Below are positions 1-64,000 of a DNA stretch of 64,000 bases, piece by piece. Location: the IMG/VR virus record IMGVR_UViG_3300008952_002488, positions 32,001 through 96,000 of that record; one strand, given 5' to 3'. The position numbers were made by a program, and so were the translations under genes. Source of the stretch: a virus. Under the pieces are notes generated by a model. The model saw nothing but the letters and a program-made list of their open reading frames with translations, had not been told where the DNA came from and did no database searches. How positions within the stretch are numbered: position 1 is the stretch's first letter; each line of letters begins with the position of its first letter.

Positions 1-2664
1 GAGCAACTCAAGAAGGCTAACAACGCCCTTGATGAAAACGCTCGTAAGCAAGAAAAAGTCAAAGCCGCAAGCGAGGGGACGACGCTCATCATCCAAGGCA
101 TGTCTAGTGCTTTAGCTGCTGCCAACATGAGTGCTGCTGACTTTAGCGGTGGCATCGGCAGCATGACCTCCAAGATTGCCGAGATGGGTAAGAAGTTTAA
201 TGAGTCCAGCATAGCTATCCAGAAAAATACTGGTCTAGGAGAGCAAGCAAAAGAGCAGATGAAAGAACAAGTCGCCGCCGGTCGTGATTTGGGCATCACC
301 AACGAGATGATGGGCAGCACCATGGTTGGTCTAAACACTCAGATGAGCAACTTTCATCGCCTGACAAAAGAGCAACAGGATGCCACCATTGGACTAACCA
401 ATACGATGAGCCAGCTTGGTGTTGACGCTGCCACTACAGGGCGTAACATGGACATCCTTCAACAAGGCATGGGTTTAAGCCGAGACGAAGCGCAAGCCGC
501 CGTTGAAGATTTTGCACAACTTGCAGAAGGGATGGGATTGCCAACAGCAACCTTAATGGAAGGCTTCAAGGAGCTAGGCCCCGAGTTGTCAAGGTTCGGA
601 AAAGATGGCAAAAAAGAATTTGAGAAATTAGCAAAACAATCCAGGGCTCTTGGTATCTCCACTAAGGCTGCTTTTGACATTGGAGAAGCTTTTGACACGT
701 TCGAGGGTGCGGCAGACATGGCTGGAAAGCTTAATGCTCAGTTGGGACTCCAGATCAATTCTGTTGAGATGTTAAAGGGCACGCACAGCGAGCGAATCCA
801 ATTGCTCCAACAGGAATTCCGTAGCAGCGGTACGAGTTTTGACAAGATGCATCGCCGCCAACAACAGGCTGTTGCTGAGATGATGGGTGTTGACGTAGAT
901 GTGGCTAGAAAGATGTTCGGTGATCCGGCAGCCTATAAGCAATATCAAAAAGACCAAGAAGAGGCGAAAGCTCGTGCCGAAAGATTAACAACCATAAACG
1001 AAAAGTTAGCCTCAGTGGCAGATCGCCTATTAAATGCCTTCGGTCCTCTTGGCGAAATCTTGATGGGCTTTGTTTTGATCTTGTCCAACCCCATTATTGC
1101 TACTGCCATAATAACATTCACGACCTTGGCTGGAGTTTGGAAAACACTAAAGTTTGCAATGATCGCCGCCGCCGCTGCTAAAAACTTGTGGATAGTAGCA
1201 ACGACCAGTGGTAATATCATCACCGCCATGGCCACTAAATTGAGAATACTATACACCGACGCATTAATAAAAGAAACTGTTGCTGAAGAGATGTCAGAGA
1301 CACAAAAGAAGAAGGGCATTGTCACCGATAACGTTGCAAGAAAAGGTATCTTTGCTTCGACTGCGGCGACCTTGAAGAATACTGGCGCTAAGATTGCGAA
1401 CACTGTGAAAGGAATCATACCTGGCACAATCGCTTTAGGCAAAAACACTGCTGCCAGGGTAGTCAACGCCACAAAAGGAATTGTGGTTGGCACCGGAGCG
1501 TTGGTCGCAAACTCAGCAGCATGGCTTTTTAATAAAGCTCAGGTTGTTGCCGGCACTGCTGCTGAATGGACAGCACTTATAGCCAAAAAGGCATTGGCAG
1601 CAGCTACTTGGTTTTTGACTGGAGCCTTCTGGGGTCAGTCTACTTCGCAAGGTGCCGTCGCAACAACATCACTACCTGCCGCTACTGGAACAGGTATGAT
1701 GGGCATTGCCTCCGCCGCCGCAGTAGTACCTGTTGGGGCGCTTGCTATAGCACTTGGGCTATTGGCTATTGGACTTGGTTTGGTGGTAGTCGGCATAGGG
1801 ATAATCGTAATTGGGTTTGCCATGTTGGTCCAAGCAGCGGTTGACTTTGCGGTAGCGATGGACCCAGAAAAGCTTTTCTTGATGACGGCGGGATTAGTCA
1901 TGATGGCAACAGCCCTGTCACTTATGGCGATAGGTTTTGCAGCCGTGATGGTGACCGCCGCCCCCGCAGCCGTTTCTCTCGGAGCGTTTGCCTTCGCCGC
2001 ATTCCTTGCTGCCGGAACGCTCGCCGGACTTGGGGCGTCTATGATGCTGGCTGGATTAGGCACACAGATGGCGGCAAAAGGCTTCGTCTTGATGAAGGTG
2101 GGACTAGAGGCTATAGACAGGACATTAATACAGGGAATTGCGGAAGATATTGGGCTAATGGCGAAGAATTCTATCATGGCTGCAATGGCTTTCCCGCTCA
2201 TGACAGTTGGGCTTATGGCTCTAGGCGGAGTTGCCGTCTTGGCAACCCTTCCGATAAAGGCTCTTGGGATGGCTTTGATGTTAGTCGGCATAGCAATCTT
2301 GATGGCTACGGCTGGACTATCAAATCTCGTACAGAGTTTTGCTGATCTTGGCGATGCCCAAGAAGGCTTGGAGGCAATGTCCAAGGTTATTGAGGTTAGT
2401 ACGAAGATGGACTCTGGCGCTCTGAAAAACCTAGATGCGGTTTCGAAAAAAATAATAGAGGTTTCTACACAGATATCGGCAGGCAGTTCGGAAAACCTAG
2501 ATTCTATGGCCAAGATACTTAGTGGACAGGCAGGCGGCGACGGTGCAGCCGCAAGTCCGCAAAAAATAATATTAGAAATAGACAAAGAGAAGATCGCAGA
2601 AATCCTTACTGGTGATATATCAAAGTTACAGAATGAAAGAAATCCTGTGGTAGGATATAGATAA
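1..2664 (+). CDS. Tail tape measure protein (5' truncated by window edge)
   Basis: Frame is open from base 1, upstream of the ORF-track ATG at 100. Long Ala/Gly/Met-rich helical protein with hydrophobic repeats, followed by baseplate-type genes. Confidence 0.85.
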   Translation, partial: EQLKKANNALDENARKQEKVKAASEGTTLIIQGMSSALAAANMSAADFSGGIGSMTSKIAEMGKKFNESSIAIQKNTGLGEQAKEQMKEQVAAGRDLGITNEMMGSTMVGLNTQMSNFHRLTKEQQDATIGLTNTMSQLGVDAATTGRNMDILQQGMGLSRDEAQAAVEDFAQLAEGMGLPTATLMEGFKELGPELSRFGKDGKKEFEKLAKQSRALGISTKAAFDIGEAFDTFEGAADMAGKLNAQLGLQINSVEMLKGTHSERIQLLQQEFRSSGTSFDKMHRRQQQAVAEMMGVDVDVARKMFGDPAAYKQYQKDQEEAKARAERLTTINEKLASVADRLLNAFGPLGEILMGFVLILSNPIIATAIITFTTLAGVWKTLKFAMIAAAAAKNLWIVATTSGNIITAMATKLRILYTDALIKETVAEEMSETQKKKGIVTDNVARKGIFASTAATLKNTGAKIANTVKGIIPGTIALGKNTAARVVNATKGIVVGTGALVANSAAWLFNKAQVVAGTAAEWTALIAKKALAAATWFLTGAFWGQSTSQGAVATTSLPAATGTGMMGIASAAAVVPVGALAIALGLLAIGLGLVVVGIGIIVIGFAMLVQAAVDFAVAMDPEKLFLMTAGLVMMATALSLMAIGFAAVMVTAAPAAVSLGAFAFAAFLAAGTLAGLGASMMLAGLGTQMAAKGFVLMKVGLEAIDRTLIQGIAEDIGLMAKNSIMAAMAFPLMTVGLMALGGVAVLATLPIKALGMALMLVGIAILMATAGLSNLVQSFADLGDAQEGLEAMSKVIEVSTKMDSGALKNLDAVSKKIIEVSTQISAGSSENLDSMAKILSGQAGGDGAAASPQKIILEIDKEKIAEILTGDISKLQNERNPVVGYR

Positions 2665-2679
2665 TCTAGGAGATAGAAA

Positions 2680-3552
2680 ATGGCTGGACCGTTTAATAAA
2701 GACAGGTTAAAAAAAGGAAGAACAAAATCAACTTCCGCAACTGAAATAGAAGCGCATCTTTGGAGCGAGGGGCATATTCTGGAAATCGAGCATGTACCGA
2801 CAACGTACAAAGTAAAGTTTCCAGCCTACCTACAAAACTTTAGCGATGCTTATACCCAATCTTGGAATGCTGAAGATGCTTACGGACGCATGGACCCAAT
2901 CGCCGTGTTTCAAAATACTCGCAGGGCGATAGCTATGTCTTGGCATGTGCCAGCGTCTGACTTCGACCAGGCAAAGGAAAACCTAGATGTGATCAATCTC
3001 TTGATGAGCTTTATGTACCCTGTTTATAGCGCAGGAAAGCAAGGAGGAGACAAACCTGAAAATTGTATTAACCAGGGCGCTGTCCTTAATATGGGTCCGC
3101 TAGTGAGGGTCAAGTTTGGAAACCTAATATCAAACGCACAAGACCCAACCAAGGGATTGATGGGGTACGTTAACGGTTTCACAGTGGATATCAATACTGA
3201 TGAGGGAATTTTTCACGACTATCCCGATAATCACTTTAAAGATGAAAAGACGGGAGCGCAGTTAGAGAGGGGTGGTGGCGGAGATAGCAGGTCGTATTAT
3301 CCAAAGTCTATCACTCTTAATTTTGAATTGAATGTTTTGCACGAACATCCCATGGGGTGGGTAAAGAAAGACAATGATTATGTCTGGAGAGGGGGCATCA
3401 AAGGCTTCCCCTACAGAACAGATAATCCAGTTCCATCCTTTAGTAATCCAAGCGCCTTGGCAGCGGAGAATCCTGCGCCGAGAACAGAGACAAACCAAAA
3501 GAAAAAACCACAAGAGCGAGCAAAAAGTAAACGAGCTTTATCTAAGTCGTAA
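2680..3552 (+). CDS. Tail tube initiator / baseplate tail-tube-fold protein
   Basis: F.D.Y...W....YGRMDPI..FQNT.R.I pattern, PLVRVKFGNL and P.SI.LNFELNVLH motifs; position after the tape measure gene; SD GGAG. Confidence 0.65.
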   Translation: MAGPFNKDRLKKGRTKSTSATEIEAHLWSEGHILEIEHVPTTYKVKFPAYLQNFSDAYTQSWNAEDAYGRMDPIAVFQNTRRAIAMSWHVPASDFDQAKENLDVINLLMSFMYPVYSAGKQGGDKPENCINQGAVLNMGPLVRVKFGNLISNAQDPTKGLMGYVNGFTVDINTDEGIFHDYPDNHFKDEKTGAQLERGGGGDSRSYYPKSITLNFELNVLHEHPMGWVKKDNDYVWRGGIKGFPYRTDNPVPSFSNPSALAAENPAPRTETNQKKKPQERAKSKRALSKS

Positions 3553-3572
3553 AGCACGGAGAATAGACAACG

Positions 3573-3932
3573 ATGGCAATATCTAGATATGATGGAAGAG
3601 GGTTGATGACCAATGATGACCTTGGGTATCGAAAGGTATTTTTTGACGACAGGGATATTCAACAGATAATACAATACAAAACAGCTAGATTTTATTTTCC
3701 CACAGACGAGGAAATGTCCGGAATATCTTTCTATACAACAACTTGGGGTGTCACAGACAAACTTTACAATATAGCCGCCAACGTTTACGGCGCACCAGAA
3801 TTATGGTGGCTTATAGCGTGGTTCAATCAGAAACCAACAGAGGCGCACTTTAGGACAGGAGATGTTGTTTATATCCCCCAGGACGCCGTACAAATTTTAA
3901 TGTTTTTTAGACGAGCTTCCGGATTGGATTAG
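3573..3932 (+). CDS. LysM-like baseplate/tail X protein
   Basis: DKLYNIAANVYGAPELWWLIAWFN...GDVVYIP is a LysM/GpX pattern. Confidence 0.75.
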   Translation: MAISRYDGRGLMTNDDLGYRKVFFDDRDIQQIIQYKTARFYFPTDEEMSGISFYTTTWGVTDKLYNIAANVYGAPELWWLIAWFNQKPTEAHFRTGDVVYIPQDAVQILMFFRRASGLD

Positions 3933-3936
3933 CCCA

Positions 3937-6453
3937 ATGTCAGAAAAGAAAGAGGCTACACCAGAAGAGAAGGTTGCGCTAAGGCAGGCAAACGTCCAAA
4001 CTATTCTGCTTAAAGAGATACTCAAGGTCCACGAAAAATATAAAGATAAATCATATCAAGAAATTATATCGTACAAAGATGCGCCCAGTGCGCTCGTGTC
4101 GAGCATTAGTAACCCTGAAGATGCCAGTTGTTTTTTGGCAGGAACCAGCGCACAACTCAGTGTTTTGACTCCAACAATAAGTTTTTGGTGGGTAAAGGGA
4201 ACGGAAAAACACGAGTTCATGTTCAGCGACCATGTATCGGGCAAGAAGATGCTCGACCTGGCCAAGTCCCGTGTTGCCGGGGAATCCATTACTATAAAAG
4301 GTAGAGACACTATCGGCACGGATGTTGGCATACAGGAGTTTACTTGGATGTTTGACAACAAACACAGCGGCGACAAGACGCTGAAAGCGAGTGTCTCCAT
4401 ATACTTTGGATCCGTCAGGGAGTTGTTGAATGAAAAATTCTTACGTTTTATTTTTACGCAAAACACTATCGAAGAAAATTTAAAACAGATAAGGGATAAA
4501 GATAAGGACGAGCCGGCAGGAGCCAAAGTGAAAGCCCATAAAGAGTTGGATCTTCGCATAAGAAAAATGAAGGGTATGAGAGCCCCTGGAGATGCGTTGC
4601 ACGGAACAACCCAAGATGAACAAGCAAACTATACCCAGATAAAAGCTGTAGTTGGGTGGTCCATTCCCGATACTATGGTAGATAATTCTCTTATATCTGA
4701 AGAATTTAAGAAATCCATTGCATCAACACAGAAAACTATCATGCTTAATTTTACGAAGTACAATTTGACTTTTGGAGAACAGGGGCAGGTTAATTTAAAG
4801 ATAGAATACGTTGGCTCCCTTGATGCGGTTATGGTTGACGATGAAAAATCAGATATTTTTGCAGGAATTTTAAAAGGGGGTGCCAAAACCTCTAAAAATG
4901 GCATGACAGCAATACCCCTCGCAATTAGCTACAAATCAGACTGGTTCTTCGGTTCCCAACCAGAAAACAAGCTTATTGACGACGCCCATCCAGAGGGATT
5001 GCTGGCTAAACTCATCAAAAGAGGCGGAGCGACAGATGAGTATACGGGCGCTGATGGCTTTAGGTATTGTATACCGATGGCAAGATATGAAAGAGAAACT
5101 TGGAGGATGGCAAAAGAATATATCCGAACATATGAGGATCCGAAATCACCCGATAACAAGAAAAAAATAGAAGAGTATGATACCGGCATCAAAGCAGTTG
5201 ACATTGCTGAGTCAATGGTTATGGCAAGGGTAGCAAGGCAAAAACACGAGGCATTTTTAAATGCCATTTACGACTCTGGCGAGTTGAAGGTTGCCCAGGT
5301 GTCAAACAACGTCTTCGACAAAGAAGAAAAAAAAGGTGGGAAAAAGAGCGCATTTAAGTTCAAAATTCTCGGAAAGGATAAGGGGGCATCCAAAGGCGTG
5401 AGAGGAATTTGGAAAGATAGCGCCAGACAAAATGCTATACACGCAGCCAAGGAGAAAAGCGGGCATAACAAAGCAACGGGAACGCTCGGCATGGGCAGTG
5501 ACGCCACCGACCCAGCAGCCATAGATCCCGAGTCCACCGGCACCGAGGACAGCGACTCAGGAAAGATTAATATTTATTACTTTTCGGTGGGGGACCTTAT
5601 AGACATCGCATTAAAGACTAATACATTTATAAAGAGTCCAACACTGGACGCAAGAATTATGTTAGGTAGCTTTAATGCAGGGGAGGCTGGCATTGTGGGG
5701 GGTGAAAACATAGATATCCCGATAGCCCAGGTTCCTTTAAATGTGGAATGGTTCTCTCAATGGTTTACAGATAATTTTATAAATGCCGATCCTCCCAGAT
5801 TCCAAATGAGCCTAAGAGAATTTATAAACAAAGTTTTAGAACAACTTGTAGCTCCCGTGATGAACGACGCTTATAGTACTCCACAAACTACAGCCAGAAT
5901 AAACTTCTCGATGACTACAGCGTCTTTCCCCAAAGCCGGCGGCACGATTGCTCGGGGTTCGACTATCGGCGAAAGTAAAATAAAACAGGTGGCAAAGTCA
6001 ACAAAGACGTCACTGGTAGATGCATTGCTGCCCGAAGTACATTATTTTATCGCTTTCGCAACAATAAGAGACAGAAAGACCTTGAGGGGAGACTACAAGG
6101 TTGATGTAAAAAAGGGGATCTATCATTTGTTCCTTGGTGTCGAAAGGGGTCTTGTAAAGAAATTTAGCTTTACAGAAAAAAAGATGCCCCATATCCGGGC
6201 AATGCACATTGAAAACAACTCTCCCGGTTCAGCACTCATACTTCCGCAAGATGTTGAGTTGACCATGGTGGGAAATACTTTTTTCAGGAACGGTAATTTA
6301 GTGTACATTGATGCTGATTTTGCACTGGGACAAAGTGTCGCCAGCAAGCTTGGCATAGGTGGTTATTATTTGGTAGTTAAATCGGAGAATGTAATAAACC
6401 CGTCAAAGTTTGAAACAAAATTAACTTGCATGTTCCAACAAGGTCCGTCGTAA
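3937..6453 (+). CDS. Baseplate hub-like protein
   Basis: C-terminal ELTMVGNTFFRNGNLVYID...GGYYLVVKSENVI...FETKL resembles gp27/GpD hub termini; synteny. Confidence 0.6.
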   Translation: MSEKKEATPEEKVALRQANVQTILLKEILKVHEKYKDKSYQEIISYKDAPSALVSSISNPEDASCFLAGTSAQLSVLTPTISFWWVKGTEKHEFMFSDHVSGKKMLDLAKSRVAGESITIKGRDTIGTDVGIQEFTWMFDNKHSGDKTLKASVSIYFGSVRELLNEKFLRFIFTQNTIEENLKQIRDKDKDEPAGAKVKAHKELDLRIRKMKGMRAPGDALHGTTQDEQANYTQIKAVVGWSIPDTMVDNSLISEEFKKSIASTQKTIMLNFTKYNLTFGEQGQVNLKIEYVGSLDAVMVDDEKSDIFAGILKGGAKTSKNGMTAIPLAISYKSDWFFGSQPENKLIDDAHPEGLLAKLIKRGGATDEYTGADGFRYCIPMARYERETWRMAKEYIRTYEDPKSPDNKKKIEEYDTGIKAVDIAESMVMARVARQKHEAFLNAIYDSGELKVAQVSNNVFDKEEKKGGKKSAFKFKILGKDKGASKGVRGIWKDSARQNAIHAAKEKSGHNKATGTLGMGSDATDPAAIDPESTGTEDSDSGKINIYYFSVGDLIDIALKTNTFIKSPTLDARIMLGSFNAGEAGIVGGENIDIPIAQVPLNVEWFSQWFTDNFINADPPRFQMSLREFINKVLEQLVAPVMNDAYSTPQTTARINFSMTTASFPKAGGTIARGSTIGESKIKQVAKSTKTSLVDALLPEVHYFIAFATIRDRKTLRGDYKVDVKKGIYHLFLGVERGLVKKFSFTEKKMPHIRAMHIENNSPGSALILPQDVELTMVGNTFFRNGNLVYIDADFALGQSVASKLGIGGYYLVVKSENVINPSKFETKLTCMFQQGPS

Positions 6454-6484
6454 GCCTAGATAATTATTATAGGAGTCTTTACTT

Positions 6485-7927
6485 ATGTCACAATCAAGAA
6501 GGCCAGATCCTGACTTTTTTCCTGAGCTTTACAGTTATGCCGATAACGGTACTCCAAGTGCGTGGACCCACACAGAAAGAAAAACATACAGAGACTCAAT
6601 AGTACCAACTATTGGACCAAAGCTGCGATACAATTTTTGGGGTGAAGACAGGTACCTCGGAAGAGTAAACAACAAAGGATATGCAATCAGGGTAAACGAA
6701 CAATCTCTTAAACCTCTCAGATATACAGCGGAGGGAAAAACTTTGTTCGCTTTAAATTTTGTGGCTGATGCATGGCGAGATTTTATGGACAGGGTTACTG
6801 ATCTTGCAGACAGAGGGATTTTAAATCCGTCTGGTCCATATATGGCACCCAAAGCAACTAAGGCATTTACAAGTATTACTTCTGAATATCACAATTACAT
6901 GGTGGACATGGTTTATCAATTTTTTGCGACAGAATATTTAAGTATATTTCCGTCGGAGGAAAGAGAAATTGTAGATTTGGACTCCTTCTTGGCTGTGTTT
7001 ACTGCTTATGCTGAAATGATAACTACAAAGACAGGCCCGATGAGTGTTGCTGGGTTTGTGGAGAGTAATCTTTGCTCACCTCTCAATAGCGGACTTGTTA
7101 TCGAAATAGCAGATGAGCGTCACGATGAGGATTTCACCAAATCGGCTCGTTATTTTATGGATGATAATTTTTCTGTGATAACAGCAATAGCTTCACAGTA
7201 CGGATTTGCAATTGATCAAAATGCTCCATGGAGATTTGTAGCGGACGTGCGGTCACCAGCCATGAGAGAATATATGTCAGGAGTCGAGCTTACCGTTTTC
7301 CCAGGTGACCCCAGAAACACAGAGGATGACTGTGGCAATCCAATAATCAGAACGGACTTTGCCTTTGACGATCCATATGGCTACTCACAGATACCAGGCT
7401 ATGCAAACCTTATCAGACATGCTCCAGGGTATTCAGAATTTTCTGGTGCTTTTGAGGCTAGGTCGATAGAAGACGTACACGATATCCTTTATAGTGGTGG
7501 CTTTATCGAATGTTGGCGAACAGACATGGACATTTTAAAAATATATTTGCTTGATTTTTACAACGCCATCGTTGTCAAGCACCCTTCGGTGGCGGTCCTC
7601 GCTGACAACGGCGAGTTGTGCCCTGTCTCCAAGATAGAGGTGATAAAAAGACTTCCCGCAAAAAATGAGGATTTTACAGATGACGGAAAATATGGTAATA
7701 GGTGGAATCTGAAATCTTATTATTTGCTCAGAAGGCTAGAGAGAAGACAAAAAGAAGAGACAAGAACAATCAGAGAAAATCTCAGAGAAGTCATGAATGT
7801 CTACAACTTTACCACCGGAGACTCCGATCTTAAATACATCTTTGCCATGGGACACCTCCAGGCTCAAATGATAGCACCCGTAATCAGAGGGAATTTTAAG
7901 ATGGGCGTTTTAGGTGATATAATATAA
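6485..7927 (+). CDS. Hypothetical protein, 480 aa
   Basis: Long ORF with SD GGAG; no recognised motif. Confidence 0.7.
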   Translation: MSQSRRPDPDFFPELYSYADNGTPSAWTHTERKTYRDSIVPTIGPKLRYNFWGEDRYLGRVNNKGYAIRVNEQSLKPLRYTAEGKTLFALNFVADAWRDFMDRVTDLADRGILNPSGPYMAPKATKAFTSITSEYHNYMVDMVYQFFATEYLSIFPSEEREIVDLDSFLAVFTAYAEMITTKTGPMSVAGFVESNLCSPLNSGLVIEIADERHDEDFTKSARYFMDDNFSVITAIASQYGFAIDQNAPWRFVADVRSPAMREYMSGVELTVFPGDPRNTEDDCGNPIIRTDFAFDDPYGYSQIPGYANLIRHAPGYSEFSGAFEARSIEDVHDILYSGGFIECWRTDMDILKIYLLDFYNAIVVKHPSVAVLADNGELCPVSKIEVIKRLPAKNEDFTDDGKYGNRWNLKSYYLLRRLERRQKEETRTIRENLREVMNVYNFTTGDSDLKYIFAMGHLQAQMIAPVIRGNFKMGVLGDII

Positions 7928-7951
7928 TAACCCTACCAGAAAGAGAAAGCT

Positions 7952-9172
7952 TTGCTATTTCAGACTCTAGACGATAAAGCCGAGTGTGTCGGAATTTATT
8001 GCGATGGCAACCTTATTTTCGAAAGAGAAGAATTCCCAGACAACATTTCCCAAACATGGAGGTATTCGTCGTACCTTCGTGGTATTGATAATATAGAATA
8101 TGCAAATCTGTATACACAAGGAAAAAAGATACACGAGGTAATACCAGAATATTTAAGAGAAGACTGGGAGGATGTTGCAGGTCGGCTCTTGTCTTTCGAG
8201 AGATCTCTAAGGATAGCCAAAGTTGATCGATCCGATAATTGTATCTACGACCTTACTCCGAGTCGATTTTTGATTGAGTTTTGCGAAGTTAAAAATGAGA
8301 TCACAAAGTACGTTCTAAAGAATCATAAACGCCCGAAAAGGTATGATTACCTACTGAGGGTGTGTCAGATGTTAGAAGATATATCTAACCGCCGATTAAA
8401 TATCAATAGAAAGCATTTACAGGCACACTTACGCTCCAAAAAAACTAAATCCATTGTTAAGCGACTGTTGGATACTGCCCCCTATATAAAATACAATCAA
8501 TTTGGCACGAAAACGGGCAGGCTAACAACAAGGACAGACTCTTTCCCGATTCTTACCCTGAAGAAAAGTTTGAGGACAGCCATCGAGCCCACAAATGATT
8601 ATTTTGTGGAGCTAGATTTTAATGGCGCAGAGGTTCGTGTACTCATGGGCATCTTGGGCATGGAGCAGCCCCCAGAAGATGTACACCAATTTCATAAAGA
8701 TGCTGTTTTTAAGGGATCGACAACCCGTGAGGCAGTTAAGACCGCTTTCTTCGCTTGGCTGTATGGATCTAAGTCTGCTGCGTCTAGCTCTGAAGGGGAA
8801 GCTCTTAGAAAGTTCTATGATAAAGAAAAGATATTAAGACAGTGCTGGGATGGAAAGAACGTCCGCACCCCCTTTGGAAAAGAGATTGGTGATGTAGATG
8901 AACATCATGCCCTGAATTATATCGTACAATCAGCAGCGGCTGACCTAACTCTTCTACAAGCTATGAAGATAGACTACCTTCTTCGAACCCAGGCAAGTAA
9001 GTCAACGTTGTCTTGCATTATTCATGATGCTATAGTTTTAGATTTTGCTAAAGAAGACGAACATTTGTTGCCAAAGATAAAAAGTCTAATGAGTTCTACC
9101 AAATTTGGCGAGTTCGGGATAAATATAAGTAGTGGAAATAATTTAGGAAATCTTAGGGAGTTTTCGGTTTAA
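7952..9172 (+). CDS. Minimal family A DNA polymerase-like protein (no recognisable exonuclease domain)
   Basis: TKTGRL, motif A ELDFNGAEVR, motif B REAVKTAFFAWLYG, ALNYIVQS, motif C IHDA; TTG start. Confidence 0.8.
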   Translation: MLFQTLDDKAECVGIYCDGNLIFEREEFPDNISQTWRYSSYLRGIDNIEYANLYTQGKKIHEVIPEYLREDWEDVAGRLLSFERSLRIAKVDRSDNCIYDLTPSRFLIEFCEVKNEITKYVLKNHKRPKRYDYLLRVCQMLEDISNRRLNINRKHLQAHLRSKKTKSIVKRLLDTAPYIKYNQFGTKTGRLTTRTDSFPILTLKKSLRTAIEPTNDYFVELDFNGAEVRVLMGILGMEQPPEDVHQFHKDAVFKGSTTREAVKTAFFAWLYGSKSAASSSEGEALRKFYDKEKILRQCWDGKNVRTPFGKEIGDVDEHHALNYIVQSAAADLTLLQAMKIDYLLRTQASKSTLSCIIHDAIVLDFAKEDEHLLPKIKSLMSSTKFGEFGINISSGNNLGNLREFSV

Positions 9173-9173
9173 G

Positions 9174-10028
9174 ATGGAAAAGGTAATAGGGCTTGGAAGA
9201 GTCGGGTGCGGTATCGCAGAGGAATTCACACAGTATCCGGAATACAAAATCTATAAGATAGGTGCAAACTTAGACCGACGGGGCAATCTTGTCCTTGACG
9301 AACAGCCCGACATCCAGGCTTATGAGAATAATTTTGACCTACTTGATGCTGAGGCATACCTAACGAATATTAAACCAGATGATGAGGTTCTTTTTGTTGT
9401 CGGCGGAGGCGAGCCCGTTTCTGGTATCAGTTTATCTCTTTTGGAAATAATAAAAGACGCAAAGATAACAATTTTGTACGTTTGTCCTGATCGGTCAGTT
9501 AGCTCGTTGATACAGAAAAGAGATGATAAGATTGTTTTTAACATCTTGCAAGAGTACAGCCGGAGCGGACTCTTTGAGAAGATGCTTCTTATAGACAGGT
9601 CTAGAGTTGAGGAGCTAGTTGGCGATGTGGCTGTTAGTGAGTATGAAAAAAGCGTATATCATTTCATAGCTTATCTGGTGGCAATGACAAATTACTTTGA
9701 TCACATCGACGCTGTTTTAACGAATAGGTTAGAGCCAAACAAGATCTCAAGAATTGGGACTTTTGGAGTCGCTTCGCTAGACAAGGAGGAAATCAAATAT
9801 ATATTTCCAGTCGAAGAAGAAGAGTATGCTCATTATTATTACGGCATACCGGAAAAAGATCTACAACAAGATAGCGAACTCATGCGGAAAATAAAAAGAC
9901 AAAACAAAGCGTTTACAAAAGAAAATGTCGATGGATATTTTTCAGTTTTCCCGACAACCTTAGATGCCGCCATAGTCCTCTGCATTTTCTATTCAAAAAG
10001 AATACAGTCGTTACCTCTGGAAGGGTGA
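9174..10028 (+). CDS. Degenerate tubulin/FtsZ-like GTPase-domain protein
   Basis: N-terminal VIGLGRVGCGIA; signature region VVGGGEPVSG versus canonical GGGTGSG. Confidence 0.6.
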   Translation: MEKVIGLGRVGCGIAEEFTQYPEYKIYKIGANLDRRGNLVLDEQPDIQAYENNFDLLDAEAYLTNIKPDDEVLFVVGGGEPVSGISLSLLEIIKDAKITILYVCPDRSVSSLIQKRDDKIVFNILQEYSRSGLFEKMLLIDRSRVEELVGDVAVSEYEKSVYHFIAYLVAMTNYFDHIDAVLTNRLEPNKISRIGTFGVASLDKEEIKYIFPVEEEEYAHYYYGIPEKDLQQDSELMRKIKRQNKAFTKENVDGYFSVFPTTLDAAIVLCIFYSKRIQSLPLEG

Positions 10029-10082
10029 TATTTATATTAAGCTCCGTGTGTTTAACAACCGTGGGCTGCGGAGACCAAATAT

Positions 10083-10520
10083 ATGACTAAGGCCCAACCT
10101 AGGGGCATCTTGTTAGCTTCTTTTTTAACAACTGACTCCGAGGAACAAATACTAGAAGAAGTTCAGTACATTGCTGATAATTTTCAGCTTACCAACAAGT
10201 ATATATTCCTGCTTAGAAACACGGAAGATCCTAATAAAAAGGTGTTGACATATAACGCTGTTATGCAGAAGGGTAAATTTTTAAACCAGCGTTTGTTTAC
10301 TATGAGGATTCACAGAAAGAAGTCCACGAACACGCTTTACACAATAAATGCTTTAAACCTAGCAGTTGCCAAGGATCACGACGGACAGACGGGTAAGCAT
10401 CTAAAGCTTGATTGGGAAAAATATTCCAACAGCATTCTTTTGGTGGTAGCAAAGGAACTGAATGTGCATCCGGTCGAAGTGTTGAAAATATTTAAAATAG
10501 AAGAACCCCCCCAAGAATAA
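10083..10520 (+). CDS. Hypothetical phage protein
   Basis: 145 aa ORF with SD GGAG; RIHRKKSTNTLYTINALN segment. Confidence 0.7.
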   Translation: MTKAQPRGILLASFLTTDSEEQILEEVQYIADNFQLTNKYIFLLRNTEDPNKKVLTYNAVMQKGKFLNQRLFTMRIHRKKSTNTLYTINALNLAVAKDHDGQTGKHLKLDWEKYSNSILLVVAKELNVHPVEVLKIFKIEEPPQE

Positions 10521-10560
10521 AAAACTTTACACAATCTAGAAGTGTGGTATATTTATTTTA

Positions 10561-10643
10561 GAAAGCAAGTGGCTGTGCGGTGCTTGCGATCTTGACTGCC
10601 TTCGGGAGTCACAAACAACCTTGCTTATAAAGGAGGAAACAAC
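10561..10643 (+). promoter_or_regulatory. Structured hsp20 5' leader (candidate RNA thermometer)
   Basis: Hairpins GCAAGT..GCTTGC and GACT-G-CC-TTCG-GG-AGTC, plus CCTT..AAGG that pairs with the SD. Confidence 0.5.
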
Positions 10644-11060
10644 ATGAGCAATTTAGTACGATACAACACACCTAGTCTTCTTGGACGCAGCATCTTTGAT
10701 GAACTGTTCGGAGACTTCCAATCACTAGCGAGAAAATCAACCTCGGGTTATCCCGTAGCTGACATCTTCTCCAACGAAGACGGGAGCACAACTCTTGAGT
10801 TCGCTCTCGCAGGTTTCAGCAGAGAGGATCTTAGCATTGAGATCCAACCAGAAAAGAGCAGTCTCACTGTGCGTGCGGAAGCCAACACGGAAGGCGACAG
10901 CAATCGACGCATCGCCCGCCGAAGTTTTCAGAAGACCTTTGTGAACTATGACAGCAACCTTGACCTGACGGCAAGCACTGCTGACTTTCACAACGGACTT
11001 CTGTCAGTTACTATCCCACGGAAAGCGGAGACGCAACCCGTGATTATTGATATCAACTAA
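10644..11060 (+). CDS. hsp20: Small heat shock protein (Hsp20/IbpA family)
   Basis: YPVADI..LEFALAGFSREDL..RRIARRSFQKTF..ADFHNGLLSVTIP alpha-crystallin motifs; strong SD AAGGAGG. Confidence 0.93.
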   Translation: MSNLVRYNTPSLLGRSIFDELFGDFQSLARKSTSGYPVADIFSNEDGSTTLEFALAGFSREDLSIEIQPEKSSLTVRAEANTEGDSNRRIARRSFQKTFVNYDSNLDLTASTADFHNGLLSVTIPRKAETQPVIIDIN

Positions 11061-11083
11061 GGTATCAAAATACGCACAGCCAG

Positions 11084-11110
11084 AAGGAGGGGTCTAAGCC
11101 CCTCCTTTTT
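11084..11110 (+). terminator. Rho-independent terminator
   Basis: AAGGAGGGG-tctaag-CCCCTCCTT followed by a T-run. Confidence 0.85.
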
Positions 11111-11204
11111 CTTAGGAAACAAAAAAAGATTTAGAATTACTATAAACCCTGTGAGGGTGTGTTATAGTAGATGCACGGTCAACTAACCAGTAAAGGAGAA
11201 AATC

Positions 11205-11993
11205 ATGGGTATTGATCTTGATAAAATGCGGCAAAAGCACGCCGCTCTAACGAAGTCTGGCGACGGTCAGGGTGACATGTTCTGGAAGCCAGAAGACGGC
11301 TCGCAGGTTATCCGCCTTGTTTGTCCAACAGACGGCGATCCCTTCAGGGAGTTTTACTTCCATTACGGATTGGGTGCTGAGGGTAAAGCCAGCGTTCTTA
11401 GTCCTCGCACATTTGGCGAGACCGACCCAATCTCGGAGTTTGGTACGAGGCTCTGGAAGAATGGCACGGACGAAGACAAGCAAGCAGCCAAACGCTTTTG
11501 GCCCAAGATGCGAGTCTTTGCTCCCGTCGTCGTTCGTGGGGAAGAGGATAAGGGCGTTCGCTGGTGGGGCTTTTCTAAGACCACTTATGAGAACTTGTTG
11601 AATGTCGTTCTTGATCCTGAGTACGGTGATATCACCGACACCGAAAAGGGAACGGACCTGCGTATTGACTACGGCAAGAAGTCTGGTCAAGCCTTCCCGA
11701 CGACGGACGTGCGCCCAATGCGTAAGAGTTCGCCTCTTGCCAAGACGGATGAGGAGATTGAAAAACTCCTTGGCTCAGTGCCTGATACCACTACTGCCTT
11801 TGAGCGTGTGTCTTATGATGAGTGTGAGCGGATTCTGCACGAAACCCTAGGGGCAGATGCAGCCTCAACTACCGCTGATTCGGAGACAACTCGTTATTCC
11901 GAAAAGACTACTGCCAAGGCTACCACCAAGACGGATAGTAACCTTGAGGGTGTCAGCGATATTGAGTCAGCGTTCGACGATCTATTGGCGTAG
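11205..11993 (+). CDS. Single-stranded DNA-binding protein (T4 gp32-like)
   Basis: FWKP, DPFREFYFHY, DPEYGDITD..GTDLRI and an acidic tail ending SAFDDLLA; lies upstream of the recombinase. Confidence 0.8.
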   Translation: MGIDLDKMRQKHAALTKSGDGQGDMFWKPEDGSQVIRLVCPTDGDPFREFYFHYGLGAEGKASVLSPRTFGETDPISEFGTRLWKNGTDEDKQAAKRFWPKMRVFAPVVVRGEEDKGVRWWGFSKTTYENLLNVVLDPEYGDITDTEKGTDLRIDYGKKSGQAFPTTDVRPMRKSSPLAKTDEEIEKLLGSVPDTTTAFERVSYDECERILHETLGADAASTTADSETTRYSEKTTAKATTKTDSNLEGVSDIESAFDDLLA

Positions 11994-12053
11994 TTGGCCG
12001 CCAACCCGCAGGGAGGCACGGGGTACAGGTGTCTCTCCATTTATGGAGATAAA

Positions 12054-13124
12054 ATGGCAAACAAAGCTGGAAACAGCCTTGTAAATGATTTGCGAAGCGA
12101 ATTAAACAAGGCTGCCAAAGAGAATATTGCATACGATTTGCACGGGGACAACCCGACAGACGTGAAGACTTGGATCCCAACGGGTTCGACTCTTCTTGAT
12201 TATATTATTTCTAACCGCCGAGATGGCGGCATTCCTGTCGGCAAACTCACCACGATTGCCGGCGAGTCTGCCAGCGGTAAGAGCCTTGTTGTCACGCAGA
12301 TTTTGGCGAACACACAAAAGATGGGAGGGCTCGCTGTTTACATCGACACAGAGAACGCAGCCTCCCCGGACTTCATGGAACAGTTGGGGCTTGACACCAA
12401 GAACAATTTCTTGTATGTGCAGCCCGGCACGGTCGAGGAAGTGTTTGAGAACATTGAGCGATTGATTGGGCGCATCCGTGAGAAAGCCCCAGACAAACTT
12501 GTTTGTATTGTTTGGGACAGCGTTGCGGGAACACCAGTCAAGGCAGAGGTTGAGGGTGACTATGATCCCAACAGTCGCATTGGTCTGACAGCCAAAGCAC
12601 TAGCCAAGGGTATGCGGAAAGTAACCGAAACGCTCGGCAAGGAGCAGATTGCTCTGGTTTTTACCAACCAGTTAAAGACCAACATCGGCGTGATGTTCGG
12701 AGACAACCGAGTGGAGCCCGGCGGAAAGGCTCTGCCCTATCACGCTTCTGCTCGCATCTGGTTGACCCAACACAAAGGCAAAGCCAATGGACAGATACTA
12801 AACGACAAGAAACAGGTCATCGGCTTCCATACGAGTGCCAAGACCATGAAGTCTCGCTTCGGTCCATCACCAAGGAGTTGTGAGTTTGATGTATTGTTTG
12901 ACCTTGCTAATGACCGAGTTGGAGTTAATGATGAGGGCTCCTGGCTTTCTGCCATCGCTGGTACGCCTGGTTGTGTTCGCAGCGGTGCTTGGTATACAAT
13001 CAACGTTGACGGGGAAGATAAAAAGTTCCAAAGTAAGGACTTTCTAAAACTTCTGGAAGACAAGAAATTCAAAGAAAGAGTTCTTGACATTTTAGAAGAC
13101 GAATGTAGAATAGGTAAGAAGTAA
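12054..13124 (+). CDS. recA: RecA/UvsX recombinase
   Basis: IPTGS..LD, Walker A GESASGKS, YIDTE, IVWDSV, FTNQL, PGGKALPYHASARI. Start moved to ATG 12054 (SD GGAG). Confidence 0.93.
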   Translation: MANKAGNSLVNDLRSELNKAAKENIAYDLHGDNPTDVKTWIPTGSTLLDYIISNRRDGGIPVGKLTTIAGESASGKSLVVTQILANTQKMGGLAVYIDTENAASPDFMEQLGLDTKNNFLYVQPGTVEEVFENIERLIGRIREKAPDKLVCIVWDSVAGTPVKAEVEGDYDPNSRIGLTAKALAKGMRKVTETLGKEQIALVFTNQLKTNIGVMFGDNRVEPGGKALPYHASARIWLTQHKGKANGQILNDKKQVIGFHTSAKTMKSRFGPSPRSCEFDVLFDLANDRVGVNDEGSWLSAIAGTPGCVRSGAWYTINVDGEDKKFQSKDFLKLLEDKKFKERVLDILEDECRIGKK

Positions 13125-13142
13125 ACTCTTACCGGAGACCCC

Positions 13143-14099
13143 ATGAAAAGATTGCTTATTATCGATGGACAAAACATGTTCATCCGTAACTATGTTATGT
13201 CTCCCCAACTGGATATCAACGGACATCCTATTGGGGGACTGACTGGTTTTATGCGCTCCCTTCAGAAAGAAGTGCGACGTGCCAAACCCGACCGAGTTGT
13301 AGTTTGTTGGGAAGGCCCAGGCGGCTCACAGAAACGCCGGGAGAAAAACAAGAACTATAAACTTGGACGGAAAGCTCCCAGGCTCAATCGTGAGTACGAG
13401 TTCGCTACACCCGAAGAGGAGCGAGAGAACAAGTACGAGCAACTTCTGCGCCTGACAGAGTACCTAGAGAACCTGCCAATCCTCCAGATGTCCCTTGAGA
13501 ATGTAGAGGCTGACGACATCATCGCCTGGCTGTGTCACTGTAATGAGTATGCCGAGTGGCAGAAGGTTATTGTATCCAACGATCAAGATTTTCTACAGTT
13601 ATGTGATGACAAGACCATTCTGCTACGCCCAGGCAAAAACGAACAAGTTCTCAATAAGAACAAAGTCTTAGAAGAATATGGCATCCATCCTCGCAACTTT
13701 GCGTGGGCTCGTGCCATCGTCGGTGATAAGTCTGACAACCTTGACGGCGTGAAGGGTCTCGGACTGAAGACAGTTTCTAAAAGATTTCCCTTCCTTTCGG
13801 AAAATAAAGACTATGGTCTCGATGACATTATGTCGCACGCAAAAAATAATAAAAATAAAGTAAAGGCATATCAAAATGTTGCCGAAAATGAAGAAATTAT
13901 TGCCTTAAATTATGAAATCATGCAGCTATATACAAGCACCATATCACCACAAGGAGTCAACAAGCTCAAGTATGCGATTCAGAATGACGGGGTTAATCTT
14001 AATCGCTCAGAAATTAGGAAAATGCTCCTCAAGGATGGTATCGGTACTCTTAATATTGACGAATTGATGCTGATGCTTCGCTCTCATAAAAAAGTTTGA
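13143..14099 (+). CDS. 5'-3' exonuclease / RNase H (FEN-like)
   Basis: LIIDGQN, YKLGR, EADDII, SNDQDFLQL, GDKSDNLDGVKGLGLKT. Confidence 0.92.
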   Translation: MKRLLIIDGQNMFIRNYVMSPQLDINGHPIGGLTGFMRSLQKEVRRAKPDRVVVCWEGPGGSQKRREKNKNYKLGRKAPRLNREYEFATPEEERENKYEQLLRLTEYLENLPILQMSLENVEADDIIAWLCHCNEYAEWQKVIVSNDQDFLQLCDDKTILLRPGKNEQVLNKNKVLEEYGIHPRNFAWARAIVGDKSDNLDGVKGLGLKTVSKRFPFLSENKDYGLDDIMSHAKNNKNKVKAYQNVAENEEIIALNYEIMQLYTSTISPQGVNKLKYAIQNDGVNLNRSEIRKMLLKDGIGTLNIDELMLMLRSHKKV

Positions 14100-14152
14100 G
14101 AGTGCCCTTTATATTTTCGTCACATGAGTTATAGTGGGGATAAGGAAATCTA

Positions 14153-15649
14153 ATGACCGAACAACAGCACGACACATTTAGTAAGTTCGGAAAGTCCTTC
14201 CAAGAAAAACTAGTAAAGACCATCCTGTTTGACCGCAACTTTGCGAACCAAATGGAAGAGGTCCTTGATACAAACTATCTGGAACTAAAGTACCTACAGG
14301 TTTTTGTAGACCTTTTGATTCAGCATAAACAATCCTACCCGCACCCAACCTACGAAGCAATGGTCTCAGTGGTGCGGACACAGACAGAGGACTACTCTGG
14401 CAGCATTATCAAGCAAGTCATCGAGTTTATGGCTCGCATCAAAAGCAATGCCATCGGGGACGATGATGAAGAATATGTCAAGGAGAAGTCGCTAGACTTC
14501 TGCAAGAAGCAGAAATTAAAAGAAGCCATCCTCAAGTCCGTGGATCTTCTTCAGTCCCAGAGTTTTGACCAGATTCAAAAGGTCATCAACGAGGCGATGA
14601 ACCTGGGTGCCGACAACGACCATGGGCACGACTGGCACCAAGATGTTCTTGACCGTTTTGAGATGAAGATGCGTAACCCCATCTCTACACACTGGGATGA
14701 GATTGATGATATTACCAAGGGCGGCTTAGGCAAGCGAGAGTTGGGCGTCGTCGTTGCCCCGACTGGTGCGGGCAAGAGTATGGCGCTTGCTCATCTTGGT
14801 GCGATGGCTGTGGTCAAAGGCAAGACCGTAGTTCACTACACATTAGAACTTGCGGACACCGTAGTTGGTCAACGCTACCACTCCTGCATCACGGGCATCG
14901 ACATAAAGAATCTAATGTCGATGAAGGATGCCATTGTGATGGCAGTTGAGCACATCCCAGGCAAACTGATCATCAAAGAGTATCCAACCAAGTCAGCCTC
15001 CACCCGCACTATTATCGGGCATCTCGAAAAACTAAAGCAAAAGGGCATCACTCCCGATATGATTATCGTGGACTATGCCGACCTTTTGAAACCAACAGCA
15101 TCTGGGTTCAAGACTCAGGAACTACGCCACAGTCTCGGCAACATCTATGAAGAACTGCGAGCCATCGGGCAAGTTTGGGACATTCCAGTATGGACAGCAT
15201 CCCAAACAAACCGCAGCGGATTGAACGCCGAGGTCATTACGATGGAAGCCATCAGCGAAGCATTTAGCAAGTGCTTTGTGGCTGACTTTATCTGTTCTAT
15301 CTCCCGCACGATTGAGGACAAGACCGAGAACAAAGGTCGTATGTTTGTTGCCAAAAACCGCAACGGCATTGACGGCATTGTCTACCCCATGGAGATTGAC
15401 ACAGCCAAGGTCCATATGAAAGTCTTGCCACCTGACGAGCACTCAACGATTGATGCCGTTGTGATGAAGACTAAACAAGAGCAAGACGAACACCTACGCA
15501 AGAAGTACCAGAAGTTTAAACAAGAACGCCGCAAGACACAACAAGCGGAAGATAATAAAAAAAAAGAAGTGAATGAAAAGAAAAGTCTTAAAGATGAGTT
15601 ACGAGATTTAGCACAAAAACTTAAAGCCGAGGAGCAACAAACAGCATGA
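14153..15649 (+). CDS. dnaB: Replicative helicase (DnaB/gp41 family)
   Basis: Walker A APTGAGKS, YTLEL, IIVDYADL, WTASQTNR, KNRNG. Confidence 0.92.
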   Translation: MTEQQHDTFSKFGKSFQEKLVKTILFDRNFANQMEEVLDTNYLELKYLQVFVDLLIQHKQSYPHPTYEAMVSVVRTQTEDYSGSIIKQVIEFMARIKSNAIGDDDEEYVKEKSLDFCKKQKLKEAILKSVDLLQSQSFDQIQKVINEAMNLGADNDHGHDWHQDVLDRFEMKMRNPISTHWDEIDDITKGGLGKRELGVVVAPTGAGKSMALAHLGAMAVVKGKTVVHYTLELADTVVGQRYHSCITGIDIKNLMSMKDAIVMAVEHIPGKLIIKEYPTKSASTRTIIGHLEKLKQKGITPDMIIVDYADLLKPTASGFKTQELRHSLGNIYEELRAIGQVWDIPVWTASQTNRSGLNAEVITMEAISEAFSKCFVADFICSISRTIEDKTENKGRMFVAKNRNGIDGIVYPMEIDTAKVHMKVLPPDEHSTIDAVVMKTKQEQDEHLRKKYQKFKQERRKTQQAEDNKKKEVNEKKSLKDELRDLAQKLKAEEQQTA

Positions 15650-17517
15650 ACGAGCAAGACATCTCAACCCAAATCCTCTCGGATATTACAGTGTACATGA
15701 AGTACGCCCGTTATTTACCTAAACAAAAACGCCGTGAAACCTGGGATGAGTTAGTTACTCGGAACATGAAGATGCACCTCAAAAAATACCCGGAACTCAA
15801 AAAAGAAATCAAAGAGAATTATAAATTTGTATTTGACAAAAAGGTTTTGCCTTCCATGCGCTCCATGCAGTTTGCAGGCAAGCCCATTGAAATCTCTCCT
15901 AACCGCATCTTCAACTGCGCTTATGCCCCAGTAGATGACTGGCGTGTATTCGGCGAAATTATGTTTTTGTTGCTCGGTGGAACTGGTGTTGGATACTCGG
16001 TCCAGAAACACCATGTGGATGAACTGCCGGAAATTAGAAAACCAAATGCTAATCGCACTCGGAGGTATTTAATAAATGATAGTATTGAAGGATGGGCTGA
16101 TGCCGTCAAATATCTTATTCGCAGTTACTTCTTCGGTGGCTCACGGCTACGATTTGATTATAGCGATATTCGCCCTAAAGGCGCTCGCCTTGTAACCTCT
16201 GGCGGCAAAGCCCCAGGACCACAACCTCTCAAGGAATGCCTGGTTAAGGTCGAGGGTGTGCTCTCTGAAAAGGAAGATGGCAGCCGTCTGTCTGCTATTG
16301 AGGTCCACGACATCGTTTGCCATATTGCCGACGCTGTGTTGGCGGGTGGCATCCGTCGTGCTGCTCTCATTTCTTTGTTCTCCGCAGATGACAAGGAGAT
16401 GATTGCCTGTAAGGCTGGCAACTGGTGGGAACAAAACCCCCAGCGAGGACGAGCCAACAACTCCGCTGTACTTTTGCGGCACAGAATCACAAAAGAATTC
16501 TTCCTAGACTTGTGGAAGCGAGTGGAAGCATCCAACGCTGGCGAGCCTGGCATCTACCTGTCCAACGACAAGGACTGGGGAACCAACCCGTGCTGTGAGA
16601 TTGGACTACGACCCTTCCAGTTCTGTAACCTGACCGAAGTAAATGTCAGCAACATCACAGGACAGAACGACTTGGAAGAGCGGGTGAGGGCTGCCACCTT
16701 CATCGGCACACTCCAAGCAGGTTATACAGATTTTCATTATCTTCGCCCAGTCTGGCAGCGAACCACAGAGAAGGATGCCCTGATAGGGGTGTCTATGACT
16801 GGCATCGCTTCTGGTCGTGTGCTCCAAGATGACATTAGTTTGACGAACGCTGCCAACGTTGTGAAAGAAGAAAATGCCCGTGTTGCCCATGCGATTGGCA
16901 TCAACCCGGCAGCCCGCACAACCTGCGTTAAGCCTGCGGGAACCACGAGTTTGACTCTCGGAACATCCAGCGGCATCCACGCCTGGCACAACGACTATTA
17001 CGTCCGCCGAATCAGAGTTGGCAAAAATGAGCCAATTTATTGGCACCTTTCAATTCACCACCCTGAACTGGTGGAGGATGAGTACTTCCGCCCACACGAT
17101 ACAGCAGTCATCTCGGTGCCCCAACGAGCACCAGAAGGCTCTATCCTCCGTGACGAAAGTGCCTTCCAGCTTTTGCGGCGGGTAAAGAAAATTACAAGAG
17201 AATGGGTCAACCCTGGTAAACGCTCCGGACAGAACGGACACAACGTTTCAGCCACTATCTCCCTCCACGAAAACGAATGGACGGATGCTGGCGAGTGGAT
17301 GTGGAACAATCGCCACCACTACAACGGACTGTCAGTCTTGCCCCACAACGGCGGCACCTACCAGCAAGCACCCTTTGAGGACTGCTCTAAGGAGAAGTTT
17401 GAAGCGATGCTGGCTACGCTAGAAAACGTTGACCTCACCAAGATTGTTGAAGAGGATGACAACACCGACCTCAAAGGTGAGGCAGCCTGTGCTGGCGGTG
17501 CGTGCGAAATCACTTAA
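15646..17517 (+). CDS. nrdJ: Class II (adenosylcobalamin-dependent) ribonucleotide reductase
   Basis: LPSMR, FNCA, GGIRRAALISL, TNPCCEI, FCNLTEV, VKPAGT and C-terminal CAGGACEI; no beta subunit nearby. Confidence 0.9.
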   Translation: MNEQDISTQILSDITVYMKYARYLPKQKRRETWDELVTRNMKMHLKKYPELKKEIKENYKFVFDKKVLPSMRSMQFAGKPIEISPNRIFNCAYAPVDDWRVFGEIMFLLLGGTGVGYSVQKHHVDELPEIRKPNANRTRRYLINDSIEGWADAVKYLIRSYFFGGSRLRFDYSDIRPKGARLVTSGGKAPGPQPLKECLVKVEGVLSEKEDGSRLSAIEVHDIVCHIADAVLAGGIRRAALISLFSADDKEMIACKAGNWWEQNPQRGRANNSAVLLRHRITKEFFLDLWKRVEASNAGEPGIYLSNDKDWGTNPCCEIGLRPFQFCNLTEVNVSNITGQNDLEERVRAATFIGTLQAGYTDFHYLRPVWQRTTEKDALIGVSMTGIASGRVLQDDISLTNAANVVKEENARVAHAIGINPAARTTCVKPAGTTSLTLGTSSGIHAWHNDYYVRRIRVGKNEPIYWHLSIHHPELVEDEYFRPHDTAVISVPQRAPEGSILRDESAFQLLRRVKKITREWVNPGKRSGQNGHNVSATISLHENEWTDAGEWMWNNRHHYNGLSVLPHNGGTYQQAPFEDCSKEKFEAMLATLENVDLTKIVEEDDNTDLKGEAACAGGACEIT

Positions 17518-17565
17518 AGGGAAGCAAAAAATATAATATAATGTAAGGGCAGAAAGGAGCCCATC

Positions 17566-17799
17566 ATGGCTACGCTAAACTTTATCATGCCCCGTGATTT
17601 GAAAGACGGCTTTTGTGAGCGAGAAGAAAAACAACACAAGGTCAAACATTCTTGGTTGCCATCTGGCCAAACCCGTGCTATCTTTGGAGACGAGATAGCG
17701 ATTGAGTGCTATTGTAAGCACTGCAACTTGCGAGAGTGGACCCAAACTTCTCGCTTGGAATTTGAAATGTTACAAGATATATGGAAGGAATTACAATGA
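17566..17799 (+). CDS. Small Zn-ribbon-like protein
   Basis: C..H and CKHC residues; SD AAGGAG. Confidence 0.6.
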   Translation: MATLNFIMPRDLKDGFCEREEKQHKVKHSWLPSGQTRAIFGDEIAIECYCKHCNLREWTQTSRLEFEMLQDIWKELQ

Positions 17800-18047
17800 A
17801 ACCATTGAATCGCAGACTACTTATTGAAGTCGTCGAGGAGGAGCCACAGCAGGGAACTTTCTTTGTTCCAGTAGAGGAAAAGATTGAAGAGTTTTTGACG
17901 GCTAAGGTTATTTCGTGTGCTGAAGATTGTACCAATGACCTGACTGGAAAGACTGTTGTCGTTCACTCTTATGGTACAGAAGAGGTTACAGTCAAGGGAA
18001 AGAAATATACTTTTATTGGAGAGAACAACCTGATTTGTGTAGAATGA
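17796..18047 (+). CDS. groES: GroES-like co-chaperonin
   Basis: MKPLNRRLLIE...YGTEEVTVKGKKYTFIGENNLICV. Confidence 0.8.
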   Translation: MKPLNRRLLIEVVEEEPQQGTFFVPVEEKIEEFLTAKVISCAEDCTNDLTGKTVVVHSYGTEEVTVKGKKYTFIGENNLICVE

Positions 18048-18048
18048 T

Positions 18049-18747
18049 ATGAAAAAGATTTTGAGCGAATGGAAAAAGTTTTTAAATGAATCCGGGTTTA
18101 ACCGAATCAAGAATATCCTTCAGGGCAACGTAGCCTCTGTGGGTACAGTTGGTTTTATGACAGGTGAAAACCCTATGGCGCAAAAGATGTCATCCAAAGA
18201 AAACCGGATGCTCAACAAAGAGTTGATGGCTTGGATGCGTGAGCGTGGCTACGGACCCATTCGCATTAGAGGTCGCTTTGGAAACATGGAGAGATCTATG
18301 ATGATTCCCAACATCACCCGAGAAGATATGGTGGAGGCTGGCAAATACTTCAACCAAGAATCGGTTATTTGGGGAGAGAAGACCGACGAGAATGCATTTT
18401 TATTTGAGTACATCGAAGGCGATGTCACCGTCCAGCGCCGTGATGTTGTCTTGTTTGATGATGAAGTCCAGGCCCGTGAGGATTTTTATTCCCAAGAAAG
18501 ACAGTCAGCCGGACGCAAATTTTATATCCCCTTCTTTGACGATCAGTATGAGATGGAAGAAGGACATGAATATGATTACGACTTGCCAAGTCTAAGCGAA
18601 ACCCAACGAGAACAGAACAAAGAACTTATTAAAGAAATCAACGATAGGATTAGTTACACTTTGGACGCTAGTCGAGCCCCTAAATCTCGCTGGCATCATC
18701 GCCAAGTCCTTCGGCTTAAACTTCAGGAACTAAAAAATAAGTTATGA
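18049..18747 (+). CDS. Putative virion internal protein with leader MKKILSEWKKFLNE
   Basis: Shared leader; GFMTGENP and FNQESVIW core. Confidence 0.65.
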   Translation: MKKILSEWKKFLNESGFNRIKNILQGNVASVGTVGFMTGENPMAQKMSSKENRMLNKELMAWMRERGYGPIRIRGRFGNMERSMMIPNITREDMVEAGKYFNQESVIWGEKTDENAFLFEYIEGDVTVQRRDVVLFDDEVQAREDFYSQERQSAGRKFYIPFFDDQYEMEEGHEYDYDLPSLSETQREQNKELIKEINDRISYTLDASRAPKSRWHHRQVLRLKLQELKNKL

Positions 18748-19256
18748 AAAAGATAATGGAAAACTTTAAAAAGTTTCTCGCCGAAGCGCAAAAGGGTGAC
18801 TATGAGGTTGGTGGCGAGTTGGTGCTATTCCACTACGCCCCAGTAGATGCGGAAGCAATTCTTGTAGACCCTAAGTACTTTGCGGACAGAGCCAAGAGAA
18901 GTTCCTTCACTAGAAATGAGTACGAAACAAGCACGGTCCCCAGAACTTTTTGGTATGTGGACCCGCAACAAAGAGAAAGACAAGTGGCTTCAGGACGCCA
19001 CTTGTATCAAGCCACAATCCCAGCGGGAGAAATCTATGACTTCAGAAACGACCCCGAAGGATACAAGAAAAAACATAGTCATCCAATTTATAAATTAAGA
19101 AAAGGCGAAGAGTGGAATACGATGCTAGAGGATATACGAGACAGCTATGCTGGTGTATACTATTCCCTGAGAGCTTTTGATGTAGTGTCGCTATTCGTAC
19201 CCTACGAGGCGACCCGAGTCCCACCCGAAGAACAAGCCCGATTAGAGGGCGAATAA
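18744..19256 (+). CDS. Leader-bearing protein, possible ADP-ribosyltransferase-like fold
   Basis: Leader MKKIMENFKKFLAE; VLFHY, RTFWY and HLYQATI strands. Confidence 0.5.
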   Translation: MKKIMENFKKFLAEAQKGDYEVGGELVLFHYAPVDAEAILVDPKYFADRAKRSSFTRNEYETSTVPRTFWYVDPQQRERQVASGRHLYQATIPAGEIYDFRNDPEGYKKKHSHPIYKLRKGEEWNTMLEDIRDSYAGVYYSLRAFDVVSLFVPYEATRVPPEEQARLEGE

Positions 19257-19269
19257 GAAAGGCAACAAT

Positions 19270-19581
19270 ATGAGACTTAAAGGAGAATCCTACGGCATCC
19301 ATGTGGGAACATTTGTAATGAACTTCCATCATAAACTCTTACGGCTCGGCGTCGTGCGAGAGAAGCGGATCGGCGATCACGGCTGGGCCTATTGTAAGAT
19401 TGATTGGCTGGAGGATGATATTCATATCGCAAAAGTTGCATGGGACAAAAAAATGAGATCTTCCTATCGGGATCCTGAAGAAATCCGAGTAGACTGGCTC
19501 ACGCCAGTAAGCCCAAAGTGGTTGCAAAATGTTATGACTGCTTACGGAGAATATCAAAATGAGCGAAGAACAGAAATCTGA
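19270..19581 (+). CDS. Small SH3-like hypothetical protein
   Basis: HVGTFV..LGVV..YCKIDW..IRVDWLTPV. Confidence 0.55.
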   Translation: MRLKGESYGIHVGTFVMNFHHKLLRLGVVREKRIGDHGWAYCKIDWLEDDIHIAKVAWDKKMRSSYRDPEEIRVDWLTPVSPKWLQNVMTAYGEYQNERRTEI

Positions 19582-19915
19582 AGAGGTTGCTGATGATCTA
19601 ATCCCGAAGCCACCACCTAAGTTGGCTCCGAGAGGGATTACCAGTTTCACAGTTTACCGCCAGCATGATGAGACAGGTGTCTCTGGTGATGGTGTTGTTA
19701 TTGAGGGCGTCGTTATGGCGACAGGTCAATGCGTTGTTCACTGGCTCTACCCACCGCCTCGTGGAGGTATTGCCATCTTTGATAGTATGAGTGATTTTGT
19801 GAAGGTTCACATCGAACCACACCCAGGTAACCAAACTATCATCACATATCAGGACGGACACAAAGATGTGTACGGACACAAAACCGAGGAAGATAAAGCG
19901 GATGAAAAGAAATAA
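19559..19915 (+). CDS. Conserved phage hypothetical protein
   Basis: FTVYRQHDETGVSGDGVVIEGV motif recalled from small phage proteins. Confidence 0.65.
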   Translation: MSEEQKSEEVADDLIPKPPPKLAPRGITSFTVYRQHDETGVSGDGVVIEGVVMATGQCVVHWLYPPPRGGIAIFDSMSDFVKVHIEPHPGNQTIITYQDGHKDVYGHKTEEDKADEKK

Positions 19916-19959
19916 TAATCCTACTTAAAACAATCGGAGTTCCCCATACGATGGGTGGA

Positions 19960-19991
19960 GAGCAGGGTTCGGGCTACCCTGCTCATTTTTT
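19960..19991 (+). terminator. Rho-independent terminator
   Basis: GAGCAGGGT-tcgggct-ACCCTGCTC followed by ATTTTTT. Confidence 0.8.
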
Positions 19992-20050
19992 CTTGAACTA
20001 TTCTAAAAGTAAGCTATACTATTATCACACCAAAATTAGAAAGGTAGTCA

Positions 20051-23000
20051 ATGACTAACCGAATTGAAAGTAAGATCCCCTTTGTGGGGTTACATGCTCA
20101 CTCAGGCTTATCTCCTTTCGATGGGCTAGGTATGCCCGGCGAGCACATGGACTTCGCCTACGAGAACGGGATGAACGCTCATGCTCTAACAGACCATGGG
20201 CACATGAATGGCTTGTCGTTTCAGGTAGAGCATCTCAAAAAGATGCGAGCCGACGGCAAAGATTTTAAAGCTTTGTACGGGTGTGAGTCTTATTTTATTA
20301 AGTCACACAAGAAGTGGCGTAAAATGTATGAGGAGCACCGCTCCAAAGTTAAGCGCCAAAAGAAGGAAGAGTACGGGCTTGTTATCGAAGATGAGGACCG
20401 GCAAAAGAAATTCAACCCTTTGAATATTCGCCGCCATCTCGTAATGATTGCCCAGAACCAGACAGGGCTAAACAACTTATTCAAGCTAGTGTCGGATAGT
20501 TATCAGCCTGAAAACTTCTATCGGTATCCCCGTATGGACTTTGAGATGCTGGACAAATACAATGAGGGTCTGATTATCAGCAGCGCCTGCATGTCGGGTC
20601 CTCTGTTTGGAGACTTCTGGAAGCATCGAGACCCTGACACGGGGGCCTACGACGCCGATGTAGTCTTGGCATCAATGAGAGACACTATTGCCCGCTTTAA
20701 GGAGATCTTCGGGGATAGATTTTACGGAGAAGTCCAGTGGAATGATATCATTGAGCAACATCAAGGTAACGCCCTCATTATTCAAGCCTGCGTGGAAATG
20801 GGCGTAGAGGTTATCAGCACAGCCGACAGCCACTACCCCCGACCAGAACTTTGGAAAGACCGAGAGATGTACCGCCGCATCGGCGGACAGTGGTGGGGTG
20901 ATGATGATGGGCTTCCCGAATCAGTAGAGGAAGTTGGCTACGAACTCTACCCAAAGAACGGTGACCAGATGATGGAAGCCTATAAAAAATATTCAGCTAA
21001 ATATAATATTGAATACGATGATGCCTTCATCCGTGATACAATTGAGCGGACACACCACATCGCCTTTGGCCGATGTGAGGACTTTGTTCCCAACAGCGAG
21101 GTTCGCCTCCCAGAGTTTGTTGTACCCGAAGGCAAGACAGCCATTCAGGCTCTGACCTCCGACGCTCTTGCGGGAATGAAGAAAAAGAATATCACAGACC
21201 CCGAGTATGTGGACCGTCTGAAGTACGAACTAAACATCATCAAGGAGCGAGGCTTCGCCCAATACTTCCTGACGATGAAAGCCATCTCGGATAAAGCCCA
21301 GGAGGAAATGCTGGTCGGACTCGGACGAGGTTCAGCCGCTGGCTCACTCCTGTCTTATGTCCTAGACATTACCCAGGTGGACCCAATCAAATATCAATTA
21401 CAGTTTGAGAGGTTCCTGACCAAGGGCGGCACGGGCTACCCCGACATTGACTTTGATGTTGAGGAGCCAATGGTTCTCAAGGAACAACTAGCAGAGGAGT
21501 GGGGCAAGACAACAGTGGTTCCCATCAGCAACTTCAACACGCTCCAACTCCGCTCACTCATCAAAGACATCGGCAAGTTTTATAATATCCCGTTCACCGA
21601 AGTGAACAAGGTGACTGGCGTAATGATGAGCGAAGCCACACCCCTAGCCAAGAAAGCGCACGGCCAAATCGCTGGCGTCTACACACCAACATTTGACGAG
21701 GTAAAAGAATACAGTGAAACCTTACAAGAGTTTTTTAGAAAGTACCCGGAGGTGGCTACTCATGTCGATAACCTCTTTGGCAATATGCGGAGTATTTCTC
21801 GGCACGCTGGTGGGGTGGTTGTTGCTGAAGACCTAGATAAACACATGCCGCTCATCAACTCCGGCGGTGTCATCCAAACACCGTGGAGCGAAGGTCAGAA
21901 CGTTAGACACCTTGAGCCCCTCGGCTTTATTAAGTTTGACCTGCTCGGCTTGTCAACTCTCCGTATGATTTCGGGAGCAATCCGCCACATCCTCAAACGC
22001 CATCAAGGTATCGAGGAGCCAACCTTCGAGCAGGTGAGAGATTATTATAATACTAATCTCCACCCAGACACGATTGACTTTGATAATCAGGAAGTCTGGC
22101 GTGAGGTATTCCACAAAGGCAAGTGGGCTGGCATCTTCCAGATGACTAACGGTGGAGCACAGCGGTTCTGCCAAGAAGCACAACCAGAATCCCTTTTGGA
22201 TTTTGCTGCGGTCACGGCTATTTTCCGCCCCGGTCCACTTAGCGCCAAGGCTCACAGCCTGTATGTTGCGAACAAGTCTAACCCTAGCCAAGTACACTAC
22301 GAGCACCCAATCATCAAAGAAGTTCTCGGAGATACATACGGGCTTCTGGTCTTCCAAGAGCAGTTGGCTATGCTCGCTCACAAGTTGGGTGATGACCTAT
22401 CGCTGGACGAGGGCAACCTGCTCCGCAAAGTCCTGACGAAAAAGGGAACAGGAAAAGATAATATCAAGACCAAACTTTATAATAAGTTTGTGAAGGGCTG
22501 CGGCAAACACGGACTCACCGAAGATGTAGCCAAGAACTTGTGGTCTAAGATGGAATACTTTTCAGGCTACGGCTTCAACTTATCACACGCTGTATCCTAC
22601 GGAGCCGTATCCTTTCAGTGTGCTTGGCTCAGTTATTATTATCCGGTTGAGTGGATGGCTGCGTTCCTAGACAAGGAACCAGAAGACAAGAAGGCAGGAG
22701 CAATCAACACAGCCAAGTCCTTTGGGTTTGAGATTGTCCCGCCAAGCGTCAACAAGTCAGGGCGAGTCTGGGAGATTGCCGAGGACGGCAAGACTTTGAT
22801 TCAGCCGCTCGCAGGCATCAAGGGTCTGGGCGACGCAGCGATTGACCAGATTGTAGCCAACCGACCCTTCAATAGTATTGAGGAGTTTATCTTCAACGAG
22901 AACATCACATACTCCAAACTCAACAAGAAGGCTTTGGATGTGCTGGTCAGGAGCAAAGCCCTTGACGAGTTGATGGACGACAGGTTTACAGGTCTTCGCC

Positions 23001-23461
23001 ACTTCTGGTCTGCCGTCGCTGTGGACAGGCCACGCAAGGAAAAGAACCTGCTGGAAAATATTGATGTCTACGCACCCGAGGGAGACTTCTCCGAAGAAGA
23101 GAAGTTGGAGCACTTCGCATCGCTCACAGGCATCTTCCCTATCCACGAGATCATGCCACAGGAAATCCAAGACAACCTGATGACCCGTGGCTGTCCGCCC
23201 ATCAGCGAGTACGACCCCGACCTCCAACTGGTCTGGTTCATTCCGAGGGAAGTGAAAATAAAGAAGACAAAGAACGGTAAGGAATACTGGGTCATCCACA
23301 CCACCGACAGCAACGCCTTTGATGCTCGCATCCGCTGCTGGGGGGTGAGAGATGACGACAAGATTTCCCTTAACAAAGTATACGTTGCTAACTTAGAATA
23401 TAACGAGAAGTGGGGTTTCAGCACCCGCTCGCTTAGAAGGACATTTAGGAGGCTCACTTGA
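20051..23461 (+). CDS. dnaE: DNA polymerase III alpha subunit
   Basis: PHP domain LHAHS/TDHG, GRGSAAGSL, catalytic PDIDFD, HAGGVV, KFDLLGL, YGFNLSHA; no intein. Confidence 0.97.
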   Translation: MTNRIESKIPFVGLHAHSGLSPFDGLGMPGEHMDFAYENGMNAHALTDHGHMNGLSFQVEHLKKMRADGKDFKALYGCESYFIKSHKKWRKMYEEHRSKVKRQKKEEYGLVIEDEDRQKKFNPLNIRRHLVMIAQNQTGLNNLFKLVSDSYQPENFYRYPRMDFEMLDKYNEGLIISSACMSGPLFGDFWKHRDPDTGAYDADVVLASMRDTIARFKEIFGDRFYGEVQWNDIIEQHQGNALIIQACVEMGVEVISTADSHYPRPELWKDREMYRRIGGQWWGDDDGLPESVEEVGYELYPKNGDQMMEAYKKYSAKYNIEYDDAFIRDTIERTHHIAFGRCEDFVPNSEVRLPEFVVPEGKTAIQALTSDALAGMKKKNITDPEYVDRLKYELNIIKERGFAQYFLTMKAISDKAQEEMLVGLGRGSAAGSLLSYVLDITQVDPIKYQLQFERFLTKGGTGYPDIDFDVEEPMVLKEQLAEEWGKTTVVPISNFNTLQLRSLIKDIGKFYNIPFTEVNKVTGVMMSEATPLAKKAHGQIAGVYTPTFDEVKEYSETLQEFFRKYPEVATHVDNLFGNMRSISRHAGGVVVAEDLDKHMPLINSGGVIQTPWSEGQNVRHLEPLGFIKFDLLGLSTLRMISGAIRHILKRHQGIEEPTFEQVRDYYNTNLHPDTIDFDNQEVWREVFHKGKWAGIFQMTNGGAQRFCQEAQPESLLDFAAVTAIFRPGPLSAKAHSLYVANKSNPSQVHYEHPIIKEVLGDTYGLLVFQEQLAMLAHKLGDDLSLDEGNLLRKVLTKKGTGKDNIKTKLYNKFVKGCGKHGLTEDVAKNLWSKMEYFSGYGFNLSHAVSYGAVSFQCAWLSYYYPVEWMAAFLDKEPEDKKAGAINTAKSFGFEIVPPSVNKSGRVWEIAEDGKTLIQPLAGIKGLGDAAIDQIVANRPFNSIEEFIFNENITYSKLNKKALDVLVRSKALDELMDDRFTGLRHFWSAVAVDRPRKEKNLLENIDVYAPEGDFSEEEKLEHFASLTGIFPIHEIMPQEIQDNLMTRGCPPISEYDPDLQLVWFIPREVKIKKTKNGKEYWVIHTTDSNAFDARIRCWGVRDDDKISLNKVYVANLEYNEKWGFSTRSLRRTFRRLT

Positions 23462-24009
23462 AGAAGTATCAAATCATTTATGCTGACCCACCCTGGGATT
23501 ACAAAGGACAACTTCAGCACACCGGCAAAGGTGGTCCTGATAGTGGAGGAGCAACCCGCCACTACGGCTGTATGAAGTTGCCTGAACTCAAGAAGCTTGA
23601 TGTTCCAAGTTTGTGCGACGATGACTGTTTGCTTTTCCTGTGGGCAACAAGCCCACACCTTGATCAAGCTATCGAACTTATGAAGGCGTGGGGATTCTCC
23701 TGGGCAACCGTAGGGTTTGTGTGGGACAAACAAAAAGTAAACCCCGGCTTCTATACGATGAGTCAAGTAGAACTATGCTTGATTGGCAAGCGTGGAAAGA
23801 TCCCCAAGCCAAGAGGAGCCCGCAACATCCGCCAACTGGTTTCAGAGATGCGAGGGAAGCACAGCGCCAAACCGGCGGAAGTAAGAAAAAGAATTGAGGA
23901 AATGTTCCCAGAGCAGAGCAAGATTGAATTGTTTGCTCGCCACGAAGTTGATGGCTGGGACTGTCACGGCGATGAAGTCGAAGCAGATATTATCTTGGCG
24001 GCGAGCTAA
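23458..24009 (+). CDS. MT-A70 family N6-adenine methyltransferase
   Basis: IIYADPPW, LFLWAT, HSAKP, KIELFAR. Confidence 0.92.
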   Translation: MKKYQIIYADPPWDYKGQLQHTGKGGPDSGGATRHYGCMKLPELKKLDVPSLCDDDCLLFLWATSPHLDQAIELMKAWGFSWATVGFVWDKQKVNPGFYTMSQVELCLIGKRGKIPKPRGARNIRQLVSEMRGKHSAKPAEVRKRIEEMFPEQSKIELFARHEVDGWDCHGDEVEADIILAAS

Positions 24010-24566
24010 TGAAAGACCAAACAAATTTATTTAATGTTGCTGATGAATGTTATGACTGCGGGTGTGATCTGAAACCAGCCTGCGCTGACCGAGAAGGAAA
24101 CAAAATGAAAGTAAGAGTCCAACGACTTCACAAGAACGCCAAGCTCCCTGTACGAGCACACCCAGCAGATGCCGGCATGGATTTGTTTTTTTGCCCAGCG
24201 CCACGGGACGACATCCCAAAGCAGATTGAGAGCGTCTTGCCTCATGGATCATCGCTCTTCCCGACTGGACTAAAGATTGAGGTACCAGAGGGATACATGC
24301 TGGAAATCAAGAACAAGTCTGGCATCGCTTCCAAGCGTGGTTTGGTCGTTGGAGCCTGTGTCGTGGACCGAGGATACACAGGAGAGATCTTCGTGAACCT
24401 TCACAACCCGAGTGACCGAACACAGACCCTCCACGCTGGTGACAAGATTGCCCAAGCCGTCTTCGTAAAGATTACCACGGATGTTCAGTTGGTGGAGTCT
24501 GACAGCATCTACGACGACGAAACCAGCAGGGGCGAAGGAGCCCTCGGTTCCACGGGAGACAGATAA
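24009..24566 (+). CDS. dut: dUTPase
   Basis: AGMDL, KSG, VVDRGYTGEI, IAQ, RGEGALGSTG. Confidence 0.95.
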   Translation: MKDQTNLFNVADECYDCGCDLKPACADREGNKMKVRVQRLHKNAKLPVRAHPADAGMDLFFCPAPRDDIPKQIESVLPHGSSLFPTGLKIEVPEGYMLEIKNKSGIASKRGLVVGACVVDRGYTGEIFVNLHNPSDRTQTLHAGDKIAQAVFVKITTDVQLVESDSIYDDETSRGEGALGSTGDR

Positions 24567-24630
24567 AATACGTCACATGACCGATGCTCTATCATAGTTA
24601 CTATAGAAAGGAGCAGTGCCGATTATTTAA

Positions 24631-24658
24631 TTGACCTCTGCCCAGGGAATGGTATACT
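24631..24658 (+). promoter_or_regulatory. Sigma70-type early promoter
   Basis: TTGACC-N16-TATACT with extended TG. Confidence 0.65.
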
Positions 24659-24676
24659 ATGGGTGAGGAGAGGTCT

Positions 24677-24913
24677 GTGGCTACTGCATTATATCGTCTG
24701 GCGATTTTAGAATCTCAACCGATTCGAAACCCGAATGAACTACTAGAGTGGGACCGCCTACGCAAGTGGGTTCTAAGCGATGACCGACTGCTCCAGCAGT
24801 ACCGAGAGCAACGCTACTTTACCTGTGCGGATGAAATTACTAAAAACGAGATGGCTCCGAAAAATAATCGCTCCATAATTTCCAGATTTTTGAACTTTAT
24901 TTTCCGACGATAA
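24677..24913 (+). CDS. Hypothetical protein
   Basis: GTG start after SD GAGGAG, downstream of a promoter. Confidence 0.55.
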   Translation: MATALYRLAILESQPIRNPNELLEWDRLRKWVLSDDRLLQQYREQRYFTCADEITKNEMAPKNNRSIISRFLNFIFRR

Positions 24914-24916
24914 AAC

Positions 24917-24947
24917 TTGACAGACTGTCTTTCCATGATAATATAAT
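24917..24947 (+). promoter_or_regulatory. Sigma70-type early promoter driving the mini-gene array
   Basis: AAACTTGACA-N16-TAATAT(AAT), then SD GAGGAGAG. Confidence 0.75.
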
Positions 24948-24962
24948 CATGAGGAGAGAGCC

Positions 24963-25124
24963 ATGAAACCGAAGTTCAAGGAACTCATTAAAATTATCGT
25001 TGAGAACACTGACCCGTCTATGTCTCGCATGGAGGCATGGGAAGCGGTTGCTGTTGTCGTCCCAGAACTGACTTGGGAAAGTTTCAAACGCATTCAGCCC
25101 TTGGCGGAACGGAAGCGCAAGTGA
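24963..25124 (+). CDS. Hypothetical 53 aa protein (MKPKFKELIK...), not in ORF track
   Basis: Hand translation; strong SD; stop overlaps the next GTG. Confidence 0.65.
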   Translation: MKPKFKELIKIIVENTDPSMSRMEAWEAVAVVVPELTWESFKRIQPLAERKRK

Positions 25125-25321
25125 GCAACGAGTGGCGTAAAAACCTGAAGGTCGGCGACCTCGTTATGATGAGGTCAGACCATATGGCTATTCTTACAGA
25201 TGTCAACTGGCGCTCGGAAGATTCAGAGTATCCCCATGTTAAGTTGCGGTACACTGATGACGACAGCAACGGTAGCTGTAGTGCTTGGCGAGTCAAGGAG
25301 GTGTTGAGTGAGAGTCGGTGA
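25121..25321 (+). CDS. SH3/KOW-like mini-protein
   Basis: LKVGDLV...VKEVLSESR. Confidence 0.7.
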   Translation: MSNEWRKNLKVGDLVMMRSDHMAILTDVNWRSEDSEYPHVKLRYTDDDSNGSCSAWRVKEVLSESR

Positions 25322-25502
25322 TTTGGTAACGTTCCAGCACGAAATGGACAACTCAGTTTCTGGTGTTATTGTAAAAGTTTATGCCCCACCCAAAAGCCCA
25401 GCGGGCTATATGTGGTGCGACGTTCTCTGGAGCTTTATGCCCGGCAACTCCCCGTGTAAGCAACGCTGGTGTGAATTGGAGATTTTAAATGAAGCCGGGT
25501 GA
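25308..25502 (+). CDS. SH3/KOW-like mini-protein
   Basis: MRVGDLV..GVIV..DVLW..LEILNE. Confidence 0.7.
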   Translation: MRVGDLVTFQHEMDNSVSGVIVKVYAPPKSPAGYMWCDVLWSFMPGNSPCKQRWCELEILNEAG

Positions 25503-25659
25503 TTTAGTAAAAGTAACATGGCGTTTTGACACCCCCCGGCTGGGGCTCGTTCTAACAGATCCCGCTGCTGACTTCCCTCAAGTATTGGTTCGGTTGGGAT
25601 GTGGTCGTCGGGTATCTTTTGATTGCGATAGTGTGGAGGTGGTCCGTGAAGCCCGGTGA
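25489..25659 (+). CDS. SH3/KOW-like mini-protein, 56 aa, not in ORF track
   Basis: MKPGDLVKV..LGLVL..VEVVREAR (hand translation). Confidence 0.7.
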   Translation: MKPGDLVKVTWRFDTPRLGLVLTDPAADFPQVLVRLGCGRRVSFDCDSVEVVREAR

Positions 25660-25849
25660 TTTGGTAGACGTTTCCCACCGCCGCCGTGAGCGGCACGGGT
25701 ATGGTATTATTACCGAGGTGAGGTCTCGCCATCCCTATGATGACCGCAGCGAGGAACTTCTTGTTACGGTACATCACCCCAAGACAGGGAAGACAACAAA
25801 GTGGAGTTCGCATTGGGTGGAGGTGCTTAGTGAATCTAAAGCCAGGTGA
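25646..25849 (+). CDS. SH3/KOW-like mini-protein
   Basis: GTG start; KPGDLVDV..YGII..VEVLSE. Confidence 0.7.
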   Translation: MKPGDLVDVSHRRRERHGYGIITEVRSRHPYDDRSEELLVTVHHPKTGKTTKWSSHWVEVLSESKAR

Positions 25850-26042
25850 CTTAGTAGAGCCCAACTGGAGTGCTAGCGAAGTCCCCCACATCAAAGAGAG
25901 GCACGGTCGGCAACTGGGTCTTGTTCTTTCATATCCCGAAGTCAAAAACCACGGCACAACCTGTGTAAAAGTTAATTGGCTTGGCTACGAACTGGAAGAA
26001 TATTATTCTGTCCATCATTTGAGGTTGGTAGAAAATGAATAG
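25830..26042 (+). CDS. SH3/KOW-like mini-protein
   Basis: GTG start; NLKPGDLV..LGLVL..VKVNW..LRLVENE. Confidence 0.7.
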   Translation: MNLKPGDLVEPNWSASEVPHIKERHGRQLGLVLSYPEVKNHGTTCVKVNWLGYELEEYYSVHHLRLVENE

Positions 26043-26268
26043 ATATAACGGGGCAGAGTTCACATATAATATTGGCGACCTCGTGTCCTTTATGCAGCGT
26101 CGTGTGACCGAGGATTATGTTGATGACTTTTTGCTGACTGGCATTATAATCAGGGAGCGTTTTGTTTTTACTGCCGACAATAAGTTCTTGGTCAAGACTC
26201 CAGAAAAAGATTATTGGGTTTCAAGACCAGCCCTAACTTTACTTTCAAAGGCAGAAAATAAAACTTGA
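26035..26268 (+). CDS. SH3/KOW-like mini-protein
   Basis: YNIGDLV..GIII..LTLLS. Confidence 0.65.
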   Translation: MNRYNGAEFTYNIGDLVSFMQRRVTEDYVDDFLLTGIIIRERFVFTADNKFLVKTPEKDYWVSRPALTLLSKAENKT

Positions 26269-26295
26269 CAAGAGCCATAGTCATGTTAAGATACT
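26265..26295 (+). promoter_or_regulatory. Sigma70-type early promoter inside the array
   Basis: AAACTTGACA-N16-TAAGAT(ACT), then SD GGAGAGAG. Confidence 0.65.
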
Positions 26296-26309
26296 ATTGG
26301 AGAGAGCCT

Positions 26310-26543
26310 ATGAGCCTGGTAAAAGAAATCCAGAAACGCTGCCACATCCAGCCTGGTATGTTGGTCAGGAGCAGCGGAGGCAGCGAAATCAATAAACTTG
26401 CTTTGGTTGTCGGACTATCTCCCTCGTGTAAGTTTGACCGAGACTACGAAGGAGCAGAGGACCACATCTTCTACAAGTGCGAGCCTTTTGACGGCACGCC
26501 AGCCTTTGTAGACTACGCTTGTAACATGGAGCAGGTATCATGA
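26310..26543 (+). CDS. SH3/KOW-like mini-protein
   Basis: IQPGMLV..LALVV..MEQVS. Confidence 0.65.
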   Translation: MSLVKEIQKRCHIQPGMLVRSSGGSEINKLALVVGLSPSCKFDRDYEGAEDHIFYKCEPFDGTPAFVDYACNMEQVS

Positions 26544-26782
26544 AAGTCGGACAGATTATTAAAGTAAATAAGTCTGGTCTGGCTCATTTTGCTCCCGGCA
26601 TCCGCCGCAGGCTTGAAGGAGAGATTGGACTAGTTGTCCAGCAAAAGTACGAACTGGCTCACAAGCTCTTGAAGAATACCAAGGTCTATCCATCCATTGT
26701 CCGTTTTGAGGCTCTCAAAGGACTTGACATGTACGCAGACGGCGTTATGATATTTGATGACCAAGCGGAGATTTTATCATGA
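26540..26782 (+). CDS. SH3/KOW-like mini-protein
   Basis: MKVGQII..IGLVV..AEILS. Confidence 0.65.
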   Translation: MKVGQIIKVNKSGLAHFAPGIRRRLEGEIGLVVQQKYELAHKLLKNTKVYPSIVRFEALKGLDMYADGVMIFDDQAEILS

Positions 26783-26952
26783 AACTTGGAACACTAGTCC
26801 AGTTCGCAGCCTACGGGGCGGTCATGGATACTGGCTATGTTTCAAAGTATGATGAGGACCCAGGGTTCATGTGGGTAGAGTGCGTGAAGATGGGACCTCA
26901 GCGAGTCAGTAAAGACAGTACGATGTTGGAGGTGGTAAGTGAAGCCGGGTGA
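26779..26952 (+). CDS. SH3/KOW-like mini-protein, 57 aa, not in ORF track
   Basis: MKLGTLVQF..TGYV..LEVVSEAG (hand translation). Confidence 0.65.
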   Translation: MKLGTLVQFAAYGAVMDTGYVSKYDEDPGFMWVECVKMGPQRVSKDSTMLEVVSEAG

Positions 26953-27136
26953 TTTGGTTCGCATTCGCAAAACCTCTATTGACCATCTGTCTGCCAACTG
27001 GTTTATCTGGCACGCAGAGCACAAGACCCCGCTGGTTTTGATTGAAGAGCTAAACAAAAGTTATTGGAATGTGCTGAAGCCTGATGGCAGTACGGTACAC
27101 ATCCACAAAACCCACCTGACGAAGAGGATGTATTGA
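26939..27136 (+). CDS. SH3/KOW-like mini-protein
   Basis: MKPGDLVRIR. Confidence 0.7.
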   Translation: MKPGDLVRIRKTSIDHLSANWFIWHAEHKTPLVLIEELNKSYWNVLKPDGSTVHIHKTHLTKRMY

Positions 27137-27333
27137 TGAATCCCGAATGGAAAAGATATAAAGTCGGAGACTTGGTAGCGGTTGCTGCTAATCAAGTGCT
27201 GGGTCTTATCACTCGCTCCAACTACTGGGCTCTTGATGAATATCTCGGCGGTGAGATTGAGTGCGTTGATGTGATGTTCGGAGCACACGAATCCAAGCAA
27301 TACCCAGTTCAATATTTGGTGGACTTGAAGTAA
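27136..27333 (+). CDS. SH3/KOW-like mini-protein
   Basis: YKVGDLV..LGLI..VDVMF. Confidence 0.65.
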   Translation: MNPEWKRYKVGDLVAVAANQVLGLITRSNYWALDEYLGGEIECVDVMFGAHESKQYPVQYLVDLK

Positions 27334-27413
27334 TGAGCGAGCTAATCGGCGGCATCTTTTACGGCACTATCATCGGAGGCTACATCCTCTGGTTTTGGGG
27401 GCGCATCCGATGA
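27333..27413 (+). CDS. 26 aa single-TM micropeptide
   Basis: MSELIGGIFYGTIIGGYILWFWGRIR; TAATG and ATGA coupling to neighbours. Confidence 0.5.
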   Translation: MSELIGGIFYGTIIGGYILWFWGRIR

Positions 27414-27652
27414 AGACCTCCCCCCGCCAAGTTGAGTACCTACCTGACCACCACTTCAAGGTCGGCGATATCGTAAGGCGATTTGTAATCGGCGGTAAAG
27501 ACAGGCTCGGCGTTGTGCTGGGAACAGGAAAAAAGACGATGAACTACACGACATTACAAATGAATGAAGACGCCTGCCTAATATCTTTTGATAATGAAGA
27601 GCCAGTGTGGGAAGCGGCATATTTTCTGGAAAAAGTTGATGCCAAGTACTGA
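27410..27652 (+). CDS. SH3/KOW-like mini-protein
   Basis: FKVGDIV..LGVVL..LEKVD. Confidence 0.65.
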   Translation: MKTSPRQVEYLPDHHFKVGDIVRRFVIGGKDRLGVVLGTGKKTMNYTTLQMNEDACLISFDNEEPVWEAAYFLEKVDAKY

Positions 27653-27845
27653 TTTAAAGATTGGCACCCTGCTCCGAGTGAAGGAGCACTGCCGAAATAA
27701 TATAACCGTCAGGCATAATGGCGAGTATGGTATTCTGGCACGAAACGATAAGGGAAACTATATTACACACGATGTTATATTCCCCACTGGCGAGCGAGTT
27801 ATTTTTATGCCTATCAATTGGGAGGTAGTCAGCCATGCTGGATAG
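27639..27845 (+). CDS. SH3/KOW-like mini-protein
   Basis: LKIGTLL..YGIL..WEVVS. Confidence 0.65.
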   Translation: MPSTDLKIGTLLRVKEHCRNNITVRHNGEYGILARNDKGNYITHDVIFPTGERVIFMPINWEVVSHAG

Positions 27846-28104
27846 CAGCGATAAGATGTGGGCGGTTCAACAGCCTGGAACTATTTTACGAGCCCGTCAT
27901 AGTGCTAAGTACGGACAACTGGCTCTGGTTCTTGCCCGAGCCTATGATGGCCCGAAGCCAAGCAACGGCTATCCCCCCCGCCAGTATGTGAAGATGCAGT
28001 GGCTCTCAACTGGCGAGCGGTTTGAAGAAATGTTAGTAAATGCTCATAATTGTTTTGACATTGTGAGTTCCTGTGATACACTATCCAACAAGGAGGAAGT
28101 ATGA
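27835..28104 (+). CDS. SH3/KOW-like mini-protein
   Basis: QPGTIL..LALVL..VKMQW. Confidence 0.6.
   Translation: MLDSSDKMWAVQQPGTILRARHSAKYGQLALVLARAYDGPKPSNGYPPRQYVKMQWLSTGERFEEMLVNAHNCFDIVSSCDTLSNKEEV
28055..28082 (+). promoter_or_regulatory. Sigma70-type promoter
   Basis: TTGACA-N16-TACACT with TG, then SD AAGGAGG. Confidence 0.6.
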
Positions 28105-28268
28105 AACTATCGCTTAACACTAAAGTCGTAGATGACAAAACTGGGCTGGAGGGTCGGACTATTGGGCCTTTCACTCGCAAGGGAGAGCAGTGGTGGACTG
28201 TCTATTGGCGAAACGGTCAGACAACCTCCCAACGAGAAGAGGATCTCAACCAGTGTCAAACAATTTAA
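28101..28268 (+). CDS. SH3-like mini-protein, 55 aa, not in ORF track
   Basis: MKLSLNTKVVD..EGRTI..WTVYW..EEDL; strong SD. Confidence 0.65.
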   Translation: MKLSLNTKVVDDKTGLEGRTIGPFTRKGEQWWTVYWRNGQTTSQREEDLNQCQTI

Positions 28269-29446
28269 CGAAAAAAGCTGAACTCGTTGCCGAAATGGAA
28301 GCAGGAATTAAGGTAGCTGAGGAGTTTGAGAAGGCTGGTGCGTTTTACGGAGACTCCAAAGACCTGCGGCAAGAAAAGGACCGAGAAGTCGCAGAGTTCT
28401 CTCAGACGCTAAACGATGGGCAAAGAATCAAGTTCCAGAAGGAACTGGACAGACTAGAGCTTCTATCCCGTTCGAGCGGGGCGAGCATCGCCACGTCTAT
28501 ACTTTCGTTGGACGCCTATATCAAAGGGAAGAGTAAAGTAAAAGTGGAGTTCTGGGGTCGGGAGGGGCTCAAAGAAGGGGTTGGACAAAAGACCGACCTA
28601 AAGACAACTCTCATCAACCCCAATCTCGACGAGATGGTTTATAGCTTTTCCCTGAAACAGTACCGTAGGTCCGGACGCATTCAGGTTGGATCGGGCACCT
28701 ATTTGTCCACCTTTCTGGGGCTAGCGTATGACGTTGCTGGGCGAGGACGTTACCAGTCCCATGATAAAGAGCGGACTTTTGGCTCGAAAGGGAAATGCGA
28801 AGATGCCCGAGCCGAGATCCTCAAAGATTACGGCGTGGAATCTGCCAAGCTTTTGGATGAACTGGTGATTTTAACCGCTGGCGTAGCGGCCCTTCGTGGC
28901 AATAAAGTGTATCCGGGTGATGACTGGTGGAAAAAGAAATGTAAGGGTTTTACAGAATCGGCTGTTCCCATTTTTGAAAAATGGTTTAATTTCTTGCTTG
29001 AGCACGACCAAGATAAATTTATAGAACGTATTTTTCACCGAGCCGGTCTCGGGTGCGAGCATGAAACGGTGGTGACTTTCTGCCAAAACGGCGAGCCCCG
29101 GACCCTGAACACCTTGAGTGATCCGACGTTTGCGAAGACTATGAAAATTGGAAAAATTCCGATCAACCAACTCGAAGTGGAGACTAAGAGGTCCGGACAG
29201 GGTGAGGACGGGTGCAGCATTGATGTGAGGTTGCATCATACAACCTCCGGAAAGAGTTCGCCTTTAATGGAGTTGCAAATTCCCTTCACCCTCAATCGTA
29301 ATGGGGCATGGCAGTTGTGCAATGAAGCAGGGCGTTGGTGTAAAAAGGACAAGCAATTTGTTGAGTTTGGACACTTGCGCCCGGAAAAGTCTAAAGAATT
29401 GGCCACATCCACAAATATGTGGCTGAAAGTGCCTTTGGGCAAATAG
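28253..29446 (+). CDS. Putative PD-(D/E)xK restriction-type endonuclease
   Basis: QKTDLK...SFSLKQY pattern; directly upstream of a DNA MTase; GTG start after GAAGAGGA. Confidence 0.55.
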   Translation: MSNNLTKKAELVAEMEAGIKVAEEFEKAGAFYGDSKDLRQEKDREVAEFSQTLNDGQRIKFQKELDRLELLSRSSGASIATSILSLDAYIKGKSKVKVEFWGREGLKEGVGQKTDLKTTLINPNLDEMVYSFSLKQYRRSGRIQVGSGTYLSTFLGLAYDVAGRGRYQSHDKERTFGSKGKCEDARAEILKDYGVESAKLLDELVILTAGVAALRGNKVYPGDDWWKKKCKGFTESAVPIFEKWFNFLLEHDQDKFIERIFHRAGLGCEHETVVTFCQNGEPRTLNTLSDPTFAKTMKIGKIPINQLEVETKRSGQGEDGCSIDVRLHHTTSGKSSPLMELQIPFTLNRNGAWQLCNEAGRWCKKDKQFVEFGHLRPEKSKELATSTNMWLKVPLGK

Positions 29447-29467
29447 CGACGTGGAGGGGACAGTAAA

Positions 29468-30904
29468 GTGAGACGTGTAGTTGTGGGTAACCCCCCTTTT
29501 CAAAACCGGGAAAAGCAAGGGAAAACCCAACATAAAGTGTGGATCAAAATGACTCAGACTATCTTTGACCAAATGGACGAAGGAGACATTTTGCTGTGGA
29601 TAAGCCCTCAGAGTTGGTCATCGCCTAGCAATAAAATATTAAAGCTGATGAGGGAAAATCAGGTTAACTATGTGTCTCTCAATACCGACGAATACTTTGA
29701 GGGAATTGGTTCCTCGTTTAGTGACTACTCTATCACAAAAACTTCCGCACCCTCTGCGAACCCTACGCTAGTGTCGGATCGCAACCACACCCCGTGTCAT
29801 ATTGCTTTTAAAGATCTTTTTTATCTTCCTAACGATGTGTGTGCGCTGTCATTATCTATTCACAATAAGGTTATGTTTGGGGGCTGTGATTGTTTGGATG
29901 TTCGGCATGATTATGTAACCAATCATAATATTTTGTTACGGACAGGAACAACGCTTTCCAAGACTCCTACCTCACAACACATTTATCCAGTATTTCACAC
30001 TAATCGTCAAACATGGTATTCATCTCTCGAACAAAAGTGCATGACCGAGAAGAAGGTAGTGTGGACCCGGAGCGGATATCTTAAACCATTTTATGATGAC
30101 GGGACGATTGGAATAACGGACATGGCTTATTATATTCCCGTTAAATCTCGCACCAAGGGGGACCGGCTCGTAGAGAACCTGTCTTCTCCGCTGATGAAAT
30201 ATATCTTCACAACCGCTAAGTGGTCTGGTTTTGGAAACGAGCGAGTGTTTGAGCGGTTGCCTGCGGCGCTAGCCTCTCTCCGGAAAGAGGATTTGGCGGA
30301 TCACTTTAATCTGACATCCGACGAAGTGGCTTACATAGAAGAAGAGAGTTGGCGCAAGAAGCCCACGAAGGAGCTTCTTCTTGGTGGAGATTATACGGTC
30401 AAAACCCAAGGCAGGTCGGATATTTACGGAGAAGTGTTTACTCCGCCGGAGTTAGTAAATAAGATGCTTGATAAACTCCCACCGGAGGTCTGGGATCATT
30501 ATGATGAGCCTTGGACTTTTCTTGATCCGGCATGTGGTAATGGTAATTTTTTAGTAGAAGTTCTTCGGCGTCAGCTTGACGCAGGTGTTTTGCCTGCCAC
30601 CGCCCTTGGTTCTGTTTATGGTATTGATATAATGCCGGACAATGTGCTGGAGTGCAGGCAACGCCTTCTTTCCGTGGCTCTCCAGGCGCACATGGAGAGA
30701 GAAGAGGAGGCGAAGAGAGCGAACCCTGATGCTGTTTCTTGCCCATCTGCCGTGACCAAATTATACCTAATAGTGACTGAGCGCATTGCGGTGGCTAATA
30801 GTTTAGAAGATTCTTTGGAGGATGTCTTCCCCTACAGTCCGGACCCAGGGTTCGACTTCTGCGCCAACCGCCACCGCACCCAAAACGAAGGACCCTCAGA
30901 ATGA
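29468..30904 (+). CDS. N6/N4 DNA methyltransferase (Eco57I-like), circularly permuted
   Basis: NPPF at residue ~8; GEVFTP, FLDPACGNGNF and YGIDI lie in the C-terminal third; SD GGAGGGG. Confidence 0.85.
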   Translation: MRRVVVGNPPFQNREKQGKTQHKVWIKMTQTIFDQMDEGDILLWISPQSWSSPSNKILKLMRENQVNYVSLNTDEYFEGIGSSFSDYSITKTSAPSANPTLVSDRNHTPCHIAFKDLFYLPNDVCALSLSIHNKVMFGGCDCLDVRHDYVTNHNILLRTGTTLSKTPTSQHIYPVFHTNRQTWYSSLEQKCMTEKKVVWTRSGYLKPFYDDGTIGITDMAYYIPVKSRTKGDRLVENLSSPLMKYIFTTAKWSGFGNERVFERLPAALASLRKEDLADHFNLTSDEVAYIEEESWRKKPTKELLLGGDYTVKTQGRSDIYGEVFTPPELVNKMLDKLPPEVWDHYDEPWTFLDPACGNGNFLVEVLRRQLDAGVLPATALGSVYGIDIMPDNVLECRQRLLSVALQAHMEREEEAKRANPDAVSCPSAVTKLYLIVTERIAVANSLEDSLEDVFPYSPDPGFDFCANRHRTQNEGPSE

Positions 30905-31188
30905 ACAAAAAACACAAAAAGAAATTAAAGCGAGCAGCAAAGAGAAAAAAGGAAAAAGCTTTTGCACAAGAGACCGAACGGGTGCAAAACAAAATGAAGA
31001 AACAGATGGGGGTGTTTGACAGGCTCCCTGAAGATTGTTCTACTTGTGAAAAGGATTTCCCTAAAACTCGTGAGGCACATATGACCTGGCGAGTGGTGGT
31101 GAAAACAGAGAAAGAAAAGGTCTGGCTATTCTGTCCGGACTGCCAAGAGAAAGCCAAGGAATTGGTGGAGAAACAAAATGAAGTTTAA
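30901..31188 (+). CDS. Basic Zn-finger protein
   Basis: Lys-rich N-terminus; CSTC..CPDC. Confidence 0.65.
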   Translation: MNKKHKKKLKRAAKRKKEKAFAQETERVQNKMKKQMGVFDRLPEDCSTCEKDFPKTREAHMTWRVVVKTEKEKVWLFCPDCQEKAKELVEKQNEV

Positions 31189-32218
31189 AGAAGCAGTCAC
31201 CTACGACGACATGCTCATCGTGCCGCAGTACAGCGACATCACGAGCAGGAGCGAGGTAGACATTAGCAGCAATCTTGGTCACAGGGAGTTCCACCTTCCT
31301 GTGATTGCCTCTCCGATGGACACCGTATCCGAGGTCCAGATGGCTCTGGCTATGAATGAGGCAGGAGGTCTTGCTGTTCTCCATCGGTATAATACAATTA
31401 CCGAACAGCAAAAGATGGCGCACAAAGTTGTTCATCACACAGATTGGTCTGGTCAGGTGGCTGCTGCCATCGGCGTGACCGACGACTACTTAGAGCGAGC
31501 AGAAGCTCTTATCGCCACGGGTGTTGATATCCTTTGTGTAGATGTGGCACATGGCCATCACTCTTTAATGAAAAAAGCCCTCACGACCTTGCGGGAAGAG
31601 TATGGAAATCATATCTATATTATGGCAGGAAATGTCTGCACCCTGGAGGGCATCAATGATCTTGCAGATTGGGGCGCTAATGCTGTACGTTGTAATATTG
31701 GTGGTGGCTCCATTTGCAGCACTCGTCTGGTTACGGGACACGGTTTACCGGGACTACAAACAATCCTTGACTGCGCCAGAACAGACCGAGATGTCGCCAT
31801 CATCGCCGACGGAGGAATTAAGTGCTCGGGAGACATTGTTAAGGCGTTGGCAGCGGGGGCAGACTTTGTAATGTGTGGTTCGCTACTGGCAGGAACAGCC
31901 GAAAGCCCCGGTAAAGTAATTAGTTTACCTAGTAACGTCCGAGTAAAAGAATATCGAGGCATGGCTTCCAAAGATGCTCAACTTGATTGGCGCAACAAGT
32001 CATCCACCCCAGAGGGCGTGGCGTCCTATGTCCCCTTCAAGGGTAGTGTGCGTGATATCCTCCGAGACCTAGAAGGAGGGATTAAGTCTGGACTTTCTTA
32101 TACCGGCGCTCGGGACTTGACAGAACTGCGCCACAAGGTAGAATGGGCTCGCCAAACTTCTGCGGGAACCCAAGAGAGTGGAACTCATATTTTTACACAG
32201 AATGGAACAAGAAAATAA
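31178..32218 (+). CDS. guaB: IMP dehydrogenase / GMP reductase family protein (no CBS domains)
   Basis: TYDDMLIVP, SPMDTV, DVAHGH, catalytic GGGSICSTR, ADGGI, YRGMAS, PEGV. Confidence 0.88.
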   Translation: MKFKEAVTYDDMLIVPQYSDITSRSEVDISSNLGHREFHLPVIASPMDTVSEVQMALAMNEAGGLAVLHRYNTITEQQKMAHKVVHHTDWSGQVAAAIGVTDDYLERAEALIATGVDILCVDVAHGHHSLMKKALTTLREEYGNHIYIMAGNVCTLEGINDLADWGANAVRCNIGGGSICSTRLVTGHGLPGLQTILDCARTDRDVAIIADGGIKCSGDIVKALAAGADFVMCGSLLAGTAESPGKVISLPSNVRVKEYRGMASKDAQLDWRNKSSTPEGVASYVPFKGSVRDILRDLEGGIKSGLSYTGARDLTELRHKVEWARQTSAGTQESGTHIFTQNGTRK

Positions 32219-32541
32219 TGTTTTATAGAAAATCACCAAAAGAACAACAAGAAGATATTGACCGTCAACCAACGGATTTTGAGGTTCAGTATAGCGAGAG
32301 CCCAACCTGCTTTGAGGTCCACGAAAAGTGGAAACTTCCATGCGATCAAACTGAGTGTCGCAACTTTATGAATTTCGAAGAAGATCTCAACTGCGCCGTG
32401 GTTTGTGCCCGCAAGAATGAAAACGGACTAAGTTTGCGAGAAGTTGCGGAGCGGATGGGGGTCAGCTTCCCAAGAATCAGCCAGATTGAACACGCTGCGT
32501 TTAAGAAATTAAAAGCTGCTGGGGTTTTTGAAGAAGAATAG
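32218..32541 (+). CDS. Cys-rich protein with sigma70 region 4 HTH
   Basis: GLSLREVAERMGVSFPRISQIEHAAFKKL preceded by five Cys. Confidence 0.7.
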   Translation: MFYRKSPKEQQEDIDRQPTDFEVQYSESPTCFEVHEKWKLPCDQTECRNFMNFEEDLNCAVVCARKNENGLSLREVAERMGVSFPRISQIEHAAFKKLKAAGVFEEE

Positions 32542-32562
32542 GGTTTTTTCTATATTATCAAA

Positions 32563-32570
32563 CTATTTAT
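32563..32570 (+). promoter_or_regulatory. Candidate late promoter CTATTTAT
   Basis: Motif recurs in intergenic gaps before virion-like genes (35089, 49627, 59192, 63555). Confidence 0.55.
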
Positions 32571-32618
32571 TTTTGATTGCGCTCATTGCGTGAATCTATA
32601 AAAGGAGAAAACATCACA

Positions 32619-33152
32619 ATGTCGAAGAAAAAGGCACTCATTAAAGAAACAGTAGTTCGTCGCTGGGGTAAGCTTGCTAACATCCATCCCTTGACTGAAA
32701 CTTTCCTTGAGGATACAGACCTGTATGAACAAGAAGAGGAAGGGGAGGAACTCGACGCTGAGGAAGCTGGTGCGGAAGACATGGAAGTACCCGTTGAAGA
32801 ACCCGGCGCTGAAGAAATGGACGCAGCGGCTCCGGCAGGAGAAGAGGAAGCTGTTGAGCGCATCGTCACTGCCGTTGTAGATGCCATCGCCGACGAAACA
32901 GGTGTTGACATTGAAGTCGAAGGTGAGGCTGGAGAAGCCGAAGGCGAAATGGAAATGGAAATGGGCGAAGAGCCACCTGAAGCGGTCGCTCTCGAAGAGC
33001 CTGCTGCCGAAGAGGAAGAGCCCGCTCCCGCTGGACGTGATATGGCTTACAACCGCAAGGATGAAGAACTCAACATCGATATGATTGACGATGAGGACCT
33101 TACCGAAGCAGTTCTCAAGCGAGTGGTTGAACGACTCCTTCGCCGCAAGTAA
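32619..33152 (+). CDS. Highly acidic protein, prohead core/scaffold-like
   Basis: LIKETVVRRWGKLA N-terminus, Glu-rich body, C-terminal EAVLKRVVERLL helix; SD AAGGAG. Confidence 0.55.
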   Translation: MSKKKALIKETVVRRWGKLANIHPLTETFLEDTDLYEQEEEGEELDAEEAGAEDMEVPVEEPGAEEMDAAAPAGEEEAVERIVTAVVDAIADETGVDIEVEGEAGEAEGEMEMEMGEEPPEAVALEEPAAEEEEPAPAGRDMAYNRKDEELNIDMIDDEDLTEAVLKRVVERLLRRK

Positions 33153-33168
33153 TCCTTCGGGAGAAAAC

Positions 33169-34113
33169 ATGAACCGTTTTCAAGCAAACGACCTCCGTAA
33201 TTTGATTACCGAGGTCGTTTCTGCTTATCAGGCAGAAAAAAGAAATAAATGGCTACTGGAAAGCCCCGAAGTAATTGAGGAAGGGGTCTTTGATCCCGGC
33301 ATCCTCAAAGCAATCTTCACGGCTGGCGGACCAGGCAGCGGAAAATCTTTTGTAGCAGACATGCTAATGGGAGCCCGATCTCTTGAGCCGCCTCACGCAA
33401 GATACTTTGAGGAAAACACTTCGTATCTTCCTAGCGGCATCAAGTATGTCAACTCTGACACGCTCTTCGAGAGAGGACTCATGAAGATGGGCATCAGCCC
33501 GAAAGACCTTGCGGATATCGAGGGACTGCCCAGCGACGAGTTGTGGGATATCATTCAGGGCGGCGACCCAGAATCTGTTCGCAATGTAGCCAAAGGACAG
33601 CTTAATGCCAAGCGTGCTTTTTTTGAGAGCGGACGCCTGGGTGTGCTGGTTGACGGAACCGGCCGCCAATACGACAAAATCCTGGGACAAAAAGAAAAAA
33701 TGGAGAAGCTAGGATACGACACCGCAATGGTGTTTGTGAACACTTCTCTTGATGTTGCCCAACAACGCAATGCAAACAGGTCACGCCAACTTCCCGAGGA
33801 AACAGTAGAAGACCTGTGGACTCAGGTACAGGAAAACCTGAAAGCCTACGCTCAACTTTTTGGAAACGACTTTACAATTATTATGAACGATGCCCCAGGG
33901 CCACCACCTGACTCAGCGGTCAAAGGACTGGACGACTTTGTGGATGCCCCGGTCAAAAACCCAGTCGGACAAGCGTGGATTGAGGGCGAACTTGAACGCC
34001 GTGGCGTCCAAACTCTTGAGCCCGGCGGAGCAGGCGGTTTCCGTGGAGACCGAGAATCTGCCGAGCGGATTGCTCGTATGAGACAAACAAGAGACGAACA
34101 GGGGGCAGAGTGA
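33169..34113 (+). CDS. P-loop kinase (zeta-toxin/AAA_33-like) with N-terminal leader
   Basis: KAIFTAGGPGSGKS, VNSD, LVDGTG, MVFVNT, RNANRSR. Confidence 0.75.
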   Translation: MNRFQANDLRNLITEVVSAYQAEKRNKWLLESPEVIEEGVFDPGILKAIFTAGGPGSGKSFVADMLMGARSLEPPHARYFEENTSYLPSGIKYVNSDTLFERGLMKMGISPKDLADIEGLPSDELWDIIQGGDPESVRNVAKGQLNAKRAFFESGRLGVLVDGTGRQYDKILGQKEKMEKLGYDTAMVFVNTSLDVAQQRNANRSRQLPEETVEDLWTQVQENLKAYAQLFGNDFTIIMNDAPGPPPDSAVKGLDDFVDAPVKNPVGQAWIEGELERRGVQTLEPGGAGGFRGDRESAERIARMRQTRDEQGAE

Positions 34114-34487
34114 CCTTTGACGTCCTCAAGCTGCTAGAAGAAGAAGGCTACATCAAAGACGGTGAAGACAATTTAGTTCACGCCGAAAAAGCTTTCTTTG
34201 CAGCCCGAGTCATGAAATGGATTAGAAACAAGGTTCAGACTGAGCCTGATTTTGATCTACCTGCCTACTTAACCATGTTGATGTATTATAAAACAGATAT
34301 GGCAGACTTAAAGTTTTCGGAAGATGAAGATAAACTACTATACAAGATGAAGAATCCAGACAGGGAGGTGCAGGAAATTGTGGACTCACTTATTAAAAAT
34401 CTTAACAAGCCTATTTCAGAACCTTCCAAAAAAGAAGGAGCAACCACCAGTGCATCCGAAGATGCTGATGGAACTCCTGACCCCTAA
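34110..34487 (+). CDS. Hypothetical protein
   Basis: GTGA-coupled 125 aa ORF. Confidence 0.6.
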   Translation: MTFDVLKLLEEEGYIKDGEDNLVHAEKAFFAARVMKWIRNKVQTEPDFDLPAYLTMLMYYKTDMADLKFSEDEDKLLYKMKNPDREVQEIVDSLIKNLNKPISEPSKKEGATTSASEDADGTPDP

Positions 34488-35088
34488 AGACATAAAGTCA
34501 TACTTTGCTGCCAAAGGATACAAGTTTTTTGACACTCCCGACAGGAAACTAAACCTTAACATAATTGGCGTGCGCCGTGACAACCAGGGAACCAACACCT
34601 TTGATGATTTTCTGCTTGTAATGTATCGGGAAGAAGAACTGATGATCAGTCATCGCTGGCAAGCCACAACTGACCCAGGGAAGTACTGGCTAGAAAACCC
34701 AATGAACCCGAAAGGCACAGCCGTCCTTTCGCCAGGTCAGTACCGAGGCACTTGGCAGCTTGGTAAACACCAAGGAAAATACGAGGCACTTGTTCAGAGA
34801 AGACCAGTAAAAGTTTGGCGGGACAATAACAAAGATGAGGTTATAGATTATAATAATATAACACTTCTATCTGAGGAGGGTTATTTCGGAATAAACATTC
34901 ACCGCAGTAATCCGTATGACCAGTCGTACCTTGTCAACAAATGGAGTGCCGGCTGCCAAGTTTTTAAAAAAGCGGAAGATTATAATAAGTTTATAGAACT
35001 TTGCAGAGAGTCAGCGAAGATCTACGGCAACAGCTTTACTTACACCTTGGTTGACGAAAAAGATTTGAGGAAACACCTAAATAGTTGA
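34450..35088 (+). CDS. YkuD-like (L,D-transpeptidase fold) peptidoglycan enzyme, candidate endolysin
   Basis: GINIHRS...WSAGCQV (His...SxGC); GTG after AAGAAGGAG. Confidence 0.65.
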   Translation: MHPKMLMELLTPKDIKSYFAAKGYKFFDTPDRKLNLNIIGVRRDNQGTNTFDDFLLVMYREEELMISHRWQATTDPGKYWLENPMNPKGTAVLSPGQYRGTWQLGKHQGKYEALVQRRPVKVWRDNNKDEVIDYNNITLLSEEGYFGINIHRSNPYDQSYLVNKWSAGCQVFKKAEDYNKFIELCRESAKIYGNSFTYTLVDEKDLRKHLNS

Positions 35089-35096
35089 CTATTTAT
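35089..35096 (+). promoter_or_regulatory. Candidate late promoter CTATTTAT
   Basis: Recurrent motif directly upstream of a leader-bearing gene. Confidence 0.55.
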
Positions 35097-35124
35097 ATGT
35101 AGCACTTTTGGGAGAGCTTTATTT

Positions 35125-35952
35125 ATGCAACATAGATTAATCATGGAGAATTGGCGCAATTTTCTGGAACAGCCGGGGGATCCATTCCTTATTTACGAAA
35201 GAAAAGGTAAAATAGAGCAGGTAAATTTTCAGCACCTGCTAAAGGAAGTTGACCGAGGTAAAGTATCACACAAGCAAGCGTACCTAATTTTTGAAAGAGC
35301 GTTTGATTATGGGGAAAGACAGCTTCTAGAAGAAGGACTTTGGGATCTTATTGTTCAAGGATACGACAAAGCCGGTGAAATTGTTAGCAATGTCGCCGCC
35401 GACGTCAAGGCAGCGTGGGAAAAAGTAAGCGATTTTTATTTGAATATGATGATCAAGGCGATGGGACTGGCCAGCCGTGGCATTCAGTTCTTTTCCAAGT
35501 ATGCCAGAAAAGTGTTAGATGCGATTGATAAGTTTCAGGAGAAGCATCCTATACTTTATAAAATTATTGTTGCTGTTATAATCATTCTGATTATTTACGC
35601 TTTGTTTGGGTCGTCTAACGCTCAAGCAGCAGTTCGGGTTGGCGACAAAACTATGACCGACACAGAGTACAAGGCTGTCCAAGGGGTGCTAGAGACGGCA
35701 TCAAGAGATGCTTCAATTGCCGACGTAGGATTCAGAACCGCTGTTGGCGAGGCGCAAGTAGCCCTCCAGCAAGCCCACCAAACCGGCGAATCAATTAATA
35801 TAAATGATCTAGCGCCTACTGTGCAGGAGGCTTGGAGTATCGTGGACACCACTTTAAACACAGCAGCCCAAGGCGATAAGGCCGCTGGTCAGGTGTTTAA
35901 TCTATGGTACAAGCTTGGCGACGCTCTTAGAATCACAAGCATAGGAATGTAA
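35125..35952 (+). CDS. Leader-bearing membrane protein
   Basis: MQHRLIMENWRNFLE leader; TM helix IIVAVIIILIIYALF. Confidence 0.65.
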   Translation: MQHRLIMENWRNFLEQPGDPFLIYERKGKIEQVNFQHLLKEVDRGKVSHKQAYLIFERAFDYGERQLLEEGLWDLIVQGYDKAGEIVSNVAADVKAAWEKVSDFYLNMMIKAMGLASRGIQFFSKYARKVLDAIDKFQEKHPILYKIIVAVIIILIIYALFGSSNAQAAVRVGDKTMTDTEYKAVQGVLETASRDASIADVGFRTAVGEAQVALQQAHQTGESININDLAPTVQEAWSIVDTTLNTAAQGDKAAGQVFNLWYKLGDALRITSIGM

Positions 35953-35962
35953 GGAGAAAATA

Positions 35963-36418
35963 ATGTCCCAATATAAAATCACTAAAAAACGGTTAGCGCA
36001 AATCATAAAAGAAGAATACCAAAACCTTCAAGAACTTGAGGACCCTCGCAGCCCAAGCCCAATGTCGTGGGAACACGAGGGTGCGGCTGACGACTTCAGA
36101 AATCAGATTATGAATTTGGTCTTCAAATTAGCGCCCCTCACTCTTGATCCCAAGACTGCCAACGCCGTCGAAATTGAAATTCGAGATGTACTTAACACTC
36201 TCAACATTGGCACAAACCCAAGAGACCAGTACCGCCAAGAAGAATCCAAGAAAGCCAAGAAAGATTTTGATGGTGATGGTGAGGTAGAGTCCGCAGAAGC
36301 GGAGTGGAAGGGTTCTCGGGACAAAGCAATTGATAAAGAAAAGGAAGACGAGAAAGTTAGCAAGGAATCGCTGGACTCTATTCGTGACCTGATCATGCAA
36401 GAACTAAAGAACCTCTAA
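35963..36418 (+). CDS. Leader-bearing acidic virion-like protein
   Basis: YKITKKRLAQIIKEE leader; DFDGDGEVES EF-hand-like loop. Confidence 0.6.
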   Translation: MSQYKITKKRLAQIIKEEYQNLQELEDPRSPSPMSWEHEGAADDFRNQIMNLVFKLAPLTLDPKTANAVEIEIRDVLNTLNIGTNPRDQYRQEESKKAKKDFDGDGEVESAEAEWKGSRDKAIDKEKEDEKVSKESLDSIRDLIMQELKNL

Positions 36419-38496
36419 TGTATGCGCCGTTTAAGCAACATCATCTTGACTACGTTGCCAGCGTTCCCGCCGTTAACAATGAGTTTGCAGACAAAGTAAA
36501 AGAATTAGACCACAGGCTTCAGAAAAACGGCTTGGCTTATAAAAATTGGGATACAATGACAGATCACCAGCAGGAGATCTTTTCTCAAAGCCTGTTCCTT
36601 GATGGTCAGTGTGCAAACAGTGTACAGGATTATGTTAGAGGTGCTGCCCATAGCTGTGAGCCCTGTGCGGTCGAGGAACTTCACCACCACTCCCCAGCTT
36701 TAATGCGAGCGATTGACGAAGAGAAAGAAAAACTTCCTGACATGAAGGTAAAGATTGGGGAAAGTTTAAATATTTTTAATGGACTCATCGACGTAGTGTT
36801 GGAGCAAATATTGTTCGAAGAAGAATCGGAAGATCAACGATATGCATCAGTTAATGAAGCGGTACAAGAGATCCTGGCAGCGGCTAACTCCGAAGTAACA
36901 ACTAACGGTGCAGATGGAGCAGGTGCCCCTCCGCAAAAAAAAAGAGATGGCACATACGGAAACGCCAAGATGTGGCAATACACTAACACACTAGGTCCCC
37001 AGTCTTCCCGCCTAGAATTGCTTAATACGGTAAAAGCTAAACTCACTGAACTGGGGGCTACGGATTTTATAGACTACAAAGAAGCCTTTCGGGGATTTCG
37101 TGCCATTTGGCCCGATGGCTTCAATTACGGACTAAAGATATTTAAAGGTGGAGCGAAGGGCATCGGAAACAAGGGAGATATTCTAGAAGGGTTGTTGGCG
37201 TCTGCCTTTTATTTGCGCTTTCTAGATCCAGATGGGGAACTTGACGCTAATGATATTTTTAAGACGGCTCGCTCGTTAGGTAAAAATGCGACGTCCAATA
37301 GGAGCGGAAAGGGTAAAAATGGATCGGTAGGACCAACACCATCAGGAAAAGACGGAGAAGACAAAGTAACTCTCAGAGTGGGGTTAGCCAACGGAGTGTT
37401 CAGTGACTTGACGGCGGTAAAAGAAGATGCCGACGATACCGAAGAGGAGGTGGGCGTTTGGGACGACGACCTTCGCCCCTTGGCGGTGGGAGCCGCCAGG
37501 GCAGCAAGTACCCGAGGCGCTAAAGAACTAGCCAAAACACTATGGGAAAGCCAGGTGGATAATATCGTGGTTAGCGCCATGGGTTTGGAGGGACAGACTG
37601 TAACTAAGGCAGACTTGCAGGTCACTATTGATGGAAGGCCCGACCTAGACTTTCCCGACGCCGCTGGCGCAACTCTTAAAACAATCGGAAACTTGTCGCT
37701 GAAATATAATTCTACCCTCTTGGGACAAACGGGCAAAAGCTGGACAGGACCCAAGGGAATCCAACAAATGATAAAAGACATGTTTATGGTGGATGTGGGA
37801 GATCAGTCAGATGCCTGGCAAAAGGTGTTGGATACTTATGCAGGTACTGAGCAAGGGAATGACAAACTCAAGGAAGCTTTGTCTGATATGGTGATGGCGA
37901 AAGTAGAAGCTCAACTTGCGCCCATTTTCAACCCGCCTGGCAAAGACGAAGAGGCGGAAGCACAGGCTAAAAAAGCTCTACTCACAGCTATCGAGGGCGG
38001 CGTTCGCAAAGCCGGCACAGGATATACAGCCGAACAGATTGCTGATGCGGGACAGGATACACCTCCGATGGGATTCTTGTCTATTGGCAACGAGACTGCC
38101 TATTATTTAGATTTTTACGAGTCTTTGACGAAGGCGATGCAGGATACAGCCGACTTGGCTGTGGTTCACAAAAAAGATGAGGGCGAGAATCCTATGTTGC
38201 TGTTTTATGATAGAAGTAAACTTACCAATGATGATGACCCAAGCTCCGCCCCCTATCCTGAACCTAGAACAAAATCCAGTCCTAATGTATTATTCTCTTA
38301 TCGGGGGAAGCCCGAAAACAAAGGCAAAACATTTAGGACCTACATTGAGTACGGACCCCGGTTGAAAGAGTTGACGGAGATATTTGATGACGATGCCCAG
38401 GCACAAATCCAGCAAGCGGCCGCTGAAGCTGTTGAGCCCGCAGGTGCTGACGATGCTCCTGATATCACTTCTCCCGACGTAAGTCCAGCACAATAG
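36418..38496 (+). CDS. Large protein with putative PD-(D/E)xK nuclease domain
   Basis: NKGDILEGLLASAFYLRF...TKADLQV...NLSLKY; adjacent to a Dam-family MTase. Confidence 0.55.
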   Translation: MYAPFKQHHLDYVASVPAVNNEFADKVKELDHRLQKNGLAYKNWDTMTDHQQEIFSQSLFLDGQCANSVQDYVRGAAHSCEPCAVEELHHHSPALMRAIDEEKEKLPDMKVKIGESLNIFNGLIDVVLEQILFEEESEDQRYASVNEAVQEILAAANSEVTTNGADGAGAPPQKKRDGTYGNAKMWQYTNTLGPQSSRLELLNTVKAKLTELGATDFIDYKEAFRGFRAIWPDGFNYGLKIFKGGAKGIGNKGDILEGLLASAFYLRFLDPDGELDANDIFKTARSLGKNATSNRSGKGKNGSVGPTPSGKDGEDKVTLRVGLANGVFSDLTAVKEDADDTEEEVGVWDDDLRPLAVGAARAASTRGAKELAKTLWESQVDNIVVSAMGLEGQTVTKADLQVTIDGRPDLDFPDAAGATLKTIGNLSLKYNSTLLGQTGKSWTGPKGIQQMIKDMFMVDVGDQSDAWQKVLDTYAGTEQGNDKLKEALSDMVMAKVEAQLAPIFNPPGKDEEAEAQAKKALLTAIEGGVRKAGTGYTAEQIADAGQDTPPMGFLSIGNETAYYLDFYESLTKAMQDTADLAVVHKKDEGENPMLLFYDRSKLTNDDDPSSAPYPEPRTKSSPNVLFSYRGKPENKGKTFRTYIEYGPRLKELTEIFDDDAQAQIQQAAAEAVEPAGADDAPDITSPDVSPAQ

Positions 38497-38513
38497 AAAG
38501 AAAGCGAGGATAA

Positions 38514-39326
38514 TTGAAATCTCTTTTAAGATACCCAGGTGGTAAAACAAGAGCCCTCAAACACATTACACCTTATTTCCCAAAAAACCTGACAGAAATT
38601 GTCAGTCCCTTTTTTGGTGGCGGGTCTATTGAGATTCACTACGCCTCGCAAGGTGTGCGAGTTCATGGCTATGACATCTTTGAGCCGCTCGTAAACTTCT
38701 GGCAACATGTCCTAGAAGACCCCAAGGGAATGTCCCGCCTTCTTGAGGAAATGTTTCATCCGTGTACAAAAGATATGTTTCTTCAGTATCAGAAGAAGCA
38801 GGGCTGGGACCACATGGATAACACTCACATGCTTTGGCGAGAGATGCGAGCCTGTATGTATTACGCTTTAAACCGCTCGTCATTTAGCGGGGCAACTATG
38901 AGCGGCGGATACTCACAACAAGCAGCAGACAAGCGGTTCACCCAAAGCAGCATTGACCGCCTTAGAAACTTCTCATGTCCCTTTCTAACTGTAAAGCAAG
39001 CGGACTTCACCGACAGCCTACGGAGACACGACGATGAAACTTTTATCTACGCTGACCCACCATATCTTTTGGAAAAGTCTACTCTATACGGTGAAAGGGG
39101 TTCGGCACATAAGGACTTCGACCACCAAAGTTTTGCGGAAGAAATCAAAAAGAAAAACAACTGGGTGATATCTTACAACCCTCACCCTGAAATTCTGGAA
39201 CTATACAAAGATTATAAAATAGTATACCCTGAATGGGCATATGGTATGTCCAAAGACAAGAAGTCCAAGGAGATACTGATACTTAACGTTAAGGAGAATG
39301 AAGATGCGTTATTTACTGATGATTAG
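38514..39326 (+). CDS. Dam/D12-class N6-adenine DNA methyltransferase
   Basis: LRYPGGK, SPFFGGGS, LNRSSFSG, YADPPY, ISYN. Confidence 0.93.
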   Translation: MKSLLRYPGGKTRALKHITPYFPKNLTEIVSPFFGGGSIEIHYASQGVRVHGYDIFEPLVNFWQHVLEDPKGMSRLLEEMFHPCTKDMFLQYQKKQGWDHMDNTHMLWREMRACMYYALNRSSFSGATMSGGYSQQAADKRFTQSSIDRLRNFSCPFLTVKQADFTDSLRRHDDETFIYADPPYLLEKSTLYGERGSAHKDFDHQSFAEEIKKKNNWVISYNPHPEILELYKDYKIVYPEWAYGMSKDKKSKEILILNVKENEDALFTDD

Positions 39327-39831
39327 TTTATTGTTGCCTGCGATGGCAACAGCAGAGGAGCAGCGAATTGGTTTTGTTGCTGGCTCGACCCACGGTGTGG
39401 GGCTTGGTTATAGCAGGCAGTTTGACGATGGTCGAGGCTGGCAAGTCTCACTCCTGCCGATTGTGGATGAAGACTTCGATTCGACTGTTTTTGTCGGCGG
39501 AACACTTTTTCACACACTTAACTCTACCAGTTGGGGGCGTGCCTATTGGTCGCTAGGTCTCGCTGCTTTTTACCACCGAGACAGCGGCGACCACTGGGAG
39601 TATGTATGCGATGACAACGGTGACAACTGTAGGGACATAGAGATCACAGGGCAACTTGACGAGGGTGTTATGTTCTCGTTTGGTCCGGGTGTTGGGCTTG
39701 AGCGCCGATGGAAGCAGTTTGCCGTAGCTTTGGAGTTGCCGTTGGCAATTCAGGTTGGGTATGCAAATCATCAGTTTGGATTCTTGGGGATGCACCCTAT
39801 TCCTAACTTCTCGTTGATGTATTTTTGGTAG
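39298..39831 (+). CDS. Small outer-membrane beta-barrel protein
   Basis: Sec signal (AMATA-E), about 8 amphipathic Gly/aromatic strands, C-terminal FSLMYFW. Confidence 0.7.
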   Translation: MKMRYLLMISLLLPAMATAEEQRIGFVAGSTHGVGLGYSRQFDDGRGWQVSLLPIVDEDFDSTVFVGGTLFHTLNSTSWGRAYWSLGLAAFYHRDSGDHWEYVCDDNGDNCRDIEITGQLDEGVMFSFGPGVGLERRWKQFAVALELPLAIQVGYANHQFGFLGMHPIPNFSLMYFW

Positions 39832-39843
39832 GAGAAAAACAAT

Positions 39844-41430
39844 ATGAATGATGACCACATCTTGTTTGGTGATGAAATTAGACAGAAGCTTCTTTCTGGT
39901 GCTAATAAATTGACTGATGCGGTGGCTTCGACTCTTGGACCTCGTGGGCAAAATGTAATTCTCTATAGACGTGGTGCTGACCCTGTTATCACAAAGGATG
40001 GCGTAAGCGTTGCCCGTGTTGTAGAACTTGACGACGATTACGAGCAAGCAGCAGTGGAGGTGCTTCGCCAAGCAGCCCTCCAAACAGAAAAGACGAGTGG
40101 CGATGGCACAACGACCAGTACTGTTTTGGCTCGTGCCATACTGCTAGCAGCCAACAAGCACATTGCTGCCGGTGCCTCATCTACTGATATCAAGAGAGGG
40201 ATTGATGCAGCAGTTGAGGCAATATGTGACAGGATTACAGAACTCGCACAGCCAGTTTCCAGCGAGGAAGAGATCCGACATGTTGCAACAGTTTCTGCCA
40301 ACGGCGATGAGGCTATAGGGGCATTGATTGCCGAGGCAGTGGCTGCCGCAGGAAAAGACGGGTCTATCACCATTGAGGAAAGCCGTTCCCTGAAAACTAT
40401 TCTGGATGTTGTTGAGGGCTTCCGCTTCGATGGCGGCTTTGTCTCTCCACAGTTTGTAACAGACCAGAGGCGTGCAGTTATAGAATATAGAGATGCCCTC
40501 GTGTTTGTGACCGACGAGACTTTAGACAATGTTGAGGAGATGCTGTCAATTTTAGAGGTGGTGGCTCGTGATGGTCGCCCCTTTGTTATTGTGGCGGAAG
40601 AGATTGAGGGTCAACTTCTTGCGGCATTGATTATGAATCGTATGCGAAATGACATGAAGATTGCCGCAGTCAAGGCACCCAAGTACGGCGAAGAGCGACG
40701 CAGCCTTCTGGAGGATATTGCGCTGGTTACGGGAGCCACCTTCGTCAGCAAAGATAGTGGTATCAGACTCAGGGATGTCAAGCTGGAGCACCTGGGGTCT
40801 GTGAAAAGAATAGAGATCAGCAAGAGACGGACTATCTTATCTGACAGCGACGTTGACTATGGGGAATTAGAAAAAAGAGTAGAGTCCCTCACCGCTCTTA
40901 TGGAAGACACAGAAGACCTCAAGGAAGCCGAAGCAATCCAAGAGAGAATAACAAGACTTCAGTCTGCCGTCGCCGTCGTTCGCATCGGAGGAGCAACAGA
41001 AATCGAAGTCACAGAAAAGAAACACAGAGTTGAGGACGCCTTAGAGGCAGTCAGGTCAGCACAAGAGGAGGGGATTGTTCCTGGCGGCGGCACAGCTTTG
41101 ATAAAAGCTGCTCATGCGGTAAGGGTTGAGCTAGCCAACGAGGACGAACTTCGGGGCGCTCAAGCTCTAGCAGAAGCGTGTACGGCTCCAATGAAACAGA
41201 TACTCAAGAATGCAGACGTGTCCTCGGACCTAGTGATAAATACCCTTCCTCATGATGAAGAGAGTCTTAATGTTGGCTTTAATGCTAGGACTGAAAACTT
41301 TGAAGATTTAATCGAGTCGGGCGTCATCGACCCAGCAAAAACTGTGAAGTGTGCGTTACAAAACGCCGCTAGCGCAGCGGGAACGCTGCTCACAACTAAT
41401 TGTGCTGTTTTAAAGAAAGGTGGTGAATAA
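39844..41430 (+). CDS. groEL: Chaperonin GroEL
   Basis: TLGPRG, ITKDGVSVA, GDGTTT, KAPKYG, GIVPGGG, GVIDP. Confidence 0.97.
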   Translation: MNDDHILFGDEIRQKLLSGANKLTDAVASTLGPRGQNVILYRRGADPVITKDGVSVARVVELDDDYEQAAVEVLRQAALQTEKTSGDGTTTSTVLARAILLAANKHIAAGASSTDIKRGIDAAVEAICDRITELAQPVSSEEEIRHVATVSANGDEAIGALIAEAVAAAGKDGSITIEESRSLKTILDVVEGFRFDGGFVSPQFVTDQRRAVIEYRDALVFVTDETLDNVEEMLSILEVVARDGRPFVIVAEEIEGQLLAALIMNRMRNDMKIAAVKAPKYGEERRSLLEDIALVTGATFVSKDSGIRLRDVKLEHLGSVKRIEISKRRTILSDSDVDYGELEKRVESLTALMEDTEDLKEAEAIQERITRLQSAVAVVRIGGATEIEVTEKKHRVEDALEAVRSAQEEGIVPGGGTALIKAAHAVRVELANEDELRGAQALAEACTAPMKQILKNADVSSDLVINTLPHDEESLNVGFNARTENFEDLIESGVIDPAKTVKCALQNAASAAGTLLTTNCAVLKKGGE

Positions 41431-41472
41431 AAACACAAGTCTAACGACTAATTAAAACAGCCGGTTTCATAC

Positions 41473-41507
41473 AAAAGACCAGAGTATTTTATGCCTGGTC
41501 TTTTTTT
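41473..41507 (+). terminator. Terminator-like hairpin
   Basis: AAAAGACCAG..CTGGTCTTTT followed by a T-run. Confidence 0.65.
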
Positions 41508-41523
41508 ATATTGGAGCACTCAA

Positions 41524-41982
41524 ATGAGCGATGATCTTTTAAAACTTGTTTTGCAAAAAGTAGAAAATATGGAGCACAAAATCACTAGTGCTAAGTCGCT
41601 CAACGGTGGGTTTGATAAATTAGCGATAGATGTTGAGCACATCAAAGATTCCCAACGGGAAGTCCTTGACGCCGTGCGAGGCGTAAAGAAAAGCCTTTAC
41701 GAGCCAGACTCAGGGCTTTTTAGCCGAGTTAAAGAGTTGGAACTGGAATCAGCACGACGCCAAGAATATATTAATGAAACTAAACCCATTGTGGCACAAC
41801 ATCAAGAAGTTCTTATGTGGAAGAATCAAGTCCAAAAAGATGTGGACGAGGTAGAGGAGCTTCGTCTTGAGGTATCTAAGCTTCAAGACTGGAAAGCAGG
41901 TATGCAAAAGGTCATCTGGCTCATAGCAACTGCTGCTGGTGGTATGTGGGTTAAGCACTTTATGGATCTCGTGATGAAGTAA
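41524..41982 (+). CDS. Coiled-coil protein with C-terminal TM helix (holin/XhlA-like topology)
   Basis: Heptad-rich body, then VIWLIATAAGGMWV. Confidence 0.55.
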   Translation: MSDDLLKLVLQKVENMEHKITSAKSLNGGFDKLAIDVEHIKDSQREVLDAVRGVKKSLYEPDSGLFSRVKELELESARRQEYINETKPIVAQHQEVLMWKNQVQKDVDEVEELRLEVSKLQDWKAGMQKVIWLIATAAGGMWVKHFMDLVMK

Positions 41983-41983
41983 G

Positions 41984-42115
41984 ATGTTTACTTTGTTTGT
42001 CGCTGTCGTATGCTTAGGTGGAGCGATCTATTATCGCAATCGCTGGAAGAAATGCGAGAAGCAAAAAGAAAATCTATCTAAAAATCGGATGTTGTGGGAA
42101 GATTGGGGAGAATAA
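41984..42115 (+). CDS. 43 aa TM-anchored peptide, not in ORF track
   Basis: MFTLFVAVVCLGGAIYYRNRWKK (hand translation). Confidence 0.5.
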   Translation: MFTLFVAVVCLGGAIYYRNRWKKCEKQKENLSKNRMLWEDWGE

Positions 42116-42116
42116 A

Positions 42117-42476
42117 ATGAAAAACTGGAAACCTTTTTTTATTGAGAACAGCAAAGTTCCTGTTGTTCTCTCTTATTTTGCCCCCATTCAGATATGGGCT
42201 ATTACTTTATTCTTTTTGGTCTTTTGTAAAGGAGAGTTGGGAGAGGTTACGAAGCGCCACGAGACAATACACTTCCAACAATTTTTAGAGACAGGTGTTA
42301 TTGGCATGGTCGCTTTGTATTTGTGGGATTACCTTCATGGTTATATCAAATATCGAGACGGAGCAGAGGCCTATAGAAGAATCAGAGCAGAACAGGAAGC
42401 CTATGAAATGGCTGATGATCCTGATTACCTCGCAACTCGTCCACGTTTTTTGTGGATAAAAAAATATAAAGTATAA
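42117..42476 (+). CDS. Small zincin-like (HExxH) protein
   Basis: RHETIH...AYRRIRAEQEAY. Confidence 0.65.
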   Translation: MKNWKPFFIENSKVPVVLSYFAPIQIWAITLFFLVFCKGELGEVTKRHETIHFQQFLETGVIGMVALYLWDYLHGYIKYRDGAEAYRRIRAEQEAYEMADDPDYLATRPRFLWIKKYKV

Positions 42477-42483
42477 ATAAAAC

Positions 42484-42513
42484 TTGACCTACCCTAGATG
42501 TATGCTAATATAC
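42484..42513 (+). promoter_or_regulatory. Sigma70-type early promoter
   Basis: AACTTGACC..ATGCTAATATAC; the 12-mer is identical to the one at 54030. Confidence 0.75.
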
Positions 42514-42533
42514 ATATGTAAGGGAGACAGGTA

Positions 42534-43169
42534 ATGGGTTATTGGCATCAAATGTATCCTCGCCCTCAACGGGCTGAACGAGTGGAACTCACAAACGGGG
42601 CAGCCCGCTTTGAGTCCCTGATGTCCAAAGAGTTGTCGGAGCGTGACCGCAAGTTTGCTGGGTCTCTCAAGCGTCAGTTTGAGGATGGCGGCAAGTTGTC
42701 CGTCAAGCAAGTCGAGTGCCTTGAGCGTATGGAAGAGCGGTACTCCGACGAGGCTATCGTCGCCCGCAACGAGTGGGAAGCAAACTACAAAGCAAACCAT
42801 CGCCCCCTCGCTCAGATCTGCGCTCAATACTACCGCACCACCACTTACTTCCGTGACCTTGCTACCAAGGTTCTTTTGGATGAGGACTTCGTTCCCACCG
42901 AAAAGCAGTTTAACGCTCTCACCAAAAACAAGTATGCCAAGAAGGCCATCGCTGCTGCGGTTGAAGCGCCTGCCTTCCCTGTCGGTTCGCTCTGTAAGGT
43001 GCGTGCCAACTACAACTTGGTCCAGCGTCGTGACCTTCACGATCAGGTTGGTCTGGTGGTTGCTAACCACCCCGTCGGGCTCTACGCCTCCTCAACCATC
43101 CTTGTAAATGGCGAGCACGTCAAGCTCCAAGACCGTTGCTTGAAGGCGGCGAAGAAGAAAAAGAAATAA
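42534..43169 (+). CDS. Early protein with C-terminal SH3-like domain
   Basis: Own promoter and SD; LSVKQVECL; FPVGSLCKV..VGLVV. Confidence 0.7.
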   Translation: MGYWHQMYPRPQRAERVELTNGAARFESLMSKELSERDRKFAGSLKRQFEDGGKLSVKQVECLERMEERYSDEAIVARNEWEANYKANHRPLAQICAQYYRTTTYFRDLATKVLLDEDFVPTEKQFNALTKNKYAKKAIAAAVEAPAFPVGSLCKVRANYNLVQRRDLHDQVGLVVANHPVGLYASSTILVNGEHVKLQDRCLKAAKKKKK

Positions 43170-43221
43170 CTTAACAAAATCTCAATAATGAGACATAATC
43201 CTATTAAGGAGGATTTCGTAT

Positions 43222-43749
43222 ATGCGAGCAACAATTAGTTTTGAGGCGGATGTGTCCAGGGTAAACGACATTATGCGCTCTTTGGTTTTGGAGGAGTCCA
43301 ATGCTCTTCAGGACGCTTTCATCTGCCTGGAGAAGGCAACTGCCGACCGCATCGTGGAGGGCGTGTCCGAAGCTCTGAATCATATTTATACCGTAGCGAA
43401 TCAACTGGAGCAGTACCGAGACATGATGCTTGGATTTGAGCGTGCTCGGTTTGAGACAATGCTACCACAACCAGCGCAAGAATCTCTTGAGAATCTTGGT
43501 AATATCAGAGAAACTATCGAAGAGACGAAGAGAAATGTTCAAGGAGTCGAAGAAGCTCTGAGTAATATGTCTACCATGGATCCAAACGACATTCCCGCAG
43601 CGGAGCCAGTGTTCGACCCTAGCGAGTTTGACCCCTCTCAATTGAAGGGGTTAAAGGATACGGTTACCCAAATGAGGAGGTTTGCTAATTTTATTAAGGG
43701 GGCGGAAGATTCCTCCCTAGGAGAAGAACATGAACCTCAAGAAGGGTGA
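43222..43749 (+). CDS. Hypothetical helical protein
   Basis: SD AAGGAGG; 175 aa. Confidence 0.65.
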   Translation: MRATISFEADVSRVNDIMRSLVLEESNALQDAFICLEKATADRIVEGVSEALNHIYTVANQLEQYRDMMLGFERARFETMLPQPAQESLENLGNIRETIEETKRNVQGVEEALSNMSTMDPNDIPAAEPVFDPSEFDPSQLKGLKDTVTQMRRFANFIKGAEDSSLGEEHEPQEG

Positions 43750-43957
43750 CCTAGTATATCTGCCTTCGGATATTACACTCCTTGACACTGGGGACCCATC
43801 GGCACCTGTTGATTGGATAAGATTATCTGAGCCTAGTATGGCTGTAATGGTAGAACCTAATTTTAATAACGAAAACATTTATCACAAGGTTCACGTCAAA
43901 GGAGACGATTGGCTTGTGCGAACAATTGATACAATGGAGGTAATGTCCCGTGCTTAA
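43730..43957 (+). CDS. SH3/KOW-like mini-protein
   Basis: MNLKKGDLVY..MEVMS. Confidence 0.65.
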   Translation: MNLKKGDLVYLPSDITLLDTGDPSAPVDWIRLSEPSMAVMVEPNFNNENIYHKVHVKGDDWLVRTIDTMEVMSRA

Positions 43958-44261
43958 AGTTTCAGAAGTATATGAAAAACAAGTTAAAACATTTAAGGAG
44001 CGCCCCGACGGCTCTGAGTTTGTTAGTTTTGAAAAGATTTATGACACACGAGAGTGTTTACTAAACACGGAATATGTTGTTTCTATCCACCCTCATGAAT
44101 TTACAACTTCTGTGGATCATAGTAGGTTGGAGGGTAGATTTCCCGAAGGGACAAAGTTCTGTACCTTCGTGCTAGATGGCAATTCTTTTCGCTCATCTGA
44201 AATTGTCGTGGTTGGGTCTTTTCAAAAGTTTTGTCGGCTGTTGCAGGAAAATGACTCATGA
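43950..44261 (+). CDS. Hypothetical protein (FlbD-like pattern)
   Basis: LLNTEYVVSI..IVVVGS; SD GGAGGT. Confidence 0.55.
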   Translation: MLKVSEVYEKQVKTFKERPDGSEFVSFEKIYDTRECLLNTEYVVSIHPHEFTTSVDHSRLEGRFPEGTKFCTFVLDGNSFRSSEIVVVGSFQKFCRLLQENDS

Positions 44262-45040
44262 GCCTGCCAACTTGGGGCGAACTATGGGACTATCACTGCA
44301 CCTTGAAGGATGTTGGGAACAGGACTCATGGGCTCCCCAGGCTCGGCGGCCTTTCCCGAAAATTGAATCCTTTTTATGAAGAGATGGCTTCACGCCGCTA
44401 CAACTACGCTGCGTCATCAGATAAAGCCGCTTTTCGTTTGGTGTTTCTCAAGGATGTTCTGAAGAATCCAGACAATAAAACCTTGGTCCGCAAAGGAAGG
44501 TTCATCTGGTGCAAAAATATAAGATACGAAGGACAAGGCAAAGAAGGTCTGCGTCAAATTTCTTTTACTGTTGACAAAGGTAAGAAAAGATTTCTGGTAT
44601 CAGAAAATAATGTCCTTTGTGTCCCGTCAAAGATTTTCATAAACAACAATAGGTATTTTCGAGAAAAGGAAAAAACATTTACTGCCTTCTCATCGGTGTT
44701 TGCCTATAAAAATACTTTTAATATGATGCTCAAGGAGAGTGACCTCGACCGCCAAGATTTTCAAGATCTCATTAACAGAGATAACCCTTATAAGCCAGGG
44801 ACATTAGTTGCCCCTCGTCTTGGGTATTTTTACCCTCAGCGAGCGAACACCATGCGTTCTACCCCGAAGAATGACAAAGATAAACTAAAACTAACTGCCG
44901 AGCACCCGTATGGTATTATTATTGGAAGTTTTCCCGACAACAGCGACTATTCAGGAAGAGAGTTTTACCGAGTTAGGTTCGGAGATACTACTTATGAAAG
45001 GGTACACCCAATTCAAATGGAGGTTGTAAATGAAGTTTAG
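44258..45040 (+). CDS. Hypothetical protein with C-terminal SH3-like domain
   Basis: YKPGTLV..YGIII..YRVRF..MEVVNE. Confidence 0.6.
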   Translation: MSLPTWGELWDYHCTLKDVGNRTHGLPRLGGLSRKLNPFYEEMASRRYNYAASSDKAAFRLVFLKDVLKNPDNKTLVRKGRFIWCKNIRYEGQGKEGLRQISFTVDKGKKRFLVSENNVLCVPSKIFINNNRYFREKEKTFTAFSSVFAYKNTFNMMLKESDLDRQDFQDLINRDNPYKPGTLVAPRLGYFYPQRANTMRSTPKNDKDKLKLTAEHPYGIIIGSFPDNSDYSGREFYRVRFGDTTYERVHPIQMEVVNEV

Positions 45041-45287
45041 ATTATACACAAAGACTAGCTGTCCTTATTGTCATATGGCGGTAAGGTTATTGGCAGATCA
45101 TCAAAAAGAATTCGAGTGCTATGCTTTGGATCAGCAGCCTGATCTATTGAATGAGATACAGAACACATACAACTGGAATACCGTACCAGTAGTTGTAGAA
45201 ATCACCGAAGGTCAAGAAAAGTTTATCGGCGGCTATACCGATTTAAAAGAGTACCTAGATACTGGAAAGCAACTGCTGAAGGGGTAA
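45030..45287 (+). CDS. grx: Glutaredoxin
   Basis: CPYC, TVP, FIGGYTDL. Confidence 0.92.
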   Translation: MKFRLYTKTSCPYCHMAVRLLADHQKEFECYALDQQPDLLNEIQNTYNWNTVPVVVEITEGQEKFIGGYTDLKEYLDTGKQLLKG

Positions 45288-45292
45288 AGCAT

Positions 45293-45895
45293 ATGATATG
45301 GACTTCGACTATTTCGCCACTGGTGAAAGATGTAGAGCTAAGGAAGCCCCCAATCATTGTGAGGGTCAACAAGTTTACAGAAGATTCTGCAAAAAAGTTT
45401 CACCACGAGATGGCGCAGGCTCACAACACAGGGCAAAAGGTAATTCCGATAGTCATTGATTCGTATGGGGGGCAGGTTTACGCTCTTATGTCTATGATTG
45501 CAGCTATTGAATCTGCCGAACTTCCGGTTGCTACCATTGTTGAGGGTAAGGCAATGTCCTGCGGTGCGGTACTTCTGACCTTTGGAGAGCAGGGAATGAG
45601 ATTCGCCGACCCTAACGCCACTGTTATGATTCACGATGTGAGCAGCGGAGGCTGGGGAAAGATCGAAGAACTTAAAGCAGACGTGGCAGAAGCCGAGCGC
45701 CTCGACGAAAAGATTTTCACTATGATGGCTCGTAACTGCGGTAAGAAAGATGATTACTTTAAGAAAAAAGTTTTCAACAAGAAACACGCTGATTGGTTCA
45801 TGGATGCCGCCGAAGCCAAGAAACACGGGCTCGTTAACCATTTGCGCTTACCTAAATTGTCTCTCAAGATTGGGGTTGAAATTGATTTTGAGTGA
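45293..45895 (+). CDS. clpP: ClpP-like protease subunit
   Basis: IDSYGG, GKAMSCG (Ser), MIHDVS (His), DWFMDAAEAKKHGL. Confidence 0.85.
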   Translation: MIWTSTISPLVKDVELRKPPIIVRVNKFTEDSAKKFHHEMAQAHNTGQKVIPIVIDSYGGQVYALMSMIAAIESAELPVATIVEGKAMSCGAVLLTFGEQGMRFADPNATVMIHDVSSGGWGKIEELKADVAEAERLDEKIFTMMARNCGKKDDYFKKKVFNKKHADWFMDAAEAKKHGLVNHLRLPKLSLKIGVEIDFE

Positions 45896-45911
45896 CCGAT
45901 CAGTCTATGCA

Positions 45912-46226
45912 ATGAAGTTTAAAACCTTTTTTGCGGGCATCGAAGCCGCCCAGAGAGATTTAGATTACTTAGAAGACTTTCTAAAGAACCCTTATGATCA
46001 GTTTGTTATTCGAAATATCGGAGATTTTTGCCTTGCTGTCACAGCCCTTTCGACACAATTGGATTATATGACCAAGAGCCTAGCTAAAAATCAGGTTTCA
46101 GATGACGGCAAGTTATTATACCTGTCGGAAGAGCAGTTAACTTCGCTTGGCTTTTATTCAGATTTAGCTACTTCATCTGTTGAGAAAATAAGAACATCAT
46201 GTGGTATTGATTTGGAGATTAATTAA
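45912..46226 (+). CDS. Hypothetical protein
   Basis: ORF coupled by TAATG to the next gene. Confidence 0.55.
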   Translation: MKFKTFFAGIEAAQRDLDYLEDFLKNPYDQFVIRNIGDFCLAVTALSTQLDYMTKSLAKNQVSDDGKLLYLSEEQLTSLGFYSDLATSSVEKIRTSCGIDLEIN

Positions 46227-46414
46227 TGCTGCATGGTTATAGGTTTGCTATATTTTTTCTAGTTGCGTGTATTTTTCACGACGTATATTATGAAGTAGTG
46301 ACCGGATTTACCTTTGGGTACGTCGCTGCGCTTTTTTATTACGTTATGCGATATAGCGAGCTTATGCACTTTTACAAGGAGAACAACCAAGGTGAAAAAA
46401 ACGACAAAAAATAA
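46226..46414 (+). CDS. Small two-TM membrane protein
   Basis: Two hydrophobic segments. Confidence 0.55.
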   Translation: MLHGYRFAIFFLVACIFHDVYYEVVTGFTFGYVAALFYYVMRYSELMHFYKENNQGEKNDKK

Positions 46415-46631
46415 GAACATAGTTGATATTGGGGATATTCGCCACTCAAGGCTGACTCACACCCTGAGTTTTACGGTAGCATGTAGCCCAGAAGCGATTC
46501 GAATGGTAGAAGATTTTGCCGGACGAAACGACATGACGGCTGAAGAAACAGCAGAGGAGCTTAGAAAGGTTCTTGAGACTGGCATATTTACGAACTATCA
46601 CCGTGGTGGACTACGGATAAAATACAGTTAA
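46392..46631 (+). CDS. Hypothetical protein
   Basis: GTG after AAGGAG. Confidence 0.5.
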   Translation: MKKTTKNKNIVDIGDIRHSRLTHTLSFTVACSPEAIRMVEDFAGRNDMTAEETAEELRKVLETGIFTNYHRGGLRIKYS

Positions 46632-46857
46632 TGTGGTTTAGGTTCTATACGGGAGTAGTGGTTGCTGCTTATTATCCGATCTATTTGACCATTTTGGCAA
46701 CGGATAAGATCAAACAAAAACTAGGAGTCTAAAAATGGTTAGAGACTTTGCTTCATGCACTATAGCCGCTGCTGCCGGTTTTGCTTTCCTTGGCGTTATT
46801 GCTGCTATTATGATACGGGACACTCTGAAGGAAATTGATATTGGTCCATTTAACTGA
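46631..46857 (+). CDS. Two TM micropeptides (46631-46732, 33 aa; 46735-46857, 40 aa)
   Basis: Hand translation: MWFRFYTGVVV.. and MVRDFASCTIAAAAG..; SD GGAG before the second. Confidence 0.45.
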
Positions 46858-47302
46858 TGATGGTTGGGTTTCGTTAGGCGGCGAAGCTATCGCCGATATT
46901 CGCATTCGGATTAAGAGGCGATTTGATGCCGAGCGATTTACATTTCACGTTGGAACGGATAGCAAGTCCTACCTTGACCATACGATTATTACTACAACGA
47001 TTTGTTTCCGAGAGAGTGGACACGGCGCTTTGGTAGCATACCAGCGAAATAAAATAGATAACTTTAATAATATTACCGAAAGACTTTTACACGAAACCCT
47101 TGTTTCGTTGGAGGCCGCCCGCCTGGTTCAAAGTGTTACTGGCGAATTGCCCACGGTTCATGCAGACGTAAACACCAAGGAATCAGCCTTGAGTTATAGA
47201 ATGCTTAACGTCATAGTGGGAATGGTCACAGGGATGGGCTTTCCGGTGAGAGTAAAGCCTGATGCCTGGGCGGCTGACATAGCAGACATGTTTACGAGGT
47301 AA
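46835..47302 (+). CDS. RNase H-like YkuK (DUF458) family protein
   Basis: HVGTDS, RLLHETLVSL, VHADVN, KPDAWAA..AD. Confidence 0.8.
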   Translation: MILVHLTDDGWVSLGGEAIADIRIRIKRRFDAERFTFHVGTDSKSYLDHTIITTTICFRESGHGALVAYQRNKIDNFNNITERLLHETLVSLEAARLVQSVTGELPTVHADVNTKESALSYRMLNVIVGMVTGMGFPVRVKPDAWAADIADMFTR

Positions 47303-47351
47303 CTCTCGTGTGGTATAATGAATAGCAACAAAAACAAGGAAAGGAGAAACC

Positions 47352-47753
47352 TTGATTATCTCTGAAGAAGAACAACTAAGAAGAATTAAAGAGTTTAAGA
47401 GGTTTTGCCGTAAGAACAGACTTAGATTAAAAGAGTCGGCTGATGGGCTACCTATTGCTACGGCGATAGGAAAGTTTAAAGACGATCAACTGTCTTGCTT
47501 CTTCGAAAAAGACATGATGTTGTTATACGTCCGCCGAGACACCAAGAATCAATTCACCTTCCTCAAGAAGAGGTTGATAAGCATGGGGTGTGAAGAACAT
47601 GCCATCGGCGATGATGAGGGAGTTTTTAGGGTCGGTCACTTTGACGTTCCTGCTGTTGCCAAGCATCTCAAGATCGTCAAAGGCAAAGCCAAGGTTAGGA
47701 ATCCCACCTGGCTCAAAAAGAAAAAGACAAGGAAAGAGTTTGATGTTCGATAA
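47352..47753 (+). CDS. Hypothetical protein
   Basis: TTG after AAGGAG; -10 TATAAT upstream. Confidence 0.6.
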   Translation: MIISEEEQLRRIKEFKRFCRKNRLRLKESADGLPIATAIGKFKDDQLSCFFEKDMMLLYVRRDTKNQFTFLKKRLISMGCEEHAIGDDEGVFRVGHFDVPAVAKHLKIVKGKAKVRNPTWLKKKKTRKEFDVR

Positions 47754-47961
47754 GTCCCCAATTCCTAAAGAGTATGAACTTGATGATATTCGAGTGATGT
47801 TGAGAAGATGCGGCGAAGACCCTGCGTTGATGAAGTTTGTTTCCAATGTTCTGATTGCTGCGGGATACTGGCACAAGAGGGCCAATCTTTACTTGATGAT
47901 GCAACCTTTATATTTCTTGTTCGGTTTTGTGGCCTGTTATCTTGTGATGGGTCAAAATTAA
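47743..47961 (+). CDS. Small C-terminal TM protein
   Basis: Hydrophobic C-terminus. Confidence 0.5.
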   Translation: MFDKSPIPKEYELDDIRVMLRRCGEDPALMKFVSNVLIAAGYWHKRANLYLMMQPLYFLFGFVACYLVMGQN

Positions 47962-47962
47962 C

Positions 47963-48175
47963 ATGTTAAAAGTTGGAGATCTCGTTAAAGAGTGTGTTCC
48001 GCTAATGGCGGGCGATGTTCCCGAGCGGCTTGGTGTTATCCTAGAGGAGCCACACTCGTCTGCCCTCAAATGGTATAAAGTTTTATTTGACAAGCCCGAA
48101 ATGATTCATTGCAACGCCTTGAGGAAAGTGGAGACTTTTTCGGGGGAAACGAATAATATTTCAGCAAAAGAGTAG
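47963..48175 (+). CDS. SH3/KOW-like mini-protein
   Basis: MLKVGDLV..LGVIL..YKVLF..LRKV. Confidence 0.7.
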   Translation: MLKVGDLVKECVPLMAGDVPERLGVILEEPHSSALKWYKVLFDKPEMIHCNALRKVETFSGETNNISAKE

Positions 48176-48241
48176 CGAAGCTCGCCAAATTTTTTTTCAC
48201 AACATAGTTAAAATTAGACCCTTTAACAAGCAGGCAGGAAA

Positions 48242-48709
48242 GTGAAAATACGAGTTGCATTTTGTAAAGAGGAAACTACATGGCACCTCAAAATGGTGAA
48301 ATGGTGGACAAAGAGCAACTATTCGCACGCAGAGCTAGTATTACCCGACAACCGTTCCCTAAGCATTTCACCCGTAGAACTAAAGGGCGTGAGACAGCAG
48401 ACAGAAATAGACTTTAGCGACAAAGAGTTGTGGGACACTGTAGAGATCGACGTCGATGAGAACCAATACAAAAGGCTGCTTAACTTTTACAACAAAACCA
48501 AGGGCGATGGATATGACTGGATCGGAATGCTACTATCACAGTTCACTCCGTTTCACGTCAAACGCATCGGGCGCTGGTATTGCTCCGAGTGGATTGCATA
48601 CGCCCTGAGAATTATATGTGTGGTTGACGATGTGTACGCATACGCAGATCTGTCTCCGCAAAGGTTATACGAACTGCTGCAAAAACCGAGTGACTCAAGT
48701 GCCGACTAA
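48242..48709 (+). CDS. Permuted papain-like (YiiX/NlpC-P60) amidase
   Basis: YSHAEL (His) precedes YD..G and WYCSEW (Cys). Confidence 0.75.
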   Translation: MKIRVAFCKEETTWHLKMVKWWTKSNYSHAELVLPDNRSLSISPVELKGVRQQTEIDFSDKELWDTVEIDVDENQYKRLLNFYNKTKGDGYDWIGMLLSQFTPFHVKRIGRWYCSEWIAYALRIICVVDDVYAYADLSPQRLYELLQKPSDSSAD

Positions 48710-48950
48710 AACGAAAGAAGCAGCCTGTTATTATCCGGGTGCGCTTATCCAAGCAGCCAAAAACATATATTCGTCTTCGACCGATCCAATGTTTGAAGCA
48801 GAGATTATAAAAGAAGGCACTGTTGGCGTTTTAGTCCAACGCCATGAAGACGGGTACCATTGGAATGTCAACTTTTTAGGCAGACACGATTCGTGGTGGT
48901 GCAGCGCAGCAGAATTTATACCTTACAACTTAAACGAAACAAAAAAATAG
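48699..48950 (+). CDS. SH3-like mini-protein
   Basis: YPGALI..VGVLV..WNVNF. Confidence 0.55.
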   Translation: MPTKTKEAACYYPGALIQAAKNIYSSSTDPMFEAEIIKEGTVGVLVQRHEDGYHWNVNFLGRHDSWWCSAAEFIPYNLNETKK

Positions 48951-48980
48951 TGTAATATTAATCCACGAAAGGAGCCAACA

Positions 48981-49298
48981 ATGGCAAATTACAATTATCA
49001 ACAAATCTACGAGGAAGAACTGAGTGAAAGTATCAAAACTTCTTTGGAACTACCCCGTGGATTTTATGAGCTATCACACCAACAACGGATGATGGTCGAA
49101 GAGCTTGTGGATTTCGGAGCGAGGCAGGCAACCGATGCCGTGCTCAATCCGGAAGTTCTCCAAGACACGGCTGCCCTAGCGGCGGAGATGGGTGCTCAAC
49201 TGTACCAGTTCGCAAACATGGTGAGCGAACATGTTCACGACGTGGCACCTTTCGACCACTTTGAGGCTTCTTCGGACCCAACGGATGAGTCTATTTGA
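48981..49298 (+). CDS. Hypothetical protein
   Basis: SD AAGGAG. Confidence 0.6.
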   Translation: MANYNYQQIYEEELSESIKTSLELPRGFYELSHQQRMMVEELVDFGARQATDAVLNPEVLQDTAALAAEMGAQLYQFANMVSEHVHDVAPFDHFEASSDPTDESI

Positions 49299-49593
49299 AG
49301 CCGGCGATTTAGTGGAGGTCCAACAACAGCAGGGTACACGCCCATGGACGCTTTGTAATAGGACCACTGCGGAAGGGCACACGCTCGAAGAGTGCTTGTC
49401 TTTTGGTGACGTCAAAGATGAATGGAATCGATTAGTTTATAAGTGTTTCCACAAAAAAATCGGACTAATAAGGAAGGTTGTCAACAACAAACTTGGACAA
49501 CCACTGATCTACGAAATTGAGTTCCCCGAGGGAATATATTCCTGTAAAGCTATTTTAGCAGACAAATACCTAAAAAAAATAACTAGAAATTAG
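49285..49593 (+). CDS. SH3/KOW-like protein
   Basis: FEAGDLVEV..IGLI..YEIEF..LKKI. Confidence 0.6.
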   Translation: MSLFEAGDLVEVQQQQGTRPWTLCNRTTAEGHTLEECLSFGDVKDEWNRLVYKCFHKKIGLIRKVVNNKLGQPLIYEIEFPEGIYSCKAILADKYLKKITRN

Positions 49594-49709
49594 GCAAAGT
49601 ATTAATAAGATTGGTATTTCGGCAGCCTATTTAATGTTAGGCGACCCTCGGGTATATACCTGACACCACCAGGGAGGGATCGGCATGTGGAGCATAGGAG
49701 GAAATAATT

Positions 49710-50198
49710 ATGCCAAAGGTAAAAATTACAGACACTAGAGGTCTGGAACAATCAACGGGGTCTGGTCTTGATGTCGAAAGTCCAGTAAGGCTTCGTTCAG
49801 GTAATGCAGCATCCGGCGCACCAAGCTTGATGGTGGCTACCCAGGCTCACGCAGAGCCAGGAACTAGCAACCAGACAATCACCATCACCCAGTTAAAGAC
49901 GGGCATTTTGGCTGATGACCCAGAAGGAAATGCCAACTGGACACTGCCGACAGCAGCGTTGCTGGTGGCTGGTCTTCCAGGCTATGTAGTTGGCGATTGC
50001 CTTGATTTTACAATTGTCAATGAGGCTACTTCGACGGTAGATGAAAAGATCACCGTGGTAATGGGTACTGGCGGAACTGCCGTTGGACTTATGGTTGTGG
50101 ATAGCCAGCTAGTTGCTGGTATTCGTGGCTCTGGTAGTGGGATGTTTAGAATTAGAATAACATCTGCCTCGGCGTATACATGCTATAGATTGGCTTAA
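49710..50198 (+). CDS. Probable virion structural protein (head decoration/fibre-like)
   Basis: Thr/Gly/Ala-rich beta protein, WTLPTAALLVA..YTCYRLA; late motif at 49627; SD AGGAGG; own terminator. Confidence 0.6.
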   Translation: MPKVKITDTRGLEQSTGSGLDVESPVRLRSGNAASGAPSLMVATQAHAEPGTSNQTITITQLKTGILADDPEGNANWTLPTAALLVAGLPGYVVGDCLDFTIVNEATSTVDEKITVVMGTGGTAVGLMVVDSQLVAGIRGSGSGMFRIRITSASAYTCYRLA

Positions 50199-50223
50199 AG
50201 TCTTTCACGACATGTGTTACACT

Positions 50224-50246
50224 AGGCATCCGCAAGGGTGCCTTTT
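50224..50246 (+). terminator. Rho-independent terminator
   Basis: AGGCATCC-GCAA-GGGTGCCT followed by TTT. Confidence 0.8.
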
Positions 50247-50264
50247 GTATTTTATGGAGCAGAC

Positions 50265-50579
50265 TTGAGCGAACAAAAGAAGAAGCCTCGCAAAGATAGA
50301 GCGAGAGCCAAGAAGAAAAACCACAAGTTGACCAAACGGCATATCCAAATGATCCGCTCTCAGAGGGGAAAGATGTCTGTGCGTGAGATATCCAAATGGT
50401 TTGCTCGCCAGACTCACTACATTTATAAATGCTCTCCGACGATGGTTCACTATATTTTAACCGAGAAGTATCACAAACCCAAGGAAAAACAACTCTCTAT
50501 CTACGATTTGATAAATAATAGCGAATTAGATGAAAAAAACCTTGACGAAATAGACCCTCGTGATGTAAACTATGAGTAA
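50265..50579 (+). CDS. Basic HTH-like DNA-binding protein
   Basis: KLT..I..IR..MSVREISKWF..SPTMVHYIL. Confidence 0.55.
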   Translation: MSEQKKKPRKDRARAKKKNHKLTKRHIQMIRSQRGKMSVREISKWFARQTHYIYKCSPTMVHYILTEKYHKPKEKQLSIYDLINNSELDEKNLDEIDPRDVNYE

Positions 50580-50588
50580 GGAAAAGAA

Positions 50589-50762
50589 ATGAGTTACGAC
50601 CCTCAACTTATAAAGCAGTTGTTTAGTGCGTTTGAGGCGCTTAATGAGGGCTGCGAAGAGATGTATAGGTTAACCATGGCACACAATCAAGCTATCAAAG
50701 ACCTGCAAAAAAGAATAACTATTTTAGAAAAAAAGTTAGATGAAAAAGATAATTCACGTTAA
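50589..50762 (+). CDS. 57 aa coiled-coil protein, not in ORF track
   Basis: Hand translation MSYDPQLIKQLF..; promoter TTGACG-N18-TAAACT at 50542. Confidence 0.55.
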   Translation: MSYDPQLIKQLFSAFEALNEGCEEMYRLTMAHNQAIKDLQKRITILEKKLDEKDNSR

Positions 50763-51006
50763 TCAGCATAAGATCCGTGCCAACACCAAGCATGGAACAG
50801 ATGATCCTGTTTTAACGGTAAAAACATATAAAGAAAACAAATATGCCCACGAGGCTATACTAAAGACCAAAAATGGTGTAGAGTTTGCTAAGGTGATATA
50901 CAGTCCACACAAACCGCTGAGTTGCGGGGCGAGGGTCTGGATTGAGCTAGACACGGACACTACGGATGTTGATTTGATTGTTAGAGAAGGAGAAAACAAT
51001 GACTAA
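50740..51006 (+). CDS. Conserved phage hypothetical protein
   Basis: IIHVNQHKIRAN..KPLSCGARVWIE motif recalled from large phages. Confidence 0.7.
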   Translation: MKKIIHVNQHKIRANTKHGTDDPVLTVKTYKENKYAHEAILKTKNGVEFAKVIYSPHKPLSCGARVWIELDTDTTDVDLIVREGENND

Positions 51007-51181
51007 CAGCAATGTACTAAACAAGTGGACTGAGCTTAAAACGCTCGTGGAAACTATTGAGGACGACGTTCAAAAGAACGCCACTGGCAACAAAGCTGCC
51101 GGCACTCGTGCTCGCAAAGGACTTCGATCCTTGAAGAACACAGCTTCTGAGCTTGTTCGTCTCACGCTCGGAAAGGAATAA
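50999..51181 (+). CDS. Histone H1-like Hc1-family small protein
   Basis: GNKAAGTRARKGL signature. Confidence 0.75.
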   Translation: MTNSNVLNKWTELKTLVETIEDDVQKNATGNKAAGTRARKGLRSLKNTASELVRLTLGKE

Positions 51182-51183
51182 TA

Positions 51184-51624
51184 ATGAGCACCACAGCAAC
51201 ACAGGGTGATACCGTAAAGGTTCACTACGAGGGAACCCTCAACGACGGCTCACAGTTTGATAGCTCCTACGACAGAGGCGAACCCATCGCATTTACTGTT
51301 GGAGGAGGGCAGATGATTCAAGGGTTTGATGACGCTGTATTTGGAATGACCGTCGGAGAAGTTAAAAATATTACTTTGGCTCCGGGTGAAGCCTATGGTG
51401 AGCCTGATCCGGATGCATTCACCGATCTCGACAAGAGTACCTTTCCGGAGGATTTTGAGTTCACCACTGGCGATAAGGTTCCCTTGTCTGGTCCCGACGG
51501 GACGTATTTCATTGGCACCATCACCGAAGTTAGAAACACAGACGTCACAATTGATCTCAATCACCCGATGGCTGGCAAAGACCTGAACTTTAAAATCGAA
51601 TTACTAGAGATCGGAGAAAGCTGA
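51184..51624 (+). CDS. FKBP-type peptidyl-prolyl isomerase (SlyD/SlpA type)
   Basis: VHYEGTL.DG..FDSS, P.EAYG, DLNHPMAGKDLNF. Confidence 0.93.
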   Translation: MSTTATQGDTVKVHYEGTLNDGSQFDSSYDRGEPIAFTVGGGQMIQGFDDAVFGMTVGEVKNITLAPGEAYGEPDPDAFTDLDKSTFPEDFEFTTGDKVPLSGPDGTYFIGTITEVRNTDVTIDLNHPMAGKDLNFKIELLEIGES

Positions 51625-52136
51625 TGGACTCTACGAGAAGCTTTGTTAAAATCTACAAGGTCAGTCCCGAAGAAGCTGAAGATTTTCAATTCGACTTCGA
51701 ACCAACGGAAGGCGATCTTCTCCAGCAGCTTGTACCAAACAATGATGATTGGGGAGGCATTGGCTGGATAGAATTAGAAGAATACGAATATAATATTCAC
51801 GATGAATCGATGCACCTCACTCTGGAAACCAAGTGGGCTGCGCCTACCGAGTGGCTGAGGAATGCTAGCATCGGTATTCATTATTTTGAGAACAAGCTCA
51901 TCACCATGGCAACAATCCAGAAGGATGAAACCTGTGTGACTGGCGTCGCAGTCATGGACGGCGAAATCCTCCAAAATAAGACCATTTTTGAGATGGAGTC
52001 AGAAGAAGTCGGCAAATATTACGACGACGAAGAGCATGACTACGAGCTAGATGACCTAGATATTAAAATTTGGGACTCAATCGGTAAATTCGTAACGGTT
52101 TGCCAGCAATTTTACCTCAAAGGGGATGAAAAATGA
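51624..52136 (+). CDS. Acidic hypothetical protein
   Basis: Coupled ORF; LETKWAAP motif. Confidence 0.6.
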   Translation: MDSTRSFVKIYKVSPEEAEDFQFDFEPTEGDLLQQLVPNNDDWGGIGWIELEEYEYNIHDESMHLTLETKWAAPTEWLRNASIGIHYFENKLITMATIQKDETCVTGVAVMDGEILQNKTIFEMESEEVGKYYDDEEHDYELDDLDIKIWDSIGKFVTVCQQFYLKGDEK

Positions 52137-52462
52137 AATTAAAGCTGTATGGAATAGAGGTGGTAGAAGTAGCAAGGAAGTTTCCTGAATTTGTTTTAGA
52201 CAGTAAAGAGTTTCCAGAGTTAGAACTGGAGATGCAAGCTGTTGCTGAAGCTGATTTCATGGGAGATCGCAGAGGCACTCAGGATGCTCTAGAGACGCTG
52301 TACGATAAGATGTACGAGACTCGTGTAAAGGGGAGCCTGGACAATTCCAGCGAAGACGTTATGTCGATTGTTGGCCCTTTCGACGACGCAGAAAACATGA
52401 TCGAAGACTACGGTGATACCGAGATTACCTTTCGCTTATCAGGCGTGGATCAAGAAGATTGA
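52133..52462 (+). CDS. Acidic hypothetical protein
   Basis: ATGA-coupled ORF. Confidence 0.6.
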   Translation: MKLKLYGIEVVEVARKFPEFVLDSKEFPELELEMQAVAEADFMGDRRGTQDALETLYDKMYETRVKGSLDNSSEDVMSIVGPFDDAENMIEDYGDTEITFRLSGVDQED

Positions 52463-52582
52463 AACTTCTGGCTGCAAGAGTATTATTTTTCTTTGCTAGG
52501 CTGTTTCAAAGCAGGGGGATGCTCCTTGGGCAGTGGTTCCAAAACAAGGGCATCCTCGTGCTCTCTAAGGTGAGGATCAAAC

Positions 52583-52885
52583 GTGATTAGTATGCTTTTA
52601 GCGGGGCTGATTGCAGCACCAAACTACAGTGTAGAACGCAAAATGACCCCACGCCGGGTCAGAGCAAAAGCACACCAAATCGTACAAATGTTGAAGAGGC
52701 AAGATCCTCGTGTTCTTCGTTCGGTGATGTATTATATGGGGTGGGTTCCGAAACTAGAGTTCAAGCGTGAGAAATCGCCGGCACCCTGTAAAAAAGATAA
52801 ATACAAATCACAACTGGATAAGCTAAACGAATGGGAACTTGATATGCTATTAGATATGGCAGGCATCCCAAGGAAGAAACAATGA
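52583..52885 (+). CDS. Hypothetical protein with hydrophobic N-terminus
   Basis: GTG after GAGGA. Confidence 0.55.
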   Translation: MISMLLAGLIAAPNYSVERKMTPRRVRAKAHQIVQMLKRQDPRVLRSVMYYMGWVPKLEFKREKSPAPCKKDKYKSQLDKLNEWELDMLLDMAGIPRKKQ

Positions 52886-53274
52886 AATATATTATTCTGA
52901 CCTCCCTATTTCTCACAGCAGTCGGAGGCTGTAAGATTGCCCCAGTCAAACACTATACATCCCACGAATGCTGTCAGCGACTGAGCCTTCACAATAAAGA
53001 GATGGAGAAGTTCACCCGCTATTGCAAGGTTGCCTTGTTCCTGCATCGAGGGGACACAGTAGATGATAAGAAGATTAAAGAGATAGCCCAGCGTGGTGTC
53101 AACGTTTGCAAGTTTGTTTTCGGAGTACAGACAGAAGAGCAACTACTGTCAGTTTCTGACCTGAATGAGGGTTACCACAAGGTTCGCCATTACATCATCA
53201 GAAACCCCTCTGAGAATGGTTGGCTATCACCACTTGACTGCGACCCGCTGCAACCAACTTGCGAGGAATTCTAA
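52882..53274 (+). CDS. Cys-rich lipoprotein
   Basis: Signal peptide ending in lipobox-like VGGC. Confidence 0.6.
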   Translation: MKYIILTSLFLTAVGGCKIAPVKHYTSHECCQRLSLHNKEMEKFTRYCKVALFLHRGDTVDDKKIKEIAQRGVNVCKFVFGVQTEEQLLSVSDLNEGYHKVRHYIIRNPSENGWLSPLDCDPLQPTCEEF

Positions 53275-53278
53275 AGCG

Positions 53279-53500
53279 GTGAAGTTCGAGTTCCTATATC
53301 GCTGCGAGCATGGCGAAGAAGTCAACAACGGTCTTAAAGACAAGTGTGTATTCGAGTTCGTTTTCGAAGAAGGTCCGCACCACTGCCCAATATGTGGACA
53401 CAAATTAACCCGGATTTCTAGCGGACCAACTGTATCGGAAATCCTCCGCAAAGGAGAGCAAGAGGCCGCCCGCTACAACAAGAAAGGCACACAAAAATAA
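53279..53500 (+). CDS. Zn-ribbon protein (FmdB-like)
   Basis: YRC..C..CPICG..LTRISSGP. Confidence 0.55.
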   Translation: MKFEFLYRCEHGEEVNNGLKDKCVFEFVFEEGPHHCPICGHKLTRISSGPTVSEILRKGEQEAARYNKKGTQK

Positions 53501-53501
53501 A

Positions 53502-53769
53502 ATGCAATCACTTCTAATAGGACTAGTAGTAATAACAGCAGGATTCCTTACAGGCAGAGCAATACACAGCTTTGTTAACTTTGTTATGGAAGCTATAGAG
53601 AAACACAACAGGGAGAATAGGGATGAGTAAAGACAGTCTCAAAAGAGTAGTAGATAGAGTAAAGAACAACATAGGTAAGCGTAGCAACATGGTATTGCTA
53701 GAGGTGCTCGTTATGGTTGCTGCTGGTGTAACTATTGGCTGCGCTGTTGGCTACTTCTTGTTCTTTTAG
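53502..53769 (+). CDS. Two TM micropeptides (53502-53630, 42 aa; 53623-53769, 48 aa)
   Basis: Hand translation: MQSLLIGLVV.. and MSKDSLKRVV..YFLFF. Confidence 0.45.
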
Positions 53770-53900
53770 ATAACTGTTCAGCCTTTTGTTCAACAAATGC
53801 TGGATAATGACTGCAAAAGTTGTATTATTTATAAGTGATTGTTTTTACAATCTAACGCAGCCATTAGATACAGAAAATAAAGCGTTATCAAGGGATTATG

Positions 53901-53940
53901 CTATTGCCAGCCATTGTCTGCTTTTGTCAGCGTTTGTCTG
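53901..53940 (+). repeat. Four tandem 10-bp imperfect direct repeats (CNWTTGYCWG)
   Basis: ctattgccag ccattgtctg cttttgtcag cgtttgtctg. Confidence 0.75.
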
Positions 53941-53947
53941 AATGTGC

Positions 53948-53976
53948 CTAATACATGTATAATCGATAGCAGTCAA
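53948..53976 (-). promoter_or_regulatory. Candidate leftward promoter into noncoding DNA
   Basis: Minus strand TTGACT-N17-TATTAG. Confidence 0.4.
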
Positions 53977-54011
53977 GGGCAAAGAAAAGTGAGAAAAAAG
54001 CACATAAAAAG

Positions 54012-54042
54012 TTGACAGACTGTGTATCCATGCTAATATACT
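54012..54042 (+). promoter_or_regulatory. Strong sigma70-type early promoter
   Basis: A-rich UP element, TTGACA..ATGCTAATATACT. Confidence 0.8.
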
Positions 54043-54063
54043 TATGAGAGAGGGAGACACTAA

Positions 54064-55104
54064 ATGTCTGTAGACTTCAAGACTTTTGTGAGCCTAGCAC
54101 CCAGCGTGAGTGCTGCTCGATTGCCGGTTCTTCTCCGTGGTCGCCACGGTATTGGTAAGAGCCAAGTTGTTTATCAGTTGGCTGCCGCTGCCGGCTTGCC
54201 TGTTGTTGAGCGTCGTGCCAGCCAGATGACCGAGGGTGACTTGGTTGGTCTGCCTAGCATCGAAGGCAATCGCACCGCCTTCAATCCTCCTGATTGGTTT
54301 AAGCAGGCTTGTGAAGAGCCGGTGGTCTTGTTCCTCGATGAGGTTGACCGTGCTACCTTGGAAGTTCGCCAAGGAATCTTTGAGTTGACGGACAGCCGGA
54401 AGCTCAACGGTCACAACCTTCACGACGATACGCTGATCTTCGCTGCCGTCAACGGCGGGGAACACGGCGAGAACTACCAAGTGAATGAGATGGATCCTGC
54501 GGAACTTGACCGCTGGTCTGTTTGGGACATTGAGCCCACGGTAGAAGATTGGCTCGCATGGGCTAAGAACAATGTTGACGGTCTCATTTGGGACTTCATC
54601 AACCAAAACCGTGCCCACCTTGAGCACAACGGTGACATTGAGCCGAACAAGCGGTATCCCAGCCGTCGGTCTTGGGATCGCCTTGACAAGGTGCTGAAGC
54701 AGGCAGACGCTTTGGAAGCCAGCCCTGCAATGTTTAACCTGGCTCAGAGCTTCGTCGGCTTCGAAGCTGCTGTCGCTCTCAACGACTACGCTAAGAACTA
54801 CGAGCGGGTTGTCACGGTTGAGCAACTGCTCGAAGGTGAGCGGGTGGAAGCCCTGGCTGCTTTCTCCCTGAATGAACACTGCGCCTTGATCGAAAAGGTC
54901 GAGGCTGAAGAAATCCTCAAGGCTGAACTCAGCGAGGGTCACCTTGAGAACCTTGCCAACTACTTCGTGACGCTGCCCAGCGAGGCTGCCATGAAGCTTT
55001 GGGGAGTGATCTCCCAAGCCGGTGTCCAAGACAATGTGGTGAAGTTCCACGGTGCCAACGAAGGTGCTGTCGGTGCCCACCTCTCCAAAATCCTGGGAGC
55101 CTAA
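54064..55104 (+). CDS. MoxR-like AAA+ ATPase
   Basis: Walker A GRHGIGKS, Walker B LFLDEVDRA, AAVN, MDPAELDR, PSRRSW. Confidence 0.9.
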   Translation: MSVDFKTFVSLAPSVSAARLPVLLRGRHGIGKSQVVYQLAAAAGLPVVERRASQMTEGDLVGLPSIEGNRTAFNPPDWFKQACEEPVVLFLDEVDRATLEVRQGIFELTDSRKLNGHNLHDDTLIFAAVNGGEHGENYQVNEMDPAELDRWSVWDIEPTVEDWLAWAKNNVDGLIWDFINQNRAHLEHNGDIEPNKRYPSRRSWDRLDKVLKQADALEASPAMFNLAQSFVGFEAAVALNDYAKNYERVVTVEQLLEGERVEALAAFSLNEHCALIEKVEAEEILKAELSEGHLENLANYFVTLPSEAAMKLWGVISQAGVQDNVVKFHGANEGAVGAHLSKILGA

Positions 55105-55124
55105 CTCTCTCTCATCCCAGGTCA

Positions 55125-55156
55125 GGAGCCCGGCGCAAGCTGGGCTTTCTGTTTTG
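55125..55156 (+). terminator. Rho-independent terminator
   Basis: GGAGCCCGGC-GCAA-GCTGGGCTTT then CTGTTTT. Confidence 0.75.
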
Positions 55157-55173
55157 AGGGCAGCAATAAAAAG

Positions 55174-55204
55174 TTGACAAACACTGGATCAATGCTATTA
55201 TACT
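55174..55204 (+). promoter_or_regulatory. Strong sigma70-type early promoter
   Basis: AAAAAGTTGACA..ATGCTATTATACT. Confidence 0.8.
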
Positions 55205-55222
55205 AGTGGAGAGAGGGACAGC

Positions 55223-56443
55223 ATGAGCTTTGACCTTAAACTGCACGCTTACCGACTGCTCATGGATGAGCCGTTCTTTGCTGCACTCAGCCGCAAGATT
55301 GAGAAGCGTGCCGACTATGGCATCCCAACTGCTGGTGTTCGGGTTGATCCCGACTCTGCTCAGTTTGAGATGATCTACAACCCTGACTTCTTTGCCAGCC
55401 TGCCTGAAGAGCAGGTTCGTGGTGTTCTCAAGCATGAGTTCTACCACTTGATCTTCGAGCATGTCACCAGCCGTAAGCCAGAGGGAGTTCCTCACAAGGC
55501 TTGGAACATTGCTGCTGACCTGGCTATCAACAGCCACCTCCAAGGTGAACTGCCCGAGATGGCATGTATGCCTGGTGTCGGTCCCTTCGAAGATCTTCCA
55601 CTACACAAGACCGCTGAGTGGTACCTTGCCAACCTGCCCAAGAGTGAAGAGGGTGAGGGCGAAGGTGATAGCTCTGAGAGCGGTGAGGGCGATGCTAGCG
55701 GTGAGTCCGGTGGCGAGGGTCAGCCTAGTGCTGGCAACCCTGGCAGCTTTGATGATCACTCCGGTTGGGATGACAACGCTGACAGCCCTGCCCAGCAGGC
55801 AGCCAATCAGATGGCAAAGGAACGCCTCAAGCAAGCCATGAAGGATGCTGCCCAAGAGGCTAGCCAGTCTGCCAAAGGCTGGGGCTCAATGAGCGGGGAA
55901 GTAAAACAAGAAATCTTAAAACGACTGGAGACCAAGGTAGACTGGAAGAAGGTACTGAGGTACTTCATCAAGACCTCCCAGCGTGCCAGCCGCAGGTCCA
56001 GCGTCAAGCGGATCAACAAGCGGTATGCCTACATTCACCCAGGCAAGAAGACCCAGCGGCAGGCAAAGATTGCCATCGCCATTGACCAGTCCGGCTCTGT
56101 CAGCGATGACATGCTGTCACAGTTCTTCGGAGAACTCAACAAGCTAGCCAAGCTGGCAGAGTTCACGGTGGTGCCCTTCGATACGGATGTTGACGAGAGC
56201 AAGGTCTACGTTTGGAAGAAAGGTCAGAGCAAGCCAGCCGAGCGTGTGCTCTGCGGGGGAACCTGCTTCAACGCTCCCACCGATTACGTCAACGCTAACA
56301 GCTTTGATGGTGTCATTATTCTGACGGACATGGAAGCTCCCAAGCCCAAAGCCTGCAAGGCTCAACGGATGTGGATGACGGATGAGCGTGGTGCCAGCCG
56401 TCCCTACTTCAAGACCAACGAGAAGGTAATCCAGATCGATTGA
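55223..56443 (+). CDS. Metallopeptidase-like + VWA domain protein (DUF2201-type)
   Basis: HEFYH, WNIAADLAIN, acidic Gly/Ser linker, MIDAS DQSGS, GGT.F, LTD. Confidence 0.88.
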   Translation: MSFDLKLHAYRLLMDEPFFAALSRKIEKRADYGIPTAGVRVDPDSAQFEMIYNPDFFASLPEEQVRGVLKHEFYHLIFEHVTSRKPEGVPHKAWNIAADLAINSHLQGELPEMACMPGVGPFEDLPLHKTAEWYLANLPKSEEGEGEGDSSESGEGDASGESGGEGQPSAGNPGSFDDHSGWDDNADSPAQQAANQMAKERLKQAMKDAAQEASQSAKGWGSMSGEVKQEILKRLETKVDWKKVLRYFIKTSQRASRRSSVKRINKRYAYIHPGKKTQRQAKIAIAIDQSGSVSDDMLSQFFGELNKLAKLAEFTVVPFDTDVDESKVYVWKKGQSKPAERVLCGGTCFNAPTDYVNANSFDGVIILTDMEAPKPKACKAQRMWMTDERGASRPYFKTNEKVIQID

Positions 56444-56462
56444 TTTTGCGGGAAGCAATTAA

Positions 56463-56521
56463 AAGTATTAAAACAATAGGAGAGAGTCACAACTACAGCC
56501 AGCACCCTGCTTTTAATACTT
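56463..56521. repeat. Perfect 11-bp inverted repeat
   Basis: AAGTATTAAAA (56463-73) / TTTTAATACTT (56511-21); overlaps the -35 of the next promoter. Confidence 0.7.
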
Positions 56522-56548
56522 GACAGCACATGCTAGCTATAGTATACT
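56520..56548 (+). promoter_or_regulatory. Sigma70-type promoter
   Basis: TTGACA-N17-TATACT. Confidence 0.7.
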
Positions 56549-56674
56549 AGTGGTATGCCAGCCCTTGCCTGCCCCCTAATCTATGTCCCTACCCCCTGGG
56601 TGCGGTCTGCCTGCGCTAAGTACATTCGTGACACACACCGAAATTTTTCCAGAATTAAAAACGAAGGATAGAAA

Positions 56675-56854
56675 ATGGAAAATAATAAAATCCTCATCAA
56701 TCGTATCAATGAGACAGACCAAAGTTGGGGATCATTACCTCCACTCATTCTGGCTGCTTATGATGTTCTTCTAGAAGAGGACACCTTTTGGGATCCGGTA
56801 ACACACGGTACCTATCCTCTCCCAGTTTGGTGGCAGTCCTTGGGGAATGCCTAG
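56675..56854 (+). CDS. 59 aa hypothetical protein, not in ORF track
   Basis: MENNKILINRINE.. after AAGGA; stop coupled to the next GTG. Confidence 0.6.
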   Translation: MENNKILINRINETDQSWGSLPPLILAAYDVLLEEDTFWDPVTHGTYPLPVWWQSLGNA

Positions 56855-57078
56855 TGAAGGCTGGAGATTTGGTAGAAGTAAAAAAGAATGCATCTATTAT
56901 ATCTCTAAGAGGATCTGTTGGCATCATTGTCCAATACCTCGGGAAAGCTCTAACAGGAGATCCAGACGTTCTAGAACATGGCTGCTCTTATTATGAAGTT
57001 AACATAGCTGCCAGCGGCAATCAAATCTTAAAAGAAACAGAACTCAACCTAATACCAAGGGAAGAAAGAAAAAAATGA
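56854..57078 (+). CDS. SH3/KOW-like mini-protein
   Basis: KAGDLVEV..VGIIV..YEVNI..LNLI. Confidence 0.65.
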   Translation: MKAGDLVEVKKNASIISLRGSVGIIVQYLGKALTGDPDVLEHGCSYYEVNIAASGNQILKETELNLIPREERKK

Positions 57079-57278
57079 AAGTTGGAGACTTAGTAGAGTT
57101 TTCCTATGGAAGAGTAGGAGGACAGATTGGCGGCATTGGAGTGCTCGCAGAAATGGGCTACCATGGCAGGCATAGAGTTTTGTTCATGGGGAAAGCTTAT
57201 TGGGTGCCAGATGCCTGCATTACTAAACTTGTCATAAAAAGGAGTGAAGATAAAAATGACAAACACAAACTCAACTAA
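57075..57278 (+). CDS. SH3/KOW-like mini-protein
   Basis: [18 protein letters not shown]. Confidence 0.7.
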
Positions 57279-57450
57279 CAACACAGAGCTATATACTAGC
57301 ATCATGAAATACGAGCAAGGAGAGTTGGACAAGAAGCAAACCATTAAACTCTTCCAAGAGCTAGTTGACAGCGGGCTTGCATGGAACTTACAAGGGCACT
57401 ATGGGCGCACAGCTTACGATATGATCCAAGAAGGACTAATAAAGGCATGA
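57256..57450 (+). CDS. Conserved small phage protein
   Basis: [31 protein letters not shown] motif. Confidence 0.7.
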
Positions 57451-57499
57451 GCAGTGAAATTGCGGGAAAACATTTAAGCGGCGCATGGGGAACCGTTCG

Positions 57500-57709
57500 G
57501 TGAAGGTTGGGGATATTGTCCAGCGCCGTAGGCATGGGGGATCTTTCCAGCATCCTCGTGCAAGTGACCGCAAGCAGGAGATCGGTCTCGTTGTTGAGGT
57601 TCTAGCCGAGCAAGGCAGTGTTCCTCAGCTTCGAGTGCAGTTCCCCAGCAATCCCGATAAACCCTTATGGTTTTTTAGCCATCAGGTTCGGAAGGTTTCG
57701 AATGATTAA
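57500..57709 (+). CDS. SH3/KOW-like mini-protein
   Basis: KVGDIV..IGLVVEV..RVQF..VRKVS. Confidence 0.65.
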   Translation: MKVGDIVQRRRHGGSFQHPRASDRKQEIGLVVEVLAEQGSVPQLRVQFPSNPDKPLWFFSHQVRKVSND

Positions 57710-57768
57710 TATATTGGCATACTCTTTCGCCGTAAGGGCGTGCTTTGCCAGCCAAGAAGGGATATACT

Positions 57769-57990
57769 TTGAGCAGAGACTTTAAGGTTGGCGATCTTGT
57801 TCGGGTTAGGAAGGGTTCGGAAGTCTTCCGTGATCTGCCTGCTACTGCCGGCTTAGTACTGGTCACGAACGAGTTGCCAACTAGTCCCCGATTCTTTTAT
57901 GGCGTTGTCTGCTCTACTGGCGAGGAACACCTTTGGAGCTATGATCAGTTCTTGTTAGTTTCCAAAGCTAATGGTGATAAAAATTTCTAG
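57769..57990 (+). CDS. SH3/KOW-like mini-protein
   Basis: FKVGDLVRV..AGLVL..LLVS; start uncertain. Confidence 0.6.
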   Translation: MSRDFKVGDLVRVRKGSEVFRDLPATAGLVLVTNELPTSPRFFYGVVCSTGEEHLWSYDQFLLVSKANGDKNF

Positions 57991-58010
57991 AAAAAAATTT
58001 GGAAGGACTT

Positions 58011-58151
58011 ATGTTGTTATTTGCTGAAATTCTAGTTAACGTTTTACTTGTGTGCGTGTTATCATTTGGGTGTGCTGCCATTGTCGCTTCGGCGTTCTTT
58101 GGGGTGCCCGCAAATGAGAAGAGAAAAGAGAAGCTAGATGAACCTGATTGA
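58011..58151 (+). CDS. 46 aa TM peptide, not in ORF track
   Basis: MLLFAEILVNVLLVCVLSFG.. after GGAAGGA. Confidence 0.5.
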   Translation: MLLFAEILVNVLLVCVLSFGCAAIVASAFFGVPANEKRKEKLDEPD

Positions 58152-58443
58152 AGATAAGGGTCCCGTAACTTTGGGGCACTTGGTTAGAATATCAAGTAAC
58201 GTTAATGAATTCTATCCTGATCTTGTCGGCAAGATGGGTGTTGTATTAAATGTTGATAAATGCATTGGTGATTATTCTGACCAATGCCGAGAGTACACAA
58301 TCCTTTTTGACAAAAAACAAGTAAAAATAAAAAACTTCCACCGAGATAGCACTATCCCTATCGATGGCGGGAACATCAATGAGACGGTTTTTACCGATGA
58401 AGAGATGTTCACAATTCTTTGGCACGAAGAGAAAGAAGAGTAA
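58138..58443 (+). CDS. SH3-like protein
   Basis: LGHLVRI..MGVVL..YTILF. Confidence 0.6.
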   Translation: MNLIEDKGPVTLGHLVRISSNVNEFYPDLVGKMGVVLNVDKCIGDYSDQCREYTILFDKKQVKIKNFHRDSTIPIDGGNINETVFTDEEMFTILWHEEKEE

Positions 58444-58790
58444 TGTTATATAAGTCATTGATTTTACTAGTATTTGCAAATATGTTTAATCAAGCCTATA
58501 AAGTTGAGCAAATCCAATGCCCTAAATGGGTGCCTGGAACAAATCAAGTTCTACCTCAAGGCGTAAGTCTATCACCTGAATTGGAATTAAAAAATCGAGT
58601 GCGATGCTATTGTGAGGTTGTGAAGGCAAAGGAGGCGCAGTGTCTCGCTCGCCATGTGCCGGCAACCATCTGTAAAGCCCGCACCGCTCGGTGGGTTGAG
58701 GACAACTTAAAACTCAAGGAAAGCTTCCAACTCGTTAATGGAGTATCTTCTCCGCCTAGACGAGACAGGATGATGAATGTCGAGCCGTAG
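58443..58790 (+). CDS. Cys-containing exported-like protein
   Basis: Hydrophobic N-terminus MLYKSLILLVFA; five Cys. Confidence 0.55.
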   Translation: MLYKSLILLVFANMFNQAYKVEQIQCPKWVPGTNQVLPQGVSLSPELELKNRVRCYCEVVKAKEAQCLARHVPATICKARTARWVEDNLKLKESFQLVNGVSSPPRRDRMMNVEP

Positions 58791-59181
58791 AGGCGTTACT
58801 CTTATTATAGTTCTTGTTATGTCTGTGTTCATTGGTATGAGTGCAATGTTATTATTTTCTACCGTCAATATGGAAATGATGATTGCCGGCAATACACGGC
58901 GTATCAACCAAGCAAAAATTTCGGCGGCGAGCGGGCTCGCTCACTTCACTGCCCTCAACCTTACTTACGACACACTTAGAGACCGAGCTTCTGGTCTGCA
59001 AACTTTGCAGATCTTGCCCGACACCCAACTATCGACTAGGACACATTACGAGGTAAAGGTTCATTTTTATCCCCGCCTAAGTGAGCGGCAATATGTGGTC
59101 GAAAGCATCGGCTATTATACCAAGGGCAACAAGGTTCTTGCCTTGCATCCAATAAAAGCTCTCTTTGATGGCGGTCAATAA
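58777..59181 (+). CDS. PilX-like minor type IV pilin
   Basis: RRG-VTLIIVLVM prepilin-type N-terminus without Glu5; EMMIAGN.R...QA...A.SGL; YVVESIG. Confidence 0.8.
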   Translation: MSSRRGVTLIIVLVMSVFIGMSAMLLFSTVNMEMMIAGNTRRINQAKISAASGLAHFTALNLTYDTLRDRASGLQTLQILPDTQLSTRTHYEVKVHFYPRLSERQYVVESIGYYTKGNKVLALHPIKALFDGGQ

Positions 59182-59191
59182 AAAAACAAAA

Positions 59192-59199
59192 CTATTTAT
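59192..59199 (+). promoter_or_regulatory. Candidate late promoter CTATTTAT
   Basis: Heads the 59.2-63.5 kb leader-bearing gene cluster. Confidence 0.55.
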
Positions 59200-59221
59200 C
59201 TATACCTACGGAGGTTTTAAA

Positions 59222-59353
59222 ATGATTACTAAAACTAAGCTCTGGAAGACAATAAGAGATGCATTGCGAGAAAATGCACGTTCTCAATCAATAACCGAAA
59301 AGGTTATGCAAAAGATTAAAGAGCAGGAAAAAGAAGAAAGTGAATCTAAGTGA
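59222..59353 (+). CDS. 43 aa leader-like peptide
   Basis: MITKTKLWKTIRDALRE; SD GGAGG. Confidence 0.55.
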   Translation: MITKTKLWKTIRDALRENARSQSITEKVMQKIKEQEKEESESK

Positions 59354-59534
59354 GCTTAGAGACTTCATCAAGGAAGTTATAAAAGAAGCAGCCGAAGAAG
59401 GTAAGATGCAAAAAATTTATCGTCGTTCTTTTAAGGACATGATAAAGAAAACAAAATCTGGTAAAAATCCAAACACTGCCCCATTTACCGAAGAAGCTTC
59501 CGATGGCGGTGAATCAGGTCCGCCAAAACAATGA
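59340..59534 (+). CDS. Small leader-bearing protein
   Basis: LRDFIKEVIKE. Confidence 0.55.
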   Translation: MNLSELRDFIKEVIKEAAEEGKMQKIYRRSFKDMIKKTKSGKNPNTAPFTEEASDGGESGPPKQ

Positions 59535-60361
59535 AAAAACTAATGGACCGATGGCGAGTGTTCATCAATGAAGAAGTACTTAAAAAGATTTATGTTCACG
59601 GATATGTGAAGCCGGAAAAGGCTTTCCGTACACTTGTCGAGTGGGAAGCCTTTGTTAATACAATCCTAAAGTTCCAAAAAGACGGTCATTATATTAGCCA
59701 TAGTCATGGAGAGCTTGTGGGACCCGAAGAGTTAGTATCTCTTATAAAAGATTTTTATGGTTTCCAATTAAATGTTGATGTAGAGAGGTACGAACTCTTA
59801 ACAAGTAAAAATGTCCTTGATCATATTGAGGATTTTGTTAACCATAGGTTCTGGGGTTTAGAACAAGAGTTTAAAATATATTTTGATGACATCAGCGAAC
59901 TTCGATTTGCCTACTTTTATTCTCGTGGAGATCTCGAACCATACGTCTTGGTAGATGATGCTTTCACTGAGCAAGTATATGGATCAACCAACAATCCAAA
60001 AATATTATATCATTACACACACGAGGAAGGGGTCGAAAGAATCCAGAGAGCAATTGATGGCGGTGACCCTTTCGACATTTCTGCCTATACAGTAGCGCAG
60101 CGTGATTTCTTTCGCAAAAAATCAAATAAGATAATGAAGTTCGAAGGAAACGTTCGTGCCGGTTTTCGCAGTGATGTAAAATCTTATTCTGTTAGTAGTG
60201 GAAGAAAGTGCGTCAATCTTCATCGCATGGGATACCCAGGAAAAGATAAAAATAATCTCTGCACCAATCTGGAAGACGATTGCAATGGTGAACTGAGAAC
60301 ATCTTTGTGGAACGAGTTCATAGCCACACCAGTCAAAATCTTAAAGGTCTTCGATAAATGA
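59531..60361 (+). CDS. Leader-bearing protein with ART-like C-terminal domain
   Basis: MKKLMDRWRVFINEE; LYHYT, ISAYT, WNEFI. Confidence 0.5.
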   Translation: MKKLMDRWRVFINEEVLKKIYVHGYVKPEKAFRTLVEWEAFVNTILKFQKDGHYISHSHGELVGPEELVSLIKDFYGFQLNVDVERYELLTSKNVLDHIEDFVNHRFWGLEQEFKIYFDDISELRFAYFYSRGDLEPYVLVDDAFTEQVYGSTNNPKILYHYTHEEGVERIQRAIDGGDPFDISAYTVAQRDFFRKKSNKIMKFEGNVRAGFRSDVKSYSVSSGRKCVNLHRMGYPGKDKNNLCTNLEDDCNGELRTSLWNEFIATPVKILKVFDK

Positions 60362-60807
60362 AACATCTAATGAGGGAGTGGAGAAAATTCCTCTCGGAGG
60401 GAGAAGTAAAGTACAGAGGCATTCTGATGATTAAACCAGACCCTGCAATAATTGCACAAGTGCAAGAGATGCAAGACACACTCCCAGAATATGGGGTCCC
60501 CTTAGAAGAAAAAGATCTCCATGTTACCTTGATTCATCAAAGTATCTTAAAGCCGTTTAAGAAGCAACTAAAAGAAATAGACTTCCCGCCCCCGCCTTCT
60601 ATAGAGATAGAACCCAGAGTTTTCCAGAGAAAATCTCCCGGCAAAGAATCATGGGCTACTAGGCTTTTAAATCAGGACGAGATGAGAGATTATGTAAGGC
60701 AGGTCATGGAGCTTCTCGGCAGCCAGAATACAGACCCAGAACCCGAACGAGTCTTTCACATAACGATTGGAAATCTCACAGGCAATCCGCACGACTCCGT
60801 AAGATGA
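60358..60807 (+). CDS. 2H phosphoesterase with leader
   Basis: MKHLMREWRKFLSE; two HxT motifs, LHVTL and FHITI. Confidence 0.75.
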   Translation: MKHLMREWRKFLSEGEVKYRGILMIKPDPAIIAQVQEMQDTLPEYGVPLEEKDLHVTLIHQSILKPFKKQLKEIDFPPPPSIEIEPRVFQRKSPGKESWATRLLNQDEMRDYVRQVMELLGSQNTDPEPERVFHITIGNLTGNPHDSVR

Positions 60808-61517
60808 TAGAAATCCTCAGAGAATTAATAATGGAAGAGATCGTCAGAGGCAGAGCCCTTGATCGCTATGCTACCATGGCTAGCAGGGAAACCATAAACG
60901 CCATCAAAGACGAATCGGTCAGAGAAGCTTTTAACACTAACGGCAGAGTTGACTTCGCACTGGACGTTCCCGAGATTACAGATGACATAGACTACTTGAG
61001 AACGATTATCATTAAGATGAGAGAAGGTGAATATGTTTCTAGTGATGGCTCTTATGAGTTTGATTTAGATGCTGATGATGAGCAGCGTAAGACTTCCGAC
61101 ATTTATGTAAACATTACTTTACCTCCTCGGTATGATGAAGATTATTCTTTTATGTCCCGCTTGGTTGCGGAGTTAAAGGAGACCTTCCGCCACGAGTTGG
61201 AGCACAGTTCCCAGAGCACCGAAGAGTTGATGGCTGTACAGCGAGCAGTACCCGACCGAGAGGTGTGGAAAGACTTGGAGACAGCGGAGGAATATTACCT
61301 TTCGGATGCTGAGGTGAAGGCTCATGTGGCTGGCATCTATAAAAAGGCAAAGAGTTTCCGAAAGCCCGCTACAAATGTGTTGGAGCGAGTTCTCAATATT
61401 ATCTACAATACAGGATTGTACTACGAGCACGACCCTGCAAAACTTGCAGAGTTGATGGAGAAGGTGCAAACACGCTGGGCGAACTATTTATTTGATAGAT
61501 ACCCGAGGGCTCAATAA
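60804..61517 (+). CDS. Zincin metalloprotease-like protein with leader
   Basis: ILRELIMEE; RHELEH..Q; YY...EVKAH. Confidence 0.7.
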   Translation: MIEILRELIMEEIVRGRALDRYATMASRETINAIKDESVREAFNTNGRVDFALDVPEITDDIDYLRTIIIKMREGEYVSSDGSYEFDLDADDEQRKTSDIYVNITLPPRYDEDYSFMSRLVAELKETFRHELEHSSQSTEELMAVQRAVPDREVWKDLETAEEYYLSDAEVKAHVAGIYKKAKSFRKPATNVLERVLNIIYNTGLYYEHDPAKLAELMEKVQTRWANYLFDRYPRAQ

Positions 61518-62113
61518 TGAAACACAAACTTATAATGGAAAACTGGCGACTCTATGAGCAGCGGCTTTTATGGGAACAGGAGTTTGATGAATTTTTTAAT
61601 AAACACTTTGTTGTTCTTGAGGAAGGGTTTATAGATTGGGCCGTCTCTAAAGGTAGAGATGCCAAACAGGCAGTCATGGGCGTTATTAACGACATGAAAG
61701 ATTGGACGGCGGAAAAAATTAAAGAATTTGTTCAGTTTATGGGCAAGAAAATGCAAGCCTTCCTTCAAGGTCTGAGAGATAAAGGACTCCTTGGAAAATG
61801 GCAATCTAGGAAAGAACAAAGCGCACTGAGATTGCTGATGACAAACAAACACTTCGATCTCGCAGTCATGATTTTTACCACAATTGCAAAAATGACAGGG
61901 GGTTTTATTGTTGACAAAGTAGCAAAAATGCCAGAGTTAATACAGAGTGTTCTTAAATTGCTGGATAACCCAGTGGTTGCGTTGAAAGAGTTGTTCGGCG
62001 ATATTTCAGATATTAAGACATTGATTCAGAAATTTATGGCATATAGAGAAGATAGGAAAACTTTAAATGTAGCACAAATGGGAGACTGGTCAGATTTTGG
62101 AGGTCTTGTATAA
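61517..62113 (+). CDS. Leader-bearing amphipathic/membrane protein
   Basis: MKHKLIMENWRLYE; LEEG..DW segment similar to the 35125 protein. Confidence 0.6.
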   Translation: MKHKLIMENWRLYEQRLLWEQEFDEFFNKHFVVLEEGFIDWAVSKGRDAKQAVMGVINDMKDWTAEKIKEFVQFMGKKMQAFLQGLRDKGLLGKWQSRKEQSALRLLMTNKHFDLAVMIFTTIAKMTGGFIVDKVAKMPELIQSVLKLLDNPVVALKELFGDISDIKTLIQKFMAYREDRKTLNVAQMGDWSDFGGLV

Positions 62114-62116
62114 ACC

Positions 62117-63247
62117 ATGAAACTCCTGATGGAAAACTGGCGCAAGTTCCTGAAGGAAGGCATCACCGATGTTGTCTATCATTATACTGCCGGTGTTGAA
62201 AAAGCAGCCAAGATACTTGAAGAGAATAGGTTCATGGCGTCAGGTGGATTTACCAAAGAGGTGGAGGCTGAGTTAGGTAAGGGTAAGCTTTATTATTTTT
62301 CCACCGCAAGAACACCAGCAAATGCTTACACCGGCAACTATCCACAAGGGGCTATTTTCAAATTGGATGGCCGGGCTTTGTCCCAAAAATATAAAGGAGT
62401 CCCTGTTGATTATTGGGCTGATCCAAAACGGGGCAGGTCATCTAAGAAAGCAGCCAATGTTGATGAGCCGGGGTCTATAGAAGGTTTTGAGGCAGAAGAT
62501 AGAATCCTTCTAGACGAACCCTATATTGATGATGCCGACACCTACATTGATGAGATACATTTTGCTATTCCGATTTATAAAAAGGAAAAGGATATGTTCT
62601 CAGGTAAAATAGAACGACGGGCCCGAAGTAGTATTGCCTGGTGGCAATTGGACGGATTACAACGAGGCGTGGCTGTGGCGGAACAAAGAAATATTCCTTA
62701 TTATATTCACATAGACCAAAGCACATATCCGCACGTTGAAGTTGGAAAGCGAAAAGCCATCACCAGTTTGTCTGACTTTTTGGTAGAACTAGAGAAGTCT
62801 GGTGTAAAAGTTGGTGAGCCGCCAGAGCCACTCGGTGCCGATTCTATGGCCGCTCGGAAAAAGAGGGGAGAAAGAAAAGAGTTCGGCGAAGATGAAATCT
62901 TTTTGTTTGTCCAAGCAGCCCAAGACATTCTTGCTGGGAAAGAGCAGTTTGAAGGAGCCAGCGTACAAGGTAAAGTTGGCTATAGAGAAGAAAGCGACCG
63001 CAAGGATTTAGGTAAGGTAATGTTCCGAAATCTTGCTGGTCAGCCAGATGGAGCGGGTCGTTTTTATAGGGATATTGATAACTCCCTTCATAACGCCGGC
63101 AAAAACCCCGAAGCCCGAAAAACTGTTGAGATGCTCGCCTCACTTATGCGGAGCACAAGGAAAACGACGATAAAAGATTTTGAAACCTATATAAATCAGG
63201 TCTATAAGCAGAACCATCCAGACGGAGACCCAACCGGGTATAGATAA
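62117..63247 (+). CDS. Leader-bearing ADP-ribosyltransferase-like protein
   Basis: MKLLMENWRKFLKE-G; VYHYT, YFSTAR, IFKLDG, EAEDRI (ExE). Confidence 0.55.
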   Translation: MKLLMENWRKFLKEGITDVVYHYTAGVEKAAKILEENRFMASGGFTKEVEAELGKGKLYYFSTARTPANAYTGNYPQGAIFKLDGRALSQKYKGVPVDYWADPKRGRSSKKAANVDEPGSIEGFEAEDRILLDEPYIDDADTYIDEIHFAIPIYKKEKDMFSGKIERRARSSIAWWQLDGLQRGVAVAEQRNIPYYIHIDQSTYPHVEVGKRKAITSLSDFLVELEKSGVKVGEPPEPLGADSMAARKKRGERKEFGEDEIFLFVQAAQDILAGKEQFEGASVQGKVGYREESDRKDLGKVMFRNLAGQPDGAGRFYRDIDNSLHNAGKNPEARKTVEMLASLMRSTRKTTIKDFETYINQVYKQNHPDGDPTGYR

Positions 63248-63249
63248 CA

Positions 63250-63540
63250 ATGAAAATTACAAAAGCCTTATTGAGAACGATTATCAAAGAAGAACTCCAA
63301 GAAGCCTTCGGGCTAGAGAAGGATTTTCAGCCTGGTGCTTCTGTACACTGGAATGTGTTAGCAAAAGTGATTAAGACCACAGCAAGCGGTCGAGAGAAAG
63401 TTGATTACGAAAGAATGATGATGACTGGAGAAGTTGTTGAGCTTATTACAAGCCCTGGTGCAGCATTGGGCGTTGCTATTGTTCGAGATCCCGACGGCAA
63501 CACACACGAGATAGAACTTTCAGAACTCACATTAGCCTAA
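63250..63540 (+). CDS. Leader-bearing SH3-like protein
   Basis: MKITKALLRTIIKEELQE; FQPGASV..GEVV..LTL. Confidence 0.6.
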   Translation: MKITKALLRTIIKEELQEAFGLEKDFQPGASVHWNVLAKVIKTTASGREKVDYERMMMTGEVVELITSPGAALGVAIVRDPDGNTHEIELSELTLA

Positions 63541-63568
63541 CTTTTTAGTAGAAACTACTTATATTAAG

Positions 63569-64000
63569 ATGAGTATTTTCCGAGAACACAAAACAATTGC
63601 GGACAGAGCATCGGCTGATAGATCACGGCATCGTAAAAAAATTGAAAAAGCGATTAAAGACAGTGTTAAAGATGTTGTAGCCGAAGAAAGCATCATCGGG
63701 CAAAGCGGAAAAAAGAAAATAAGGATCCCAGTAAAAGGGATCAAAGAGCACAGATTTGTTTTCGGAGCCAATGAAAAAAATAAACGAGTTGGATCTGCCC
63801 AAGGTAAAAACATAAATAAAGGACAGAGGATCGGAAAGAAACAAGCTCCCACACAAAGTCAAGGAAACAAGCCCGGCAAAGAAGCCGGCGAGGAAATGTA
63901 TGAAATAGAAATGAGCCTAGAAGAGCTAGCGGAATATCTATTCAACGATCTAAACCTCCCTGAGTTGGAGAAAAAGAAATTTAAATTTATCACCGAAGAG
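63569..64000 (+). CDS. YhbH/YeaH (DUF444, UPF0229) family protein, 3' truncated; not in ORF track
   Basis: Hand translation MSIFREHKTIADRASADRSRHRKKIEKAIKD..EESII..IPVKGIKEHRFVFG..G.EAGEEMYEIEMSLEELAEYLFNDLNLPELEKK. Confidence 0.88.
   Translation, partial: MSIFREHKTIADRASADRSRHRKKIEKAIKDSVKDVVAEESIIGQSGKKKIRIPVKGIKEHRFVFGANEKNKRVGSAQGKNINKGQRIGKKQAPTQSQGNKPGKEAGEEMYEIEMSLEELAEYLFNDLNLPELEKKKFKFITEE

Follow-up and report, generated by a model that had tools for sequence, protein, structure and literature searches.

The question raised by the block at positions 24917-28268 of the window (the whole 64,000-nt stretch of viral DNA analysed) is why a run of small consecutive genes should share a recurring joint, and what this joint does for the genes that it connects. 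The block is a hyperplastic region of an uncultured marine T4-type phage, and in the reading that we favour, to which we assign a probability of about four in five, it contains 12-15 genes, each 55-89 codons long, that encode SH3-like five-strand barrels of a single uncatalogued family and are chained by a dual-frame joint that also makes them swappable cassettes. The features on which this reading is based are collected in Table 1.

Table 1. Joints, units and accompanying features of the mini-gene block and of the outlying family members, in window coordinates
Feature	Position	Strand	Description	Evidence
Promoter motif	24917..24944	+	sigma-70-like (TTGACA, 16 nt, TAATAT, with TG), head of first sub-operon	motif scan
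g0	24963..25124	+	53 aa, non-family gene, chain head	hhalign vs family 0.2%
u1	25121..25321	+	66 aa, GTG start, overlaps g0 by 4 nt	HMM E=2.6e-09
Joint 1	25297..25327	+	SD GGAGGT, then GTG start at 11 nt; upstream TGA within GGTGAT; 14-nt overlap	
u2	25308..25502	+	64 aa	HMM E=6e-18
Joint 2	25478..25508	+	GGAGAT SD variant, ATG start, 14-nt overlap	
u3	25489..25659	+	56 aa	HMM E=6e-15
Joint 3	25635..25665	+	14-nt overlap	
u4	25646..25849	+	67 aa, unit used for structure model	HMM E=1.8e-19
Joint 4	25819..25855	+	usual SD and GGTGA stop, 20-nt overlap	
u5	25830..26042	+	70 aa	HMM E=9.2e-11; orthologues in all four distant relatives
u6	26035..26268	+	77 aa, divergent possible member, 8-nt overlap with u5	hhalign 39.5% over 60 columns
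Promoter motif	26265..26292	+	sigma-70-like, head of second sub-operon	motif scan
u7	26310..26543	+	77 aa, possible divergent member, N-terminal helix, conserved cysteines	hhalign 27%
u8	26540..26782	+	80 aa, probable member, 4-nt overlap (ATGA)	hhalign 89.4%
u9	26779..26952	+	57 aa, 4-nt overlap upstream	HMM E=1.1e-12
Joint 5	26928..26958	+	14-nt overlap, 91% identity with joint 3	
u10	26939..27136	+	65 aa	HMM E=5.9e-12
u11	27136..27333	+	65 aa, 1-nt overlap (TGATG)	HMM E=2.2e-07
u12	27410..27652	+	80 aa, probable member	hhalign 93.8%
u13	27639..27845	+	68 aa, 14-nt overlap with u12, non-canonical sequence	HMM E=2.3e-14
u14	27835..28104	+	89 aa, probable member, 11-nt overlap	hhalign 84.7%; orthologues match HMM
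u15	28101..28268	+	55 aa, doubtful/possible member, 4-nt overlap	hhalign 40% over 19 columns
Outlying member	47963..48175	+	family member outside the block	HMM E=2.1e-05
Second cluster	56854..57990	+	four members: 56854-57078, 57075-57278, 57500-57709, 57769-57990	HMM E=6.6e-05, 4.1e-04, 9.4e-06, 2.0e-13
Recombinase	11994..13124	+	phage RecA/UvsX-type, context only	PF00154 E=1e-43 at G000 44135-44902

The initial annotation had quoted five junction strings, and each of these was found exactly once, at the first positions of joints 1 to 5. In all five a GGAGGT or GGAGAT Shine-Dalgarno (SD) sequence begins 11 nt before the start codon of the next gene, and the 14-nt overlap that had been described for four of them is present at u1/u2, u2/u3, u3/u4 and u9/u10, while the u4/u5 overlap measures 20 nt owing to two extra codons. 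As the upstream frame runs 14 nt into the next gene, the tail [S/N]-E-[S/A]-[R/G]-stop of one unit and the head M-K-[V/P]-G-D of the next are the same bases in two frames, and in one frame or the other nearly all of these bases fall at the first or second position of a codon. A joint of approximately 31 nt in this way chains neighbouring units: the upstream barrel ends in a strand L-E-V-[VIL], which is coded as xTG GAG GTN and furnishes the SD sequence GGAGGT 11 nt ahead of the next start, and the upstream frame, having entered the next gene by 14 nt, ends at a TGA within the downstream Gly-Asp codons, with ATGAAAGTCGGTGA as the plug sequence of the joint. A degenerate joint pattern gave four matches in the window as compared to none in 100 shuffles, and apart from the joint no direct-repeat family exceeds two copies in 24900-28300. 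The canonical type occupies only 5 of the 14 unit-to-unit joints (u1-u15), these being the four 14-nt overlaps and the 20-nt variant; a sixth joint, u12/u13, also overlaps by 14 nt and is unrelated in sequence to the canonical one, and the remaining spacings are -4 (four cases, including g0/u1), -1, -8, -11, +41 and +76 nt. Of the 14 unit-to-unit joints, 12 have overlaps of 1-20 nt, and g0/u1 overlaps by 4 nt.

The array had been put at about 14 members; nine ORFs pass the family HMM at E<1e-6 and a further three (u8, u12 and u14) are probable members by hhalign (85-94%), while u6, u7 and u15 reach only 27-40%, leaving six of the fifteen weakly placed. The orthologues of u6 in the relatives L040, L120 and L125 match the family HMM with E-values down to 5e-07, and the L040 orthologue of u8 does so at 1.7e-05. 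The ORF at the head of the chain, g0, was considered as a family member and rejected, and no counterpart of it was found in the relative L001. Among the units that pass the HMM, u1 carries a 9-residue N-terminal extension ahead of KVGDLV, as do its orthologues in L001, L040, L120, L121 and L125, and u9 was detected among the relatives only in L120. The estimate of about 12 further members elsewhere was borne out in part: five are significant (starting at 47963, 56854, 57075, 57500 and 57769) and about five are weak, so that twelve are not clearly present.

No unit reached any Pfam model or PHROG, and the KOW models (PF00467 and relatives) gave no matches with 10 window units at E<=1 or with 51 family members at E<=0.05; none of these 51 small members reached SH3_15 (PF18346, the Mind bomb SH3 repeat) either. 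Long proteins matched by the family profile do carry SH3_15 (E 7e-71 and 6.5e-41), DUF1918 or PsaE models, and a profile search of the PDB placed Spt5 KOW and uL24 on top, at E 0.026-0.08. The SH3-like small beta-barrel fold that had been proposed for the units is the one returned by structure prediction. The AlphaFold2 model of u4 (pLDDT 86.5) has five strands at residues 6-11, 15-27, 38-44, 49-54 and 58-62 followed by a disordered tail; it scores TM 0.64-0.71 against eS4 KOW and Tudor domains, and its best matches are PsaE (Z 8.5), Spt5 KOW (Z 8.3) and the PHF19 Tudor domain (Z 8.2). That of u7, built with five orthologues, has a helix and five strands (pLDDT 78.6) and recovers the same KOW/Tudor/PsaE set at Z 6-7.4. 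Function is not transferable from these comparisons, as no fold match stands out from the rest.

Beyond the window, a profile search of 1.8 billion proteins gave 53 matches, most of about 60 aa, starting MKVGDLV and ending LEV[IV]SE[SA]R, and the joint pattern was matched in more than 119 stretches of viral contigs (IMG/VR); judged from these contigs, the system is widespread. The 126 loci collected hold 893 units, in 764 of which the start codon falls exactly at profile position 1. Adjacent units are spaced by -14 nt in 353 cases and by -4 nt in 43, an excess that is biased upward since it was by the joint pattern that most of the IMG/VR loci were collected, and 165 of the -14 joints lie outside the scan pattern. 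In the collected loci the tail occurs only with -14 joints, and for tailed units with no detected neighbour 85 of 89 are followed by an ORF at -14 starting [MV]K.G. Adjacent units are mutually dissimilar, with a BLASTP match in just 5%, and clustering of 830 units at 50% identity gives 567 groups.

The claim that the joint acts at once as ribosome binding site, start, stop and fold motif was upheld by synonymous codon usage and by the u4 model, in which strands 6-11 and 58-62 are the edge strands encoded at the two sides of the joint. The motif Glu is GAG in 274 and GAA in 9 of 283 cases, as compared to 989:1262 (44% GAG) in gene bodies, and this bias indicates a constraint imposed by the SD site. 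The plug codons GTC, GGT and AAA are also strongly biased in 118 units with no possible upstream overlap, Val3 being GTC in 53% of these (20% in bodies) and Gly4 GGT in 72% (30% in bodies). As SD and plug codons are biased even where there is no overlapping upstream gene, amino acid constraint alone is insufficient to account for the similarity of the joints. The synonymous bias that keeps the SD, together with the placement of the start codon at profile position 1, speaks against the mini-genes being domains of a multi-barrel polyprotein assembled by programmed frameshifting at each joint. Fused multi-repeat relatives do exist, such as a 301-aa protein with three repeats and the long SH3_15-repeat proteins, and yet the joints would require unlike shifts (-14, -20, -4, -1, -8, -11, +41 and +76) and share no slippery motif, and we give this explanation next to no credence.

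If the cassette reading holds, each SH3-like unit carries a standard plug consisting of SD, start, stop and first strand. As the units are otherwise unrelated at the DNA level, they share no homology outside the joint, of which ATGAAAGTCGGTGATTTGGT is the main part in this respect; an exchange from one joint to another would remove, add or reorder whole units, and every neighbour would afterwards keep an intact start, stop and ribosome site. Comparison of the locus across relatives agrees with the suggestion that the joint is a homology patch for the gain, loss and shuffling of units, in that gene content is not fixed and whole units differ at joints. The relative L001, 91-95% identical to the window, carries two units more, and a chimeric joint borders one indel of 178 nt, joint 2 of the window combining the two joints on either side of an extra unit in L001/L002; u2 is 91% identical in nucleotides to its L001/L002 counterpart and the similarity begins abruptly at the u2 start codon. 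L021 and L023, at 99.5-100% identity, are distinguished by a single 176-nt unit flanked by 20-nt perfect repeats. In four relatives with a DnaE identity of 88-91% the backbone is collinear and the unit sets differ. At the level of sequence, then, unit indels with chimeric joints are established. Of 111 breakpoints in similarity, 57 fall between -10 and +25 nt relative to a unit start, as compared to 24% expected, a test that uses BLAST segment ends, which may be drawn into any conserved joint, and compared pairs that are not independent. Overlapping BLAST segment ends of 19-31 nt also occur at reordered units in L056/L115 and L075/L116.

That neighbours are subunits of a single hetero-oligomeric assembly, with the overlaps fixing their proportions through coupled translation, is very improbable: near-identical phages differ by single units, unit sets vary among close relatives and one 63-aa unit is flanked by other neighbours in L040 than in L001, changes which an obligate complex would not tolerate. 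A more serious alternative, albeit one that we still consider unlikely, is that the joint is conserved only by its two reading frames, the ribosome site and shared ancestry, with indels arising anywhere and those that leave ORFs intact surviving, so that no recombination device exists. The codon positions occupied by the 14-nt overlap fit such passive conservation, as does the shortness of the exact repeats where indels were resolved; were selection to do no more than eliminate broken ORFs, the surviving breakpoints would likewise lie at gene borders, which are the usual mosaic boundaries in phages. It accounts less well for the biased plug codons in units without possible upstream overlap, for the clean chimeric joints that use shared sequence at both resolved indels and for the overlapping segment ends at reordered units. 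The evidence as a whole supports the joint as a recombination point for whole units, where exchange would depend on homology and might be carried out by the RecA/UvsX-type enzyme that the phage encodes. At both resolved indels the exact repeats span only 8-20 nt, a length that is on the short side for classical exchange by RecA-type enzymes and that agrees just as well with slippage during replication or with illegitimate joining.

The units are real genes under relaxed purifying selection, with a pooled pN/pS of 0.29 as compared to 0.05 for dUTPase and a dN/dS of 0.20 for u3 against L001. The motif TTGAC[AT] ... TGnTAATAT recurs at sub-array heads in L001, L040, L120, L121 and L125, and no terminator-like site was found on the + strand within 24917-28268; transcription may be early, from the putative sigma-70-like promoters. 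According to a review (PMC12548453), the usual prokaryotic overlap spacings are -4, -1 and -8, and coupling is weaker where overlaps exceed 4 nt. The layout of coupled pairs, with co-directional ORFs, overlaps of 1-20 nt and an SD inside the upstream ORF, is present here, and the translation of neighbouring units may be linked. The barrels are putative diversified binding modules for host or phage macromolecules, for which a role in host takeover or anti-defence is conceivable and at present doubtful. We advance equally tentatively the view that the joint is a selected recombination device producing integrase-free cassettes, by which marine T4-type phages might build up, cut back and trade combinatorial libraries of small binders, expressed early, against host defences or for takeover; in that event the plug codons kept without an overlapping upstream gene would reflect selection on the DNA itself.

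A literature search found no paper describing this joint and mini-gene system, and several known systems resemble parts of it. Among small SH3-like barrels (KOW of Spt5/NusG, uL24 and eS4, Tudor, PsaE, NdhS, SH3_15 and DUF1918) the five-strand barrel is shared with the units, which differ in reaching no catalogued model and PDB profile matches no better than E 0.026. In lambdoid phages, the boundary or linker sequences of modular theory are short homologies at gene borders proposed to guide module exchange; these join unrelated functional modules, whereas the joint is a dual-frame overlap of constant form that recurs many times in a single operon. Integron gene cassettes form arrays of small promoter-less mobile ORFs that are singly added or lost at a repeated site, and the likeness is by analogy only, as integrons employ an attC site and a tyrosine-recombinase integrase, whereas the joint belongs to two coding sequences at once and exchange here presumably proceeds by general recombination. 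The NTGA coupling overlaps of -4 nt, co-directional and with the SD inside the upstream gene (PMC12548453), correspond to the ordinary type at four joints of the block (three unit-to-unit and g0/u1), and the common types listed in that review do not include a -14 overlap fixed throughout a family. A close parallel is offered by the PeSL (promoter-early stem-loop) cassettes, which occupy hyperplastic regions of T4-type phage genomes (Arbiol et al. 2010, PMC2839356; Comeau et al. 2014, PMC4122927). A PeSL cassette was tried as the identity of the joint and rejected, the joint lying inside two overlapping coding sequences and the promoter-like motifs at sub-array heads, not at joints. As described in those two reports, both are short conserved repeats that separate small non-essential genes where T4-type genomes vary, and close relatives differ by insertion, deletion or replacement of whole genes between repeat copies; gene indels bounded by repeat copies are likewise found here (window/L001, L021/L023 and the clustering of breakpoints). 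PeSLs consist of a strong sigma-70-like promoter and a stem-loop terminator, non-coding and placed between genes, whereas the joint is coding in two frames, is devoid of a stem-loop, carries SD, start and stop, and links the members of a single protein family.

The tandem array of mini-genes u1 to u15 (55-89 aa each) is real and lies far beyond what chance would produce. A degenerate pattern describing the joint, the dual-coding junction of approximately 31 nt between successive units, had four matches in the window and none in 100 shuffled sequences, and no other direct repeat in window 24900-28300 is present more than twice. The five junction strings quoted in the initial annotation each occur once, beginning at exactly 25297, 25478, 25635, 25819 and 26928. 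The proposed Shine-Dalgarno (SD) sequence is found 11 nt before each start, as GGAGGT and once as GGAGAT, and the proposed 14-nt overlap of neighbouring ORFs is present at four canonical joints; two extra codons lengthen the fifth overlap to 20 nt, and a sixth overlap, of 14 nt but differing in sequence from the canonical form, joins u12 to u13. The remaining joints of the block are overlaps of 4 nt (four, including that between g0, the 53-aa ORF heading the chain, and u1), 1, 8 and 11 nt, or gaps of 41 and 76 nt. From 325 distinct joints of the 14-nt type the consensus T-G-G-A-G-G-T-N-A-T-[C/A]-A-[A/G]TG-AAA-GTC-GGT-GAT-TTG-GT was derived, which reads L-E-V-I-[S/N]-E-S-R-stop in the upstream frame and M-K-V-G-D-L-V in the downstream frame. 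The four-residue tail is exclusive to these joints and absent from those with a 4-nt overlap, and 85 of 89 tailed units without a detected neighbour are followed by an ORF at the same 14-nt overlap starting [MV]K.G.

Membership of the family within the window proved narrower than first described. Nine units of the array, put at about 14 members, pass the family HMM (E 2e-07 to 2e-19), while the rest are weaker: u8, u12 and u14 reach hhalign probabilities of 85-94% against the family, and u6, u7 and u15 just 27-40%. The head ORF g0 was rejected as a member (hhalign probability 0.2%) and is unrelated. Of approximately 12 further members proposed for other parts of the window, five ORFs score as significant members and about five more as weak ones. 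A 260-aa protein outside the array is family-like over its last 50-80 or so residues (KPGTLV ... QMEVVNEV; HMM E 0.001, aligned residues 210-260) and has no Pfam match in its N-terminal ~180 residues; judging by this similarity it might represent the barrel in fused form. The unit u7 is 60-74% identical to its orthologues in L040, L120, L121 and L125, four related viral loci, a value much above that of its neighbours; three cysteines and the stretch DYEGAE.HIFY do not vary among these proteins. A 183-aa minus-strand ORF runs antisense across u2-u5; it was treated as spurious and is probably no gene, because it is just 104 aa long in the related metagenome contigs L001 and L002. Gene callers often skip or mis-start units, and one unit of L001 was uncalled.

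Beyond the window, the joint pattern matches more than 119 stretches of IMG/VR, as compared to a chance expectation of about 0.2, a rough estimate from information content as opposed to a computed control. The family HMM detected at least 893 units in at least 126 loci, with up to 25 units per 15-kb locus, and in 764 of the 893 the start codon coincides exactly with profile position 1 (ATG 476, GTG 269). Among the loci examined, 353 adjacent units are joined by a 14-nt and 43 by a 4-nt overlap; 165 of the former fail to match the scan pattern, and four loci found independently of it gave 13 and 2, respectively. Clustering at 50% identity divides the 830 distinct units into 567 groups. Only 5% of neighbouring pairs have a BLASTP match, and the arrays are therefore not recent tandem duplications. 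Among gene families of ocean phages that have no catalogue entry, this one appears to be on the large side.

That similarity between joints might be fully explained by amino-acid constraint is argued against by synonymous codon choice, which is over-conserved at the junctions. For the motif Glu, GAG is used 274 times and GAA 9 times, as compared to 989 and 1262 in unit bodies (Fisher p ~1e-76, with non-independent cases), and the Leu before it is mostly TTG or CTG; both preferences correspond to the requirement of the GGAGGT ribosome site. The codons following the start are likewise biased in 118 units for which no overlapping upstream gene is possible, Lys2 being AAA in 78%, Val3 GTC in 53% (bodies 20%) and Gly4 GGT in 72% (bodies 30%). 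Amino-acid constraint thus does not fully explain the similarity of the joints.

Gain, loss and shuffling of units at the junctions, as had been predicted, were evident from comparison of related loci. Across u2-u6 the window shares 91-95% identity with L001 and L002, the similarity to L001 starting sharply at the u2 start codon. L001 has two extra units, of 61 and 63 aa, and g0 is missing from it. The 63-aa unit represents a 178-nt indel with a joint at either end, and joint 2 of the window, between u2 and u3, is a chimera of the two joints flanking it, the crossing falling within GGTGATTT. Loci L021 and L023 are 99.5-100% identical and differ by one 176-nt unit, which has a copy of the 20-mer ATGAAAGTCGGTGATTTGGT on either side. 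The pairs L056/L115, L017/L063 and L075/L116 carry reordered units whose segment ends overlap by 19-31 nt. When internal segment ends inside units were counted over all pairs of at least 85% identity, 57 of 111 lay between -10 and +25 nt of a unit start, as compared to 24% of random positions. In L040, L120, L121 and L125, whose DnaE is 88-91% identical, u1, u5, u7, u10, u13 and u14 are retained in the same order and the other units differ; L040 has the 63-aa unit of L001 among other neighbours, L121 has two larger genes inserted and L125 has a second u1 copy. The two u1-type units of L125 (L125:6361-6733, minus strand; 7003-7375 in the reverse complement) are 58% and 52% identical to u1 of the window and are separated by two other units. 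Synonymous divergence (dS) from L001 is 0.05-0.27 for array units (window 25308-26268) and 0.52 for the dUTPase, indicating that the array segment parted from its L001 counterpart more recently than did the flanking dUTPase, which points to mosaic ancestry. Overall, what the initial annotation proposed on structure and on evolution is supported.

The units are, judging from substitution patterns, real genes under relaxed purifying selection, as their pooled pN/pS relative to L001 is 0.29 (dUTPase 0.05). The anticipated common SH3-like barrel was recovered by AlphaFold2 for u4 (51 sequences; five strands, pLDDT 86.5, with a tail of low confidence), and u7 was predicted as a helix plus five-strand barrel (pLDDT 78.6) with the same structural matches. 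Strands 1 and 5 of the u4 model are the joint-encoded segments, residues 1-7 and 58-65, which are also the most conserved parts of the family alignment. Foldseek and VIA-align placed u4 among KOW, Tudor, PsaE, NdhS, PetP and R67-DHFR barrels with no outstanding match (best E 0.027; Z 8.5, 8.3 and 8.2). In BFVD the closest models come from uncultured marine viruses. The closest ESM Atlas clusters are hypothetical proteins from viruses; one entry there, DsrB at score 0.90, is no more than a lead. A search of 1.8 billion representative proteins with the family profile yielded 53 matches, most of about 60 residues starting MKVGDLV and finishing LEV[IV]SE[SA]R, and the long ones bear Pfam SH3_15, DUF1918 or PsaE models. 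No Pfam or PHROGs model was matched by the units or by 51 family members, and the sequence profile found nothing significant in the PDB. The predicted complex of neighbours u3 and u4 scored 0.01, a value that carries no weight either way on binding.

Promoter-like sites are twice as frequent as in shuffled sequences (18 versus 9.0, sd 3.0), and a TTGAC[AT] ... TGnTAATAT motif, with 13-14 nt between its parts, heads sub-arrays in the window and in all relatives. By analogy with T4 early promoters, this motif would point to host RNA polymerase transcribing the units early. The copy within u14 recurs unchanged over 28 nt in L125; the L120 version departs from it at two bases of the -10 element. 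We infer that translation of neighbouring units is coupled; common overlaps are of 4, 1 and 8 nt and coupling is reported to weaken with longer overlaps (PMC12548453), and the strong SD may therefore be of more weight than reinitiation.

The window covers positions 32001-96000 of a viral record that is 171,926 bp long and approximately 60% complete (CheckV), and every long ORF is carried on the plus strand. Proteins encoded in the record include a T4 Gp23-type capsid protein (E 1e-62), DnaE, DnaB, a class II ribonucleotide reductase and GroEL; psbA (PF00124) was not found in the record, which at this completeness has little bearing on the host. An MT-A70 methylase and the dUTPase are the immediate upstream neighbours of the array, and the latter has an N-terminal extension of about 32 residues with a C-x2-C-x-C-x5-C pattern that is kept in L001. 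The region 3′ of the array, encoding a 418-aa protein without Pfam match followed by a 478-aa N6-adenine methylase (MmeI/Eco57I-like), is a second variable island, its place being taken by a 609-614-aa protein in L121 and L040 or just a 172-aa protein in L120 and L125; with the 418-aa protein as query no related locus was found. Among GenBank phages, blastn and megablast gave no match for the array or for 20 kb of the window, tblastn with one family member (P0020) gave none, and no DnaE exceeds 31% identity, so that no close phage is present there.

Coordinates of features in and around the array
Feature	Window position	Strand
RecA/UvsX-type recombinase	11994-13124	+
DnaE-type polymerase III alpha subunit, phage-encoded	20051-23461	+
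dUTPase	24009-24566	+
dUTPase N-terminal extension	24009-24130	+
Extended -10 promoter-like motif	24631-24658	
Extended -10 promoter-like motif	24917-24944	
Extended -10 promoter-like motif	26265-26292	
Extended -10 promoter-like motif (within u14)	28055-28082	
Array	24917-28268	+
g0	24963-25124	+
Antisense ORF, 183 aa	25406-25957	-
Joint 2 (u2/u3)	25478-25508	+
u7	26310-26543	+
Second variable island	28190-30904	+
GroEL-type chaperonin, phage-encoded	39844-41430	+
260-aa protein	44258-45040	+

A single stretch of 30 nt holds protein sequence in two frames, translation signals and a probable recombination site, and the joint shows how hyperplastic regions of phages can renew their genes with operons intact. 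Should the barrels turn out to bind defence proteins or host factors, these arrays would offer a natural, ready-made set of small scaffolds. Literature searches, including one by the motif KVGDLV, yielded no account of either the family or the joint. Among described systems, modular shuffling mediated by PeSLs in T4-type phages (PMC2839356, PMC4122927) comes closest and has the same outcome; however, PeSLs are non-coding promoter-terminator units, whereas the array joint codes in two frames and links members of one protein family.

Follow-up and report, generated by a model that had tools for sequence, protein, structure and literature searches.

Portable N-terminal leaders on unrelated proteins of a Far-T4 marine phage: a probable variant of the T4 capsid-targeting system

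Introduction

Why should proteins with unrelated domains, encoded by a single phage, begin with the same short peptide? This question is raised by the DNA analyzed here, a stretch of 64,000 nucleotides (the window) belonging to a 171,926-bp contig of a "Far-T4" marine phage, from an abundant, uncultured, T4-type lineage. A preliminary description of the window had proposed that the peptides are portable tags, similar to the capsid-targeting sequence (CTS) of T4 and carried by a variable cargo. This proposal was favored by every computational test that we ran, although several of its details failed.

Mullaney and Black (1996) are reportedly the source for the CTS on T4 internal proteins. In T4, the CTS of the internal proteins IPI, IPII and IPIII is cut off by the gp21 prohead protease (PMC9026906, PMC3012670); its residues 4 and 7 are important in targeting, and 8 and 10 in processing (PMC9026906). 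In the literature that we searched, we found no paper linking a CTS to Far-T4 or marine T4-like phages, and no paper on Mel-JY01. Megablast of window positions 59000-64000 against cultured phages gave no match.

Results

Two leaders and their placement

The genes and motifs under study are given below with their window coordinates. G000, G002, G003 and G005 are the sequences compared; the last three are IMG/VR contigs, taken whole, which are syntenic fragments ending short of the prohead protease gene.

18049..18747, + strand: leader A and a DUF3293 domain (A HMM, 22.1 bits; PF11697, E 2.9e-9)
18744..19256, + strand: leader A, with F replacing W, and a 170-aa cargo (A HMM, 24.5 bits)
33085..34113, + strand: zeta-toxin/AAA_33-type P-loop kinase (PF06414, E 1.1e-8), with a loose leader-like N-terminus at 33169
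35089..35096, + strand: CTATTTAT, 28 nt ahead of 35125 (motif search)
35125..35952, + strand: leader A (MQHRLIMENWRNFLEQ) and a 275-aa cargo (A HMM, 25.1 bits)
35963..36418, + strand: leader B, after MSQY, on a 151-aa acidic protein (B HMM, 28.9 bits)
59192..59199, + strand: CTATTTAT, promoter-like, upstream of the genes at 59222-63540 (motif search)
59222..59353, + strand: small ORF, its leader loosely B-like (MITKTKLWKTIRDAL; B HMM, 8.4 bits, marginal); orthologue in G003
59340..59534, + strand: 64-aa ORF whose N-terminus resembles the head-module protein at genome 19475-19861 (BLASTP, 46% over 28 aa, E 6e-5)
59531..60361, + strand: leader A and a 276-aa cargo with no Pfam family (A HMM, 24.0 bits)
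60358..60807, + strand: leader A and a predicted 2H phosphoesterase domain (two H-x-T motifs; AF2/Foldseek)
60804..61517, + strand: 237-aa protein with an HExxH motif (HELEH, read from the sequence) and a loose amphipathic N-terminus
61484..61491, + strand: CTATTTAT, 25 nt ahead of 61517 (motif search)
61517..62113, + strand: leader A (MKHKLIMENWR variant) and a 198-aa cargo (A HMM, 24.4 bits)
62117..63247, + strand: leader A, a predicted ART-fold domain and a helical C-terminal domain (AF2, VIA-align)
63250..63540, + strand: leader B on a 96-aa small acidic protein (B HMM, 31.1 bits); orthologues in G002 and G003

Leader A has the consensus MKxLMENWRKFLxE and begins eight proteins of the phage. 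The seven type-A N-termini reported in the window (18049, 18744, 35125, 59531, 60358, 61517 and 62117) are all present as described, and we used them to build an HMM that was run on the six-frame translation of the whole contig. The seed leaders scored 22-25 bits and an eighth leader, outside the window at genome 7907, scored 16.8 bits; the next match reached only 6 bits. All eight copies are N-terminal and on the + strand. An N-terminal placement was likewise found for 48 of 48 A leaders in a 611-kb survey of the lineage and for 15 of 15 exact leader matches in IMG/VR, where the cargo is different. Among 46 unique A leaders, W8 is present in 44, F/Y11 in 45, L/V/I12 in 41 and E14 in 38, which gives the core W-x-x-F-L-x-E. 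The terminal F-L-x-E is absent from the 61517 leader and from a few relatives. The residues E, N, R, K, F and L are kept among the A leaders although their codons vary.

Leader B (consensus MKITKxQLRKIIKEEL) occurs in about ten copies in the phage, and its two clear examples in the window (35963 and 63250) were found as described. The B HMM recovered ten strong copies in the genome, eight of them N-terminal and two inside one ORF (genome 1723-2910). Four of the 32 B leaders in the 611-kb survey are internal, so that the exclusively N-terminal placement that had been expected does not hold for type B. Both E14 and I/V12 are conserved in 30/30 unique B leaders. Three tandem B genes (genome 2907-3789) are similar at the DNA level too, and many type-B proteins are small, acidic and devoid of a recognisable fold. 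The looser type-B versions that had been listed proved weaker: the 59222 score is marginal, 60804 and 33169 gave no HMM match, and 59340 resembles instead the N-terminus of a conserved head-module protein. The 60804 protein, 90% conserved in G003, matches neither a Pfam family nor a leader HMM. Homologues of the P-loop kinase on L007 and L015 bear a clean leader A.

Modularity of leaders and cargoes

An all-against-all comparison of N-terminal 12-mers yielded 28 pairs scoring at least 30, against one pair for internal 12-mers taken as a control, and the groups that emerge correspond precisely to eight A and six B proteins. The domains behind the leader are indeed unrelated, as had been claimed: deprived of their leader, the A proteins share nothing in BLASTP (best E 0.36). 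In the AF2 models of both 62117 and 60358, the leader is predicted, with low confidence, as a helix over residues 2-11 that stands apart from the domain.

Homologues of the cargoes bear leader A, B-like leaders, a T4-like leader, or a linker of 20-30 aa behind the leader. The T4-like leader, MKKFNEFANELAE, stands on a cargo homologue from a Vibrio phage; endonuclease VII and rIIA genes are listed in the record of this phage as well. Across 33 homologues of the ART cargo, whose leaders differ, E14 does not vary. Between conserved flanks, G000, G002 and G003 carry different tagged genes; the place of 61517 is taken by other leader-A genes in G003, where the orthologue of 59531 has kept only the W-x-x-F-I-N-E core of its leader. 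The cargo proteins are acidic, with a pI of 4.5-6.4. Altogether, the tags and their modularity are demonstrated in the sequence.

Two cargoes with enzyme-like folds

The model of 62117 (AF2, pLDDT 82.6) has an ART-fold domain over residues 17-216 or so. A wide VIA-align search matched it to Tpt1 (Z 9.3, rmsd 2.7, 112 aligned) and to DarT (Z 8.1, 7.5 and 7.4), followed by many ART toxins, the top rows being nearly all ART enzymes. This fold was seen by VIA-align only, since Foldseek gave nothing significant with the same model. We looked in 62117 for the triads of the ART classes, H-Y-E or R-S-E; in its family, E14, H22, Y59, S62, R65, E125 and E127 are invariant across the 33 homologues. An ART-like nature had also been proposed for other cargoes and, while the model supports it for 62117, hhalign does not for 59531 and 18744. 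Their alignment with the ART family covers only the leader and the first strand, and they are therefore not called ART-like.

The assignment of 60358 to the 2H phosphoesterases is well borne out by its AF2 model (pLDDT 88.5), in which the leader is a separate low-confidence helix: the top Foldseek matches are all 2H enzymes, with a probability of about 1, and include a PDE of phage BCSR5, LigT and Acb1 of phage FBB1. The two H-x-T motifs are H55-V-T57 and H134-I-T136, and W8, F11, E14, H55, T57 and H134 are invariant in the family. Against the Pfam family LigT_PEase the protein scores 21 bits, slightly below the cut-off. Its hhalign probability with the product of T4 gene 57B, which we take to be Acb1, is 0.4%. 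No match was found by phmmer against PDB sequences with 60358, 62117 or 18049. It is from the fold only that an anti-defence role of these cargoes may be suggested.

An upstream motif and the head module

Genome-wide, against an expectation of 2.7, CTATTTAT occurs 12 times on the + strand and once on the − strand, and nine of the 12 + strand copies stand 22-88 nt ahead of an ORF start (P 8e-9). Within the window alone, the four copies found are not above chance (1.9 expected). The motif precedes six leader-gene units (genome 7907, 8644 and 1195; window 35125, 59222 and 61517) as well as the tail sheath gene and genome ORFs 23629, 108629 and 148009; forms with one mismatch precede the scaffold and tail-tube genes. 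It is promoter-like, and could be a promoter common to structural and leader genes. Most leader genes had been said to follow it; in the window, only 35125, 61517 and the 59222 operon are directly preceded by it. It is absent ahead of 18049 and 18744, both in a replication/nucleotide-metabolism operon.

A Pfam search of the phage genome identified Portal_T4 (PF07230, 3e-80), a gp23-type capsid protein (PF07068, 3e-73) and a gp21-type prohead protease (Peptidase_S77, PF03420, 5e-28). The latter shares 32% identity with T4 gp21 (E 2e-22) and has kept the GEL(D/N)HP and SSRG motifs. The capsid protein contains L-L-K-E/Q (the slash marks the cleavage point, a putative one in this phage), the sole such site within the stretch equivalent to the T4 gp23 site, which reads F-L-T-E/A in the T4 record. 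Neither PF03420 nor the protease of this phage gave a match in five leader-bearing IMG/VR contigs; for G002, G003 and G005 this is not evidence of absence because the fragments end before the protease gene.

We also considered 79 loci of a sister sublineage, selected by protease homology alone. A or B genes are present at 32 of them, and 34 of the 39 leader genes lie between the portal gene and a conserved gene just after the protease, all co-oriented. In the phage's own sublineage (80 loci), the 6 kb around the protease contain no leader A gene and just two genes with leader B; linkage to the head module is therefore limited to the sister sublineage. The conserved head-module protein at genome 19475-19861 has a B-like N-terminus.

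Discussion

Likeness to known systems

In leader A, the residues of the core W-x-x-F-L-x-E are spaced like Y4, F7, I8 and E10 in the T4 IPII/IPIII leader MKTYQEFIAE, and both leader types end, by sequence, in the (L/I)-x-Glu cleavage consensus. Both phages have short N-terminal M-K peptides on otherwise unrelated proteins, an aromatic-x-x-F-(I/L)-x-E spacing, a gp21-type S77 protease with a gp20-type portal and a gp23-type capsid protein, and a cargo set that differs among relatives. However, the leaders described here are longer (14-16 aa, against 10 aa for the T4 CTS), at least two types exist side by side, the cargo families are far more numerous and the head module itself contains some of the tagged genes. 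The cargo here is acidic and includes enzymes, in contrast to the small, basic internal proteins of T4. The A and B HMMs scored below 3 bits on T4 IPI, IPII, IPIII, Alt, gp67 and gp68 (below 1 bit on the T4 CTS); the similarity is therefore one of format and not of detectable homology.

T4 also packages the ART Alt, which gp21 trims at ITE-6 and LTE-619 (PMC5694885). Like Alt, 62117 would be an ART-fold enzyme whose propeptide-like N-terminus has hydrophobic-x-Glu at its end, and its phage too encodes a gp21-type protease; in structure, however, 62117 is closest to Tpt1 and DarT (Z 7-9), whose targets are nucleic acids. Phage 2H phosphodiesterases such as the anti-CBASS Acb1 share with 60358 the fold and both H-x-T motifs, but the match is structural only, with no sequence-profile similarity to the T4 57B product. 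Finally, the giant phages phiKZ, 201phi2-1 and SPN3US possess propeptide-bearing ejection proteins (PMC5694885, PMC10052503). There too, a gp21-related protease cuts many head-internal proteins after Glu, and diverged paralogues with identical short N-termini have been noted. Their propeptides differ in being mostly longer than 100 residues, with (S/A/G)-x-E as the cleavage motif, and the N-termini are shared among paralogues, not among unrelated folds as here. Propeptide processing is not always kept in giant phages (PMC5694885).

A probable capsid-targeting function

We propose that the two leaders probably represent a new form of the CTS system of T4, with enzymes as cargo and sets that differ between relatives. 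The tagged proteins would be produced late in infection alongside the head proteins, and their short amphipathic N-terminal helix would dock them on the scaffolding core of the assembling prohead. The gp21-type serine protease could then cut behind the conserved Glu, in F-L-x-E for type A and I-I-K-E for type B, and the mature cargo would be kept inside the capsid, to leave with the DNA at the next infection and possibly act in the host. Because the tag is separable from the cargo, new cargo genes could be gained or lost behind it.

Several observations speak against a CTS. The pattern hydrophobic-x-Glu is frequent in proteins at large; 18049 and 18744 belong to a replication-type operon devoid of the motif, type B can be internal, the cargo is acidic, and 61517 and a few relatives are deprived of F-L-x-E. 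The 80 protease loci of the phage's own sublineage, without leader A within 6 kb, also belong here.

One could assume that the leaders do dock on the prohead core, but on assembly or core components, or that the leader stays on, so that no payload is injected. Tagged genes of the sister sublineage occupy the place of the T4 core proteins gp67 and gp68, and this idea also agrees with the B-like N-terminus of the genome 19475 protein, with the many small, acidic type-B proteins lacking a recognisable fold and with the inconstant processing in giant phages. We consider it quite unlikely, since at least two cargoes are predicted to be enzyme-like with intact catalytic-type residues (ART fold, 2H phosphoesterase), and since a cargo that differs between close relatives would be unusual for assembly factors. 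It also seems unlikely that the leader serves as an address or handle within the cell and has nothing to do with the capsid. Such a handle could be an amphipathic helix for the membrane or nucleoid, a degron, or a peptide recognised by a phage-encoded machine such as GroEL, MoxR or the DUF444/SpoVR/PrkA triad adjoining the cluster; in its favor, the helix is amphipathic, GroEL is encoded at window 39844-41430 (judged by its N-terminal sequence), a DUF444 protein immediately follows the leader-gene cluster and the 18049/18744 operon is non-structural. It leaves unexplained, however, the invariant terminal Glu, the match to functionally mapped positions of the T4 CTS, the tagged genes beside the prohead protease and the motif common with structural genes.

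Conservation might reside in the DNA or RNA, as a translation-initiation region or a cassette recombination joint, the peptide itself being functionless. Swapping of cargo genes among relatives and the DNA likeness of the tandem B genes would fit, but the synonymous variation among A leaders, and a conservation that tracks amino-acid identity across protease-gene divergence down to 53%, make this very improbable. That the leader could be the recognition sequence of a modifying enzyme, as in RiPPs, is hardly conceivable: a search for the Radical_SAM domain found none in the 172-kb contig but was positive in 14 of 14 control genomes, and in G000, G002, G003, G005 and the mapped fragments no further enzyme gene caught our attention next to the tagged ones.

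Significance

Returning to the CTS-like function, its broadest form is a tentative proposal: two or three interchangeable tags could load dozens of enzyme families into the head of this abundant marine Far-T4 lineage, and these families might comprise ART-fold proteins, 2H phosphodiesterases, zeta-type kinases and HExxH proteins. The choice of tag might also set how much of a protein is loaded, or where in the head. To our knowledge, T4, P1 and a few giant phages apart, hardly anything is known of the repertoire of injected proteins. If true, the tag would label, in a way that can be computed, a large and unexplored group of proteins injected with phage DNA, and it would be searchable across viromes for candidate first-strike enzymes of host take-over or counter-defence, and a portable means of loading foreign proteins into the capsids of non-model phages. 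Should the tags act as they do in T4, the proteins that an abundant group of ocean phages delivers ahead of gene expression would be recognizable by a simple label in their sequence.

Two portable N-terminal leaders

All nine clear leaders (types A and B) of the preliminary description were confirmed at their positions. We built an HMM from the seven A leaders and searched it against the six-frame translation of the genome (the whole contig, L001). The seeds scored 22-25 bits and one extra copy appeared at genome 7907 (16.8 bits), beyond which no match exceeded 6 bits; the genome carries eight A copies, every one N-terminal. The B HMM gave ten strong copies in the genome, among them those of small tandem genes at genome 2907-4300. 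It had been expected that such scans would hit N-termini only. In 611 kb of lineage material this held for leader A (48/48), but not entirely for leader B, with 28 N-terminal and 4 internal copies out of 32. Two internal B copies, both among the ten and at residues ~166 and 257, lie behind a loose N-terminal copy in a 395-aa ORF outside the window (L001:1723-2910), and internal copies are also found in its orthologues from G003 and G005, two long IMG/VR contigs of relatives. This ORF looks like several tagged modules fused in one chain, which the head protease could possibly cut apart.

An all-against-all comparison of 12-mers (score >=30) returned 28 N-terminal pairs against 1 internal pair, and the N-terminal clusters corresponded to exactly eight A and six B proteins. 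Behind leader A the cargoes are indeed unrelated, as leader-stripped A proteins show no mutual BLASTP similarity. The best-kept leader A positions are W8, R/K9, F/Y11, L12 and E14. IMG/VR was also searched with a back-translated pattern for MENWRKFL, which matched exactly 15 times, on 14 contigs. Every match is N-terminal, with M-K-(L/Q)-(L/I)-type residues before it and x-E after it, and the downstream sequences differ, P-loop kinases being among them.

AlphaFold models of the products of 62117 and 60358 (genes being named by window start; pLDDT 82.6 and 88.5, respectively) both display leader residues 2-11 as a low-confidence helix, separated by a disordered link from a confident globular domain. 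Homologues of the 62117 cargo bear leader A, leader A plus a 20-30-residue linker, short B-like leaders or, in Vibrio phage K566, a T4-like leader (MKKFNEFANELAE); the record of the latter also has endonuclease VII and rIIA genes. Phage Mel-JY01 (L018, record 60276-62718) encodes three ART-fold cargo paralogues, one truncated to 60 aa, all with a different leader, MIKLKSLLQEIISD. One cargo can thus follow several leaders and one leader can precede many cargoes. Glu14 is invariant in 33/33 aligned homologues of the 62117 cargo.

The phage and its relatives

The window covers positions 32001-96000 of a single virus contig of 171,926 bp, nearly all genes of which are on the plus strand. The contig is incomplete, since its last ORF runs off the end, and CheckV estimates its completeness at 60%. 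Pfam searches identified a T4-type large terminase, a T4 portal (PF07230, 3e-80), a Gp23-type major capsid protein (3e-73) and a Peptidase_S77 prohead protease (5e-28). The protease, encoded at genome 17706-18299, shares 32% identity with T4 gp21 (E 2e-22) and retains the GEL(D/N)HP and SSRG motifs. Among cultured phages, its capsid protein is closest to those of Microcystis phage Mel-JY01, Flavobacterium phage immuto and Rhodothermus phage RM378, which puts it in the "Far-T4" neighbourhood. Marine metagenomes, including Tara, contain numerous homologues of its proteins, and IMG/VR more than 400 relatives of its protease. Three long contigs (G002, G003 and G005) are syntenic with it.

Other features of the contig
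L001:308-1111, Peptidase_M50 (site-2 protease family), E 3e-57, immediately before CTATTTAT and the tandem type-B array; kept in G003 (87%)
L001:1195-1710 and L001:8644-9096, paralogues with a common loose B-like N-terminus, then a glycine-rich FGGG stretch; CTATTTAT ahead of each
L001:4332-7484, one 1050-aa ORF fusing an Mre11-like metallophosphatase with an SbcC/SMC-like ATPase
L001:9974-11110, TubZ-like tubulin (PF00091 + PF22453) of this T4-type phage, just upstream of the terminase/head module and of the window

The motif CTATTTAT occurs 12 times on the plus strand and once on the minus strand, versus 2.7 expected, and 9 of the 12 plus-strand copies lie 22-88 nt ahead of an ORF start (P 8e-9). 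Among the genes that follow it are the tail sheath gene, others that look structural, and leader genes (genome 1195, 7907, 8644; window 35125, 59222, 61517). One-mismatch forms lie ahead of the tail-tube gene and of the scaffold-like gene at genome 20691-21695. The motif is plausibly a late promoter element. No ORF start is called within 300 nt after the copy at window 32563-32570, where a small gene or RNA may have gone unannotated.

Link to head assembly

In the T4 record, IPII and IPIII start with MKTYQEFIAE and the gp23 maturation site reads F-L-T-E|A. In the T4 capsid-targeting sequence (CTS), residues 4 and 7 are important in targeting and 8 and 10 in processing (PMC9026906). Leader A, with W-x-x-F-L-x-E, is spaced alike at the positions it conserves best. 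The capsid protein of this phage offers a single such site, L-L-K-E|Q, in the region corresponding to the end of the T4 propeptide.

On three fragments, themselves found via the leader pattern, A and B genes directly adjoin the protease gene. To avoid this selection bias, 79 loci of a sister sublineage were gathered as homologues of the protease encoded on one of these fragments. Leader A or B genes are present on 32 of them, and 34 of the 39 leader genes fall in the interval from the portal gene to a conserved gene immediately behind that of the protease, all in the same orientation. The T4 record has the genes of core proteins gp67 and gp68 between portal and protease. Within 6 kb of the protease in the phage's own sublineage (80 loci), no leader A gene and only two leader B genes were found. 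The tagged genes of this phage form clusters 4-16 kb upstream of the terminase gene, others being elsewhere in the genome. The B-like N-terminus of a conserved head-module protein (genome 19475-19861) matches that of window ORF 59340 (E 6e-5). We infer that the tagged proteins would be packaged, cleaved and injected.

Other explanations for the leaders were considered. Leader codons vary between copies while the residues are kept, so selection acts on the peptide; because this variation is synonymous, a DNA-level signal is an unlikely cause of the conservation. A tag linked to a radical-SAM enzyme is highly improbable, as no such enzyme was found in the genome by searches whose controls worked. 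An intracellular address or handle, which we regard as rather unlikely, would leave unexplained the invariant Glu, the CTS spacing and the head-module placement. Finally, the tagged proteins could be core components rather than an injected payload. This is plausible for the small type-B proteins, but less so for the tagged enzymes.

Cargo proteins and the variable locus

The proposed ART-like nature of the cargo stood for 62117, but comparison with the ART alignment gave no support for 59531 and 18744. The modelled fold of 62117 is assigned to the ART superfamily: it is matched by Tpt1 (Z 9.3), by four DarT entries (Z 7.0-8.1) and then by many ART toxins. H22, Y59, S62, R65 and an E-x-E are invariant among its homologues. 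The 60358 model, which matches phage BCSR5 PDE, LigT and Acb1, is assigned to the 2H phosphoesterases, with both H-x-T motifs present; a profile comparison with the T4 57B product showed no similarity. No family or fold was assigned to the cargoes of 59531, 18744, 35125 and 61517. The cargo proteins are acidic.

Further cargo assignments
Window 18049, leader A cargo, DUF3293
Window 33085, zeta-toxin/AAA_33-type kinase, relatives of which bear a clean leader A
Window 60804, HExxH motif only

The locus at window 59192-63540, flanked by a conserved pilin-like gene and a conserved DUF444 gene, differs among relatives. It comprises A-276, A-2H, HExxH, A-198, A-ART and B-96 in this genome. In G003, A-2H and A-198 are missing and two other A-tagged genes are present, while G002 retains A-ART alone among these, plus B genes. 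G003 also carries four consecutive leader-A genes (120600-122400; L028-L029) upstream of a homologue of this contig's first ORF. These have no counterpart on this contig, so the tagged set of the window's phage may be larger than the eight genes seen.

Upstream, the locus is bordered by an ORF of 134 aa (window 58777-59181) whose hydrophobic N-terminus resembles that of a type IV pilin or pseudopilin; it is kept in G002 and G003. On the other side, the DUF444 (YeaH-like) gene comes directly after the cluster, in a region that runs from window 63569 past the window's end (genome 95569-100015). Behind it are ORFs of 438 and 647 aa, possibly SpoVR- and PrkA-like; all three genes are kept in G002 and G003.

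Comparison with T4

In T4, the CTS and the variable internal-protein set behind it are established (PMC3012670, PMC9026906), as are packaging and trimming of the ART Alt (PMC5694885). Our literature search found no paper tying a CTS to Far-T4 or marine T4-like phages. Unlike the T4 CTS, the leader of this lineage is longer and of different sequence, at least two leader types occur side by side, the enzyme cargo comes from many families, and the sister sublineage has tagged genes in the head module. Moreover, this system occurs in a very abundant uncultured marine lineage.
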